Shown: positions 1 through 64,000 of the stretch, piece after piece
Numbering within the stretch: the stretch's first letter is position 1
Layout of the letters: each line of letters begins with the position of its first letter
Assembly (NCBI GenBank): GCA_965213685.1
Contig: CBDBZY010000064.1
Coordinates: forward strand, 192,001 to 256,000
Direction of reading: 5' to 3'
Length of the DNA stretch: 64,000 bases
Source of the DNA: a bacterium
GTDB lineage: Bacteria; UBA8248
Translations under genes and position numbers: made by a program
Notes under the pieces: generated by a model
Database searches by the model: none
What the model was told of the DNA's origin: nothing
What the model saw: only the letters and a program-made list of their open reading frames with translations

Positions 1-107
1 AACTGGGGCGGTGGGTTGAAGATCTTTTATGGCGCCAACTCTCCCCACACACCCAAGTGCTGTCTTGAGCTCACATATACACAGACACAGACATGAACAC
101 CAAAAAC

Positions 108-325
108 AGCCTCAAGGCTTAGAAAAATAGCTCAGAGCAATTTAACACACCACAGCCTCTAGGCTTAAAAAATAACTTTGACATACAGTAGCCTCTAAGC
201 TTAGAAAAATCTAAATTGAAAAACAACTAGAACAGCCTCAAGGCTTAGAAAAATAGATTTAACACACCACAGCCTCTAGGCTTAGAGAATAACTCTCACA
301 TACAGTAGCCTCTAAGCTTAGAAAA
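108..325. repeat. Array of six AGCC-N4-(G/A)GCT-TAGAAAA mini-hairpin units with variable spacers in the PLE 3' region
   Basis: Units start at 108, 154, 190, 234, 271 and 307; spacers suggest a duplicated trimer. Confidence 0.8.
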
Positions 326-568
326 GTAGAAACCTTCTACAAAACTACAAGTACACAATATATACACAAAATTATGTACAGTAAAAAGAAAGTAACCATG
401 AAGACACTGCTCACCTTTAAACAATCTGCTAGCAGCAGCAAATGCTCACAAATGAGCCCTTGAGGTCCTGTCATACGGTTTGGTTACTATCTCCACTATA
501 ATCCATACATCCCACTTACAAGCTTACAAGGTCAAGGTTGTGATATGTACATGTACATGTAAACAGGA

Positions 569-1162
569 TTACGAACGTAGACAGACGTTACGGCTCAAGA
601 AACCATCATTGGCTGGCAAGCAAATTCCCTCTTCGGTGTGTTTACGTACACTGTACCCAAATTTAAAGAAAATACTTGCATGTGATTTTGTAAACCTTTT
701 AAATGCCACACATAGTCCTGAGTACCAAAACCCCTGTCTAATGAGTTTTTGTGTAAGCTTGTAGTGCCTTTCTTTAAACTGTACAAAAGTACTACATATT
801 CTACCAATACGTACTAGTTGGGAAATATATACTCCATACGCTGGTTTAGCAGGGATATTTGAGCTCAAATGAGGGAAATTTATAACGTCAAATTGAAAAC
901 TATCCCTTTTGTCATAAACCGTAGTAGAGTATTTCCCATTGTTTATTGTAATAAGTACATCTAAGTACGACAATGTCGTGGGACTCTCTGTAGTATTTTT
1001 AAGCTGAAGTTCTGGGGGACATATGTCAGCAATTGCCCTTTCAAACCACCTGTTGTTAAGCGTCAGCAAATCATCGATATATCTCATTGTGTTATTAAAC
1101 TGCTTTGCCAATATTATGTTGTTCTTTAGTAGGGTCTTCATGTACCCATACTCATAATAAAA
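569..1162 (-). pseudogene. PLE reverse transcriptase C-terminal half (YIDD and thumb)
   Basis: FYYEYGYM..RYIDDLL..SYLDV..VYDKRDSF..YGVYISQLVR. Removing 1163-3480 restores in-frame LANLFL-FYYEY. Confidence 0.9.
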
Positions 1163-3480
1163 AAGTATGAAAAACATTTTCAAAAAATGTATAGGGATGT
1201 AGGGATGGCCGTGCCAAACACTACAGAAACTAGGTGTAGGGATGGCAGTGTGCAGGGAAGACATGTTATACAAAGACTACACAACTAACCCCATCCCTAC
1301 ATCTATTTTTTTTATATCTGAAATCATTCTGCGAGTTATGCTACAAGATTACTGGGAAGAGCAATTTTTGAGCCAAAAAAAAGATGTAGGGATGGGGTTA
1401 GTTGTGTAGTCTTTGTATAACATGTCTTCCCTGCACACTGCCATCCCTACACCTAGTTTCTGTAGTTTTTGGCACGGCCATCCCTACATCCCTATACATT
1501 TTTTGAAAATGTTTTTCATACTTGTTTGCATCCCTTTTTTTGCACAGGGGTACCATTAAAAAGTATTTTTCTTGCCACTGAAGCTTCTTTCAGAGTCCAG
1601 CAAACAAATCAGTGGTCATAACAGCCATTGCTAAGGCGGGTAGGGAGGGGCTTGAACACCATCATTTCTGAAGTTGGGGGCTGAGCCCCTCTAAAAATTC
1701 TTGAGCTAGAGTAGCTACATATGTACCTCACTGTATCTAACTGGCCAACTCATCCCCGCTACATAATAGTATAGTGAAGTAAGACGCTGTTCGAACGCGC
1801 CATCAGATATGAAGCAGCCTTTGCTATGTCTCGCGAACCTATAATTAATAGGCGTGGCTTCGCGAGGCCCGCCCTCACGTGCTTACCGTTTGCGCCACGT
1901 GACAGTAACTATTACAAAATGGTTTCCCAAATATGGGGAGTTGTCGGGGACTTCTAGTTTCTGCCCATTTGGGAACGTACTAAGAGTTTTATTAGCACAG
2001 ATCGTACTTGGTAGTGATTACAGTGGATCCGTGAAAGAACTACGGTGATTACTTCAGCCAGTTTTGAGATACGTTAGTCTAAAGAAATCTCTTAAGGGAG
2101 GGCGAGTCATGATTGCGTTCTTCGTCAATTACTCTACCGTCGCTTTCCCCCTACATTTACCAACGCTAAAACGACAGCAATTCTTTGGCGCGGTTGCAAA
2201 TTCGCTGGGAAAAATTCATATTTCCCGCTACCGTTGGACGTGCGGCGCTGTGTGGCGCCAACCGGTGAAGAGGTGGATGCTCGCCAAAGGGGAGTGAACT
2301 AGTTTATGCGCAATGGGTTGCTCGAATCTTGGCTTGCTTCTTTACGGCAGAATTTGCTACCGTTTTTCTAAATTCTGCAGCACGAAGAAAACGATTATAT
2401 GTCTAGAAAGAAAGATTTAGCACGGATTTTTAAAGCAAACTTAGATAGCCAACATGCTTAGTAGTCATCCACCGAAGTTTCGTCTCTGCAGCATTAGCCG
2501 TTATTGGCAAATGTTTTTTCTATAATTAGCGATATGCATATTGCGTAAATTTTATAATTCTATGAACCGACATATCACGCAAAACTATGTTATTTCGCTA
2601 ACAGGCATCATTAGGAGAATACAATAAAACATAAATCAGGCAAAATCATATCTTAGGGTCGTCCTGCCTTAAGGGAGGGCGAGTCATGATTGCGTTCTTC
2701 GTCAATTACTCTACCGTCGCTTTCCCCCTACATTTACCAACGCTAAAACGACAGCAATTCTTTGGCGCGGTTGCAAATTCGCTGGGAAAAATTCATATTT
2801 CCCGCTACCGTTGGACGTGCGGCGCTATGTGGCGCCAACCGGTGAAGAGGTGGATGCTCGCCAAAGGGGAGTGAACTAATTTATGCGCAATGGGTTGCTC
2901 GAGGCTTGGCTTGCTACTTTACGGCAGAATTTGCTACCATTTTTCTAAATTCTGCAGTACGAAGAAAACGATTATATGTCTAGAAAGAAAGATTTAGCAC
3001 GGATTTTTAAAGCAAACTTAGATAGCCAACATGCTTAGTAATCATCCACCGAAGTTTCGTCTCTGCAGCATTAGCCCGTATTGGCAAAATTTTTTTCTAT
3101 AATTAGCGATATGCATATTGCGTAACTTTTATAATTCTATGAACCGACATATCACGCAAAACTACGTTATTTCGCTAACAGGCATCATTAGGAGAATACA
3201 ATAAAAACAAATCAGGCAAAATCATGTCTTAGGGTCGTCCTGCCTTAAGAAGAAGAAGAAGAAGAATAGGAAGAAAGACAAAACGACCTTTGGAGAGTTT
3301 TCTGGTAGTAAGTCAAGGGATGCATTTTAGCTACTTGGGGGGTATTGTTGGGTAGAGAACCACTGGAATAGAATAGCTAGGGGTCCAGAAAGGCTTAGAA
3401 CGCGAGCGTTCGCGAGTTAAGAAAGCTTTCCTATGTACACGCACTATGGGCGTGTCGGCGCCATCCCTACATAGATCTGA
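1163..3480 (-). mobile_element. Non-autonomous Helitron-like element, subfamily A, with 3' fold-back 1163-1522
   Basis: Minus strand begins A|TCAGATCTATGTAGGGATGG and ends CATACTT; inserted in the RT codons without TSD; homologous to 14334-15588, 34788-37555 and 47776-49022. Confidence 0.8.
2096..3244 (+). mobile_element. Head-to-tail dimer of a ~573 bp TTAA-flanked non-autonomous DNA transposon (Kolobok-like)
   Basis: TTAA|GGGAGGGCGAGTC...GGGTCGTCCTGCC|TTAA twice (2096-2668, 2673-3244); single TTAA empty sites at ~15338 and ~48036. Confidence 0.75.
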
Positions 3481-5214
3481 TAAGAACAAGTTGGCTAGTA
3501 ATGGTGCACAATCTGTGCCCATAGGAATGCCCACACCTTGCCTATATACTCTATTCCCTACACTAATGTATATATTATCTATAAGGTATTCCACAAGTTT
3601 GATAAGAATCTCTTCTCTTATGCTGTATTTAGAAGACGATGTAGATGGAGTATCAGACCAAATTGCTGTACCTCTTTTATTGGCAATCAGGAAAACACTG
3701 TCTCTCACTCTATATGCTTCTTTAATGAGAGTAGTCAATGCATCTTTAAGAGATGTGTGTGGAATACTTGTATATAAAGTAGAAAAATCATAGCTATCAA
3801 AATGTTTGGCAGTAGAAAAATAATTAACATTATTTAAAGGTGAAAGGACCTGCTGGGAGTTATCAATAATCCAGAAGCAATTGACTCCTGTTCTGGAGTA
3901 AATACCGCTACAGTATTGTTTGAAGTGTGATACTACCTTACTCAAGCATGTAGTAAGTAGCTTTGACAGCTGCTTCATACTACATTTGTTAGAAGCAGCT
4001 ATGAATCTTGTGCCATACGGCTGTTTATGTAATTTAGGTAGCCAATAAAATGATGGCAAATGTCGAAAATCAGGTTCTACTTCAATTCTATTAATTGCCA
4101 TAAATTTCAGGAGGTCATTTACTACATTCATACAACCTCTAGCTTCACGATCATACGTACAAGTAGTTGTGAGCTCCTTGAGAACAACCTGTAGGTAGTA
4201 CCTTTTACACACTACTACAACATTGTTTGCTGCTTTGTCTGCTGGTACCAAAACATATTTAGACTGTAGCTCTTGCAAATAATCTAAATGCTTTCCAGGT
4301 TTCAGAACATGTTGCCTCCTTCTATTTATATGCTTTCTTCAGAGTAACCTGATTCGCTGTTCAATGCACTCATTAACCTTATGTTCCCATTCATTCAATA
4401 CTCTTAAATCTACCCTTTCCTTTCTTGACCACTCACGTTTGTATGATGCTACAGCCTCTCTACATATCTCCATATTTACTCTCCAATCAATGCCATTCTG
4501 TTCCCTATAAGATGGTCCCTTCATAATCAATGAGCGAAGTTTGGCCTCTCTAATAATATTCAGGTCACCCGTAACATGTCCAGCAGGCTCATAACAGTAT
4601 TTAGATGAAGAACATTCACAATGCATATCCTCAGTACCAACTTCAAAGTCCAATTCCTCCACTACTCTTTTGTGATTAAATAGCTTGCCTGAAATGGTTT
4701 TGGTATAACTCTTGGAGGTTTGCGATGGCTCAAAAAGGTAGGTACCGTATCCCTGACACACTTACTGTTGAGTATTTTAGGCAATTGTATCATTTCCATC
4801 CCTTTATTGTGGTACTGCACGATCATATATCTGGAATCCTTTTTCGAATATCTACCTCTACTATACGCATCATTTAAAGCCATATGCGAGGTTCCTTTCT
4901 TAAAGGCAATCAAATCCTTCACTAGTACCACAATGCGATGAGGTAAATCATGCACAGTAATCCACCTGTTAACAATATTCCATAATGCCTGCATGCACTT
5001 CCTAGGTAAACTGAGGACCAGACTCCTTAAACTAAAACAAAAACTGTAAGACTTATAATCTGATAACAAGGTCTCCAGTTGTACAGAAAAATCATCTAGA
5101 TCAATCTTTCTCCTACTCCTCTGTGGTTTACGTTTTCTGAACCTCCGTGGCTGTTTATTAAATAGTGCGTTCACAACTACTGCCTCCTTACATTTTGAAA
5201 TATTGCCAACCTTT
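3481..5214 (-). pseudogene. PLE linker and N-terminal half of reverse transcriptase; frameshift near 4710, in-frame TGA at 4339-4341
   Basis: ORFs 4662..5276, 4339..4761 and 3331..4278; PLE RT motifs up to GIPMGTDCAPLLANLFL, where the Helitron-like insertion begins. Confidence 0.9.
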
Positions 5215-6200
5215 CTGACGTTATCATTAAGACCATATGGGTAAATAGTACAAAGCTCCAAGCCCGTAGGCAGCAAATGGAGTGGGTGGGTGCTTTCTTT
5301 GATTAAGTGGACCTTATGAAATAAGGCTATTAAACTTTACTCATTCAGAGAATGTTATATAATTATGTCAGTTCAAGTACTATAATACCGATGATATACA
5401 CTTTTCAAAGGTGGTGTACACTTAAAACAAAAAAAACCTGTTAAGTATCGTACACACAGACGTATATATGAGCAATGACTCCAATTCAAGCATCGTTTGT
5501 TCACGTACCCACACAGTACAGTAAGCGTGAGCTAGCCGTATTCCGTGAACGTGCATGCGTGAGCGAAAGGGGGAGGGGAGGAAGAGAAAATTGTGCATGA
5601 GCGTTCATCGAATACGGTCTGCATCTGGTTCACGAGACTAACATGTGGGCAAACATATTACTCACTTCTTTGAAAGTAGGCATGACACGCTCGCTCCGCA
5701 CGCATCAACGCTGAGTTATGCAACAACGTACATTAACTAAGAATGATCAAGGTGGACCTCTGTGCAAACGGGGTGGGTGCGTACGCACCCTACGCACCCC
5801 CCCTGCCTACGGGCTTGAAGCTTCTACACCAAAAGTCCTCTCTCTCCAATCTTTTAGTGCTTAAACTATTCCTGTCACTAGATGTAATTTCTTCAATAGG
5901 CATAATAAGAATATCATCTTCACAATGGCCATCTGAACTAAAATGTTTGTACAGGTCAACTTTCTCAGCCGATTTCTATGATTATTCAACCTACTCCTCA
6001 ATTTCTGACTAGTTTCACCCACATATTGAACACCACACCTCTTACATGAAATGAGGTATATAACATTAGCCGTGTCACAATTCATTGAAGAGTTGGAACT
6101 GGTAACAGCATAACTCTTCTGTGTAACATTACTCACAAAAGTACTCCCTTGAGACACATGCCTACAAGTCTTACAACGTGAAGAACCACAAGTACAAACA
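5215..6200 (-). pseudogene. GIY-YIG endonuclease domain of the PLE ORF; frameshift near 5955, split by MITE 5259-5817
   Basis: ORF 5861..6481 gives CKTC..NVIYLISCKRCGVQYVGETSQKLRSRLNNH; the shifted frame continues LYKHF..MPIEEI..RLEREDFWCR and, after the MITE, ELCTIYPYGLND. Confidence 0.88.
5259..5817. mobile_element. MITE with CAAGCCCGTAGGCAG terminal inverted repeats
   Basis: TIRs at both ends; imperfect 6-bp TSD AAGCTC/AAGCTT; interrupts the GIY-YIG at CR|ELC. Confidence 0.8.
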
Positions 6201-6683
6201 GTACAAACAGCACAATCTACTGTATTGGTCTGTGTATGAATATCAGTTGTATCCCGTCCTGTATCAACAGGCTTTAAGGAAACAGCATTATTAGCACAAA
6301 CCGTGACATACAAACGGGTTGAGACTGCCTCTAAAGGACCCAGTCCAAGGTCCACCACCTTGGTTTGCCGGGCTAGCAGCCGCCCCCTATTAAACGACGT
6401 GAAGGCTGATGTGACTATAATGAAGAAAGAAGAAGAGGAAGAAAAGAAGAAAGACAAAAAGACAGAAAGGCAAGGTCCCAAAGAGCTATAAATGGAACGT
6501 GCATGGAGCCGCGACCAGGGTATGACACTGGTACTACTGCTTCCCCATACATCCTAGCTCCACAGCACCCAGAGAAAAAGCCAGTGAAAGCTAAAGCATA
6601 AAATATGCTTGATTCTAGTTTCAACACAGTACAGCCTGCCAGGGTAATAAAACCACCAAGCACAGGTCTGAATGTTGAAAGTA

Positions 6684-7000
6684 TACATGAAATAACATGT
6701 GCATAGCACACCAGCTAGAAAGAGTCAAAGAAAGTTAAAAGAAAGGTGAATTAAGGCCATAACCCCCTATACGTATACATGTAACACAATGAGCACAAGA
6801 CACCTGGATGCCCAGCCTTGAGAACTGGGGCGGTGGGTTGAAGATCTTTTATTGCGCCAACTCTCCCCACACACCCAAGTGCTGTCTTGAACTCACATAT
6901 ACACAGACACAGACATGAACAACAAAAACAGCTTCAAGGCTTTGAAAAATAGCTCAGAGCAATTTAACACACCACAGCCTCTAGGCTTAGAAAATAACTT
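6684..7000 (-). repeat. PLE terminal direct repeat (pseudo-LTR); further copies at 7681-8078 and inverted at ~30603-31010
   Basis: Near-identical sequence at 1-178, 6823-7000 and ~7820-7990; 6684-6822 is shared with 7681-7819. Confidence 0.85.
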
Positions 7001-8718
7001 CAATAGTTCACTAAAATGTATTCTGTTCTTGCAAGCTTCTTTCAGAATCCCTCGAACAAATCATAACAGCCACTGCTACCCATCAGGAACAGAGTAGAAA
7101 GGGGCTTAACCCGAAGGAGCTTGACCACCATCACGCCATTTTGAAGTTGGGGGGCTGAGCCCCTCCAAATAGTCCTGAGCTAGAGTGACTACTTCACTAC
7201 ATGTATGTAACTGGCTAACTCATACCCGCTACATTAACGTTTTTGTACAATAGAAAGACGTTGCTCAAACCTCTCTCAAATCAGCGACAATGCCAGCCTA
7301 AAATTAATAGGCGTGGCTTCGCGAGGCCGTTCTCGCTAGGTGCAGAGAAAAAGCCGCACCCGAAATTACAGGTCCAACCCTTACGTCACTGTGGTGCTGT
7401 AATTCAAGGAAAGGAATGTTGTGAAGACAAAGAGGAATACAATTGACCTTATGCAGTGAAATGAATACACTAAGTCTCTTGAACAGAGATCCAGTTACAG
7501 TGACAGTTGAATAATCACTGACCAGGTGAAAAAGGCGTCCAGCGTGAGAGTAGAACCAAGGTGTGGTGACAGTAAGCAAGAATTCGATGCTACACTCCTA
7601 GCATGCTAGCAGCCCTTGGGAGTAGGCTGGACCCTGCCATGTTTACCTCTCTTTCGATACTCTTAGCCATCCTCATTTAGTACATGAAATAACATGTGCA
7701 TAGCACACCAGCTAGAAAGAGTCAAAGAAAGTTAAAAGAAAGGTAAATTAAGGCCATAACCCCCTATACATATACATGTAACACAATGAGCACAAGACAC
7801 CTGGATGCCCAGCCTTGAGAACTGGGGCGGTGGGTTGAAGATCTTTTATGGCGCCAACTCTCCAAGTGCTGTCTTGAACTCACATATACACAGACACAGA
7901 CATGAACAACAAAAACAGCCTCAAGACTTAGAAAAATAGCTCAGAGCAATTTAACACACCACAGCCTCTAGGCTTAGAAAATAACTTTGACATACAGTAG
8001 CCTCTAAGCTTAGAAAAATCTAAATTGGAAAACAACTAGAACAGCCTCAAGGTTTAGAAAAATAAATTTAACACACCAGCGTATACTGCGCATTGCGCAG
8101 CATTGCGCGATATCAAGTGACCCTCGATGGGCTGGTATAGTACAGTACTAGTACTTGACTTGCTTACTACGTAATTTTCATTACTGCGCTTGCGTTGTTT
8201 GTTCTAAAACGGCAGTTACTACACAGGAGGTTGGAAGCGGCGACGAAATCATGCGACTTAAATCCCACACATAAACAATAATTATTACTATACCGTCAAT
8301 GAGCATATTTAGCATATATACCAGTCGAGTTGGTAGGTTTGTGAAAGCGCTCCTGTAGCTATGCGTGTCAGGCAGGTATCGTCGCTATCTTCTACACTGG
8401 CCCTAGGCGCTACCTGTTTACATTGCTGAAGCTCTGTCGTGCGTTGTGCCGTAACTCGCCAATTACGCAACTGAGATGACCATAGCAAGGTTAAGATCAC
8501 GCTTTTTTTTGCTATGTACACATAAACGTAGCCTTACTGTGGGCTGTATAAGCATGGGACATACATACAAACGTATCCTTACTGTTGATTTCTCCTGTCT
8601 CAGCTCAGCTTAGTTTAAGAAATGGGCAGTCTCCATAGTGTATGTTCCAGGTGGTAGAGTGCTGTTCACTGAGTGACACCATTACCCCTATTGTGTGGGC
8701 AGGGCCATTACCTCAGTA

Positions 8719-8894
8719 CAGTGAAACCTCTGTATAGTGTTCACTCTGTAAAGCAGCCACCTCATTATTACAGCCACCTACTCAGGTCACTTGGGATATA
8801 ATGCCCAATATTTACACCTCTATTAAACAGCCACCTCTCTATTACAGCTACAAATTTATGGCCCATAGGTGACCACTCTAGGGAGGTTCCACTG
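8719..8894. mobile_element. Tc1/mariner-pogo-like MITE
   Basis: TA|CAGTGAAACCTC...GAGGTTCCACTG. Confidence 0.65.
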
Positions 8895-8993
8895 CAATGG
8901 CTTAAAACTGTGCACAAAACCTGCTGGTTGGCAAAAAGTGCATGGAGTGCTAGTCAGCTAGTACTAGTGTATCGCCTTGTCAGTGGCAGCACC

Positions 8994-9198
8994 ATGAGTA
9001 ATGGTTATGTCAACCCATTGGACTACCAGGCCAGGAAGAGATACTATGAAAAGCTGGAAACTGTTGGCCTGTCTCTTAATGTTGAACCATATAGTGCTAG
9101 TGATAGATTCCATTCTGACACGACCCTTTGGCCAAAGATCGAATACAGTTTAATACATTTCAGGCCTGGCACCTACGTTCAGGAACAACTTCTCTCAT
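8994..9198 (+). pseudogene. N-terminal fragment of a transposon accessory protein (ISL2EU/Harbinger-group YqaJ-exonuclease type)
   Basis: Y..L...ARKRYYEKL..VG..PY..D..LWPKIEY..RPGTYVQEQLLS, resuming as WKQMEA after the insertion at 9199-9985; family recalled from motif only. Confidence 0.5.
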
Positions 9199-9985
9199 AT
9201 CCCGGGTGAAAAATCAGCTGTCGGTACGCGCTATAACGTGCAATTATCCGACAAAAAATCTCGCGTTAGTCCATAGTTTTCCGCGGCTACACTAGAAACA
9301 ACGCCAAGACTACACGTTAAAATACGCGTCATACCGCTGCCAAACGCACTGTACTTCTCCGTGAAATGGCTTTATAACGCGTTTTTGTGTAGCGGAGTGC
9401 AACTACAACCTTCACGCTAGTGCACGCGAGAGAGCCCAGCCTAGCCGCATTGAGGTGTGCGATCGCCGTCATAATACCAGTGAACGTTCGTGACCTCACG
9501 CGCTCGCATGCGCACTGCCATGTTCAAAATGTTATGGATAAGCTATGTAGTATTTGTTATGTTGTATATACACACAATTAAGTAGAGTGCGTGAAGTCAT
9601 GAAGTCGCATCTGACATCTGGACGTGGGTTTCTATGGAAAAGTTCTGCTTTGCAGGCGCCACTTTCATGCGTAATACAAACGTAGCGGTTGCTGCGGTCC
9701 GGCATGCACGCTCATGTGCATGCCGTACTTTCTAGAGGAGTAATGCTGGGCTAGTAATAGATTCATATTTAGAGATAGCAGCTCTATGAGCTAGCCCCTC
9801 CCCATCGCAGGGGTAAAAGTCGCACAGTCGCCGTTAAACAGCGTCGAGTAGAGCGCTGTTATATCGCGGTTTTTGTACTTGAAGCGATACAATATGTAGC
9901 AAATCGTGTTTTCATGACATCACGCGTGATTTTGCGCTATACGCGTTTTTTTGGAGTGAATGACGACAACCTTTTCACCCGGGAT
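9199..9985. mobile_element. TIR element ATCCCGGGTGAAAA...TTTTCACCCGGGAT
   Basis: Perfect 14-bp inverted termini interrupting the preceding coding fragment. Confidence 0.7.
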
Positions 9986-10744
9986 GGAAGCAGATGGAAG
10001 CACCCAGCTGGATTCAAAAACGTGCGTGACAAGTCCACTGACTGAGGACTGAGCACACCAGCGTCAGCTGTTGGACAGGAAGAACACTATAGCTAACACA
10101 GTGCAACTATCAGAAAACTCTAATCTATGTCTATTCCTCACTCACGATGTTTCTGTTATATTCTCTCTTCAAGAGAGGAGGTTACCGCCATACAGTCGGT
10201 CAGGAACGTGTTTATACACAGCACGGTTGTTACTAAAACCCAGGATGGGACGGGGTGAATCCGAGACATCCCGTCCCGTCCGTACGCGTATGATAGCCAC
10301 GCTGGCGGCAGTTAGGCACTCCTGGCACGTATCTACTACGGACTCTACAAGTGCTTCGGCAGGACATGTAGCTACTACGGACTCTACAAGTGCTTCGTCG
10401 CATCATACCTTTACACTGTATCTTTGCAAATTTCACAGTTCATGACAAGACTGTGCAAATATTACTTTCACAAAAACGACAAAACCTCTTGCGAAGACCT
10501 ACACAAGATGCATGAAACCGTTCCATACAAGTGTCACATTCAATCATGGCGCAAGCATTTTTCGTAGTATGGTACAGTCTGCTTCCCTTTCGTCACCCTG
10601 AAATAATGTCAAACTCTTCTCAATGGGCATAATGTACACGGCTTGGGCAATCACGTGACCGCTTCCAACCTCCTCTGGTTACTACAAGTACACCAGGCCT
10701 GACTCAGCAACACGAATGCCCTATGACATGTCAGACTCTTAGTG

Positions 10745-11040
10745 AGACACATGATAACCCCTCAATCGACAAAGTGGTTAATAAAGTCTGGGGCAACCAA
10801 ACCCAGCCCAGCCTGGTTATGTATGAGGGAGGAAAAACTCACTGCCGTATCATCTGAGTGATGGAAAGAAAGTGGAAGAAAAAGTGGACTCCTGCAGGAC
10901 CTGAACCCACAAATCTCAGCTTTATATGCTGACATTCTACCGACTGAGTCAGAACTAAAGAGCCCAGCCAGCAGGCAGGCTGTTTGTTTGTCATGTTTGT
11001 TTTCCCCCCTCATACACCAACCAGGGGTTATCATGTGTCT
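10745..11040 (-). mobile_element. tRNA-derived (SINE-like) core 10885-10964 enclosed by inverted repeats AGACACATGATAACCCC
   Basis: A-box-like CTCAGTCGGTAGA, B-box-like GGTTCAGGTCC, CCA then pyrimidine tract; 17-bp inverted termini; mirror copy at 29702-29997. Confidence 0.65.
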
Positions 11041-11094
11041 ATACTTTTAAAAAAACAGACCCTTAATGGGTCTCCTGCTTCAGCCACTGCCCCT

Positions 11095-11351
11095 CAGACT
11101 AACTAGGCTAGGCTAGGTTGGTTGCCCTAGACTTTAACAACCATCTTGTCTGTTGGGGCAGCAGGGAGCTTCATTGCAGATCGGCAGAGACTGTTGTCAG
11201 GATATGGTATCGACTTTGCCTGCTGTCAGAAGTCGGAAGAGCGTCAGCATATAGAAAACTGAGAGTCCTAGGTTCGAGTCCCACAAGAGTCCACTTTTTC
11301 TTCCACTTTCTTTCTCTTAGAGAGTCTAACTGATGAGACTAGTGTGGGCTA
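11095..11351 (+). mobile_element. Second copy of the same tRNA-derived family (core 11231-11293), followed by a possible half hammerhead motif
   Basis: AGTCGGAAGAGCGTCAG..GGTTCGAGTCCCACAAGAGTCCA, the same CTTTTTCTTCCACTTTC tail, then CTGATGA-GACTAG-TGTGGG-CTA; mirror at ~29391-29647. Confidence 0.55.
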
Positions 11352-11559
11352 CGGCAAAAGCCTTTGATACCAAGCGCTGCCGTTCATGATGGCTTTGCCA
11401 TCAGATAGTAATGAACAAAGCACTAGTAACAGTGAAGCAAGTGCGAATGTTTCTGATCAGCGCTCTCTGTCTCCTTTTTTGGTCATAGACTGAGGGCATC
11501 TGGCCGTACCGTGGTGGATGATCGTTGACACTCAACACAATTATCTAATCATGAGACAC

Positions 11560-14310
11560 TGACAATTATGTATTCAAATGCTCGAAGTTTGTTACCTAGA
11601 TTGAAGTTTTAGTGTATAGTAATCTATGCATTGTTGAATCATGGCTATCACAAGGCATATTTGACAACGAAACAACAATTATGGGTTATAACTGTCATAG
11701 AAAAGATTGTAACAGGCATGGTGGAGGTGTATGTGTATATACAAGTCAGCATCTTGCCACAATGAATATGTCAGAAGAGGTTCATGCAGATCTGGAATGT
11801 ATATTTGTGAATGTTTTGAAAGGTACAGTCAAAACAACAGTTGGATGTTTCTATCGACCACCCCATTCTCCAAATTTTTTTTTGATACTCTCACAGATTC
11901 TATTTTTGCACTTCAGCCTAACCTGTTGACTAATTTCGTACTTATTGGTGACTTTAATGTTGATACTTCAAGAGGAATTAATACATGTCTGAACAATTTC
12001 ATGGCAACGTTGAGTCTCAGCCAAGTGGTCACCACGACAACACATATTTCTCCCACTGGACGAGAGACTACAATTGACTTGTGCTTCGTGTCATGTATAG
12101 AAAATCTTATTTTTTGTGAAACAAGACCTCCGCTTGGAACCTCTGATCATAAGTCTCTTGTTGTCACCTTGAAAAGTGACTGTATGCGAAGGAACAAACT
12201 TCATTACGAAAAACTTCTATGGAGGTACACTGAAGCCAATGTAGAAAGGGCATGTGCATTGATAAGAAACACTGACTGGAAAATAATCTTGATGAGTAAT
12301 GTAAATGAGTCATGGCAAAACTGGAAAAGGATCTTTTTTGACATAATGCAACAGTGTGTTCCACGAGCTAAACAGCAATGCCGGCGTTATTTGCTTTGGA
12401 TTAACAAAAATATTATGTGTGCTATTAAAAGAAGAGATCACTTGTATCGTAAGTTCAAGATATCGTAGAGTGTATCTGCTTGGAAGAAGTATAAAGAGAT
12501 GAGAAATCGAGTGGTCAAACTCATTAGGTCATCCAGAGCTGTTTTTTTCAGTAACTCTCCAGAATGGCAAATGATCCTCAGAAGTTTTGGAAAATAGTGA
12601 ACACTTCGAACACTGTTTCAAGTCATATTCCTACACTGGTTTCTGATAATACGTTGGTGTCGGAAGACGCTGAGAGAGCTGAAGTACTGAACATTTTCTT
12701 TGGTGAGAGCCTTAACAAATCAGATCCTCCTCTTCAACATTCTCCATCTCAACATCTGAGTGACTCCACCTCAGATATATCATTAATAATTTATTGACAT
12801 CTCTGAAGAGGAAGTTGTGTGCCTGATTTCTTCCCTGAAGCCCTAAATGTCACCTGGAAAAACTACTGTTGAAATGTTACAGTTGGTTGCCCAGTGTATT
12901 GGGCCAGCACTAATGCTGCTATTTAACATTTTCTTGCAATGGGAAAAATTCCATCGGAGTGGAAAGTTGGAAAAGTTATTCCTATACCCAAGGGAAAACA
13001 TCTTCAGTTGCCATCCAACTATCGTCCAATTATGCTTCTACCCATTGTCAGCAAGATTTTAGAACGACATATCTTTAATATTCTGCGTGACTTCATGCAC
13101 AACCAGTGCCCACTCTCTCCAAACCAGTGGGGATTCTGCTCAGGGAAATCCACTAGCACTGCTCTAGCTTACATTACACATTGCTGGAATGCAAAGTTGC
13201 ATACTGGTGTGGATATATGTGCAGTCTTTTTTGACTTAAGAAAGGCCTTCGATAGGGCACTGCTTCAGAAACTTTCTAAGCTAGATTTACCTCCTCTGTT
13301 GTTCCAGTGGCTCCAGGACTACTTAACTGGTAGATTTAAGCAAGTTGCTATCGGAGAGGCAATATCCAGGTTACTTCCTGTTCTATTGGGTGTGTGCCTC
13401 AAGGGTCAATACTTGGTCCGCTGTTGTTCATCTTTTTCATTGATGATATTTGTGATCTCCCACTATCGAAGGATTCCACTCTTGCACTCTATGCAGATGA
13501 CATCTGTTATTCCAGGCCTATTTGCAGCAGTGAGGACTTTGCAATTGTACAAAGGGACATTGACTTAATTGGAAACTGGTCCAGTAGTAACCATCCGAAA
13601 TTTATTTAAGATAAGTGTCAATGGATGTTTATATCTCCAAACGATCTAAGAACCCTGAATGTTATGCAGTCGACCTGTTTGTTAATGCAACTAAACTAAA
13701 TCGTGTCTTTGAAGTGAAGTACTTGGGTGTACTTATCACTCACAACCTAAATTGGGCTGCACATATTCATTCTGTGGTCTCCAAAACAAGACAAAAACTG
13801 GGTTTTGTCTACCGCAAGTTTTACAAACACTGCAACACTACAGTTCTCCGGAAACTATATGCATCATTAATATGCCCAGTACTGTTGCATTGTATGGGAC
13901 CCCTTCACAAAGGGCTCAATTGAACACTTGGAAAAAACTCCAAAGCTGGCTGCAAAAATCTGCCTGAAGAAGTAGAACTTATGATACACTACCATGTTGA
14001 GGGAGCTTAACTTGCCTACATTGCAAATTTGCAATCTAGGAGGCACATTATGAAGCTATGTGTTGTTTATGCCATACTTAATGACTCAATGTACTTCCCA
14101 TCAGGTATCTTTGATCGCAATTCCAGTGTCAGCACTAGAACCAATACTCCACTGTGCCTCCAGCCTGTACATTGCTCTACCAATTATTTCATGTTTTCTT
14201 TTGTTCCTCATTCCATCCTTCTGTGGAACAGTCTCCCACCATGCATCTCTGGATCTGCATCCTGCATCATTGTTGTCTTTTAAACGCGCATTACATGTTT
14301 GGCTCTAGTT
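11560..14310 (+). mobile_element. Decayed CR1/L2-group LINE ORF2 (APE endonuclease + RT)
   Basis: IVESWL, HGGGVC, FYRPP, IGDFN, TIDL, SDH; PIPK..SNYRPI, FFDLRKAFD, PQGSILGPLLF, YADD, KYLGV; many frameshifts. Confidence 0.92.
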
Positions 14311-14333
14311 CGCTTGTCCATTCCTTATATTTA

Positions 14334-15588
14334 CAAGTATGAAAAACATTTTCCAAAAACGTAGAAGGATGTAGGGATGGCAGTGCCAAAAACCACACAA
14401 ACTAGATATATGGATGGCAGTGTGCAGAGGACTACACAAGTAACCCCATCCCTACATCTTTTTTTCATCTTCGTTTCCTGCACAAAGATGTTTCCAGTAA
14501 TCTCACAGCAAAGTTTAGATACACGTTCTATTCAAAAAAAAAAGATGTAGGGATGGGGTTACTTGTGTAGTCCTCTGCACACTGCCATCCATATATCTAG
14601 TTTGTGTGGTTTTTGGCACTGCCATCCCTACATCCTTCTACATTTTTGGAAAATGTTTTTCATACTTGTTTGCATGCATTTTTTACTGTGCTACAGTACC
14701 ATACAGGAGGTTGTCCTTCTCTAAGTTAAGCACCAACACCTTCCTCCGCGTACGGAAAAATACGGCTGGCTTGCGAGGCTAAGTATGTTTCTTGGGATCA
14801 TACTCGGAAGTGAAGCTCAGTGATGCAACTTTGATTTTTGGGGGCGCCGTATCGTTTGGTAGAGAGATGCATAACGCTGCTTAGCGCTCAAAGTGGCTTG
14901 AAAAGCCTAACACGAGCGTCCGCTAGTTATAAAGAACATTTTTGTATGTACACGCGCAATTGGTACGTCGGTGCCATTCCTACACGAACAGTTTACCGAC
15001 TCTGAAACAACAGTGAAGATAAGGCTGAAACACAGGCCACTCGGCCGTTATCATGAGTAGCTTTTCTTGGAGAAATTACTAGGGCGTGGCTTCGTGTGAT
15101 TGCACGCGGCGCGCGAGGCCGGCCCTCACGTGCTTGCAACCTGTGTCACATGACAATTATTAGAAAATGGCTTCCAAATATGGGCATGTTGTCCAGTGCG
15201 TCTAGTTTCTGCTTATTTGAGAAGATACTAAGATGCCGTTAAGGCAGATCATACGCGGTAGTGATTACAGTTGATCTGTAAAGAACTACGGTGATTACTT
15301 CTGCCAGTTTCGAGAAAAGTCGTTTGAAAAAAATCTCTTAAGAAGAAGAAGAAGAAGAATCAGAAAGAAAAAGAAATCACCACTTCGCCCGTTTCCTGGC
15401 AGTGAGTCTAGGGATGCTTTTTAGCTATCTGGGGGATATTATTGGGTAGAGAAACGTCGGAATAGGATAGCTAGGTGTCTAGAAAGACTTAGAACACGAG
15501 CGTTCCCGAGTTAAGACGGATTTCCAATGTACGCACACTATGGGCGGACCGGCGCCATCCCTACATAGAGAGTCTACCGACTCTCTGA
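14334..15588 (-). mobile_element. Non-autonomous Helitron-like element, subfamily B, full length
   Basis: Minus strand A|TCAGAGAGTCGGTAGACTCTCT...CATACTTG|T; the empty site GTCAA|TAAAT at 27295/27296 shows no TSD. Confidence 0.88.
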
Positions 15589-16052
15589 TTGACTAAATTG
15601 CACTGAAGTACGTCACTAGCTATTGTGCTATTGCACTTCGTATTTCTAATAATGGACTCACCCTCGGAACGCCTGGGTATGAGGCTAGTCGCTACTAAGC
15701 CTCGGCATAACCAACTCTAGCGCTTCTGCTCTATGCCGTCGCTATATACATCCGCATGTACGTGTAGTAAATGTAAACGTCATCAATGGAACGCAAGACG
15801 TCATTGACAAATTATTGTATTACGTAATGTAATCAGTATGTACCTGGCGTTCCTCCTCGCCGCAGAGTACAAAACCACGTTTATAATGTACTGTGCAACA
15901 CTAAATATTATGGGGTGTGATCTGTGTCAAAATTGGTAATGGAAGCTTTCAATAATACTTTGCATATTTATGCAGGGATACACATAATAGCAATCTGCTA
16001 ACACAGGATGTGTAACCTTATATACTAATTACAAAGCTAAAACTAACAGGTA

Positions 16053-16547
16053 CACTGCAAAAAATCCATGGTTATTTTAACCAATAAGAATGGTTATCTC
16101 AGTTGCACATTTGTTCTCTCAACACTTGGCACTGAGCAGAGGTATAAAGAATGTGCAAGATGTGTAGGATATCATCCAGGAGGAATTGAGCGGTAGAAGA
16201 CAGTCCATTAGTCTACTGAGCATGACAGAGGAGTGGGCTGTTTGCCCATCCTCATGGATGGGCTGTTTACCCATCCTCATGGGCTGTTTACCCATCCTCT
16301 GTCGAATTCCTGTCATAGCACACAATTACTTACAATTACTCACATATTATTGGGGACACCCTACACTTTGCCCACAAGTCTTCAATCTCAAGAGTATAGG
16401 ATAACTCTGTGTGGGGGGTTACATGATGTCATTCAGCTTCAATATCAAGAGTATAGGACAACTCAGTGTGGGAATGAGATGGTGTCACTCAGCTGCAACT
16501 GAGATAACCTTAGCAAGGTTTAAAATAACCATTTCTTTTTTGCAGTG
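16053..16547. mobile_element. CACTG-terminated MITE with TA TSD (animal EnSpm/CMC-like)
   Basis: TA|CACTGCAAAAAA...TTTTTTGCAGTG|TA; empty site with a single TA at ~26832. Confidence 0.88.
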
Positions 16548-17979
16548 TACAGATGGTTATGTGCAATAGGAAACAACATTTTGTTTGAAGTAACCATATG
16601 TGGAATTCAACACAGGTGAAGCTTACTAAGCGTGCATGTCTTGCTAGGAATCTTGCTAGGAATGTCGCTACATAACATTGTGGCCAGCAACCACACCCGG
16701 GGGGGTGTCCGGAACAAGTCCTGAACAGACTCTCGCTTGCGGAGAGAGTCTGGCTACGCGAGACTACTCTCGGTTGGAGCCCAGTCGCGCCCTCTGGTTG
16801 CCAACACCTATTGCTTTCGGAAACCGGTAGAATCTTGTGTGCTTGGTGCCTCCGTACGCGCTGCAACGTACTGGCATTTAGTACGCAACATGGACGAAAA
16901 TACAATGCAATATACAGGGGCAAAAATGTGGCATACTGTAATACCATAGAACGCAACATACGCTTTACCCACCAAGCGCTTTCTTACACTTTTGCACCTC
17001 GCTAAGCGCCCTCAGTTCTGCAGCACCACCACGCGCGGCTCCTGACGAAACCCCAACACTGTGTCACAACCCGCGTAGAGTGAAGGAGGGCTGGATTCAA
17101 AACGTGCGTGACTAGTCCACTGCGGAACACACCAGGCACAATGTCAGTCAGTGGGCTGGAACGACACTACGACACCATAAACTATGTCTATTACCCTACT
17201 CATTATGGTTCTTACCTAATATTCAGGAGAGGAGGGTTTTGTGCGTAAGAGGTACTTGCTATGCTTGCTGCGTTTAGCAGAAAAGGGTATTGTATGGGCC
17301 CTTTAGAGCGAAGGTATGAAGATATTTTAAACGTGAAGTCTGACTATGTATAGTAGCGAAGCCCCCCATACGCACACCTGACAACCGTAAGTGTAGTCGC
17401 TTCCGTCGGTCACGGTATAGAAGGCCCCTGCCCCGGGCACAACCTTTGACCCCTCCTGCACATGGCGGACAGATTCAAAATAGCGAGCAGCAACCAGCGC
17501 ACTATCCACGTCCATCACAGCACCCTACCCTTCGCTATGTACCGCTTTTGGCGCGAATAACGTTCATTTCACGTGGCCGCGCGTCTTCTAGCGTTTGTCT
17601 GGTCGAAATAGCCCTGAACAGTTTGCCATGGCAGAATGACATGAGAGAAGCACTGAAGAGGGGAAGCCTGAGATCCAGGTACACAAACAAGTGAATATAG
17701 GTACATACACATGAAAAATGAAAGATAAAAGTACATTGCTAGGTACAGGTGCACTATGGTGGTCGTCAGCCTCCTCAGACTTTTGTCGGTAGCTATATAG
17801 GCTGAATAGATTCCTCCAGGAGTCCAGGCCAGAGGAGTTTAGTCCGTCAGTCAAGTGGATGGAGGATGAGTGTGTGTGTCCAAAAAGGAGACGTACAGGA
17901 GATAAACAACTTGACCCTGTAGCGGCAAGTGAAGATGCTTGCACTTACAATTCTTACATTTACATATGCAGACCGACAC

Positions 17980-18189
17980 ATAAAGGGGATCACCCCGTGC
18001 TGTGGTCAACCCACTGACAAAGCCCACTGCCCTCACTGTCTGTGCACACCGTGTGTGGTGGCACAGCCCACAGACTTTCTGGTTGGCAGTTCAGCTGCCA
18101 GTCTGAACAACGTATCCAAGCAATACAGCCTGTACAGAAAGTTCTGGGCATTACTACAGCAGTTGGGAGTGTGGGAGCACCCAACGTAG
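17980..18189 (+). pseudogene. Fragment of a small Cys-rich protein (CPHCLCTPC..LYRKFW.LL..LGVWEHP), probably transposon-associated
   Basis: Protein-like motif in ORF 17929..18189 ending in a premature stop; family unassigned. Confidence 0.4.
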
Positions 18190-18735
18190 TTGGAATAAAA
18201 CAAAACACCACCACACACCAAGTATACCTTACCACCATTTGCATAACTGGCTTTCACTCCTCCACTGCGGCGAGAGTGTGACACACGCTTTCACAACATC
18301 TGTGTATACTGCTGCTTCTTGTTCACTACAAGAACGCAAGAGAAGCACACAAATCACGAAGTGCTTTCTCCTCGCAAAGGAAGAGTTCCTGTCCCAACAG
18401 CACAGCACCATCACTGTACATCCCTGTAGTACACATATACATGTAGCAAGAAACCTATCAAGTTCAAGGACAAACATGGCGGCAGGCTAACACCTTTACT
18501 ACTACTTACCTGCATTTTCCAACATACAGCTAGTTGTTGCTACTCTTGCACGTGGTCTGCGGATACTAGAATACTGTACCACAGGTTGGATGGGTGTACT
18601 GGGGACGCTACTTCGCTCTTCCACCAGGGACAGCAAGTTCGAGTAGCTGTGGTGCGCCCTGGGGTGTCAAAAAACTTCGCGTGGCACTCAGACGCTGTAG
18701 AAAGGATGCTTTGGCATCATCAGTTGGAAACTTAA

Positions 18736-19036
18736 ACGACCCTAAGACATGATTTTGCCTGATTTATGTTTTATTGTATTCTCCTAATGATGACTGTTAG
18801 CGAAATAACGTAGTTTTGCGTGATAAACTAGTTCACTCCCCTTTGGCGAGCATCCACCTCTTCATCGGTTGGCGCCACACAGCGCCGCACGTCCAACGGT
18901 AGCGGGAAATATGAATTTTTTCCCAGCGAATTTGCAACCGCGCCAAAGAATTGCTGTCGTTTTAGGGTTTTGTAAACGTAGGGAGAAAGCGACGGTAGAG
19001 TAATTGACGAAGAACGCAATCATGACTCGCCCTCCC
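18736..19036 (-). mobile_element. Internally deleted copy of the TTAA Kolobok-like element
   Basis: Reverse complement of both end regions of 2096-2668; followed by TTAA at 19037-19040. Confidence 0.8.
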
Positions 19037-19040
19037 TTAA

Positions 19041-19623
19041 GGGTGGTCGGACATGGATACTGTGCGGCTCTAAAGGAATGCGCAGATCTGGGCTTCGTGG
19101 TTAATTAGTGGAAGCCAAATGCAACAGCTGCACGCATTAGCGTAATAGATCTGGCCCGTCTAAGGTATGCAGCGTGCATAACTCTGTAAAACTCCGTAGC
19201 GCTTTTCGTGATCGGGACGCCCTTCCGTTGGCGTCATCGTGGGCAGGTACCGCAGACCGTAACGTGGAGTTTTTCCGAATTGAACGCTCCAAATTCGAGA
19301 AAAGTTCAAAAACCCGTGCTTGCGTACTAGATACAGTGAAAACGGCCACGTTAATGGCTAGCGCTTGCTCGAATAGCTCTGGTGCCTGAGTTTCAGGGAG
19401 GTAGGTAAATCGGTTAAGAAGTTTTATAGAGAAAGAGTCTAAGACTTTACCGCCGTAACTCTCGGTGACTAGGTAAGCTGGAGCTGTGAAACTTGGTATA
19501 CGAATTGCAGTGTCTGCAGTGTCTATAAGGGCCCAAACACGACATTGGTAGGTACCGTACTTTGCGAGATATAATAGCATAGCAACCACATGCCTCATTA
19601 ATGTTCATGATATCCGACCACCC
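19041..19623. mobile_element. TIR element GGGTGGTCGGACAT...ATATCCGACCACCC next to a TTAA
   Basis: 14-bp near-perfect inverted termini; left flank TTAA, right flank not conserved. Confidence 0.55.
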
Positions 19624-20202
19624 CCCGAAAGAGGGTCTGGCAACTATACTCGACCCTATGACGTGGCCGTCCGGCATGTGGGATGGCCAATAACAGCGCA
19701 GCATTCTTCAATTCTACGTTCTTCAGCGCAGCATTCTTCAATTCTACGTTCCATAGTAGATAGTTGCCTGTTCAACAAGTAACGCCACCCAATCATTTAT
19801 TTTTACTTGTTACCTGCATTTGTAGTCTTTGTATGCCCTGTCTTGCCTATATTTTATACACAGCAAAAATAGAATTGTTGTTTTAACAAAACAAGGCCAA
19901 GGCACAGCTCACAACAGCTGTTACAACTATATTTGTAGTACAGTTTTACATGGCCCTGCAGCAAATATAACAAAGGTCTTTATCATAGGAACAATGTCAT
20001 TTTTGCTGTGTACACAGCTAAAAAGAGATGGACAATTGAATGTTATTTCAGGTACTAGCACTCACCACATCATTCAGTTTTCTTGCCACTATTTCTCTTT
20101 TAAACTCTTAACGACAGAATAGGTGAACAATGAATCAATGCTGGTGTCAGTTTATGCTCAGTGGATTAAAATATGTATTGTCATACTTCTTAATCATCCC
20201 TA

Positions 20203-23059
<2,857 letters not shown>

Positions 23060-24993
23060 TTGGTTCTCTTGATATATGTTTCATTCAGGAACATTGGTTG
23101 CTACCTGATCAGCTGTATCTGCTGAATGAGTTTCACCCTGATTTTCAGTGTCTCAGTTAGTGGTATTGATGGTAGTGTGTTGTTGTGTGGACGGCCATAT
23201 GGGGGCTGTGCCATTTTGTATCGGCAATCTTTGTTTTCTTCCATTACACCACTTTTATGTAATTCTAATCGTTTTTGTGCTGTCAAATTGCATGATTCCT
23301 GTGGTGTTTCTGTCCTTGTGGTTTGTGTGTATATGCCTGCTCAGTCGCATTCATTTTACTTTGATGAGTACCTAAGTACAATTTGTGAGTTGGAGGGCTT
23401 CTTGGAGTTTCATAAGTGTGATGTGAATTTACTTGTTGGTGATTTTAATGTGGATTTTTCTCGGGGTGACAGTTTAACTTTTATGGATGAGTGGGATCTC
23501 TGTGCACGAGATCTTTCCTTTCCAGACGCTATTCAATTTACTTACGAGCGAGATGATGGGCTTGTAACATCTTGCGTTGATCATGTTCTGTGTTCTATTC
23601 ATAACTCAAATATAGTGTCACATGTTACAAGTGTGCTTCTGGGTTCTAATCTTTCTGACCATCATCCAATTGCATTTACTCTTAACGTTGATTGCTCTTT
23701 GATGGATACCACTTCTCATTCGTTTTCTTCCTCTCCTAGTCTGGACTGGGACAAAGCATCTAAAGAAGATCTTGATAATTACTCTAAGTTAGTTGCTCAG
23801 TCACTTCCACCGTTTCCTCCTGATGTTGCTTCTTGTTGTTCCCCTAATTGCTTGTCACATCTTAGTTGTATTGATCGCTTTGCTGATATGCTTATCACAT
23901 GCCTTTTGAAATGTGCAGCATCCTGCATTCAAGAAGTCGAAGCACAGAGGGCTGGTGGGCTGGAATGATGGGCTGAGGAAGTTGAGGCATGAAACCAATT
24001 TCTGGTATCATGTTTGGTTGGAAGCTGGATGCCCTAAATCTGGCGCTCTCTTCGATATAAAGAAGAAGGCAAAAAAGAGGTATAAATATGCAGCCTGTAA
24101 AGTCAAAAGGCAACAGATGTATTTTTTACGAGATAAGTTAGCTAAGTCTTACTGTCGAAAAAACCCTCGAGACTTTTGGTCACTAGTCAATAAATTGACA
24201 AAACCCAGAAATTCCAGATGTGTTCCAGTTGTTGATGGTGTTTCTGATGGTAATGACATTGCAAACTTGTGGGCTTCTCAGTTGCAGGGCCTTCTCAATA
24301 CGCACAGTTCCTCTTTACGGCACACTTTGCTTCAAGCTTTAAATATCTCTTTATCTCTTGATCATCTTTCAACTGTTCATGTCCCCATTGATGATGTACT
24401 GAATACAATCCATCTAATCAAGCCTAGCAAGGTGGATTCTGCACAGCTATCTGCTGAGCATTTAAGGTACTCTGCACTCTCCATTGCTGGTCCTCTGTCT
24501 GCTTTTTTCACAGCTGTTCTTCGTCATGGATACATGCCCAAGTGTATTCGAGATTGTACGTTGGTCCCCATACCAAAAAATAACAAAGATCCTTCTAGCA
24601 GTAAAAACTACAGAGTAATTGCAATTGCATCTCTCTTGAGTAAAGTCCTGGAAAGAATTATACTCTCCAGATATGAATCCTACTTTACAAGTAGTGCTTT
24701 GCAATTTGGCTTCAAGAAAGGTCATTCAACAACTCTTTGCACAGGACTCATAAAGAATATTGTTTCTAGGTATATACGTAAAGGATCTAAGGTTTATGGC
24801 TGTTTTTTAGATGCAAGCAAAGCATTTGATTTGGTGGACCATGGCATTGTGTTTGATATTCTTCATTCTCGTGGTCTCCCAACTCCTATTCTTCGTTTTC
24901 TTCTAAGTTGGTATAGTAGTCAACAAATGTGTGTTCACTGGAATTCTTGTGTGTCTCATTCGTTTTCTGTTTCTAATGGTGTTCGTCAAGGTA
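23060..24993 (+). mobile_element. Inverted near-identical copy of the same LINE, cut at GVRQG by a CACTG MITE
   Basis: ORFs 23126..23968 and 23913..25055 mirror 22246..22881 and 21222..22301; the spacer 23060-23144 encodes DICFIQEHWL. Confidence 0.9.
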
Positions 24994-25875
24994 CACTGCA
25001 AAAAAGAGATGGTTATTTTAATCTTGATACGGTTATCTCAGTTGCAGCCGAATGACATCATGTCACCCCCACACAGAGTTATCCTATACTCTTGAGATTG
25101 AAGGCTTGTGGGCAAAGTGTAGGGTGTCTCCAATAATATGTGAGTAATTGGGTGTTGTAAAAGTCATTGTGTGCTATAACAGGAATTTGACAGGGGATGG
25201 GTAAACAGCCCATGATGGGGGGTCACTCCTCTGTCATGCTCAGTAGACTAATGGACTGCAATTTATTCTACAGCTCAGTCCCTCCTGGGTGATATCCTAC
25301 ACATTCTTTATACCTCTGTTCAGTGCCAAGTGTTGAGAGGACAAATGTGAAACTGAAGTAACCATTCTTATTGGTTAAAGTAACCATGGAGTTTTTGCAG
25401 TGTACTGCTTAATCAGCCATTTGAACACCCATTACTTAGAGGATATCCTACACATTCTGCACATTTTATATATACCTGTATACCTGTTCAGTTGCATGCA
25501 CCCAAGCTGAATATCATCGTATCATCTCCACACTGCAATTTAGCCAATACGACTTCTCAGTTGCAATGTCTTATTTCTCCCATAGTCCTAAGACTAAATG
25601 CATGTGGGCATGCATGTGTAGGGTGTTCCCAGAGTAATACATGTTGTGACGGGGTGCTTGAAATGTGGTGGGTAAAGCAACACACCTTTCATGCACAATC
25701 AACACCAGTGGGTTGTGGAACTACTACTGCTTAATCAACACCCGTTACTTAGGGGATATCCTACACATTCTGCACATTTTATATATACCTGTTTAGTACC
25801 AGGTGTTGAGAAAGCAAATATGCAACTGAGATAACCATATGTATTGGTTAAAGTAACCATCACTTTTTTGCAGTG
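24994..25875. mobile_element. CACTG MITE (24994-25402, TA flanks) plus a related partial element ending at 25875
   Basis: TA|CACTGCAAAAAA...TTTTTGCAGTG|TA, homologous in inverse orientation to 16053-16547; second TTTTTTGCAGTG end at 25875. Confidence 0.82.
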
Positions 25876-26010
25876 CACGTCATAGAGTCGAGTATAGTTG
25901 CCAGACCCATTTCGGGGGGCGCGTGAGGGTCTGGACGAGACTATTCTACACCTGCTTTCATCATGGCCCAACAAGGGGCGGGCACTTCCGCTTCCGCCGT
26001 TTAAGGCCAC

Positions 26011-29000
26011 TTAAAATATCTTCATACCTTCGCTCTAAAGGGCCCATACAATACCCTTTTCTGCTAAACGCAGCAAGCATAGCAAGTACCTCTTACGCAC
26101 AAAACCCTCCTCTCCTGAATATTAGGTAAGAACCATAATGAGTAGGGTGATAGACATAGTTTATGGTGTCGTAGTGTCGTTCCAGCCCACTGACTGACAT
26201 TGTGCCTGGTGTGTTCCGCAGTGGACTAGTCACGCACGTTTTGAATCCAGCCCTCCTTCACTCTACGCGGGTTGTGACACAGAGTGTTGGGGTTTCGTCC
26301 TTTAATATCAGCTAGAACTCGCATGTACTTTCCAGGAGCCGCGCGTGGTGGTGCTGCAGAACTGAGGGCGCTTAGCGAGGTGCAAAAGTGTAAGAAAGCG
26401 CTTGGTGGGTAAAGCGTATGTTGCGTTCTATGGTATTACAGTATGCCACATTTTTGCCCCTGTATATTGCATTGTATTTTCGTCCATGTTGCGTACTAAA
26501 TGCCAGTACGTTGCAGCGCGTACGGAGGCACCAAGCACACAAGATTCTACCGGTTTCCGAAAGCAATAGGTGTTGGCAACCAGAGGGCGCGACTGGGCTC
26601 CAACCGAGAGTAGTCTCGCGTAGCCAGACTCTCTCCGCAAGCGAGAGTCTGGTCATGCAGGACTTGTTCCGGACACCCCCCCGGGTGTGGTTGCTGGCCA
26701 CAATGTTATGTAGCGACATTCCTAGCAAGATTCCTAGCAAGACATGCACGCGTAGTAAGCCTCACCTGTGTTGAATTCCACATATGGTTACTTCAAACAA
26801 AATGTTGTTTTCTATTGCACATAACCATCTGTACCTGTTAGTTTTAGCTTTGTAATTAGTATATAAGGTTACACATCCTGTGTTAGCAGATTGCTATTAT
26901 GTGTATCCCTGCATAAATATGCAAAGTATTATTGAAAGCTTCCATTACCAATTTTGACACAGATCACACCCCATAATATTTAGTGTTGCACAGTACATTA
27001 TAAACGTGGTTTTGTACTCTGCGGCGAGGAGGAACGCCAGGTACACACTGATTACATTACGTAATATAATAATTTGTCAATGACGTCTTGCGTTCCATTG
27101 ATGACGTTTACATTTACTACACGTACATGCGGATGTATATAGCGACGGCATAGAGCAGAAGCACTGGAGTTGGTTATGCCGAGGCTTAGTAGCGACTAGC
27201 CTCATACCCAGGCGTTCCGAGGGTGAGTCCGTTATTAGAAATACGAAGTACAATAGCACAATAGCTAGTGACGTACTTCAGTGCAATATAGTCAATAAAT
27301 ATAAGGAATGGACAAGACAGAACAAGGACAGTGAACTAGAGCCAAACATGTAATGCACGTTTAAAAGACAACAATGATGCAGGATGCAGATCCAGAGATG
27401 CATGGTGGGAGACTGTTCCACAGAAGGATGGAATGAGGAACAAAAGAAAACATGAAATAATTGGTAGAGCAATGTACAGGCTGGAGGCACAGTGGAGTAT
27501 TGGTTCTAGTGCTGACACTGGAATTGCGATCAAAGATACCTGATGGGAAGTACATTGAGTCATTAAGTATGGCATAAACAACACATAGCTTCATAATGTG
27601 CCTCCTAGATTGCAAATTTGCAATGTAGGCAAGTTAAGCTCCCTCAACATGGTAGTGTATCATAAGTTCTACTTCTTCAGGCAGATTTTTGCAGCCAGCT
27701 TTGGAGTTTTTTCCAAGTGTTCAATTGAGCCCTTTGTGAAGGGGTCCCATACAATGCAACAGTACTGGGCATATTAATGATGCATATAGTTTCCGGAGAA
27801 CTGTAGTGTTGCAGTGTTTGTAAAACTTGCGGTAGACAAAACCCAGTTTTTGTCTTGTTTTGGAGACCACAGAATGAATATGTGCAGCCCAATTTAGGTT
27901 GTGAGTGATAAGAACACCCAAGTACTTCACTTCAAAGACACGATTTAGTTTAGTTGCATTAACAAACAGGTCGACTGCATGACATTCAGGGTTCTTAGAT
28001 CGTTTGGAGATATAAACATCCACTGACACTTATCTTTAATAAATTTCGGATGGTTACTACTGGACCAGTTTCCAATTAAGTCAATGTCCCTTTGTACAAT
28101 TGCAAAGTCCTCACTGCTGCAAATAGGCCTGGAATAACAGATGTCATCTGCATAGAGTGCAAGAGTGGAATCCTTCGATAGTGGGAGATCACAAATATCA
28201 TCAATGAAAAAGATGAACAACAGCGGACCAAGTATTGACCCTTGAGGCACACCCAATAGAACAGGAAGTAACCTGGATATTGCCTCTCCGATAGCAACTT
28301 GCTTAAATCTACCAGTTAAGTAGTCCTGGAGCCACTGGAACAACAGAGGAGGTAAATCTAGCTTAGAAAGTTTCTGAAACAGTGCCCTATCGAAGGCCTT
28401 TCTTAAGTCAAAAAAGACTGCACATATATCCACACCAGTATGCAACTTTGCATTCCAGCAATGTGTAATGTAAGCTAGAGCAGCGCTAGTGGATTTCCCT
28501 GAGCAGAACCCCCACTGGTTTGGAGAGAGTGGGCACTAGTTGTGCATGAAGTCACGCAGAATATTAAAGATATGTCGTTCTAAAATCTTGCTGATAATGG
28601 GTAGAAGCGTAATTGGACGATAGTTGGATGGCAGCTGAAGATGTTTTCCCTTGGGTATAGGAATAACTTTTCCAACTTTCCACTCCGATGGAATTTTGCC
28701 CATTGCAAGAAAATGTTAAATAGCAGCATTAGTGCTGGCCCAATACACTGGGCAACCAACTGTAACATTTCAACAGTAGTTATTGCAGGTGACTTTTGGG
28801 TTTCAGGGAAGAAATCAGGCACACAACTTCCTCTTCAGAGATGTCAATTAATGATATATCTGAGGTGGAGTCACTCAGATGATGAGATGGAGAATGTTGA
28901 AGAGGAGAATCTGATTTGTTAAGGCTCTCACCAAAGAAAACGTTCAGTACTTCAGCTTTCTCAGCGTCTTCCGACACCAACGTATTATCAGAAACCAGTG

Positions 29001-31694
29001 TAGGAATATGACTTGAAACAGTGTTCGAAGTGTTCACTATTTTCCAAAAACTTCTGAGGATCATTTGCCATTCTGGAGAGGTTACTGAAAAAAACAGCTC
29101 TGGATGACCTAATGAGTTTGACCACTCGATTTCTCATCTCTTTATACTTTTTCCAAGCAGATACACTCTGCGATATCTTGAACTTACGATACAAGTGATC
29201 TCTTTTAATAGCACACATAATATTTTTGTTAATCCAAAGCAAATAACGCCGGCATTGCTGTTTAGCTCGTGGAACACACTGTTGCATTATGTCTAAAAAG
29301 ATCTTTTTCCAGTTTTGCCATGACTCATTTAAATTACTCGTCAAGATTATTTTCCAGTCAGTGTTTCTTATCAATGCACATGCTTTGCCGTAGCCCACAC
29401 TAGTCTCATCAGTTAGACTCTCTAAGAGAAAGAAAGTGGAAGAAAAAGTGGACTCTTGTGGGACTCGAACCTAGGACTCTCAACTTTCTATATTCTGACG
29501 CTCTTCCGACTTCTGACAGCAGGCAAAGTCGATACCATATCCTGACAACAGTCTCTGCTGATCTGCAATGAAGCTCCCTGCTGCCCCAACAGACAAGATG
29601 GTTGTTAAAGTCTAGGGCAACCAACCTAGCCTAGCCTAGTTAGTCTGAGGGGCAGTGGCTGAAGCAGGAGACCCATTAAGGGTCTGTTTTTTTAAAAGTA
29701 TAGACACATGATAACCCCTGGTTGGTGTATGATGGGGGAAAACAAACATGACAAACAAACAGCCTGCCTGCTGGCTGGGCTCTTTAGCTCTGACTCAGTC
29801 GGTAGAATGTCAGCATATAAAGCTGAGATTCGTGGGTTCAGGTCCTGCAGGAGTCCACTTTTTCTTCCACTTTCTTTCCATCACTCAGATGATACGGCAG
29901 TGAGTTTTTCCTCCCTCATACATAACCAGGCTGGGCTGGGTTTGGTTGCCTCAGACTTTATTAACCACTTTGTCGATTGAGGGGTTATCATGTGTCTCTC
30001 TAAGAGAGTCTGACATGTCATAGGGCATTCGTGTTGCTTAGTCAGGCCTGGTGTACTTGTAGTAACCAGAGGAGGTTGGAAGCGGTTACGTGATCGCCCA
30101 AGCCGTGTACATTATGCCCATTGAGAAGAGTTTGACATTATTTCAGGGTGACGAAAGGGAAGCAGACTGTACCATACTACGAAAAATGCTTTCAGGCCAT
30201 CAACCCCTTCCAACCCCTGGGTAATTGGCGAGTTACGGCACAACGCACGACAGAGCTTCAGCAATGTAAACAGGTAGCGCCTAGGGCCAGTGTAGAAGAT
30301 AGCGACGATACCTGCCTGACACGCATAGCTACAGGAGCGCTTTCACAAACCTACCAACTCGGCTGGTATATATGCTAAATATGCTCATTGACGGTATAGT
30401 AATTGTTTATGTGTGGGATTTAAGTCACATGATTTCGTCGCCGCTTCCAACCTCCTGTGTAGTAACTGCCGTTCTAGCACAAACAACGCAAGCGCAGTAA
30501 TGAAAATTACGTAGTAAGCAAGTCAAGTACTAGTACTGTACTATACTAGCCCATCGAGGGTCACGTGATATCGCGCAATGCTGCGCAATGCGCAGTATAC
30601 GCTGGTGTGTTAAATTTATTTTTCTAAGCCTTGAGGCTGTTCTAGTTGTTTTCCAATTTAGATTTTTCTAAGCTTAGAGGCTACTGTATGTCAAAGTTAT
30701 TTTCTAAGCCTAGAGGCTGTGGTGTGATAAATTGCTCTGAGCTATTTTTCTAAGCCTTGAGGCTGTTTTTGTTGTTAATGTCTGTGTCTGTGTATATGTG
30801 AGTTCAAGACAACACTTGGGTGTATGGGAAGAGTTGGCGCCATAAAAGATCTTCAACCCACCGCCCCAGTTCTCAAGGCTGGGCATCCAGGTGTCTTGTG
30901 CTCATTGTGTTACATGTATACGTATAGGGGGTTATGGCCTTAATTCACCTTTCTTTTAACTTTCTTTGACTCTTTCTAGCTGGTGTGCTATGCACATATT
31001 ATTTCATGTACTAAAGGATGAGGATGGCTAAGAGTATCGAAAGAGACGGTAAACATGGCAGGGTCCAGCCTACTCCCAAGGGCTGCTAGCATGCTAAGAG
31101 TGTAGCATCGAGTTCTTGCTTACTGTCACCACACCTTGGTTCTACTCTCACACTGGACGCCTTTTTCACCTGGTCAGTGATTATTCAACTGTCACTGTAA
31201 CTGGATCTCTGTTCAAGAGACTTAGTGTATTCATTTCACTGCATAAGGTCAATTGTATTCCTCTTCGTCTTCACAACATTCCTTCCCTTGAATTACAGCA
31301 CCACAGTGACGTAAGGGTTGGACCTGTAATTTCGGGTGCGGCTTTTTCTCTGCACCTAGCAAGAACGGCCTCGCGAAGCCACGCCTATTAATTTTAGGCT
31401 GGCGTTGTCGCTGATTTGAGAGAGGTTTGAGCAGCGTCTTTCTATTGTACAAAAACGTTAATGTAGCGGGTATGAGTTAGCCAGTTAGACACATGTAGTG
31501 AAGTAGTCACTCTAGCTCAGGACTTTTTGGAGGGGCTCAGCCCCCCAACTTCAAAATGGCGTGATGGTGGTCAAGCTCCTTCCAGTTAAGCCCCTTTCTA
31601 CTCTGTTCCTGATGGGTAGCAGTGGCTGTTATGATTTGTTCGAGGGATTCTGAAAGAAGCTTGCAAGAACAGAATACATTTTAGTGAACTATTG
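26011..31694 (-). repeat. Right arm of large inverted segmental duplication (partner 7001-17330)
   Basis: Lacks insertions 14334-15588 and 16053-16547, most of 8467-10553, and 11358-12249. Confidence 0.9.
27320..29384 (-). mobile_element. Mirror copy of the CR1/L2-group LINE, endonuclease part deleted
   Basis: Reverse complement of 12250-14310. Confidence 0.9.
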
Positions 31695-32045
31695 CCAGGA
31701 AAAAGGATACAAACAAGTATTAAAAACATTTTTTTAAATGTTGAAAGATGTAGGGATGGCTGTGCCAAAAACCACAGAAACTAGGTGTAGGGATGTGCAG
31801 GCAAGACATGTTGTTATACAAAGACTACACAAGTGACCCCATCCCTACATTTTTTGCTTCAAACTGTTGTTCTCAATACCTAATGGCATGCATAGCCAGC
31901 AAAATCATATCAGGTATAAAAAATGATGTAGGGATGGGGTTACTTGTGTAGTCTTTGTATAACATGTCTTGCCTGCACACTGCCATCCCTACACCTAGTT
32001 TCTGTGGTTTTTGGCACAGCTGTCCCTACATCTTTCAAACATGTT
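31370..32045 (+). mobile_element. Older Helitron-like copy (subfamily A), 3' part with fold-back ~31714-32045
   Basis: Homologous to 1163-1870 in reverse; inverted arms with ATGTAGGGATGG motifs. Confidence 0.7.
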
Positions 32046-32920
32046 TCTAGAATTTAGTTCAATGATCAGCACACAACTTGCAGCACAACATACTACTTAT
32101 CCAAAAATTGTGGTGTTTTGTCAAACATATAATATGATTTCTCACAACTTAATTAAAAAGAAGTTGAACAACATACCACTACTAGTGTGGTGACAACTTC
32201 AACCCAAACAATATGACATCAGAATAACTACAGACGTGAAATGTAGTGAAAATGTAAGGCAAATAGAGTCCATGCAAAAATGAAATGATATGCAAGACTA
32301 AATGGAGAGTACTCGCATTTGTAGTGACCGTTTAATAGTCAAAGATATGAACGCATTGTGTATAATGCTTTTTAAAAAGTTCAAAGCATCCAGTTGCTTT
32401 CGTGCTGTTAGCTGTGTGTATGTGTGTACAGACTTAATGAAGTACTGTATACACCCAAAATTGGACACACTTGACAGCAGGCCACAAAGCTAATCTCGCT
32501 GTAAGTATTATCAAAGTCTTCTAGTCTCACTAAGTGTAGCTGTTCTACATACTGAGCTCTCGCAAGGCCTGGCCAGACACTGTAGCTACAGTCCATAATG
32601 TATGCTTACAGTTACATGTACATTGTATGTCATGCTTAATGAACTAAAACCTGTCATTTAGTTTCTCAATCCTCCCACACGTCTTAAGATGAATTTCCTG
32701 CATATTTGCACAGTGTCAAGTGTTAAACAAATGTGCAACTGAGAAAACCAAGGTTAAAATAACCATGGAATTTTTGCAGTGGGCATGTATGTCTTGTGCT
32801 TATACATGGCCCACAGCAAGGCTGTGTTTGTGTATGTGTACCCTGCTTATGTAGAGATCACTTCCTACCATTGTTCCTTCCTTCTGTACTACAGCTACAG
32901 GTGTGTCTCCTCACCAAACT

Positions 32921-34621
32921 ATGAAAGTGGGAGATTTCAGAGTGGCAATAGTAGTAGCGGCAGTGGTAGTGAGTATCTTAGTATCTGTATTGTACAGCAC
33001 ACTAGGAGATATCAATGGCATTACTTCAATGAAAAGAGTAGACAGTAAGAAAGACAAGATTTCAAACACAAGTATGACATCAGCTAATGTGAAGAAACAA
33101 TTTAGATTTCCTATAGAGGACAAAAATTCACAACTTAACAGACACAAGAATCCATTGCAACATCCAAATATTCTGTACTTATTGGCTGATGACCTGGGCT
33201 ATGGTGATGTGGAGTATAATGGAGGAAAGGCTAAGACACCAAATCTCAACCAAATGGCCCAAGGACCAAACAGTGTCCTCCTAACGAGGTTTTATTCGGG
33301 AGGTCCTGTTTGCTCACCAACCAGAGGCACTCTATTGACAGGACGTAACCACAATCGATACTGTATCTGGCACGCAGATCTGGGTAATCCATGTAATGAT
33401 GGCGAATGCCCCTGTTCTATGCCCCTACCTACCTCTGAAGTAACATTGCCTGAACTTCTGAAGAACGAAGGCTACAAAACTGCCATATTTGGGAAATGGC
33501 ATGTTGGTGATTTGAAAGTTATTGAAGGGGGTAACAAGAAGTGGCCTGTGTCCCATCCTGGCATGCATGGTTTTGACCAGTGGTTAGTAACTGAAAGAGA
33601 CACATCCTCAGTGGCACCAAACTGCCGATGCTCAAAACACTTCAGTTGCACTGTTCAGAAGAGATTCTATGGACAAGACGCCTGCAAAGCCTATCACTTC
33701 ATGGATAAAAAGTCCGATAAATTGCAAGCCTACCACGACTCCATAATTGGAGATTCAGATTTTATTGTGGACATGTTTGAGAAATATCTTCAAGAATCGC
33801 ATTCTAGTGAAAATCCCTTTTTTGTTATACTTGCATTTCATGACGTGCATCACCGGTACTATGCTCTTGATCCCTACTACACTATGTACAGAAAACAAGG
33901 TTACTCAGGAGATGTTACCCATTACTATGGAGCTATATCGCAACTGGACCAAGCAATAGGGAGAGTCAGAGGTTTACTGGAAACATATGGCATTAAGAAC
34001 AACACATTTGTGTGGTTCTCAAGTGACAATGGCCCACAGAAAGGCACTCCAGGCTCTACAGCTGGTTTGAGAGGAGAGAAAGGGACAGTGTTTGAAGGTG
34101 GTATTCGAGTGCCTGCAATATTAGAATGGCCAGCAGTGATTAAAGCCAATCGAAAGTCCGATTATCCTGTGGTGACAAATGACCTGCTACCAACTGTGTG
34201 TGATATCCTTGGCATTGATCCTCCTCAAGATCGACCAATAGACGGTATCTCTATTCTGCCATTTCTCAAAGGAGATGTCAATCATCGCAATAGCTCAATT
34301 GCTTTTGCCTTTCACATTAAAAAGGGAGATTTAAACTCATCTTTCAATGGTGCAGTATTACGAGATTCACAAAAACTTGTTGTTAAGTACAATAAAGGAA
34401 ACATACAGAGTGTCAATCTTTATGATGTGGTAGCTGATCCTAAAGAAACAACTGATATATCTGACCAGCACACTGACCTTGTACAAGTGTTGAAACAAGA
34501 GCTAAAAGACTTTCTTAGGTCGGTAAACAAAAGTGCTACAGACATAGGTTGCATATCCATACATGATAGAAGGCCATCAAAGGTGGTTGATAGTAAATGT
34601 AACTGTCATAGAAGGTTTTAG
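32921..34621 (+). CDS. Formylglycine-dependent (S1) sulfatase, arylsulfatase/GALNS-like, N-terminal signal anchor, single coding exon, 566 aa
   Basis: PNILYLLADDLGYGD, CSPTRGTLLTGR, GYKTAIFGKWHVG, HGFD, SSDNG, GEKGTVFEGGIRVP, DGISILP, LYDVVADPKE; intact ORF. Confidence 0.95.
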   Translation: MKVGDFRVAIVVAAVVVSILVSVLYSTLGDINGITSMKRVDSKKDKISNTSMTSANVKKQFRFPIEDKNSQLNRHKNPLQHPNILYLLADDLGYGDVEYNGGKAKTPNLNQMAQGPNSVLLTRFYSGGPVCSPTRGTLLTGRNHNRYCIWHADLGNPCNDGECPCSMPLPTSEVTLPELLKNEGYKTAIFGKWHVGDLKVIEGGNKKWPVSHPGMHGFDQWLVTERDTSSVAPNCRCSKHFSCTVQKRFYGQDACKAYHFMDKKSDKLQAYHDSIIGDSDFIVDMFEKYLQESHSSENPFFVILAFHDVHHRYYALDPYYTMYRKQGYSGDVTHYYGAISQLDQAIGRVRGLLETYGIKNNTFVWFSSDNGPQKGTPGSTAGLRGEKGTVFEGGIRVPAILEWPAVIKANRKSDYPVVTNDLLPTVCDILGIDPPQDRPIDGISILPFLKGDVNHRNSSIAFAFHIKKGDLNSSFNGAVLRDSQKLVVKYNKGNIQSVNLYDVVADPKETTDISDQHTDLVQVLKQELKDFLRSVNKSATDIGCISIHDRRPSKVVDSKCNCHRRF

Positions 34622-35441
34622 ATAATTATTGTGCCTTTATGTATACTTTGATGTGAGGTACTTATTATTCAAATGTCCAGTGCTGAACATACCGCCTGCT
34701 GCATATGCATATCATACGTATAGCTCTCCCTTAACATGATAGGAGGGATGGTTAGTTTTAACCGCGGAATGGATATATATATATATAAAGTATAAAAACT
34801 TTTTCAAAAAATGTAGAGGGATGTAGGGATGGCAGTGCCAAAAACTACAGAAACTAGGTGTAGGGATGGCAGTGGGCAGGCAAGACATGTTATACAAAGA
34901 CTACACAAGTAACCCTATCCCTACATCTTTTTTTTATACCTGAAATCATTCTGCGAGTTATGCTACAAGATTACTGGGAAGAGCAATTCTGAGCTAGAAA
35001 AAAAAAAGATGTAGGGATGGGGTTACTTGTGTAGTCTTTGTATAACATGTCTTGCCTGCCCACTGCCATCCCTACACCTAGTTTCTGTAGTTTTTGGCAC
35101 TGCCATCCCTACATCCCTCTACATTTTTTGAAAATGTTTTTATACTTGTTTGCAACCTTTTTTTGCCCAAGGGTAACATGAAAAATTATATTTTTCTTGC
35201 CACTGATGCTTCTTTCAGAGTCGAGCAAACAAATCGGTGATCATAACAGCCGTTGTTACCCGTCAGGAACTGAGGGGGAGGGGCTGGAACACCATCACTT
35301 CTGGAGTTGGGGGGCTGAGACCCTCTGAAAATTCCTGAGCTAGAGTAGCTACCTCACCGTATCTAACTGGCCAACTCATACCCGCTACATTAATAGTATA
35401 GTGAAGTAAGACGCTGCTCGAACACGCCACTTTCAGCGACT

Positions 35442-36271
35442 TATATCTTACACTTATATCGTGATCTTGGGGTCATTCTAACGAGCAACCTGAGCTGGAA
35501 TGAACACTACAAGCATTTACTGTCTAATGCATACATAATCTTAAGTCTCATTCGACGCACTTTTATCGCCACTCATTTCCCTCAAAACAAGAGAACTCTA
35601 TACCTTCTACTGGTTCGTTCACGACTGATGTACTGCTCTCCTGTTTGGAGACCTCAATTTATTAAGGATATAAAAGTCATTGAGAGGGTGCAGAGACGAG
35701 CCACAAAGTTCATCCTTGATGATTATGGATCAGACTACAAGAGTCATCTGACTAGCCTCAATGATGCAATTTGAACTCAATGACATTATTTTCTTTGTGA
35801 GCTCTCTAAAGAACCCAACTGCCTCATTCAATATTCGGAACCATGTTATATTCTGTAGTAGCACCACAAGGTCCTCTTATGCTCTTAAACTGCAACATCC
35901 AAAGTCACCATCTAATTTATCTCGCCATTTTTTCTTCAATCGACTACCAAGGCTCTGGAACTCCTTACCCATCATAGACTTGAGCCTCTCTGTCTCTTCC
36001 ATTAAAAAACTCCTGAGACTTTTTTTCTGGGACCATTTTGTTCATAATTTTCATCCTGACAATCCTTGTACTTACCACTTTATATGTCCATGTAGCAGAT
36101 ATTCCTCATCCCCTATCATCACTAATTTTAGTACACTACATAACACTGGCCATTAATCAACTGGATTAATGGACCATCAGTGCAGCTGTCTTTGTATCAC
36201 CTGTACATGTATTCATTTATTGTGTATCCTGCACTGTAAAGCATAATAATAATAATAATAATAATAATAAT
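35442..36271 (+). mobile_element. 5'-truncated CR1-like LINE 3' end with (TAA)n tail, flanked by 137-bp direct repeats
   Basis: DLGV..SNLSW, LVRS.L.YCSPVW, IERVQRRATKF, FFNRLPRLWNSLP; repeats 35305-35441 and 36272-36408. Confidence 0.88.
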
Positions 36272-36681
36272 AGTTGGGGGGCTGAGACCCTCTAAAAATT
36301 CCTGAGCTAGAGTAGCTACCTCACCGTATCTAACTGGCCAACTCATACCCGCTACATTAATAGTATAGTGAAGTAAGACGCTGCTCGAAAACGCCACTTT
36401 CAGCGACTACAACGGCCATTGCAACCTAAAATTAATAGGCGTGGCTTCGTGAGGCCCGCCCTCACGTGCTAACCGTTTGCGCCACGTGACGATAACTATT
36501 ACAAAATGGTTTCCAAATATGGGAAGTTGTCCGAGACTTCTAGTTTCTGCCCATTTGGAAAGGTACTAAGAGTTTTATTAGCGCAGATCGTACTTGGTAG
36601 TGATTACAGTGGATCCGTGAAAGAACTACGATGATTACTTCAGCCAGTTTTGAGGTACGTTAGTCTAAACAAATCTCTTAA

Positions 36682-37359
36682 GGGAGGGCGAGTCATGATT
36701 GCGTTCTTCGTCAATTACTCTACCGTCGCTTTCCCCCTACTTTTACCAACGCTAAAACGACAGCAATTCTTTGGCGCGGTTGCAAATTCGCTGGGAAAAA
36801 ATTCATATTTCCCGCTACCGTTGGACGTGCAGCGCTGTGTCTTGTATTACGTCATAACTAAAATTCAAAGTTGTCCGGACAATATACGGAAAACCAACGT
36901 GGTACTGACAAACGATTCCGAATCCTGTTTTAAATTTAGGGGGAGTATCCAACCGGTGAAGAGGTGGATGCTCGCCAAAGTGGAGTGAACTAGTTTATGC
37001 GCAATGGGTTGCTCGAGGCTTGGCTTGCTACTTTATGGCAGAATTTGCTACCGTTTTTCTAAATTCTGCAGCACGAAGAAAATGATTATATGTCTAGAAA
37101 GAAAGATTTAGCACGGATTTTTAAAGCAAACGTAGATAGCCAACATGCTTAGTAATCATCCACCGAAGTTTCGTCTCTGCAGCATTAGCCGTTATTGGCG
37201 AATTTCTTTTTCTATAATTAGCGATATGCATATTGCGTAAATTTATAATTCTATGAACCGACATATCACGCAAAACTACGTTATTTCGCTAACAGGCATC
37301 ATTAGGAGAATACAATAAAACATAAATCAGGCAAAATCATGTCTTAGGGTCGTCCTGCC
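36682..37359 (+). mobile_element. Monomeric TTAA Kolobok-like element at the same site as the dimer, with a ~110 bp internal insertion
   Basis: TTAA|GGGAGGGCG...CGTCCTGCC|TTAA. Confidence 0.8.
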
Positions 37360-37556
37360 TTAAGAAGAAGAAGAATAGGAAGAAAGACAAAACGACCTTT
37401 GGAGAGTTTTCTGGTAGTAAGTCAAGAGATGCATTTTAGCTACTTGAGGGGTATTGTTGGGTAGAGAACCACAGGAATAGAATAGCTAGGGGCCCAGAAA
37501 GGCTTAGAACGCGAGCGTTCGCAAGTTAAGAAGGCTTTCCTATGTACACGCACTAG

Positions 37557-37985
37557 ATATAACACCCTGTATTTCTTGCCTTCCATATGCACGTGAGCCT
37601 GAGATCCGCCCCCTAGGCTGGCTAGCCTTGTAAATATGTGCTTCCCCTTATCCTGCCGCTAATAAGTACCAAGCTTCGGCTTGGTCTCCAAAGCAGACAC
37701 AGGAATTCGAACTCTACCCTCAGGCCTCCTCCTTGGCAGAGTGGTTATGCGTTCCGTCTGGTAAACGGATGAACGTGGGTTCGAATCCCACAGTGGGAGC
37801 CTGGTTTTTTCCGGCGAGGAAAACTGGTGTCTGCTACGGATACGGAGCAGGAGTGGCCTTAGGTTCACAAAAACAGAGCATTCATGCCTAGTAGATTTAA
37901 ATATAACACCATGCATTTCTTGCCTTCCATATGCACGTGAGCCTGAGGCCTGCCCCCTAGGCTGGCTAGCCTTATAAATTTGTGC
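37557..37985 (+). mobile_element. tRNA-like core (37727-37799, anticodon GGT) between 85-bp direct repeats
   Basis: Repeats at 37557-37641 and 37901-37985; D arm GCA/TGC, anticodon arm TCCGT-CTGGTAA-ACGGA, T arm GTGGG-TTCGAAT-CCCAC, imperfect acceptor stem. Confidence 0.7.
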
Positions 37986-38793
37986 ACACAGGTGGACCTA
38001 CAGCATTGGAGGCTTCTGATGTAGTACCTCCAGATGTAAGAAAGGTGGACAACTTCTTCTCAAGGTCCGTAACAGCAGAGGTGAGATCAAGCAGTGACCT
38101 TGTGTTGTCCTGTACCTGCTCTGACACAGGGTCAAGACTCAGGGATGGTATCTTAGGGAGCTCTGTGGCTTCACAATAAATAGGAGGGACTGAGCTCTTT
38201 ACATCTAATGCATCAAAAGCAGCCAAAATATCTTCTAGATCTGCATCTATCTGCTCCCTTTTATCAGAGCCACGCCTCTGATGATACACAAGGCCAGCAC
38301 CCTTCAGTTCTTCCTTGCACGACTCCCAGAGCAACCTTTTGGAATGCTCAACGGCAGACTGATCAAACCTCTCCGCCACAATGGAAGATAGGCTGGTCTT
38401 GTCACCTCGTAAACGGAATGCCTTGATAAAGGCCAAAACTACAACAATCAACATTGTACTCTCAGCCTGCATAGCAACATCTGATGTGATAGGTGCTGAG
38501 GGTGTCTCAGCAGAAGTACACACAAGGTTGTAGTCACTAAGAGGGCGACCACCATGAAAGAGTGAAGACTTCCACTTCTTTGCAGACTTTCCACCCAATC
38601 TTTCAAACTCTAAAGGTGTAATCCATTTAGAAGCACTCAAAACACACTGACCAACACGCTTAGCCCACTCCTTAGGCAACCGATCAATATACAACTGACC
38701 ACTCACACTGCCACACTCAACTGAGATATATGAACCATTGCGATCACTCTCAATTCTAGGCAATAACAACGAACCCGTCTGAGACATAGCCAT
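37986..38793 (-). pseudogene. SAND-domain protein fused to a LINE ORF1-like domain and coiled coil; 3'-truncated
   Basis: SVECGSVSGQL..QCVL..KWITPLEFERLGGKSAKKWKSSL..GRPL matches SAND; then LAFIK..SKRLLW..RRGS..DLEDIL..PPIYC..LPKIP; no introns. Confidence 0.7.
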
Positions 38794-39015
38794 CCAAACA
38801 ACAACACAGGACTCACTTCGCACGTGCAGCATGCGTTAATAGGTCCACCATGGGAGACGACAGGACAGTAGAAACCCACGCGAACGGACGGACACGGAGA
38901 CAGAGACGATGACTGACTTCCTCGAGTTTGCTAGCTGGACGAAGGGCGAGAGTCGGCCGCGACAGTAGACAGCCACACTAAGATCAAGCACTTTAGCAAT
39001 ATCTTACACATTGTA

Positions 39016-39387
39016 CCGTAGATCGGTCATTGTTAAAATATTTTCGTCTGTGTCTCTAACGACAAAAATTGAACGCGCGAAATATTTCCACGTAATACAC
39101 GCGAAATGTTTTCCACGTAGATCGTGAAACACTTCAGCGTGTACACGTGTGCAGAAATGGTTTTGTTGAGGTATATGAAACCAATCCGTTCTTTACCTGA
39201 TCTTAGATGAGACTCAATCCGTGTACGCAAGTGTACAAAGTCCGTAAAACGCCGCCTTAAATATAATTTTGTCGCGTTTAAAATTTCGTCATTTCGTCGG
39301 TGTGCTGCATGGAGCGACCAAAGTAAATTAACGCGAAAATATTTAACAGACGAAAGTTTCCACCGCTGATAATTTCCTGATCTACGG
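39016..39387. mobile_element. TA-flanked MITE CCGTAGATC...GATCTACGG
   Basis: Inverted termini with TA on both sides. Confidence 0.75.
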
Positions 39388-39749
39388 TATATAGTGTGTC
39401 AGATCAGGGGCGTAAGAAGATGCTTTCGATGGGGGGCTGACCTTGTGGGCGGCCCAACCTGTACCTGGGGGCATGTCTCCTCTGGAAATCACTTCAATGT
39501 GCACGCTCTGAAATCAGTTCTAGTGCATTCTGAGACAAACCCATATTATGAAAGTAAACTAGACAGCTACAGCTACTAAAAGTTTCAGCTAAAGCAGCGA
39601 ATATCTATAGCAGCATGCATGACAGTATCTATTACTAGTGCAGTAACTGGGGGTGTGGCCTTTACACACACATGGGGGGCTGTAGCCCCCCCAGCCCCCC
39701 TGCTTCTTACGCATTCTTGCAGATGTAGTACGAACAAAGATGCGGCAAC

Positions 39750-39960
39750 TAACCCTCTGCGTGCATGCGCAGCGAGGGTTACGGTAGTTACCCTCGGCGC
39801 GCATTCGCCAGGTATTACTACCTCCGTTTGTGTTTGTCCGCGGGAGCTAATCTGTGGACTGGCGCTAGTACACGTCTAACGGAAGGCACTAGCGGCTTGA
39901 GCGGCACATTTTTGAAAAGGCGTTATCTCTAACTGCTTCGTTCGAAAGTTAGAAGCATTA
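39750..39960 (+). mobile_element. Helentron/DINE-1-like (HINE) 5' fragment
   Basis: Palindromic head TAACCCTC..GCATGCGCAGCGAGGGTTA, followed by GTTT/GTCC-type simple repeat. Confidence 0.55.
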
Positions 39961-40254
39961 TCACGAAGTGCGGTAGCACTCTGTATATATAGGGATTGCC
40001 CATGTCACTCGGCATTAACCATTTTCACTATATGCACTTTACATTTCACATTGAGGAGATTAGTGTTAAGAATAGGTGAAAAGGAAACTGTAGTCAGAAA
40101 CTGGTGAAATGAAAAGCACTAAAGTGTAGACCATCGGCGCAGTTACATTACATGCTACAACAGACTGCACAGATGATGCAAGCATTGTTGGTTTAGGTCC
40201 ACTCAATTGGGCTATAGTCTAGTGTCGTGCCTTGTCTTGTCTAGGATATGTATT

Positions 40255-40687
40255 TTGAAGTTAGTAAAGGTGTTGGTGCTGAACTTAGAGAGAGACAACC
40301 TCTTGTATGGTAGTGTGGTACAACAAAAAGGCACACAAACAAGTATGAAAAACATTCTCCAAAAATGCATATATGGATGTAGGGATGGCAGTGCCAAAAA
40401 CCACATAAACTAGATATATGGATGTGCAGGCAACACAGATGACTACACAAGTAACCCCATCCCTACATCATTTTTAAAAATAGAACATGTATCTAAGATT
40501 TGTTGTCAGAGTACTGGAAACTGCTTTGGGCAAATAACAAAAATGAAAAATGATGTAGGGATGGGGTTACTTGTGTAGTCATTTATGTTGCCTGCACACT
40601 GCCATCCATATATCTAGTTTGTGTGGTTTTTGGCACTGCCATCCCTACATCCATATATACATTTTTGGAGAATGTTTTTCATACTTG
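40255..40687 (+). mobile_element. Helitron-like subfamily B, 3' part with fold-back 40340-40687
   Basis: Homologous to 48615-49022; ends CATACTTG|T. Confidence 0.78.
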
Positions 40688-40688
40688 T

Positions 40689-41321
40689 TTTTTCTTTTGG
40701 ATCAGCTACAAAATTGTCACTTTGTATATTGCCTTTATCGTACTCAACAACAAGTTTTTGTGAATCTCGTAATACCGCACCATAGAAATGTGAGTTTAAA
40801 TCTCCCTTTGTAACGTGAAAGGTAAATGCAATTGAGCTATTGTGATGATTGACATGTTCTTTGAGAAATGGCAGGATAGAAGCAGTCTATTGGTCAATCT
40901 TGTGGAGGATCAACGACAAGCACTTAATGCCATACCGGTATGTTTCCAGTAAACCTCTGATTCTCACTATTGCTTGGTCCAGTTGCGATATAGCTCCATA
41001 GTAATGGGTAACATCTTCTGAGTAATCTTGTTTTCTGTACATAGTGTAGTAGGGATCAAGAGCATAGTACACACGATGCACATCATGAAATGCAAGTACG
41101 ACAAAAAAGGCTTTTCACCAAAATGCGATTCTTGTAGGATTTTCTCAAACATGTCCACGAGGCTCCAGTTACAAAGTCATTGTAGGCCTGCAGCGTTTCT
41201 GACTCCATATACATGTAGTGATAATCTCTGCAGGATTTGTACGATCTCTTCTCAAGAGTGCAACTGAAGTGTTTAGAGCATAGACAGTTAGGTGCTACTG
41301 AGGGTGAGTCTCTGTCAGTTA
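40689..41321 (-). pseudogene. Inverted, deleted pseudogene of the adjacent sulfatase
   Basis: YYALDPYYTMYRKQDYSEDVTHYYGAISQLDQAI and VAPNCLCSKHFSC match the gene; frameshifts and internal deletions. Confidence 0.9.
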
Positions 41322-41339
41322 TTATTGTTATTATATCAT

Positions 41340-42240
41340 TATTATTGCTGTAAGAATAAGATATCAGCAATCTCAAGCTCCATCATAAGGGGTAGCATGT
41401 TAAGACTTAATTAGCAGACAATCATGATAATTCATTGATGCATCATCCATAATGAACTTTGTTGCTCTCCTTTGAACGGTTTCTAAGCTTTTAATGTCTG
41501 TTAAAAGATGAGGGTGCCACAGTGGTGAAGTTTGGAGTGAGCAAATGAAAGATAAAGTGAACACTTGACAAATCTGGGAGATCATTGATAAAAATTATCA
41601 AGAACAATAGTGGACCAAGTATATACTGCCTTGAGGTACGCCTGAAATTACAGACAAAGTAACAGACACTGACTAGCCAACTGCCACATACTGAGTTCTA
41701 TCTGCCAGGTAGGCTCAAAAACCATTCCCACAGACTGCCAGTGATTCCAAAATGCCAAAATTTGCATAGGAGCTCATTGTGGGCAACTGAATCAAAGGCT
41801 TTTCTGAAGTCCAAGTAAACCACATTAGATTTGTTGGATTATTAATGAGAGAAAAAGTAACTGTTGTAAGGTGGAATGTCCCCTTAGGAAACCAAATTGG
41901 ACTGTTGACACTGAACTTCTCACAAAGTCTATCATGCCATTGTAATGCCATTGTAGACAATCTTCTCTAGGAGACTGTCTACAATCCTACTACCCTACTA
42001 ATATGGGCCTAGTTCTTTTCATCATTTTTATTGCCAGATTTAAATAATATTAAGTGCTTACTCCACTCACGAGGCACATAGTGTTGACATAAACTCAAGG
42101 AGAAAAGGTGATACAGAGGTTGATATAAAGGAAGTGCATAGTGCTTTAAGAGTTAATTTAGGGCTGATTTCATCACAATATGCACAATTGAGCACATCTA
42201 GAGATGACAAGACATGAGATGAGTTACTAACCACTGGTCA
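41340..42240 (-). mobile_element. Decayed CR1-like LINE RT fragments
   Basis: LWHPHLLTDIKSLETVQRRATKF; YLDFRKAF-like and GVPQGSILGP-like remnants. Confidence 0.7.
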
Positions 42241-43385
42241 AAACCATGCATGCCAGGATGCGGACACAGGCCACTTCTTGTTACACCCTTCAATAACTTT
42301 CAAATCACCAACATAATATCATGCAACAAGCCACTCAAAGTTTGGCAGCATTCGCCCTTGGAACATGTGAGTTGAAGTGTCATGTGCTCTTGTCTCTCTA
42401 GCTGGCACTCTGCACTGGAACTGAAGTAGACTCTGTAATATGTGCCACTCTCTTTGGTCTCATTGAGGGAGGGGGTAAGGGAGGGACAGAGGTATGAGAG
42501 AGAGGGAGAGAGGGAGGGAGGGAGGGGGTATAGTGACTTGAGTATTATGTGGAATTGTGCAATGCTGGGATGTTTATGGGCATGCTCCTCCCGGAGTTAT
42601 TGGTCCTCTGAGACAGATTCTGACACAAGGTGTGGGGGAAAACCTATTTCTCAGAGTCCTTATTATCAGGGAGTGGGTAAACTCTCTTTGTAGGGATTGT
42701 GACAACACACCCAATGCATGTAGCTACATACAAAAACTTTTTCCAAACTCACAACTGCTTGTGCTCAAGTTCACGTTCACCCCTCCCCCTCCCCTTGATA
42801 TTTCCACCCCTGATTGACTACTGCAACCATTTCCTGTGATATGCTTGTTTCATCTACACACAAAAGTGTAGAAGTGGGGTCTATCTCTGCATTGCTTGAG
42901 AAGTTGCCATAGTTCGCCACTGCCATTCCTACATCTCTGTTCATTTTTGAACAAACTAATGATATTCACTTGTTCAACCACAATTTGTAGCTGGAAAGCC
43001 TGCTTGTGTAAACATAAGGTGTTTTCCAAAAAATTCATAAAGTCCCAAAAAGCAAGGACATTAAACCATTGCATAGGATATGTACACTATTACTGTTACA
43101 ATGGACATGTGTACAAATAGTGTCTGGGACACCACCAGGTTTTACCATAACATTCAATAGAATTTTAGGAGTGAGATGAGTGTTGTGAGTACAAGTGAAT
43201 GATCTTCAACAAATGTTTTGAAGACACCTGTCTGATACTCTAAACTGTCACACTGTGGCAACATGCAGGTATGAAGAAAGTGCTTGGCCTGTCTCAAAGT
43301 GTAGCGGAGGAGATTTTTGTTGTGAACATAGGACTACCTATAACACACAATTTGCATAAGCATTTTTTCTTCATTGTATTGAGTA

Positions 43386-43477
43386 CAGAGTCCAGTGTAT
43401 AGCTCATTTATCTTGGGAAGTTGGGAACTGTCTAGACAACAGTTCCCAAGATAAATTAGCTATACACTGGACCCTCT
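43386..43477. repeat. ~90 bp hairpin (collapsed TIR element)
   Basis: TCCAGTGTATAGCT.ATTTATCTTGGGAA (43391-43419) is inverted at 43443-43471. Confidence 0.75.
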
Positions 43478-43957
43478 ATCTACCTCACACGTTTCTTGAT
43501 GTTCTTTAGTTATACACTCACAGTAGAGTCAGCACCACAAGTATAATTTAACTATACTGCATGGCTGGAATCAATTTGCGAACAGAATATTGGCCAAAAA
43601 GAAGCATCCGTGGTTGTTGAGTGAGCAAGATGACAATAGCATGCATGAACATATATGCAGTTCCATCCTTTATGTCTGATGTCTACCTCAACAGGAGGTG
43701 CATCTCTTCAGCAGTTTTGGCATCATATATACAGAAGGCATTAAGCTACATGAAGGTAGGCAAAGCTTTCAACATGCACAGAAAAACTACCAGTATATAC
43801 CAAGGGTACTGTGAGTATTGCATTTACAGGTGGTATTATTTGTGTTAGTAAGTGAATGTACCAAATACAAAAAGAACTATGATATTACAAAAAAATATTA
43901 TTACAAAAAGTATGTGGTTCATTACAGTAATGACTCATGAGCTGCATACTGACATTC

Positions 43958-45694
43958 TTATGGCAAGTTAGGAAGTGTTCGATACAATGTGGAATTCTGC
44001 AGTCTATCTGGTAGTGACTCAGTTATACCTTTGGGTTGTCGATGAAATACAGCCGAGATAATGTTGCAAAATTTTGTTCTCACTAAGTGTATATGTCCCA
44101 GCATGTGGTATCCTAGAGTAGATAGGGCTAATATGTGTGGTAATGTAGCCAGTGATGTAAATACTATTGCAAGTGAACGGTCAGTCATGATATGACCATC
44201 CAACCAAATAACAACAATTCCTGATAAAAAACCAATAATTGCAAAGTGAAATGTGAGAGAAAAGTTCATGTACAATGTTTTGAAAGGCCTAATGCATGCA
44301 ATAACACCAGAAAGACATAAGAATGAAAAACCAAAGGATGCATGAATGTATACATGCCACTCAAATGTATTATGGGTATATAAGTTACCCATTGGTACTA
44401 TAAGTAAAATCAACCACATTGGTGCTGATGACAGGAATCTGAAATCAAATGTTTTGTTCATTCCATCCTTGTAGCAGCTTTCAAAGGTTTCCACAAATGT
44501 GTTGACGACTAGTTGTGTTCTTGAACCTAATAGGCAGCACTTAGTGAAGATTCTACTGCGGTATAGACATAAAAATATTGTAGGGCACAAGCCAAGGAAG
44601 AACAGTAGTACTGTTGCTGTGACTACATATGGGAGGTGCTCTGAACTGAGACTCCTTATAGTTGGATCAAGGACCAGAACAGTACTTGTGATGGTCCCAT
44701 TCATATTCCACACAGGAGTTGAAAAGGTCAGACTAGCTGACGTAAAGCAGAGGCCCCAAAATGAAAGAAAAAAGAATGTTGCATATGCATGAACAATGGA
44801 GTCACTAACGCTCCATTTCCTCCTCATTTTTACAAAGCATCTGTGGAAAGGCTTCCAGAGGTAAACTGCCACTCTGAAGTTTCGTGAACGCAGTTCAATG
44901 CACATCCAGGATACAAAAATCAGCAGAAGTGGGTATATAACATAAATGTACTGTAACAGAACTACTTGCAGACTCGTCATTCCTTCGTGAAAACACAGAG
45001 GTTTAAAAATATATATAAAAGTTTGAAAATACCACCAAACCTCTGAAAATGAGAGTGAAAAATGCAAAGCAAACCTGCCACAAGTACCCATGCTATCATA
45101 CATGGAGTAATAGAATCCACTGTATATTTTTGCAACTACCACATAGCCCTGACAAAATAATACATACCCCAGAGCTTTCCCAGATGCAAAGTTTAGACGA
45201 AATGTGATGACAAGGACAAAGAATATGGTTATGGGAAACATTATCAGCAGTACAGACACACCAGCAGCAAATAGGCTGCTGCACTTGGTGCACTGACTTA
45301 TCAAAGAATTGATGGCTACACCATGTCCATTCTCACACTGGCCACACAGCAAGCCTTGCAGGTGATGGTCCTCACATGCTTTATTCAGTTCTTTAGGTCT
45401 CCTAGGCAGGGTAGTAAATGCTCGGATACTCTCTTGGTAACTGGTGAGATTTGGTGTGTATAGATAGCCACAATATCCCATTTGCAGCTCTTGAGATACG
45501 TTATCATAAGTCATACAGAAGTTCATAGCAATTGATACCCTCTGGTTTTCTTTATCACACCTGATCTGTCCTCCAAGTTCATCACCACATTCACAGGATC
45601 CATTAGCACTCTTTTTGAACCAAGTGGGGCAATGGCTGACTGCAGAGCTGACTGCCACTAGCAGAAACAGACATAAAGGTAAGGCCCGACTCAT
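43958..45694 (-). CDS. Single-exon signal-peptide, Cys-rich ectodomain, multipass membrane protein (578 aa), of a type expanded in sponges
   Basis: Signal peptide; CPTWF..CECG..C..CMTY..GYC..C..GLLCGQC..C..C; many hydrophobic helices; FESCYKDG..DFRFLS; LPDRL tail; intact ORF. Confidence 0.88.
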   Translation of the reverse strand: MSRALPLCLFLLVAVSSAVSHCPTWFKKSANGSCECGDELGGQIRCDKENQRVSIAMNFCMTYDNVSQELQMGYCGYLYTPNLTSYQESIRAFTTLPRRPKELNKACEDHHLQGLLCGQCENGHGVAINSLISQCTKCSSLFAAGVSVLLIMFPITIFFVLVITFRLNFASGKALGYVLFCQGYVVVAKIYSGFYYSMYDSMGTCGRFALHFSLSFSEVWWYFQTFIYIFKPLCFHEGMTSLQVVLLQYIYVIYPLLLIFVSWMCIELRSRNFRVAVYLWKPFHRCFVKMRRKWSVSDSIVHAYATFFFLSFWGLCFTSASLTFSTPVWNMNGTITSTVLVLDPTIRSLSSEHLPYVVTATVLLFFLGLCPTIFLCLYRSRIFTKCCLLGSRTQLVVNTFVETFESCYKDGMNKTFDFRFLSSAPMWLILLIVPMGNLYTHNTFEWHVYIHASFGFSFLCLSGVIACIRPFKTLYMNFSLTFHFAIIGFLSGIVVIWLDGHIMTDRSLAIVFTSLATLPHILALSTLGYHMLGHIHLVRTKFCNIISAVFHRQPKGITESLPDRLQNSTLYRTLPNLP

Positions 45695-45904
45695 TGCTAG
45701 CTTCAGTTCTCACTGCTATTCTGCACAATAATGGAAGCTATATACTGAAACTGCCTGTTTATCAAGAGCTACCCAAGGTATACATGCAAAACGAAAGTTT
45801 ACATAAATCATAATGTTCACAATTTTCACTATCCAGTACTCACAAACGTTGGGGGGCCATGTAAATTGTACTCTTAACTACTACAAACTTTATCTGAGCC
45901 ACAG

Positions 45905-46802
45905 GATAAGGCAACATTGTGATTGTGTAGTACAGCCGTTTGAATGCTCTTTGCACCTCCTATACTGCAGATGAAACATGGAAGTAATTAGTTAGAAGTC
46001 AATTAGTTTCTGCAAGCTGTAGATATGCAACCCACATAACAAACATTTTTGCTAAAGAACAGTCCTATTTTTCAGTGCAAAAATTTTGGGAAATACTACA
46101 GTAGTGATTACAGTCAACCCTGGTGGAGCCAGGTGGGGGCGAAGCCTCCTCATCAGTGCTCCCAACCTCCTCATCAGCGCTCCCAACTTCGACCCTCTCC
46201 TGTGACTTGGGCGGGTATCCTCTCAGTCTCCTCTGCAGCTAAGTGCTGTTTTATAAGAATGAGATGTGGACAACTGATATGCCCAGGACACACCGTCACT
46301 TTCTGCTGCCATGGAAAGTTATATGGCTCATCTTCTCTCTTCTCCTATTTCACCTACCCCTTCCTCACTTGTTTTCTCTTTCTAACTTCTCTAAATGAAG
46401 CTGCCCCACACCTGCCTATTGACAACAGGTACACACTCCAACAGAGTAGACATGTCCATGCAGTACCATTCACAATATGTATATACCATTCACAGTACGT
46501 GTGCATGTTCTACATTCAAATACATGCACATACATGTCCACATATTGTGCACACCAAATGTTAGAACATATAGACTTTATGCTTAGAGCATTTAGTCACA
46601 CCCCTTGTCACATGCATTAACAATCCTCTGTTGACTCTCTTCTCACTTCAGTTCCATAAGCACAACATGAGGGTGGTGACTCCAAACCCTCATTATACGT
46701 TGTGGGGAGATAAAGCAATGTTGTGATTGTGTAGTACAGCTGTTTGAATGTTCATTGCACCTCCTATACTGCAGATGAAACATGGAAGTAATTAATTAAA
46801 AG
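45905..46802 (+). repeat. Pair of ~95-bp direct repeats (45905-45998, 46709-46802) upstream of the membrane gene
   Basis: TTGTGATTGTGTAGTACAGC..TTGCACCTCCTATACTGCAGATGAAACATGGAAGTAATTA occurs twice. Confidence 0.75.
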
Positions 46803-47775
46803 CTATTCACTGGACAGTGTTTCTATGAAGCAACATAATATTATGCATATGTTTGGATGGTGAATATCCATGCACACTGATGAAACAAGATCCACTGTCC
46901 TGACAGAGGCAAAATTTTAATTTCAAGTGAACTTCACATGAATTGCTTGTATGCTTTATTGTATACTCTGGTAGGTGTTCTGATCTCTATATACCACTAT
47001 CTAATCTAGTACACTACTAGCTTTGTAACTGCATGAAGTCAGCTGAACACCAGGAGTGTGGAAGGGTACAAGTTCTTCATGGATGGATGGGTATTTGAGA
47101 CAATGTGGAAGCTGTTTGGTCTACGTTGAAAGAATGAAAAATGTCTACGCAGTCAGTCACTTAGCACTGAGACCATGGCATTAGAATGGCATGGTGGAAT
47201 GTATACATTGCACGTGCAAGGCCAGTCTAACAAAGACTTGCTCCCATGTTGCCGCTACACCTCAGCTCTTCAGAGGAAAGTAAAATGGTGCCGAGTCGTG
47301 AACAGAGCTTGCGGAAACTCTGAACCCACAAGACCTATTTCTTCTCCAATTACATTTACAGCTCATATGTCTTTGCCCTGCAGAAGTAAACTGACATCAC
47401 GAAAATGATGCCAGTGCAGCTGCTCTACAAGTCCATGCAGACTTCACTTCCATAAACTAAGATTTGCAATTTCTTTTTCACAAAATACGTACATATGTGA
47501 GAATTGATTAATCTTCCATTACGTAGGTAAATGTTGCCTTGGTGGACTCTTTGAAAAAGTAATTTTTGTTTTCCTGAAAAGAGAAGAGGTTACTATCAAC
47601 ATTATGTTACTTACGTAAGTGCTGATTAAATTATTACTTAACATACAATATATGTAAAGAATGTAGATAGACACTTGAAGTGCTAAATCCTCTGCTTAAT
47701 GGCAAAAAATGCTGAATACAACTCTTTCAGTTGAAACTGCTTGCACACATGCACCATATGAACACCTCAAACTTA

Positions 47776-49022
<1,247 letters not shown>

Positions 49023-50046
49023 TATTAGATGGGACACACCTATTTTCAAGTATTGCATATATGACAGCCTTCTTAAACTCCCGAGTGGTCAGGGGCTAAG
49101 CCTTTGTGGATGCCAAATTAATGATACAGTTAGCTAATACCCCACAGTAAGTATGCAGACAAAAACCAGCTAAGCTGCTGATTTATTGAAGATTAACTCA
49201 TAACTGGCATCACTGTTGGAGGCCATTTCCAACTCTACCTTGTGGCATTTGCATGATGTTGTTCTCATGCACAGAGAGTTGCTTGTGCGTACTTTAGTAT
49301 ATATACAAAAGCAAATATACTCCTTAGCAGCATACTGCATAGAGTGAGGGTTGATCTATTCCCATTGAATTGCTATATATACAGTGGTGAAACAATATCA
49401 AAAGGGACAAGAATGTAGGAAGCAATGCAACACTTTGCACTACATGCAAGGCAGAGATGTGATGAAATGCAATAGAATTTTAATACAATCACTGTGTGTC
49501 TCGTAACTTTTATGGTGAATGTTGGCAGATATACTCAGAAGACTCAGAAGAGCACGAGTAAATTGTATGGGTGTACAATTGTGAAGTTATGCATGTGTAC
49601 ACAGTGAAAAATCTAGGGAATTGGTTAACTTATTGCTGCATGTATAATCATAACCTTCTTTACAAATTTGCACTGCTTACCCTACATTTCAATATCAGTG
49701 TACACAAAACTCTTCATCATGGATCCAACATGGATATTACATTAGGCACCATTGACTATTGAATAAAACTGGTGAAAGGAAAGCTTAATAATAGTAGCGA
49801 AGTTACACTTGCAAACCATTCTATATTCATGATACAACCTATGGGAGAAATAACATACCCACACAGAGCTCAGCATGTTGCTACAATGTCCTTTTCTGTG
49901 TACGTCTCTAGTATATAATAGTTAATGTGTACATTTGTGTTTGAATGTGGTTTTAGCACATGCCTGCAGCTAAACATGCACAATGTCATGAATAGGCATA
50001 TATACCACAGTACATATTCTGTAGCGTCAGTACATGCACAACTTAC

Positions 50047-50130
50047 AACGCTAGGTTCACCAGTACTGCCTTCACACACAGCAGCCTTACATGGCATGAA
50101 TGAAAACTCGTACTTATTGTTGCTGTAACA
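50047..50130 (-). pseudogene. Orphan exon paralogous to M6PR-like exon 56475-56568
   Basis: NKYEFSFMPCKAAVCEGSTGEPSV|GTAAGT; out of phase with its acceptor. Confidence 0.7.
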
Positions 50131-50204
50131 CTGAATAAGGAAAAAGAAGTATTTTTGCAAATGACACCATGCAGGCAAGTATACTTTGGCATAGTCCAAT
50201 ATAT

Positions 50205-50841
50205 AACAAGTGTTCATAGAGCGCATACCCCGTGCGCATGTACAATACAGGTGTGGTGCAGATGCACTGAAGTATAGGTGTTGCCATTGTATTACATTTT
50301 GAATATATAGACAGTTCGAAGAACAAGTAGCTAAAGCACAGCATGGGTAGGTAAGTAGGTGGCTACGATATAGGCTACTAACTTCGTGTTGGCTCGAGAC
50401 ATACAGTGAGAGAATGTTACGACTCTGCGCTATCTAACTAGATCTATAGCTGTTGCCATTGCATGTGCATGTGGTGCAGATGTACTAAAGTATAGGTGTT
50501 GGCATTGTATCAGAAGAGAGCTTTTCATACTACACACAACTCTACGTACCGTCACGAACGTGAAACGGAGGTATACGAAACATTGCGTGAACGAAATGGC
50601 GGACTCGAGCCAGCCGGGTGAGTTTCTAACGCTGCTAACTCTCGAACGAAGCAGTTTTAGAGAAAACGCCACTTTACAGGCAACTTTTTTCACGAGATCT
50701 ATCTGTCAGGATTTAAACGAGCCCTTGAACCTTCCTCAAACGCGCAAACGGCCCAAAAAGAGCGGACAAACAAACTTTCAAACAAACAAACTGACAGCAG
50801 AACACTATACCCCTGCTGCGCATGCGCGCGCACGGGGTAAC
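50205..50841 (-). mobile_element. Helentron/DINE-1-like (HINE) element
   Basis: Minus: TACCCCGTGCGCGCATGCGCAGCAGGGGTA head, (GTTT)n, and matching 3' subTIR GCGCACGGGGTA. Confidence 0.68.
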
Positions 50842-51177
50842 TACCAGACCATCTGACCAGTACTTTGGGCCACCAGCGCTGACACCACGTATACAGGAAG
50901 GAAATTCAAACCACGTGTCTCCGATTTCCTCACAATCATTTTACACTGATGCTGCGAGAGCAGTTCTGAGTCAGCTATACCCTGGAGTTCCAGGGTGGAA
51001 TGACCATATAGCTCTGGTCACTTCTGATGCAGGTGCAGTCAATAGCATCAAAGGGCTGAATGGCCATACATTGTGCCTCCATACAATCTGTGCCCCACCC
51101 TTTTTGTCGTTTTGCGAGGAAATTAAATTAGCCACTAGAGCGACCTCATAGGAACTTAGCCTGCACACGCGCGAGCG

Positions 51178-51339
<162 letters not shown>

Positions 51340-52499
51340 CAAATCACACGTGCATAAACACAGAGTACCATGCATCAGCAAAGCTACAGTGGTAGTTGAA
51401 TTGCCCCAATCCTCATACAATACGCAGGTATACTTTGCTATAGTGCTAGTTATAGTCCTTAGAGGCTATAGGTACACGTATATATACAGTATAAACTCAC
51501 GGAAACGAAAGCCCGATGTGGTTGAGATTAACTGTCAGTTTTTTAATTAATTAAATTTTTTTTATAACAATGTATGCAAAAGGCAAAGGATATGCAATAG
51601 AAATAACCTAATGCAAGTGCACACCCCACACTTACTAATCTAAATGTAAAGTATTATATCACTAGTGCATAACTTAATCATAATAATTATATGCAACGTT
51701 TAAAATGGTTCGGTGATAAGGTCACTACTGACTCAGGCAACTCATACCATGCTTGGGCTGTGTGTGGCACAAAGGAAAATTTATATGCATTGGTTCGTGT
51801 GTATATGGCAGGAATATTCTGTTCATTCTTTCACAAAAGTTTTGCCTCAGAGTAACAAAGTTGGGAGGGCTATAGCAAAGACCATGAACAATTTCAAACT
51901 AGTGCACAGGCTGGATTGGACTTGATGATCCTGTAGTGGTGTGAGTTCCACTAGCTGTAGGAGGTCTTGGTAGCCTAGGTCCCATTGCCAAGTGATCATT
52001 TTTATTCTCCACCTCTTCAAGTTGTTTAAAACATGTTCTGAAATAAAAGTTCCAATTCTGATTTGCTGATATCGTTCACTTTTTGTGAACTTACAAAACA
52101 TTTGCTGAAAATTTTATCATTTTAAGCCAAAATCTAGTAAAGGAAATGGTTAAATTGTAGTCTGTTTTACTTAAATTTTGATAAATATTTGCTATTTACA
52201 AAAAGATCACAAATGTGTGAACAATCATTTCTTACTTAAATGAGTGGAAGAATGGAAGTTTATAAATTCACAAATTTGTGAACAATCAATTTGCTTTAAA
52301 AAATTGGAAGAATGGAAGTTAAAAATTCACAAATTTGGAAGAATTGAAGTTAAAAATTCACAAATTTGATAATTCAACTGTTCGGAAAATGGTACATTTG
52401 TTGTCCATTTTGAACATTTTGCAGTAATTTTACCAAAATAGAAGATATTACACTAAAATGCTGTTTTTCTGTCAGTTTTTCCACAGTAATTGCAAATCA

Positions 52500-53290
52500 G
52501 AATGGGAACTTTTAGTTCAGACTGTGTTTTAGTGTTCTTTTTCAGATAAGGGTTCCATACTGGACTTGCATATTCAAGGTGTGGTCTAACAAGGGAGATA
52601 TACAGCTGCAACAAGGCTTCACTACTGGTGTTCTTGTAAAATTTTCTATACAGGAGACCATGCAAGTATATATCTTTCTAGCTTTAGTGCAAATAGTCTC
52701 TATGTGTTGTGAGAAATATAGGTTACTGGAAAGCAGCACACCCAACTTCCCAACTACTTGAAGCTTTCAACTTGCTCTAAATGTAGGCCATCAAGGGTCA
52801 ATATGGAAGAGTAGGATTGAGACTTCTTCCTCAAAACTATCATGGATTTGCACTTAGAGGTGTTTAACATCAGATGATTACTTTGTGTCCATTTTTCTAC
52901 AGATGCTACATCATTCTGTAGATGTTGGATATCCACCTGATCTTTGACTGGTTGGAATAGTAGGAGATCACCAGCATATAGCACACACTGACTACCATCA
53001 GTCAGGGGTAGGCATGCCAAGTCATCCGCATAAATAAGAAACAACAGTGGCCCGAGCACCGAGCCCTGTGGTACACCTGAAACAACTGTTTTAGAAGAGG
53101 AACACTCTCCATTTACCACTACGTTTTGCTCCCTGTTGGTGAGATAATCTGTAATCCATCTAAAAACATGGGGGTTCACTCCAGTCCATTCAAGTTTGTC
53201 AATCAGAGTTTTATGTGGAAATGATTCGAAGGCTTTGCGCAAGTCAAAGAACACAGCAGCAACATCTCTACCTTCTTCTAATATCCTTAT
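52500..53290 (-). mobile_element. CR1/L2-like LINE RT fragment
   Basis: FFDLRKAF, SGVPQGSVLGPLLFLIY, LVRPHLEYASPVWNP. Confidence 0.88.
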
Positions 53291-54116
53291 GTTATTGCTG
53301 TGCCGACAAATAACCATATATTTCATCAAAATCTACTCTGAGTCACTACAAGCATGCCAAAATTTGGCATAATAAATTACAGCTACATTGAATAGCGTGT
53401 ATGTGAATCACCAAGTTTTGTAATTGGCTATTACTGTCTTGACTTTCTTACTGTCAGCACATACTTTTCAGACCCATATACCACATTTGATTTTGTCGTG
53501 GCATTTTATATGCAGCCAGTGCTCATTTCCATCGTTGATCCCCTTCCTCTAGCTCCTACACCTGAGGTCCCAGATTAGTGCATGGTTGTAGGACTAAGTC
53601 CTTGAAATTGTATACTATAGACTGTACATAGTGGGAATGGCATATTGGAGGAAACAAGAGTTCTCCTGCACTGCAATCTTCTTAAATTTTGATGGTTGCT
53701 TGGATGGCTGAGAACCTGTGAATCCTAGCTGATGTTAGCATTATTTTTACCAAATGTTCTGTCAACTGTTGGAAATCCCGTTCCCTTGCCAGTGGTGACA
53801 TTATACTAGAGACAAAAGGCACTGCATAAGTGCAGAATAGAGTCCTTTAGTAAACACCTGAAATTAATATTATTTTTGGTTATCAGAGAGCTAGTAGACT
53901 CCCTTACCGACTCTCTATGTTGCCAACACGTCTGTAGTACGTAAACTTGGTATGACAGTACAAGCACTCCTATTCATCATTGACAGACTTATTCACACAT
54001 CCTGTTGAGGTTTTATCAACACAATATATACATCAGTATAATACACTCTTCACTATGTATATATAACTTGTACACTTCATGGCTACGCTACCAACTCTTC
54101 AGTGCATGAAATATAA

Positions 54117-56568
54117 CTAGAGAGATTGGTACTTTTCACCTCTCTTGTAGCAAGGACTAATCATAAACAAGAAACCATCCTGAAAAAGAGTGAGGTAATT
54201 TCAGTTAATTTACAGGTACAGATAACGATATAAGTAGTGTTGTGTGAAACAAAACTGTACAAAAGTCTGTTATTATGAAGTTGATTTCAACATCAATCGA
54301 GCCAATGCTCTCCAGAAATTATTACTGTGTAAAGCATTGAGGACTAGTGTGTATCTACATCTAATTTACCACTGTGCATTATGAATTTTTTTCACCCACC
54401 TTAATAAGAAAAGGCAAATCCTTCCAAAATGAATAATTGGGGATCACCTCCAAACCTCGTGCTCCTTTTTGAACATACATATAGATACCTCCAATCACAA
54501 AGTATGCTATTAATGCACCAAGAGCTCTGCAATAGGTGAAGAAAAACTGTGGTGGAGCAATGCCTTTGACATGATTCTGCAAGTAAGTCACATCCATTTC
54601 CACTCTATACCCATACAGTGGTCTATATAGCCCCTCAACCCAAAATAAAGAGTAATTGCTTGATTGCAATGTTTGATACTCATGTTTGTAATAGTATTAA
54701 CCCATTTCATAGGTTTCATAATAATATATTGGCCTGGGCCTAGGAATGCACACGAGACGTTTGGAGTCGTCATCAATGCACTATCGATATGAGTGCAGAC
54801 AATGACTTCATGTCATGGTCCTTTACAACGTTACTGCTATTGGCTTGTTGAGCATTATTTGGACCAGATGGACTACCACACAAGAACCCCCTTTAATGAA
54901 CTTGAAATGCAGTGTGACATACTGATGTCATAACTGTAATACCAGGAGGTTAAAAGTGCTGCCAGTACCTGTATGCTCCTAGGAATACCTGAATTGTATT
55001 TTGAGCCAAAACAGCTACAGAAGTCACACCAATAAATAAGACCAATCAGAGAGTCAGTAGACTCTCTATGTAGGGATGGCACCTTTTCATATATTTTTGT
55101 ATTCAGCACACTTGCTTGAATATCAGGGTTTGAATGTAGCTTTCACACAAATTTACTTCTGTTTCCACCGAGTATTATCTTTTATAAGTGCACACATTAA
55201 ATAATGAGATCACTTACAGGAAAATTATTACCAGACCTATGGGACCTGCTATGGTTCCTCCACTTCCACTTCCACTTCCACCTCCTCCATATGGAGCTAC
55301 TCCTTTGCCATTTACCTCAAAGTACTGCGTGTAAAGGAGGAAGAGCAGTAATAGAAAGAAGACAAGATGAAAATTCGATTAAAGTATGAAATAGGGTTTT
55401 ACACGTTTGTAATGTGTCATACACGAATACTTCCACAGCTACGTAGAAGAAAGGTACACAGTGTGTACAAAGGTACATAGGGTCATTTCATCTCAAACAT
55501 ATATGATAGATATTGTGGAGTTTATACACGTACATAAAGCAGTGTCTTGTCATCTTCCCTTTCATACTTAAATGTAGTAGTAGTATCTGTGTTTCTTGTA
55601 AAGGTCACTTTTGTTTCTCTGGAAAGATGGTGAAATCACAATCAGGAGTACATTTACTTTGCAGTTCAATCTTTTTTAACCAGAGTCATCTCAACATAAG
55701 CAAGCATTGTTGCAGGGAAGTCAGAGCAAAAAAGCATCATTTAAGCATGTGATAGTAATTTAACAGCCTTTCAATGACCACAATTGTCCAGACATCCCCT
55801 CCTATACATGACTCCCCTACTGTTTTGTGGCTTCCTTGTATTCATGCACATAGCCCTTAACAAACACATCCTTGTTCTGTTTGTACAGGTTGTACGGATG
55901 AAAGTAACTAGCAATCATTGCAAGATACAGTTATGCGGTATAATTATAGAGACACACCTTTTGCCATCTCCATCTTTATACATGATTTCAAACTTCAGAG
56001 AACTGGAATTAGAATTGATGATGGTCCAATTCATGTTTGTGGCTCGGCCCAGTGAGACTGATGTTTTTTGGCTCAGAATATCCTGACAAACCTGTGTAAA
56101 AACATACTCTGATAGGCAAGTATAAACATGTAAGTACTAAGCATACTGATTCTTTATGACATCCAATCATTTTGATTACTGCATTTTCATTCAAAGGGAT
56201 CTGTATATACATTGTTGTACTGCTTGAGTTCTGGTGTATTTTTCATTTCAATCTAAGACTTGAGTGCTGCGTTATGACTTCTTGTCACTTGTACAGATCA
56301 GTTAGTGGTCATGGACTGCCTAGTAAGCATGTGTAGTAATTTCAGTGTTTATGCTCAAATTTATCATGTATTCAGTACACTTTCCCAGTAAGCATGCAAT
56401 ATGATCCACAAGCACATACATAAGTAAGTACAATGAAGACAGATAATACGCATGAATGCTCACACAGAACTTACAACGCTGGGATCACCAGTACTGCCTT
56501 CACATACCACAGGCTTACATGGCATGTATGAAAATTCATATTTGTCCTCTGAGTCTGTAGCTTTAGCA
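54117..56568 (-). CDS. Cation-dependent mannose-6-phosphate-receptor/ATG27-like type I membrane protein, paralog 1; 5' exons not located
   Basis: Phase-compatible GT-AG exons 56568-56475, 56091-55958, 55618-55534, 55324-55218, 54526-54400, 54179-54117; AYFVIGGIY..GARGLEVIPNYSFWKDLPFLIKDGFLF..YQSL. Confidence 0.82.
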
Positions 56569-59009
56569 CTGCATGGAATACGACAATGAAAAAGGATGAC
56601 AGTTAATGTTATAACAAACATCTAAAGGTTGAAGATGTGCTATAATACCAGTACTGCTGCCCAAAATGCATAGCCAGGCTGTGACAATTATATATTGAAT
56701 TGAAGGGTGGACACCTAGCAGAAGCTAAACTCTGTAGGTAAAGAAAAATACAATCTTTTTTGTGAGTCATCTTGTACCCTTGTACCCTTATGGACACTGT
56801 GTTGAACAGGTAGAAAACAGTACCAATATGAATTCATATTCTTATAATATTCAGGAGAATTTTCCTCTCTCCATAATTATATCCCACAATAGTAAAGCAA
56901 TATTTATGGTTGTGCTTTATTCACACTCCAGCTAGATTATTTGTCTCTCAGCCAAGTCACATGATCCTCAGAAACATAAGATATAGTGCTATGAGCTCAC
57001 TAAAGAGAAGAGAAGTGGATCACTGTACAAGAGGCAGTAATACATACTAGTAGGAGGACACTGATTATACAGCAAACCATTTGTATAGCTTTTGAGCAAC
57101 AGAGAAAGCTATGCATATATATTATATAATTATATACATAAAGGCTGGTTACTCTACACCTGTCTCCTGCATGTATACAGCAATGTGGCTACCGAGGCAA
57201 ATGAAAACCATCAGGTGTGTATTATTTACTGTTGGTCTTACAACTTGGTGTACAAAGTCACCTGGCAGGTCCAGGCAACAAAAACGGAATAAGGGTGGTG
57301 TATGCACACGCAGACCAAAGACAAAGTGAACTAAGCACACAGGTATTCATCATGCAGAGAAATATAGAACCTGGCAATAGTTGAGTCCCAGCTACAGTGA
57401 ATTTCATAACTCAGATTGGAAACTCATTTCAGTGGTTCCCAAGAGATTCTCCTTGTTCAACCTCATGGCACCATACGTGCACTTTTTAGTGATACATTCT
57501 AGCTCGTAGACTATAGTTCTCTTGATGGGTCACCCTAAACCATGCACCAACACTCAACGGCATCTGTAACATAACACCATTGTGTGTAAGAACTGTCCAC
57601 TACTGGAAAGTGTAGTTGTTGTTATAAGTATTGTCACCTACTCTAGTTACGTGCACATGCCTGAGCTAGTGCAACACCTGTACAGCGGCGCATTAAGGTA
57701 ATCCCCCAGGGAATAGAATAGAATATGCACAAGCTCTAGGGGAAGAGGAGGGAACAGATAGCCTTGCCACAACAGCACCCCACCCACTTTCAATAGAAGC
57801 GACGTCTAAGAAGTGTACTAGTACTCTGACTGGCTGCAACAGTGACTACCACGGCGCGAACGAAACCGCTGTAGTTAGCTGCGCGTAAGGCTGAATTCTC
57901 TCACGTTCAGCGCACAGGTAGTGTCGTGGTGTATACATGTAGTAGTTTTCTGAGGTTCCTTAGTGGCTAGGTACATACGTGTATGTATGTATACACAGAC
58001 TTACGGGTATGAAAGGCCGATGTGGTTGAGATTAATGGTCAGCTTGTTGTCACTAGTTGTACAGCTGCAGTGGTCAGAAGATACATGGCATTGCTCGGCG
58101 CTCCTCACTAACGCCAGTCCTGCCAGAGCCAGTACTAAACACGCCCAGCGATTATCCATAGCGTTTGGAAAACACAGAAGAGGAGGGTCTTACTAGGGCT
58201 CTTTGTGTCTACGCTGCTAAACAAGAGTCATGTGATTTGGTCTACACGCGCATGCCCACGCAGATAGGGTCACATCTCGCCCTATGTCCATCCATCGGCG
58301 AATGAATGAGCTTAACGCCTGAGTATGCAAGTCTACCTTGCAAATTTCGCCCACTTTTCACAAGGCCACAATTTACGTGTATCAGTCACAGCTCTACAGT
58401 CCCAAGACTCGTCTCCCATGCACGCGCAAAAATCAAATTTTTGGAATGCCTATAGTGTATCCTGTGCTCCTAAGGGACGGAGTGCTTTCCTCTGCCTACG
58501 CATCGTAGTTACATACCACACAGCATTTCTTGCATGTTATCTTCAAAGGACATAGGTAGGTGAAGAAAGTGAGCAATGCACTGCACACAGAGATTTTAAA
58601 GCTTGGTACGAAGTATCTATAGATCTAGGTATCTCATATCTAGGCACTCACTATAACAAAGGAGTTTAAAGTGACATTTCCTTTGCAAATATGATCATTT
58701 GTTACTGTAGCATTTCTTGTCCAGAGTCACCTCAATGTATGCAAGTACTTCCATGCTTTAGGAGGTGGGAAGCTAGAAAACTGGGACAAAGCACATCATC
58801 ATCTCTACATTCAACAAGCCCTTCAGTGTCTGCATGTGCAATCATGTAGAAAGTCTCTCCAATATATGACTTCTTATGGCCTCCTTGGATTTTTGATAAC
58901 TATATTTACACCATTTGTATAGATGCTTGAAAAGTAACTACATGTAGAAAGTTCAAACTGTACAAAAAATGACAAAGCAAACATAGTTATGTGACAACAC
59001 ATCTATCAT

Positions 59010-59143
59010 GTAGTATCTCAATCTCTGTATGTGATTTGAAATTTCAGAGAACTGGATCAAGCATAGAATATGGTCTAAATCATGTTTGTATTCCATCCCA
59101 GTGAGATCAGTGATACTTTCTGTTTCAAAATATCCAGACAAAC
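59010..59143 (-). pseudogene. Stop-containing paralog of M6PR-like exon 55958-56091
   Basis: CAG|VCLDILKQKVSLISLGWNTNMI* with similar flanking intron. Confidence 0.65.
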
Positions 59144-60696
59144 CTGTGTACAAGTATGCATACTCTAGAAAAATAGACATGTAACTGTTATAAAGTGCTG
59201 GCATTTCAGTATTATTTTTTTCTATGAGTTTATACAATTCTGCAATGGATATACACATAGCAAGTATTGCTAATACACGACATCCCTTACAACAATATGC
59301 TTCTAAGTGACGACTTAAATGATGATAAGGTACTACACTGGGTTGCAAAGGATGAGGATAGGTTGTCACATGGAGTACATTGTGGCACATTTCCTCTGTG
59401 GGTGTGTAATGGCTTGGCTGTTTATGTGCTGTTTGCATTATGACTTGGTTTACTCAATTCACATGACAGGCCCCATCAACTTGAAAGGTAGTGTGCAAAC
59501 CTAAATAAATACATTACTGAAAATACATGGCAATAGATGAGCCTCACCTACACTGATTAAAAAATACTCCCCTTCCCATCAGAGATGATGATCATATTTC
59601 CTGCAGCACCCCAGCCACGATACAATACAGAGAGCAAACTCATTTCTAGAAAGCAAATGGGTTCCCACAAGATTTTCTTTGTTGATCCTCATTGCATACA
59701 ATGCACAGGCAGAACCTTTGAGCTCATAAACTGGTGCACCTGCATGGTGGAATACACTCTACACCTTGCATCAACACCTCAGAGTATATGTGCTGCATAA
59801 CAGTCCCATGTACAGGAGCTACCCTCATCCCCACTAAGCCTTCGGGAAAGTGTAGTGATATGTTGCCGACCCTATTCACCTTCCCTTGTGAATGAGGTAG
59901 TGCAGCATATTATGTGGTGATTCAATGATCTCCCACATAGCAAAGGTGATCTGTAAATTTTAGTGGAAAAGCACGAAGCAAGTAGTGTTACCACAGCTGA
60001 AGCTCACTCACTCTCAATAGAAGTGACATCTAAGATTCTAAGAAATGGGACTGCAGGAATGACTACCAAAACCATGGTTTTATAGCTACATCCAAAGAAC
60101 AGAATGTAGGCAATTTTGAGGGCAGGGCAATTTGCGATTAAAAGCATCATGTGAAGCACTTCTCACATGATGCTTAAAGTTTACTCCTCTCAGATCCCAG
60201 GCCCAGTGCCTTACCTTACGTTGGTTCTTCAGTGGCTATGCATGCATGCCCACGCAGATGAGCATGTACGTAGTCTATGGGCTTTCGTACCAGTGTATGA
60301 ATGAGCTCAGTAGCTATATTCATGGGTCTACCTCAGGTTTCGCCCACATTTCACTCGGCCACAAACCATGTGTATCAAAATATTCCCTTCCCTGCTCTTT
60401 GGAATACCCATAAGGTATCAGGTGCATGTAAAGGTACCAAAACTGCGGAGAAATGTTCTCTCCCTAAGCATTGTAGCTATATGTACCACACAGTATTTCT
60501 TACATGCACACATATCCTATATAATCCAAGTTTAAAGTACAGTATTGAAACAAATTGAGCAATGCAGTACAGACAATACTGAGCAACAGTGTTTATCCAC
60601 TTTGGTGTGCAATTATCAGCAACTCACAAGTAACATAAACATATTGCACTCAAATAATAGCAACAATGAATGCTAGTGTGAGATGTCGTGTTTTAG

Positions 60697-62053
60697 TTAA
60701 AAGGATTGGTACTTTTCAGTCCTCTTGTAGCAAGGACTAATCATGAAAAAGAAACCATCCTGAAGTAAAAGAAGAAAAGGTTAATCATACTGTGGTTGCA
60801 CCATCATTAGAAACAATACCAAAATGCACCAAATAGGCCTAAAACTTCATTAATTTTGATGGCTTTAGTGAGAGCTAAATTCTCTCTACCCTCCTTCCTT
60901 ATACAATATACATTACCTTGATAAGGAATGGAAGATCCTTCCAGAATGCATAGTTTGGAATCACCTCCATACCTCGTGCTCCCTTTATACGATACATGTA
61001 GATACCTCCGACAACAAAATATGCAATTACTGCACCTAAAGCACTAGAGAGAGACATAACAAAAGCACTCCATACAACATAGTCCTGTGAATAACAGAGC
61101 ATTTGCACCATGTTATACATTTGGTAGAGGATGCTGGTCATAATTGTAACCCTGACTCACAGAAATATGAGCACAAGGCCTATTGGGCCAGCTATGTCAT
61201 CGCTTCCTCCACTTTTCCCTCCACTGTTTCCCTTGTATGGAGCTATGCCACTGCCTACAACATTGAAGTACTGTGTGCATAAAGTGAAAGTAGGCGTTGA
61301 GAGGAGATGAGTACAACTAAGATCACATCAATGCAGTTTCTTGACCAATGCTCTAAACAATGGATGAATAATTTACGTACGTATATATATTGATCGTCGT
61401 CTTCTTGATCAAAGGTGAAGGTGGTACTTGATGTGCCCTTACTGAATGATATTACTGCAGATCTGAAAGTAGGAATAAACATTACTAAGTACAGTCTCAT
61501 GACTGCTGGCACCTCACATGATATATGAGGGGCTAGCATGAATGACAATACCAATGTAGTCTGAGGTTTTAATTCCTACTGACACATTATACTCACCTAT
61601 TTAAATAACCAAACTATACACAGATGTTTACTTGATGGCTCGAGGAGGTATAATACACTATCAATGTACCTTACTATTCCTTTTGCTTCATCTCCTCCTC
61701 CATAAGTGATTTGAAACTGCAGATTGTTTGGGTCCGCATTTGTGATGGTCCATTGAAAGTTGGTATACCTTGACACAGAATACTCATTACTTTCTTGATT
61801 AATCGCCACCTGGCAAACCTGTACACAGTTGTAGGAAACCACAAAGCATTATACTTGCTTTATCTACTGAAGGTAAGAAGCTAAAGCTCAACCTACACCA
61901 AGTGTAGCCTACTGACTGTGCTCATATTTATGTGTGTATACTCTACCCCAGAGTCATACACTCACAGTGCTGGGTTCACCAGAGCCACATTCCTGAGCTG
62001 GACATGGTGAGTAGTAATAGAAATAGTTTTTTATAGTGTCCTTATACTGAGCA
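60697..62053 (-). CDS. M6PR/ATG27-like protein, paralog 2; 5' exons not located
   Basis: Exons 62053-61966, 61818-61670, 61462-61381, 61270-61161, 61043-60917, 60759-60697, with the same intron phases as paralog 1; ends YQSF. Confidence 0.85.
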
Positions 62054-62726
62054 CTGCAGAATTGTAAATGAACAGAAGAATGATATGTGCATACAACAAA
62101 CTGTAGACAAGCTTATTGCATTATTAACATAATGTTAGATGCAGCAGAGTTAATACAACAAGTTATTACAGAACTAATACAGAAGCCACAAGAATAAGCT
62201 CAGGTAACAGTTCTATTAACTAGCCAATTGCTGGTGTGCTGCTGATGGCATGTACCTTTCATCTACATGTCTTGAATGGATGTGTATAGCTTTCTTAACC
62301 AGTGGAACAGGGATCCCAGAAGCTTCATCCAGTATACAAACACTACTCCAATTAGCTATCTATCCTGCCTCATAGGCTCTGCAACAACTGATCTGTCAAC
62401 TTTTACAGATGAGCTACAGCTGGGTATTCCCATGCTACACCTCTTCTTTGAAGCACATGATTGTTACATACTACCAAACAGGGCAGTGCAAAATCACATT
62501 CATTGACTATATACATCACCTATTCCCATGAGATCACCATGCAAACTATGACCATATCAATGTTAAACACATTCCACCTCTCCACTCTTAGTTACATGGT
62601 TCCTTTAAATAATACATATATGGGGGAGGCAAGCAACCCCCAATTCTCTCTAGTAGTCTACTTTGTTCATGAATCAAACCTTCTCTTACTTGGTTTACAT
62701 TGCAATGCTGACACCTACAATTCTGC

Positions 62727-63499
62727 TAGTCTCGTGAACCAGACCGTAGGGAAAATACGGTCTGGCCAAACTCGCCAGGTTTTCGTTTCCGCTTGGAATG
62801 TTGTCACGTTTGAATAATTAGCAATAGGAACTTAACACTATACATAAGCAACCGCAACGGGAGGATTCCGCCATGAGCGATACAGCTAGCTCTTGCTTTT
62901 GCTAGTCTGTTCTTTTCGACACACACAAACCTACAGCTACTGAATGCCACCGCCTTGGTTGGCTCGGTTAGTTAGTTGGGTGGTGGAGTATGCACTTTGT
63001 CTCCGCATAGGTAAACGAAACGGTAAACGAGCGGTCTATGGTCTCCGAATCACACATAGCACAATGACGTCCATCCTTCTAACAACGGACGATTCTCTTA
63101 TGCGTTTAGCTGGATCAACAAACCTAGAAAACTCAGTGTGGAGTCACCCGTTTGCGGCTCCGTTGTGTAATGGGGTAAGGGCTAGGCTAGGGACTACAGC
63201 ATACGGTCATTTGGTAGAGAAACGGCTACTATGATGGCTAGACTATGGCTAGAATAGAGCTAGACTCAGAGACTGGCATCTGCAGGGCTGGCTAAGCTTG
63301 TAAAGGTAGAAGGTTGATTGGGTTCCAAACGTTCCGTATTAGATGATTACCGCATACCGGTAATCTGATTGGTCGCACCGAGATCTCAATGCGAGATAGC
63401 TTATTCCACGAAAACCTGGCCAGTTTGGCCAGACCGTATTTTTCCTTCCTCCCCTCCCCGCATGCGCGTTCACGAAATACGGTCTGGTTCACGAGACTA
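62727..63499. mobile_element. Non-autonomous TIR transposon with 9-bp TSD (AcademH-like by TAG termini and TSD length)
   Basis: CAATTCTGC|TAGTCTCGTGAACCAGACCGTA...TACGGTCTGGTTCACGAGACTA|CAATTCTGC. Confidence 0.85.
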
Positions 63500-64000
63500 C
63501 AATTCTGCATTTCCAGCCTTCAGACCCTGCTAGACAGTGTAGACCGATGCAAACATGTTAGTTTTCACAAAACCTTCTCCTATGCTTACTGCCTATACAC
63601 TAAACCTTGACGTGAATACATTAACCTGCACAATATCAAACTGTCATATAACTGACCTTCAAGGTAACCCATCATAATAATTGTACAATACCCCTACTAC
63701 AGAGAGAGCTGATTATGGCCCTATATTTGTCATGCCATGCCATGGCAGTGAGGGAATTAAGTCTTCCTGTGCTGGTAGTAAGGAGTATACTAGCACCAAC
63801 CAGGGTTCTATCCACTGGGGGGGGGGGGGGGGGGGGGGGCTTCTCCTCCAACCCCCCAACTTCCCCCCCAAAACTTGGTCACTGATCATGGCATCCAAGA
63901 AATTTTTGCATCAAAAGTGACTTAAAGACACCTCAAAATCAGAAAATTTCCTGGAGGATACTCCCCCATACCCCCTACACACTATGTATTTCTGTGGTAG

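Follow-up and report, generated by a model that had tools for sequence, protein, structure and literature searches.

A small, non-coding Helitron-type transposon family with a 330–360 bp terminal fold-back, best explained as non-autonomous Helitron2/Helentron derivatives

What kind of mobile element occupies positions 14334 to 15588 of this 64,000-nucleotide stretch of DNA (hereafter the window), and does its very large 3′ fold-back mark a new class of transposon? An initial annotation had described a Helitron-like rolling-circle family with sharp ends and proposed a distinct rolling-circle or rolling-hairpin class. The family is real: a small, non-coding, high-copy and recently active rolling-circle (Helitron-type) transposon family. 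It belongs to the known Helitron2/Helentron branch and not to a new class, and what is unusual about it is a 330–360 bp terminal hairpin whose arms have stayed complementary through the evolution of the family. In our best explanation, to which we assign a probability of roughly 80%, its copies are non-autonomous HLE2 (Helitron2/Helentron) derivatives, mobilised in trans by a Rep-Pif1 helicase-OTU protein, with the fold-back as an integral module. Below, coordinates in the window carry no prefix, C64 is the contig of the window, other C-numbers are other contigs of the assembly, and a caret marks an insertion point.

All six copies listed in the initial annotation were recovered with BLAST and nhmmer. 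The two complete B-type copies, 92.6% identical to each other, are a non-autonomous copy of 1255 bp at 14334–15588 (minus strand) and one of 1247 bp at 47776–49022 (plus strand), which lies between a host A and a host T. The first begins with TC at 15588–15587, carries its 5′ hairpin at 15567–15586 and its 3′ fold-back at 14334–14668, and ends in ...CATACTTG at 14334. In the second, none of the three longest frames had a Pfam match. On its plus strand, a 5′ terminal hairpin (8-bp stem, 4-nt loop) begins at element nt 3 (47778–47797) and is followed by the 5′ arm of a 13-nt subterminal inverted repeat (ATGTAGGGATGGC, 47798–47810), which includes the reiterated motif GTAGGGATGG. Further in are a (TTC)n microsatellite (47990–48037) and a degenerate second 5′ terminal sequence, that is, an internal direct repeat of the left end (48349–48405, matching positions 5–61 of the 5′-end model with E = 1.3e-10). 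In the fold-back (48690–49022), the left arm repeats the last ~133 nt in inverted orientation; a loop of ~67 nt separates it from the right arm, which is the true 3′ terminus. The 3′ arm of the subterminal repeat (GCCATCCCTACAT in most copies) lies at 48975–48987, and a small stem-loop (48994–49010, 7-bp stem, 3-nt loop), conserved in sequence across copies, lies 12 nt from the end.

The A-type copy at 1163–3480 (2318 bp, minus strand) is inserted in a reverse-transcriptase (RT) frame and ends in the CTT variant; it contains a 577-bp internal tandem duplication with a palindromic MITE-like segment, and its 5′ hairpin is deleted (TCAGATCT...). The other A-type copy (34788–37555, minus strand) is 5′-truncated and begins at about position 35–49 of the full element. 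Two more 5′-truncated copies lie on the plus strand: one at 31367–32046, whose fold-back (31700–32046) has a degenerate outer right arm, and one at 40267–40687, which retains the last ~420 bp with a complete fold-back and a CTTG^T end. Beyond these six, the window holds a diverged short relative at 42666–42954 (plus strand) with a 5′ end (TCAGGGAGTGGGTA...) and a partial 3′ arm (fragments 42666–42733 and 42903–42954), a solo 5′-end fragment of 38 bp at 55046–55083 (plus strand), and an extra family fragment at 7009–7328.

The genome-wide search of both termini that the initial annotation had recommended gave 167 5′-end matches and 239 3′-arm matches with nhmmer, all on five low-GC contigs, and we tabulated their flanks. 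Position 1 was reached by 95 of the 167 5′-end matches, and all 95 start with TC; the host base at −1 is A in 87 of these and T in 4, and the base at −2 is T in 70. External 3′ ends (n = 82) read CTTG^T in 41 cases, CTT^T in 24 and otherwise in 17, with no instance of CTRR, and they are followed by T at +1 in 65/67 and A at +2 in 48/67. The target consensus is TA^TA, and the family ends are 5′ TCAGAGAGTC... and 3′ ...CATACTT(G). Both complete B-type copies do read 5′-TC...CTTG-3′ between A and T as described, but CTTG is not CTRR, and a second 3′ variant, CTT^T, is also present.

Seven of the 47 complete elements have a paralogous empty site. One of these sites is ambiguous; the other six show a clean junction, A^T or A^C, and lack a target-site duplication (TSD). 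TSD-flanked copies, the outcome that would have spoken against a Helitron, do not occur among the six clean empty/filled pairs. Insertion is thus precise, between A and T and without duplication, allowing for the 1-nt ambiguity found at every Helitron, where one flanking A/T can be assigned to either the element or the host. For the copy at 14334–15588, the sequence across the filled site is ...attta^CAAG...TCTGA^ttgac; at the empty paralogue, 27295/27296, it is ...attta^ttgac, exactly and without a TSD as first reported; two more empty paralogues of this site lie on the contig. Another empty site, at 44369/44370, matches a filled element outside the window (C64:102683-103865) with flanks 99–100% identical. 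The copies at 1163–3480, 34788–37555, 47776–49022 and 40267–40687 yielded no paralogous empty site. Across the first of these, the RT frame can be restored in phase, as had been claimed for the 1162/3481 junction: a codon begins at 1162, the stretch 3481–4338 comprises exactly 286 codons, and in a paralogous RT (C41:472292-473191) the two halves join without a gap.

Three public runs, labelled sponge-associated or coded, each contain more than 100 contigs that break at this 5′ boundary (15589) into unrelated A/T-rich flanks. A single contig in run X17 skips 14332–15588; its shorter side is only 20 nt and it was not counted. Head-to-tail junctions, with a 3′ end joined to a 5′ end, were absent from the assembly. 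Activity was recent, since two copies that occupy different loci still share 99.58% identity over 1190 bp. A terminal-inverted-repeat transposon of the MITE/Foldback kind was rejected on the asymmetric ends (TCAGAG... versus ...ACTTG) and the lack of a TSD at the empty sites. The DNA that hosts the family is eukaryotic, probably from a sponge, and ended up in a bacterial genome bin, inside which the family flags ~3.7 Mb of such host DNA. Our literature search found no description of Helitron termini in sponges.

We then compared the layout of the ends with described Helitron groups. The 5′ hairpin (AGAGAGTC-GGTA-GACTCTCT) at 47778–47797 folds at −7.2 kcal/mol, with 2 of 200 shuffles equally good. 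It is perfect in 55 of the 95 complete 5′ ends and keeps 7/8 pairs in 20 more, and it is conserved almost without co-variation (2 compensatory versus 38 one-sided changes). The initial annotation correctly called it perfect, but its further remark that such a hairpin is not typical does not hold: a 5′ hairpin belongs to the published Helitron2/HINE layout, alongside a microsatellite, a 3′ stem and a subterminal inverted repeat (PMC5148889, PMC4067079, PMC7492417, PMC11417382), and does not support a new class. The motif GTAGGGATGG has 39 matches in the window against 2.4 expected by chance, and 36 of the 39 lie inside family copies. The left copy of the 13-nt repeat occupies nt 23–35, behind the 5′ hairpin, and the right copy lies 36–48 nt from the 3′ end; the HLE2 layout has an inverted repeat of 11–18 nt with its left copy at the 5′ end and its right copy subterminal. 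As in Helitron2, a stem-loop follows the right repeat and hairpins are present at both ends. The small 3′ stem is where it was said to be, although it is weak alone (−3.7 kcal/mol, 18 of 200 shuffles as good).

Among published systems, FoHeli1 and FoHeli2, Helitron2-type elements of Fusarium oxysporum, are described as having a TCAG start, a hairpin at the 5′ terminus, an inverted copy of 5′ sequence 38–51 bp from the 3′ end followed by a hairpin, a Rep-Hel without an endonuclease domain, and non-autonomous derivatives (PMC5148889). They insert after TNAT and before T and end in ATTTT, whereas the present family has TA^TA and CTT(G); its inverted repeat comes after the 5′ hairpin and not inside it, its 3′ hairpin stem is expanded to ~133 bp, and its linked protein, described below, has a C-terminal OTU domain. 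HINE/DINE-1-like elements are likewise non-coding, leave the target site unmodified and far outnumber their autonomous partner; they combine a 5′ inverted repeat or hairpin with a 12–15 bp subterminal inverted repeat whose 3′ copy is ~38–60 bp from the end, a microsatellite and tandem repeats in the interior, and a palindrome 8–35 bp from the 3′ end (PMC4067079, PMC7492417). In contrast to the present family, they use a TT or T-rich target, have variable terminal Ts and 3′ palindromes of 5–10 bp against ~133 bp, and their partners carry an AP endonuclease that is absent here (same sources). Finally, 'HLE2-reverse' or proto-Helentron elements share the 5′ stem-loop upstream of the left inverted repeat and have autonomous members with DUF6570, but they have no 3′ stem-loop, whereas here stem-loops occur at both ends in addition to the long fold-back (PMC11417382). 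The layout of the family is thus a known one, from which it departs in three respects: its target is A^T (TA^TA), its 3′ end is CTT(G), and it carries the long fold-back.

The initial annotation had found no autonomous partner in the window. This is true of the window itself, but an autonomous-type relative lies on the same contig ~80 kb upstream of it. The gene at C64:108232-114488 encodes DUF6570 (E = 7e-11), Helitron_like_N, PIF1 and OTU domains (Pfam) together with HYH and YVSGY motifs, and its helicase part matches Helraiser (PDB 7LCC; E = 2.5e-17). It is a pseudogene, with at least 6 frame changes relative to an intact homologue of 2159 aa (P0001) that is 80% identical. A Fusarium protein is among the listed homologues. 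In a tree in which HLE1 was represented only by plant proteins and one unnamed sequence, with no Repbase/Dfam references, the linked protein grouped with DUF6570-, endonuclease- and UCH-bearing proteins, and a branch with SH-aLRT 100 separated the plant Helitrons. No Exo_endo_phos (AP endonuclease) match was found in any of 7 frames of the gene region; among the homologues listed, this domain is absent from the 92 closest and occurs only in distant ones at ~25% identity. Judged by its sequence, the linked transposase belongs to the HLE2 clade, for which PMC11417382 gives DUF6570 as a marker; the assignment applies to the autonomous-type copy only and not to a copy with both family ends. A Helentron proper was rejected, since the AP endonuclease fused to Rep-Hel is missing from the gene. 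Replitrons, described as having short direct terminal repeats and a Rep-only transposase (PMC10288648), were also rejected: there is no direct repeat between the ends, and the linked protein has a Pif1 helicase.

Three segments tie this gene to the family. At C64:116640, oriented like the Rep gene, there is a family 3′ end (...TTACTTG^T) that is 79–91% identical to family arms; a 5′ leader segment (C64:107343-107455) recurs ~240 bp inside the 5′ ends of non-autonomous copies; and a MITE is common to the autonomous-type copy and the A-type copies at the same relative position. The family 5′ terminus is missing, with a unique 316 bp in its place and a nearby family 5′ end in the wrong orientation, so that no single copy has the transposase between both family ends. 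Thus the long copies with a Rep-helicase between the same ends, for which the initial annotation advised looking, were found in part: a Rep-Pif1 gene with the 3′ end and 5′ leader, but not the 5′ terminus. In tblastn searches of all 71 contigs, an intact autonomous copy with both ends was not found, the matches being one locus and a 60-aa helicase-like stretch, and the 3.66 Mb of host-like sequence contains only one such Rep-helicase-OTU gene. A metagenome scan with the transposase returned two short contigs, L007 and L008, at 69–70% amino-acid identity, neither reaching the 5′ end. Some 1 kb downstream of the ORF, both contain left-arm-like sequence together with its junction, with a 24-bp stem; the left arm of the autonomous copy on C64 is only ~25 nt. 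These short stems indicate that the transposase lineage does not need the long hairpin. A scan of a genome contig collection with the transposase protein or the 34-nt 5′ end gave no match.

Could the family instead be canonical? The ends and target suggest so: like canonical HLE1 Helitrons such as Helraiser, it has 5′-TC (95/95), inserts without a TSD between A (87/95) and T (65/67), and has a small stem 12 nt from the 3′ end, where canonical stems lie 10–12 nt from it. If it were an HLE1/Helitron1 non-autonomous family, its HLE1 transposase would lie elsewhere and the HLE2-type gene would be a neighbour with an acquired family 3′ end, which would also be consistent with the missing 5′ end of the autonomous-type copy. 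We regard this as very unlikely. The 3′ end is CTT(G) and not CTRR; the 5′ hairpin, 13-nt subterminal inverted repeat and microsatellite are the Helitron2/HINE layout; and the linked transposase carries DUF6570 and does not group with the plant Helitrons. Moreover, the gene and the family share three separate segments (5′ leader, MITE position and 3′ arm), and arm-like sequence lies downstream of the same gene type in relatives from other samples. An HLE1-type Rep was not found. The one other Helitron_like_N fragment (C64:1180814-1181050), just inside a family 5′ end, resembles the main gene only weakly (43.6% over 39 aa, E = 7e-4) and so adds little. Two features do not fit the HLE2 assignment, which we nonetheless prefer: the A^T target with 5′-TC is the canonical Helitron1 signature and not the T^T reported for HLE2, and the left arm of the 13-nt repeat begins 22 nt in from the end and not at the terminus. 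Sorting into HLE1 and HLE2 relies on ends, target and transposase, and this family mixes an HLE2-type transposase and layout with a canonical A^T target and 5′-TC; it would therefore be misfiled or missed by end-based annotation tools.

We next considered the giant 3′ fold-back, which is as described: 48690–49022 folds as DNA at −164.3 kcal/mol (z = −29.9), with none of 100 shuffles as good, and a fold-back of 330–360 bp terminates 46 of the 47 complete elements. Our literature search for long Helitron 3′ palindromes returned nothing relevant. An independent palindromic MITE, inserted once in a Helitron ancestor or repeatedly and outside the transposon machinery, could produce such a structure. 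The flanks of one arm pair (C56:64088-64377) are variable and end-like on either side, and 25 of 94 pairs have no recognisable internal junction, though these are mostly partial arms. But the outer right end of the fold-back is the 3′ terminus of the element at verified empty sites; the same conserved internal junction occurs on exactly one side in 66 of the 94 pairs and in every subfamily; no TSD surrounds the fold-back; its arms carry the same repeat as the 5′ end; and homologous left-arm sequence lies at the same place in autonomous relatives. The hairpin was therefore not seen mainly as an independent MITE, an origin we consider extremely improbable, and it is part of the element.

The arms of a given copy are on average 95.5% complementary, while arm identity between subfamilies is 60–84%. 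The largest subfamily has 141 variants that recur in mirror image on the other arm and 77 that do not; among variants private to one copy, the corresponding counts are 10 and 38. A comparison of the six window copies shows compensatory changes at 19 of the 150 predicted pairs. Mirrored variants thus arise in the propagating lineage and not after insertion, and the co-varying 133-bp hairpin offers a testable handle on the fate of the single-stranded Helitron intermediate.

For non-autonomous HLE2 derivatives, a mechanism can be drawn from known Helitron biology. Copies would be mobilised in trans by a ~2150-aa protein with a two-tyrosine HUH Rep, Pif1 helicase and OTU domain, which would recognise the TC, the 8-bp hairpin and then the GTAGGGATGG-containing repeat at the left end. 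It would nick between the host A and the T of the element, unwind 5′ to 3′, and stop at the right end, at the inverted copy of the left repeat, the small stem and CTT or CTTG. It would then paste the single strand into a TA^TA site, between A and T, with no duplication. The fold-back of the non-autonomous lineages is built around the shorter hairpin already in autonomous relatives. Its arms have been kept complementary in the propagating lineage, most likely because they pair during a single-stranded stage of each transposition, which would allow mismatch correction or the re-templating of one arm from the other; once inserted, they decay independently. The same pattern would also be expected from gene conversion in master copies or from selection for pairing.

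A more radical proposal is that the excised strand folds at its paired 3′ end and self-primes its second strand, and that hairpin transfer regenerates the arms, as in a distinct rolling-hairpin class. Because base pairing in the fold-back extends to the very last nucleotide, the 3′-OH of a linear single strand would already be primed, and the co-varying arms, the near-universal retention of the fold-back and the occurrence of its loop in both orientations are consistent with this. In parvovirus-like hairpin transfer, flip and flop forms are expected to be about equal in each round. The loops of the main subfamily are instead skewed 16:2 (10 were too diverged to call), which, together with the autonomous relatives without the full fold-back, argues against obligatory rolling-hairpin replication. 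The linked transposase is an ordinary Rep-Pif1 Helitron protein, its relatives have the short left arm or stem described above, the 5′ hairpin is only 8 bp, and a complete 410-bp element with an empty-site partner has no left arm. A distinct class is accordingly highly improbable. It is also unlikely, though less so, that the fold-back is a working part of transposition, its ~133-bp duplex in the single-stranded intermediate acting as an origin or primer, in the manner of a plasmid single-strand origin or self-priming hairpin, or being mismatch-corrected each round. If it were, the mirrored variants would be a natural genomic record of movement as single-stranded DNA, and the family would bridge rolling-circle and hairpin-primed replication. 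Between the B-type and main-subfamily loops there is a possible inversion (alignment scores 26 versus 17).

Small, non-coding Helitron-like elements ending in a 330-360 bp 3' fold-back are spread through the window, where all six copies listed in the initial annotation were recovered, together with further family fragments at 7009-7328, 42666-42954 and 55046-55083. The two complete B copies, 47776-49022 (+ strand) and 14334-15588 (− strand), are 92.6% identical, and both read TCAGAGAGTC...CATACTTG between a host A and a host T, as had been noted. The empty site assigned to 14334-15588, at 27295/27296, carries the identical sequence without the element and with zero duplicated bases, and there are two additional empty paralogues of this site on C64, the contig whose positions 192001-256000 form the window. 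The A-type copy at 1163-3480 (− strand; A1) interrupts a restorable reverse transcriptase (RT) frame, and the insertion falls exactly between codons: 3481-4338 comprises 286 whole codons, the downstream frame begins at 1162, and in a paralogous RT on contig C41 both halves are contiguous and gap-free. The interrupted RT (3481-4338 and 572-1162) contains YIDD and belongs to a minus-strand retroelement (572-6553) with a GIY-YIG nuclease domain upstream (5861-6553), apparently a Penelope-like element whose nuclease lies on the N-terminal side.

Profiles built from the first and last ~70 nt of the family, searched across the assembly, gave 167 matches at the 5' end and 239 at the 3' arm. Every one of the 95 5' matches extending to position 1 starts with TC, preceded by A at host base −1 in 87 and by T at −2 in 70. 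Terminus-reaching arms numbered 161; 79 then run into the conserved internal junction (left arms) and 82 are external (true 3' ends). The external ends read CTTG before a host T (41), CTT before a host T (24) or otherwise (17), and host base +2 is A in 48/67. Thus, the preferred target is TA/TA, with the element inserted at the slash. When the flanks of the 47 complete elements were searched separately, uninserted paralogues were found for seven, six of them clean (two belonging to elements with a CTT end) and one too diverged to read. Duplicated bases were absent from all readable empty sites, in line with the claim that insertion generates no target-site duplication (TSD). Three public runs, one possibly being the source sample itself, each contain over 100 contigs that break at one shared 5' boundary into unrelated A/T-rich sequence. 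Finally, recent activity of the family follows from two copies at separate loci that share 99.58% identity across 1190 bp.

All three folding features were confirmed at the positions noted: 5' hairpin, small 3' stem and fold-back. The small stem by itself does not stand far outside chance (18/200 shuffles as stable); the fold-back does, with a folding energy of −164.3 kcal/mol (z = −29.9; 0/100 shuffles as good). We located 94 inverted arm pairs, most spanning 290-386 bp, and the fold-back is present in 46 of the 47 complete elements. In 66 of the 94 pairs, and in every subfamily, an identical conserved junction follows exactly one side and the other side is a true terminus; only one pair is apparently terminal on both sides. 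The fold-back is therefore, on this one-sided arrangement, integral to the element rather than an independent MITE.

Arms were compared in 50 of 94 pairs, chosen because both arms were complete, the pair spanned 300-380 bp and its orientation was unambiguous. Within a copy, arm complementarity averaged 95.5%; between subfamilies, arms were only 60-84% alike. In the largest subfamily, arms of the same copy were 97.9% alike, versus 92.5% for arms of different copies. Variants from its consensus were mirrored in both arms in 141 cases and unmirrored in 77, and only 10 copy-private variants were mirrored (38 unmirrored). Of the 150 pairs that RNAalifold predicted from the six window copies, 19 show compensatory double changes. 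This pattern says that arm complementarity is restored in the propagating lineage and is lost once a copy has inserted. Among 18 scorable main-subfamily copies, 2 have the loop inverted against the body, as do both copies of one small subfamily. Matches to the 10-nt motif GTAGGGATGG number 39 in the window (2.4 expected); 36 of them are inside family copies (one at the left end, four to six per fold-back), and the motif is plausible as a candidate protein-binding repeat.

Helitron_like_N and PIF1 models matched one locus, ~80 kb upstream of the window. Its frames (C64:108232-114488, in contig positions) encode DUF6570, Helitron_like_N, PIF1 (with 2B and UvrD_C parts) and OTU domains, an HYH motif and the two-tyrosine motif YVSGY; no endonuclease domain was found in the frames of this gene region. 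They align end to end with an intact 2159-aa homologue at 80% identity with at least six frame changes, and the gene is, judged by its sequence, a dead copy. At C64:116640 a family 3' arm, in the orientation of the gene, terminates in ...TTACTTG followed by T; a 113-bp leader (C64:107343-107455) reappears in non-autonomous copies, ~240 bp in from their 5' ends; and a palindromic MITE occupies an equivalent relative position in this locus and in A-type copies. The arm, the leader and the MITE position tie the locus to the family. Of the two ends sought around a Rep-helicase gene, this locus has the family 3' end and lacks its own 5' terminus. L007 and L008, contigs of other metagenomes (69-70% amino-acid identity), have, ~1 kb 3' of the gene, a homologue of the internal junction and left arm; next come a 24-bp stem and the shared end ...ACACTT. 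The palindromic MITE-like repeat (~300-400 bp; 87 BLAST matches in the assembly) occurs at 18736-19042, within 1163-3480 and 34788-37555, and at 2944-3339 of L005; it is captured or nested at one position in the A-type and autonomous-type copies, and in A1 a 577-bp tandem duplication includes it.

According to PMC11417382, canonical Helitrons (HLE1) have TC...hairpin-CTRR ends and insert between A and T, and the Helitron2/Helentron group (HLE2), whose clade is marked by DUF6570, combines short inverted repeats with a 3' stem-loop and inserts between two Ts. The family starts with TCAG and has an 8-bp terminal hairpin. A 13-nt repeat occupies nt 23-35, its inverse standing 36-48 nt short of the 3' end; a (TTC)n tract and a second copy of the left end lie in the interior, and the small stem is found 12 nt before the 3' end. 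The family thereby resembles the Helitron2-type FoHeli1/2, whose TCAG start lies within a terminal hairpin and which have a copy in inverse orientation 38-51 bp before the 3' end (PMC5148889). It also resembles the non-autonomous Helentron derivatives (HINEs), outlined in PMC4067079 and PMC7492417 as having a subterminal inverted repeat, a 5' inverted repeat, a microsatellite, a 3' palindrome and an unmodified target; the family shares the subterminal repeat, 5' hairpin, microsatellite, 3' stem and lack of TSD. In a tree of 20 proteins, made by a quick method with a long-branched Fusarium row and curated references left out, the linked gene clusters with endonuclease-, UCH- and DUF6570-bearing proteins, divided from plant Helitrons by a branch with SH-aLRT 100. 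The predicted transposase and the end layout place the family in HLE2, as Helitron2 type because there is no endonuclease. Its 5'-TC and its target between A and T are HLE1-like, but its 3' end matches neither group. The initial annotation was therefore right that the elements are Helitron-like; its distinct class gives way to a known group. Within HLE2 the notable features, probably new relative to the publications cited here, are the long co-varying 3' hairpin and the mixed end and target features.

The element would be nicked, unwound, terminated and pasted by steps reportedly those of the Helraiser model. The fold-back arms would pair in the single-stranded intermediate and, in the view we favor, be corrected or re-templated at that stage, which would account for why shared variants are mirrored and private ones are not, and for the occasional inverted loop. 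The fold-back is possibly a termination signal or second-strand origin. Obligatory replication by a rolling hairpin is unlikely, since loop orientation is skewed 16:2, the linked protein is an ordinary Rep-Pif1 and autonomous relatives have only a ~25-bp stem.

Across the 71 contigs of the assembly, family copies are confined to five large contigs of 43-50% GC (C64, C18, C56, C41 and C16; 3.66 Mb in sum), which carry retroelements, MITEs and one Helitron-type gene and are transposon-rich and eukaryote-like; the remaining contigs are bacterial, with GC ~65% in most. Among named homologues of the Helitron-type gene, the nearest come from the freshwater sponge Ephydatia muelleri (~60% identity), and public runs containing window sequence are labeled as sponge metagenome or with coded organism names. 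From this homology and these labels, the window is read as host DNA, probably of a sponge, binned with a bacterial genome, a lead rather than a demonstration. The bin scores 94% complete and 3.7% contaminated, so host DNA slips past the marker-based check.

A large imperfect inverted duplication (6684-31694, centre 23060-23144) has arms 96-100% complementary that differ by insertions, the 14334-15588 element among them; either a genuine palindrome or two haplotypes folded together in the assembly could account for it. The duplication's right edge (31694) falls 6 bp short of a family fold-back starting at 31700, and homology in the other arm ends at 7001, the start of a 997-bp tandem duplication. 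Several long paralogues on C64 (~56-70 kb, ~159-172 kb, ~206-219 kb, and ~236 kb vs. ~103 kb; 97-100% identical) differ in which family insertions they carry and are either recent segmental duplications or collapsed/expanded haplotypes. Two family elements at C64:414621-416808 are arranged tail to tail; their partial fold-backs overlap and the internal junction is present on both outer sides, which may reflect insertion of one element into the other's 3' palindrome or a recombination product.
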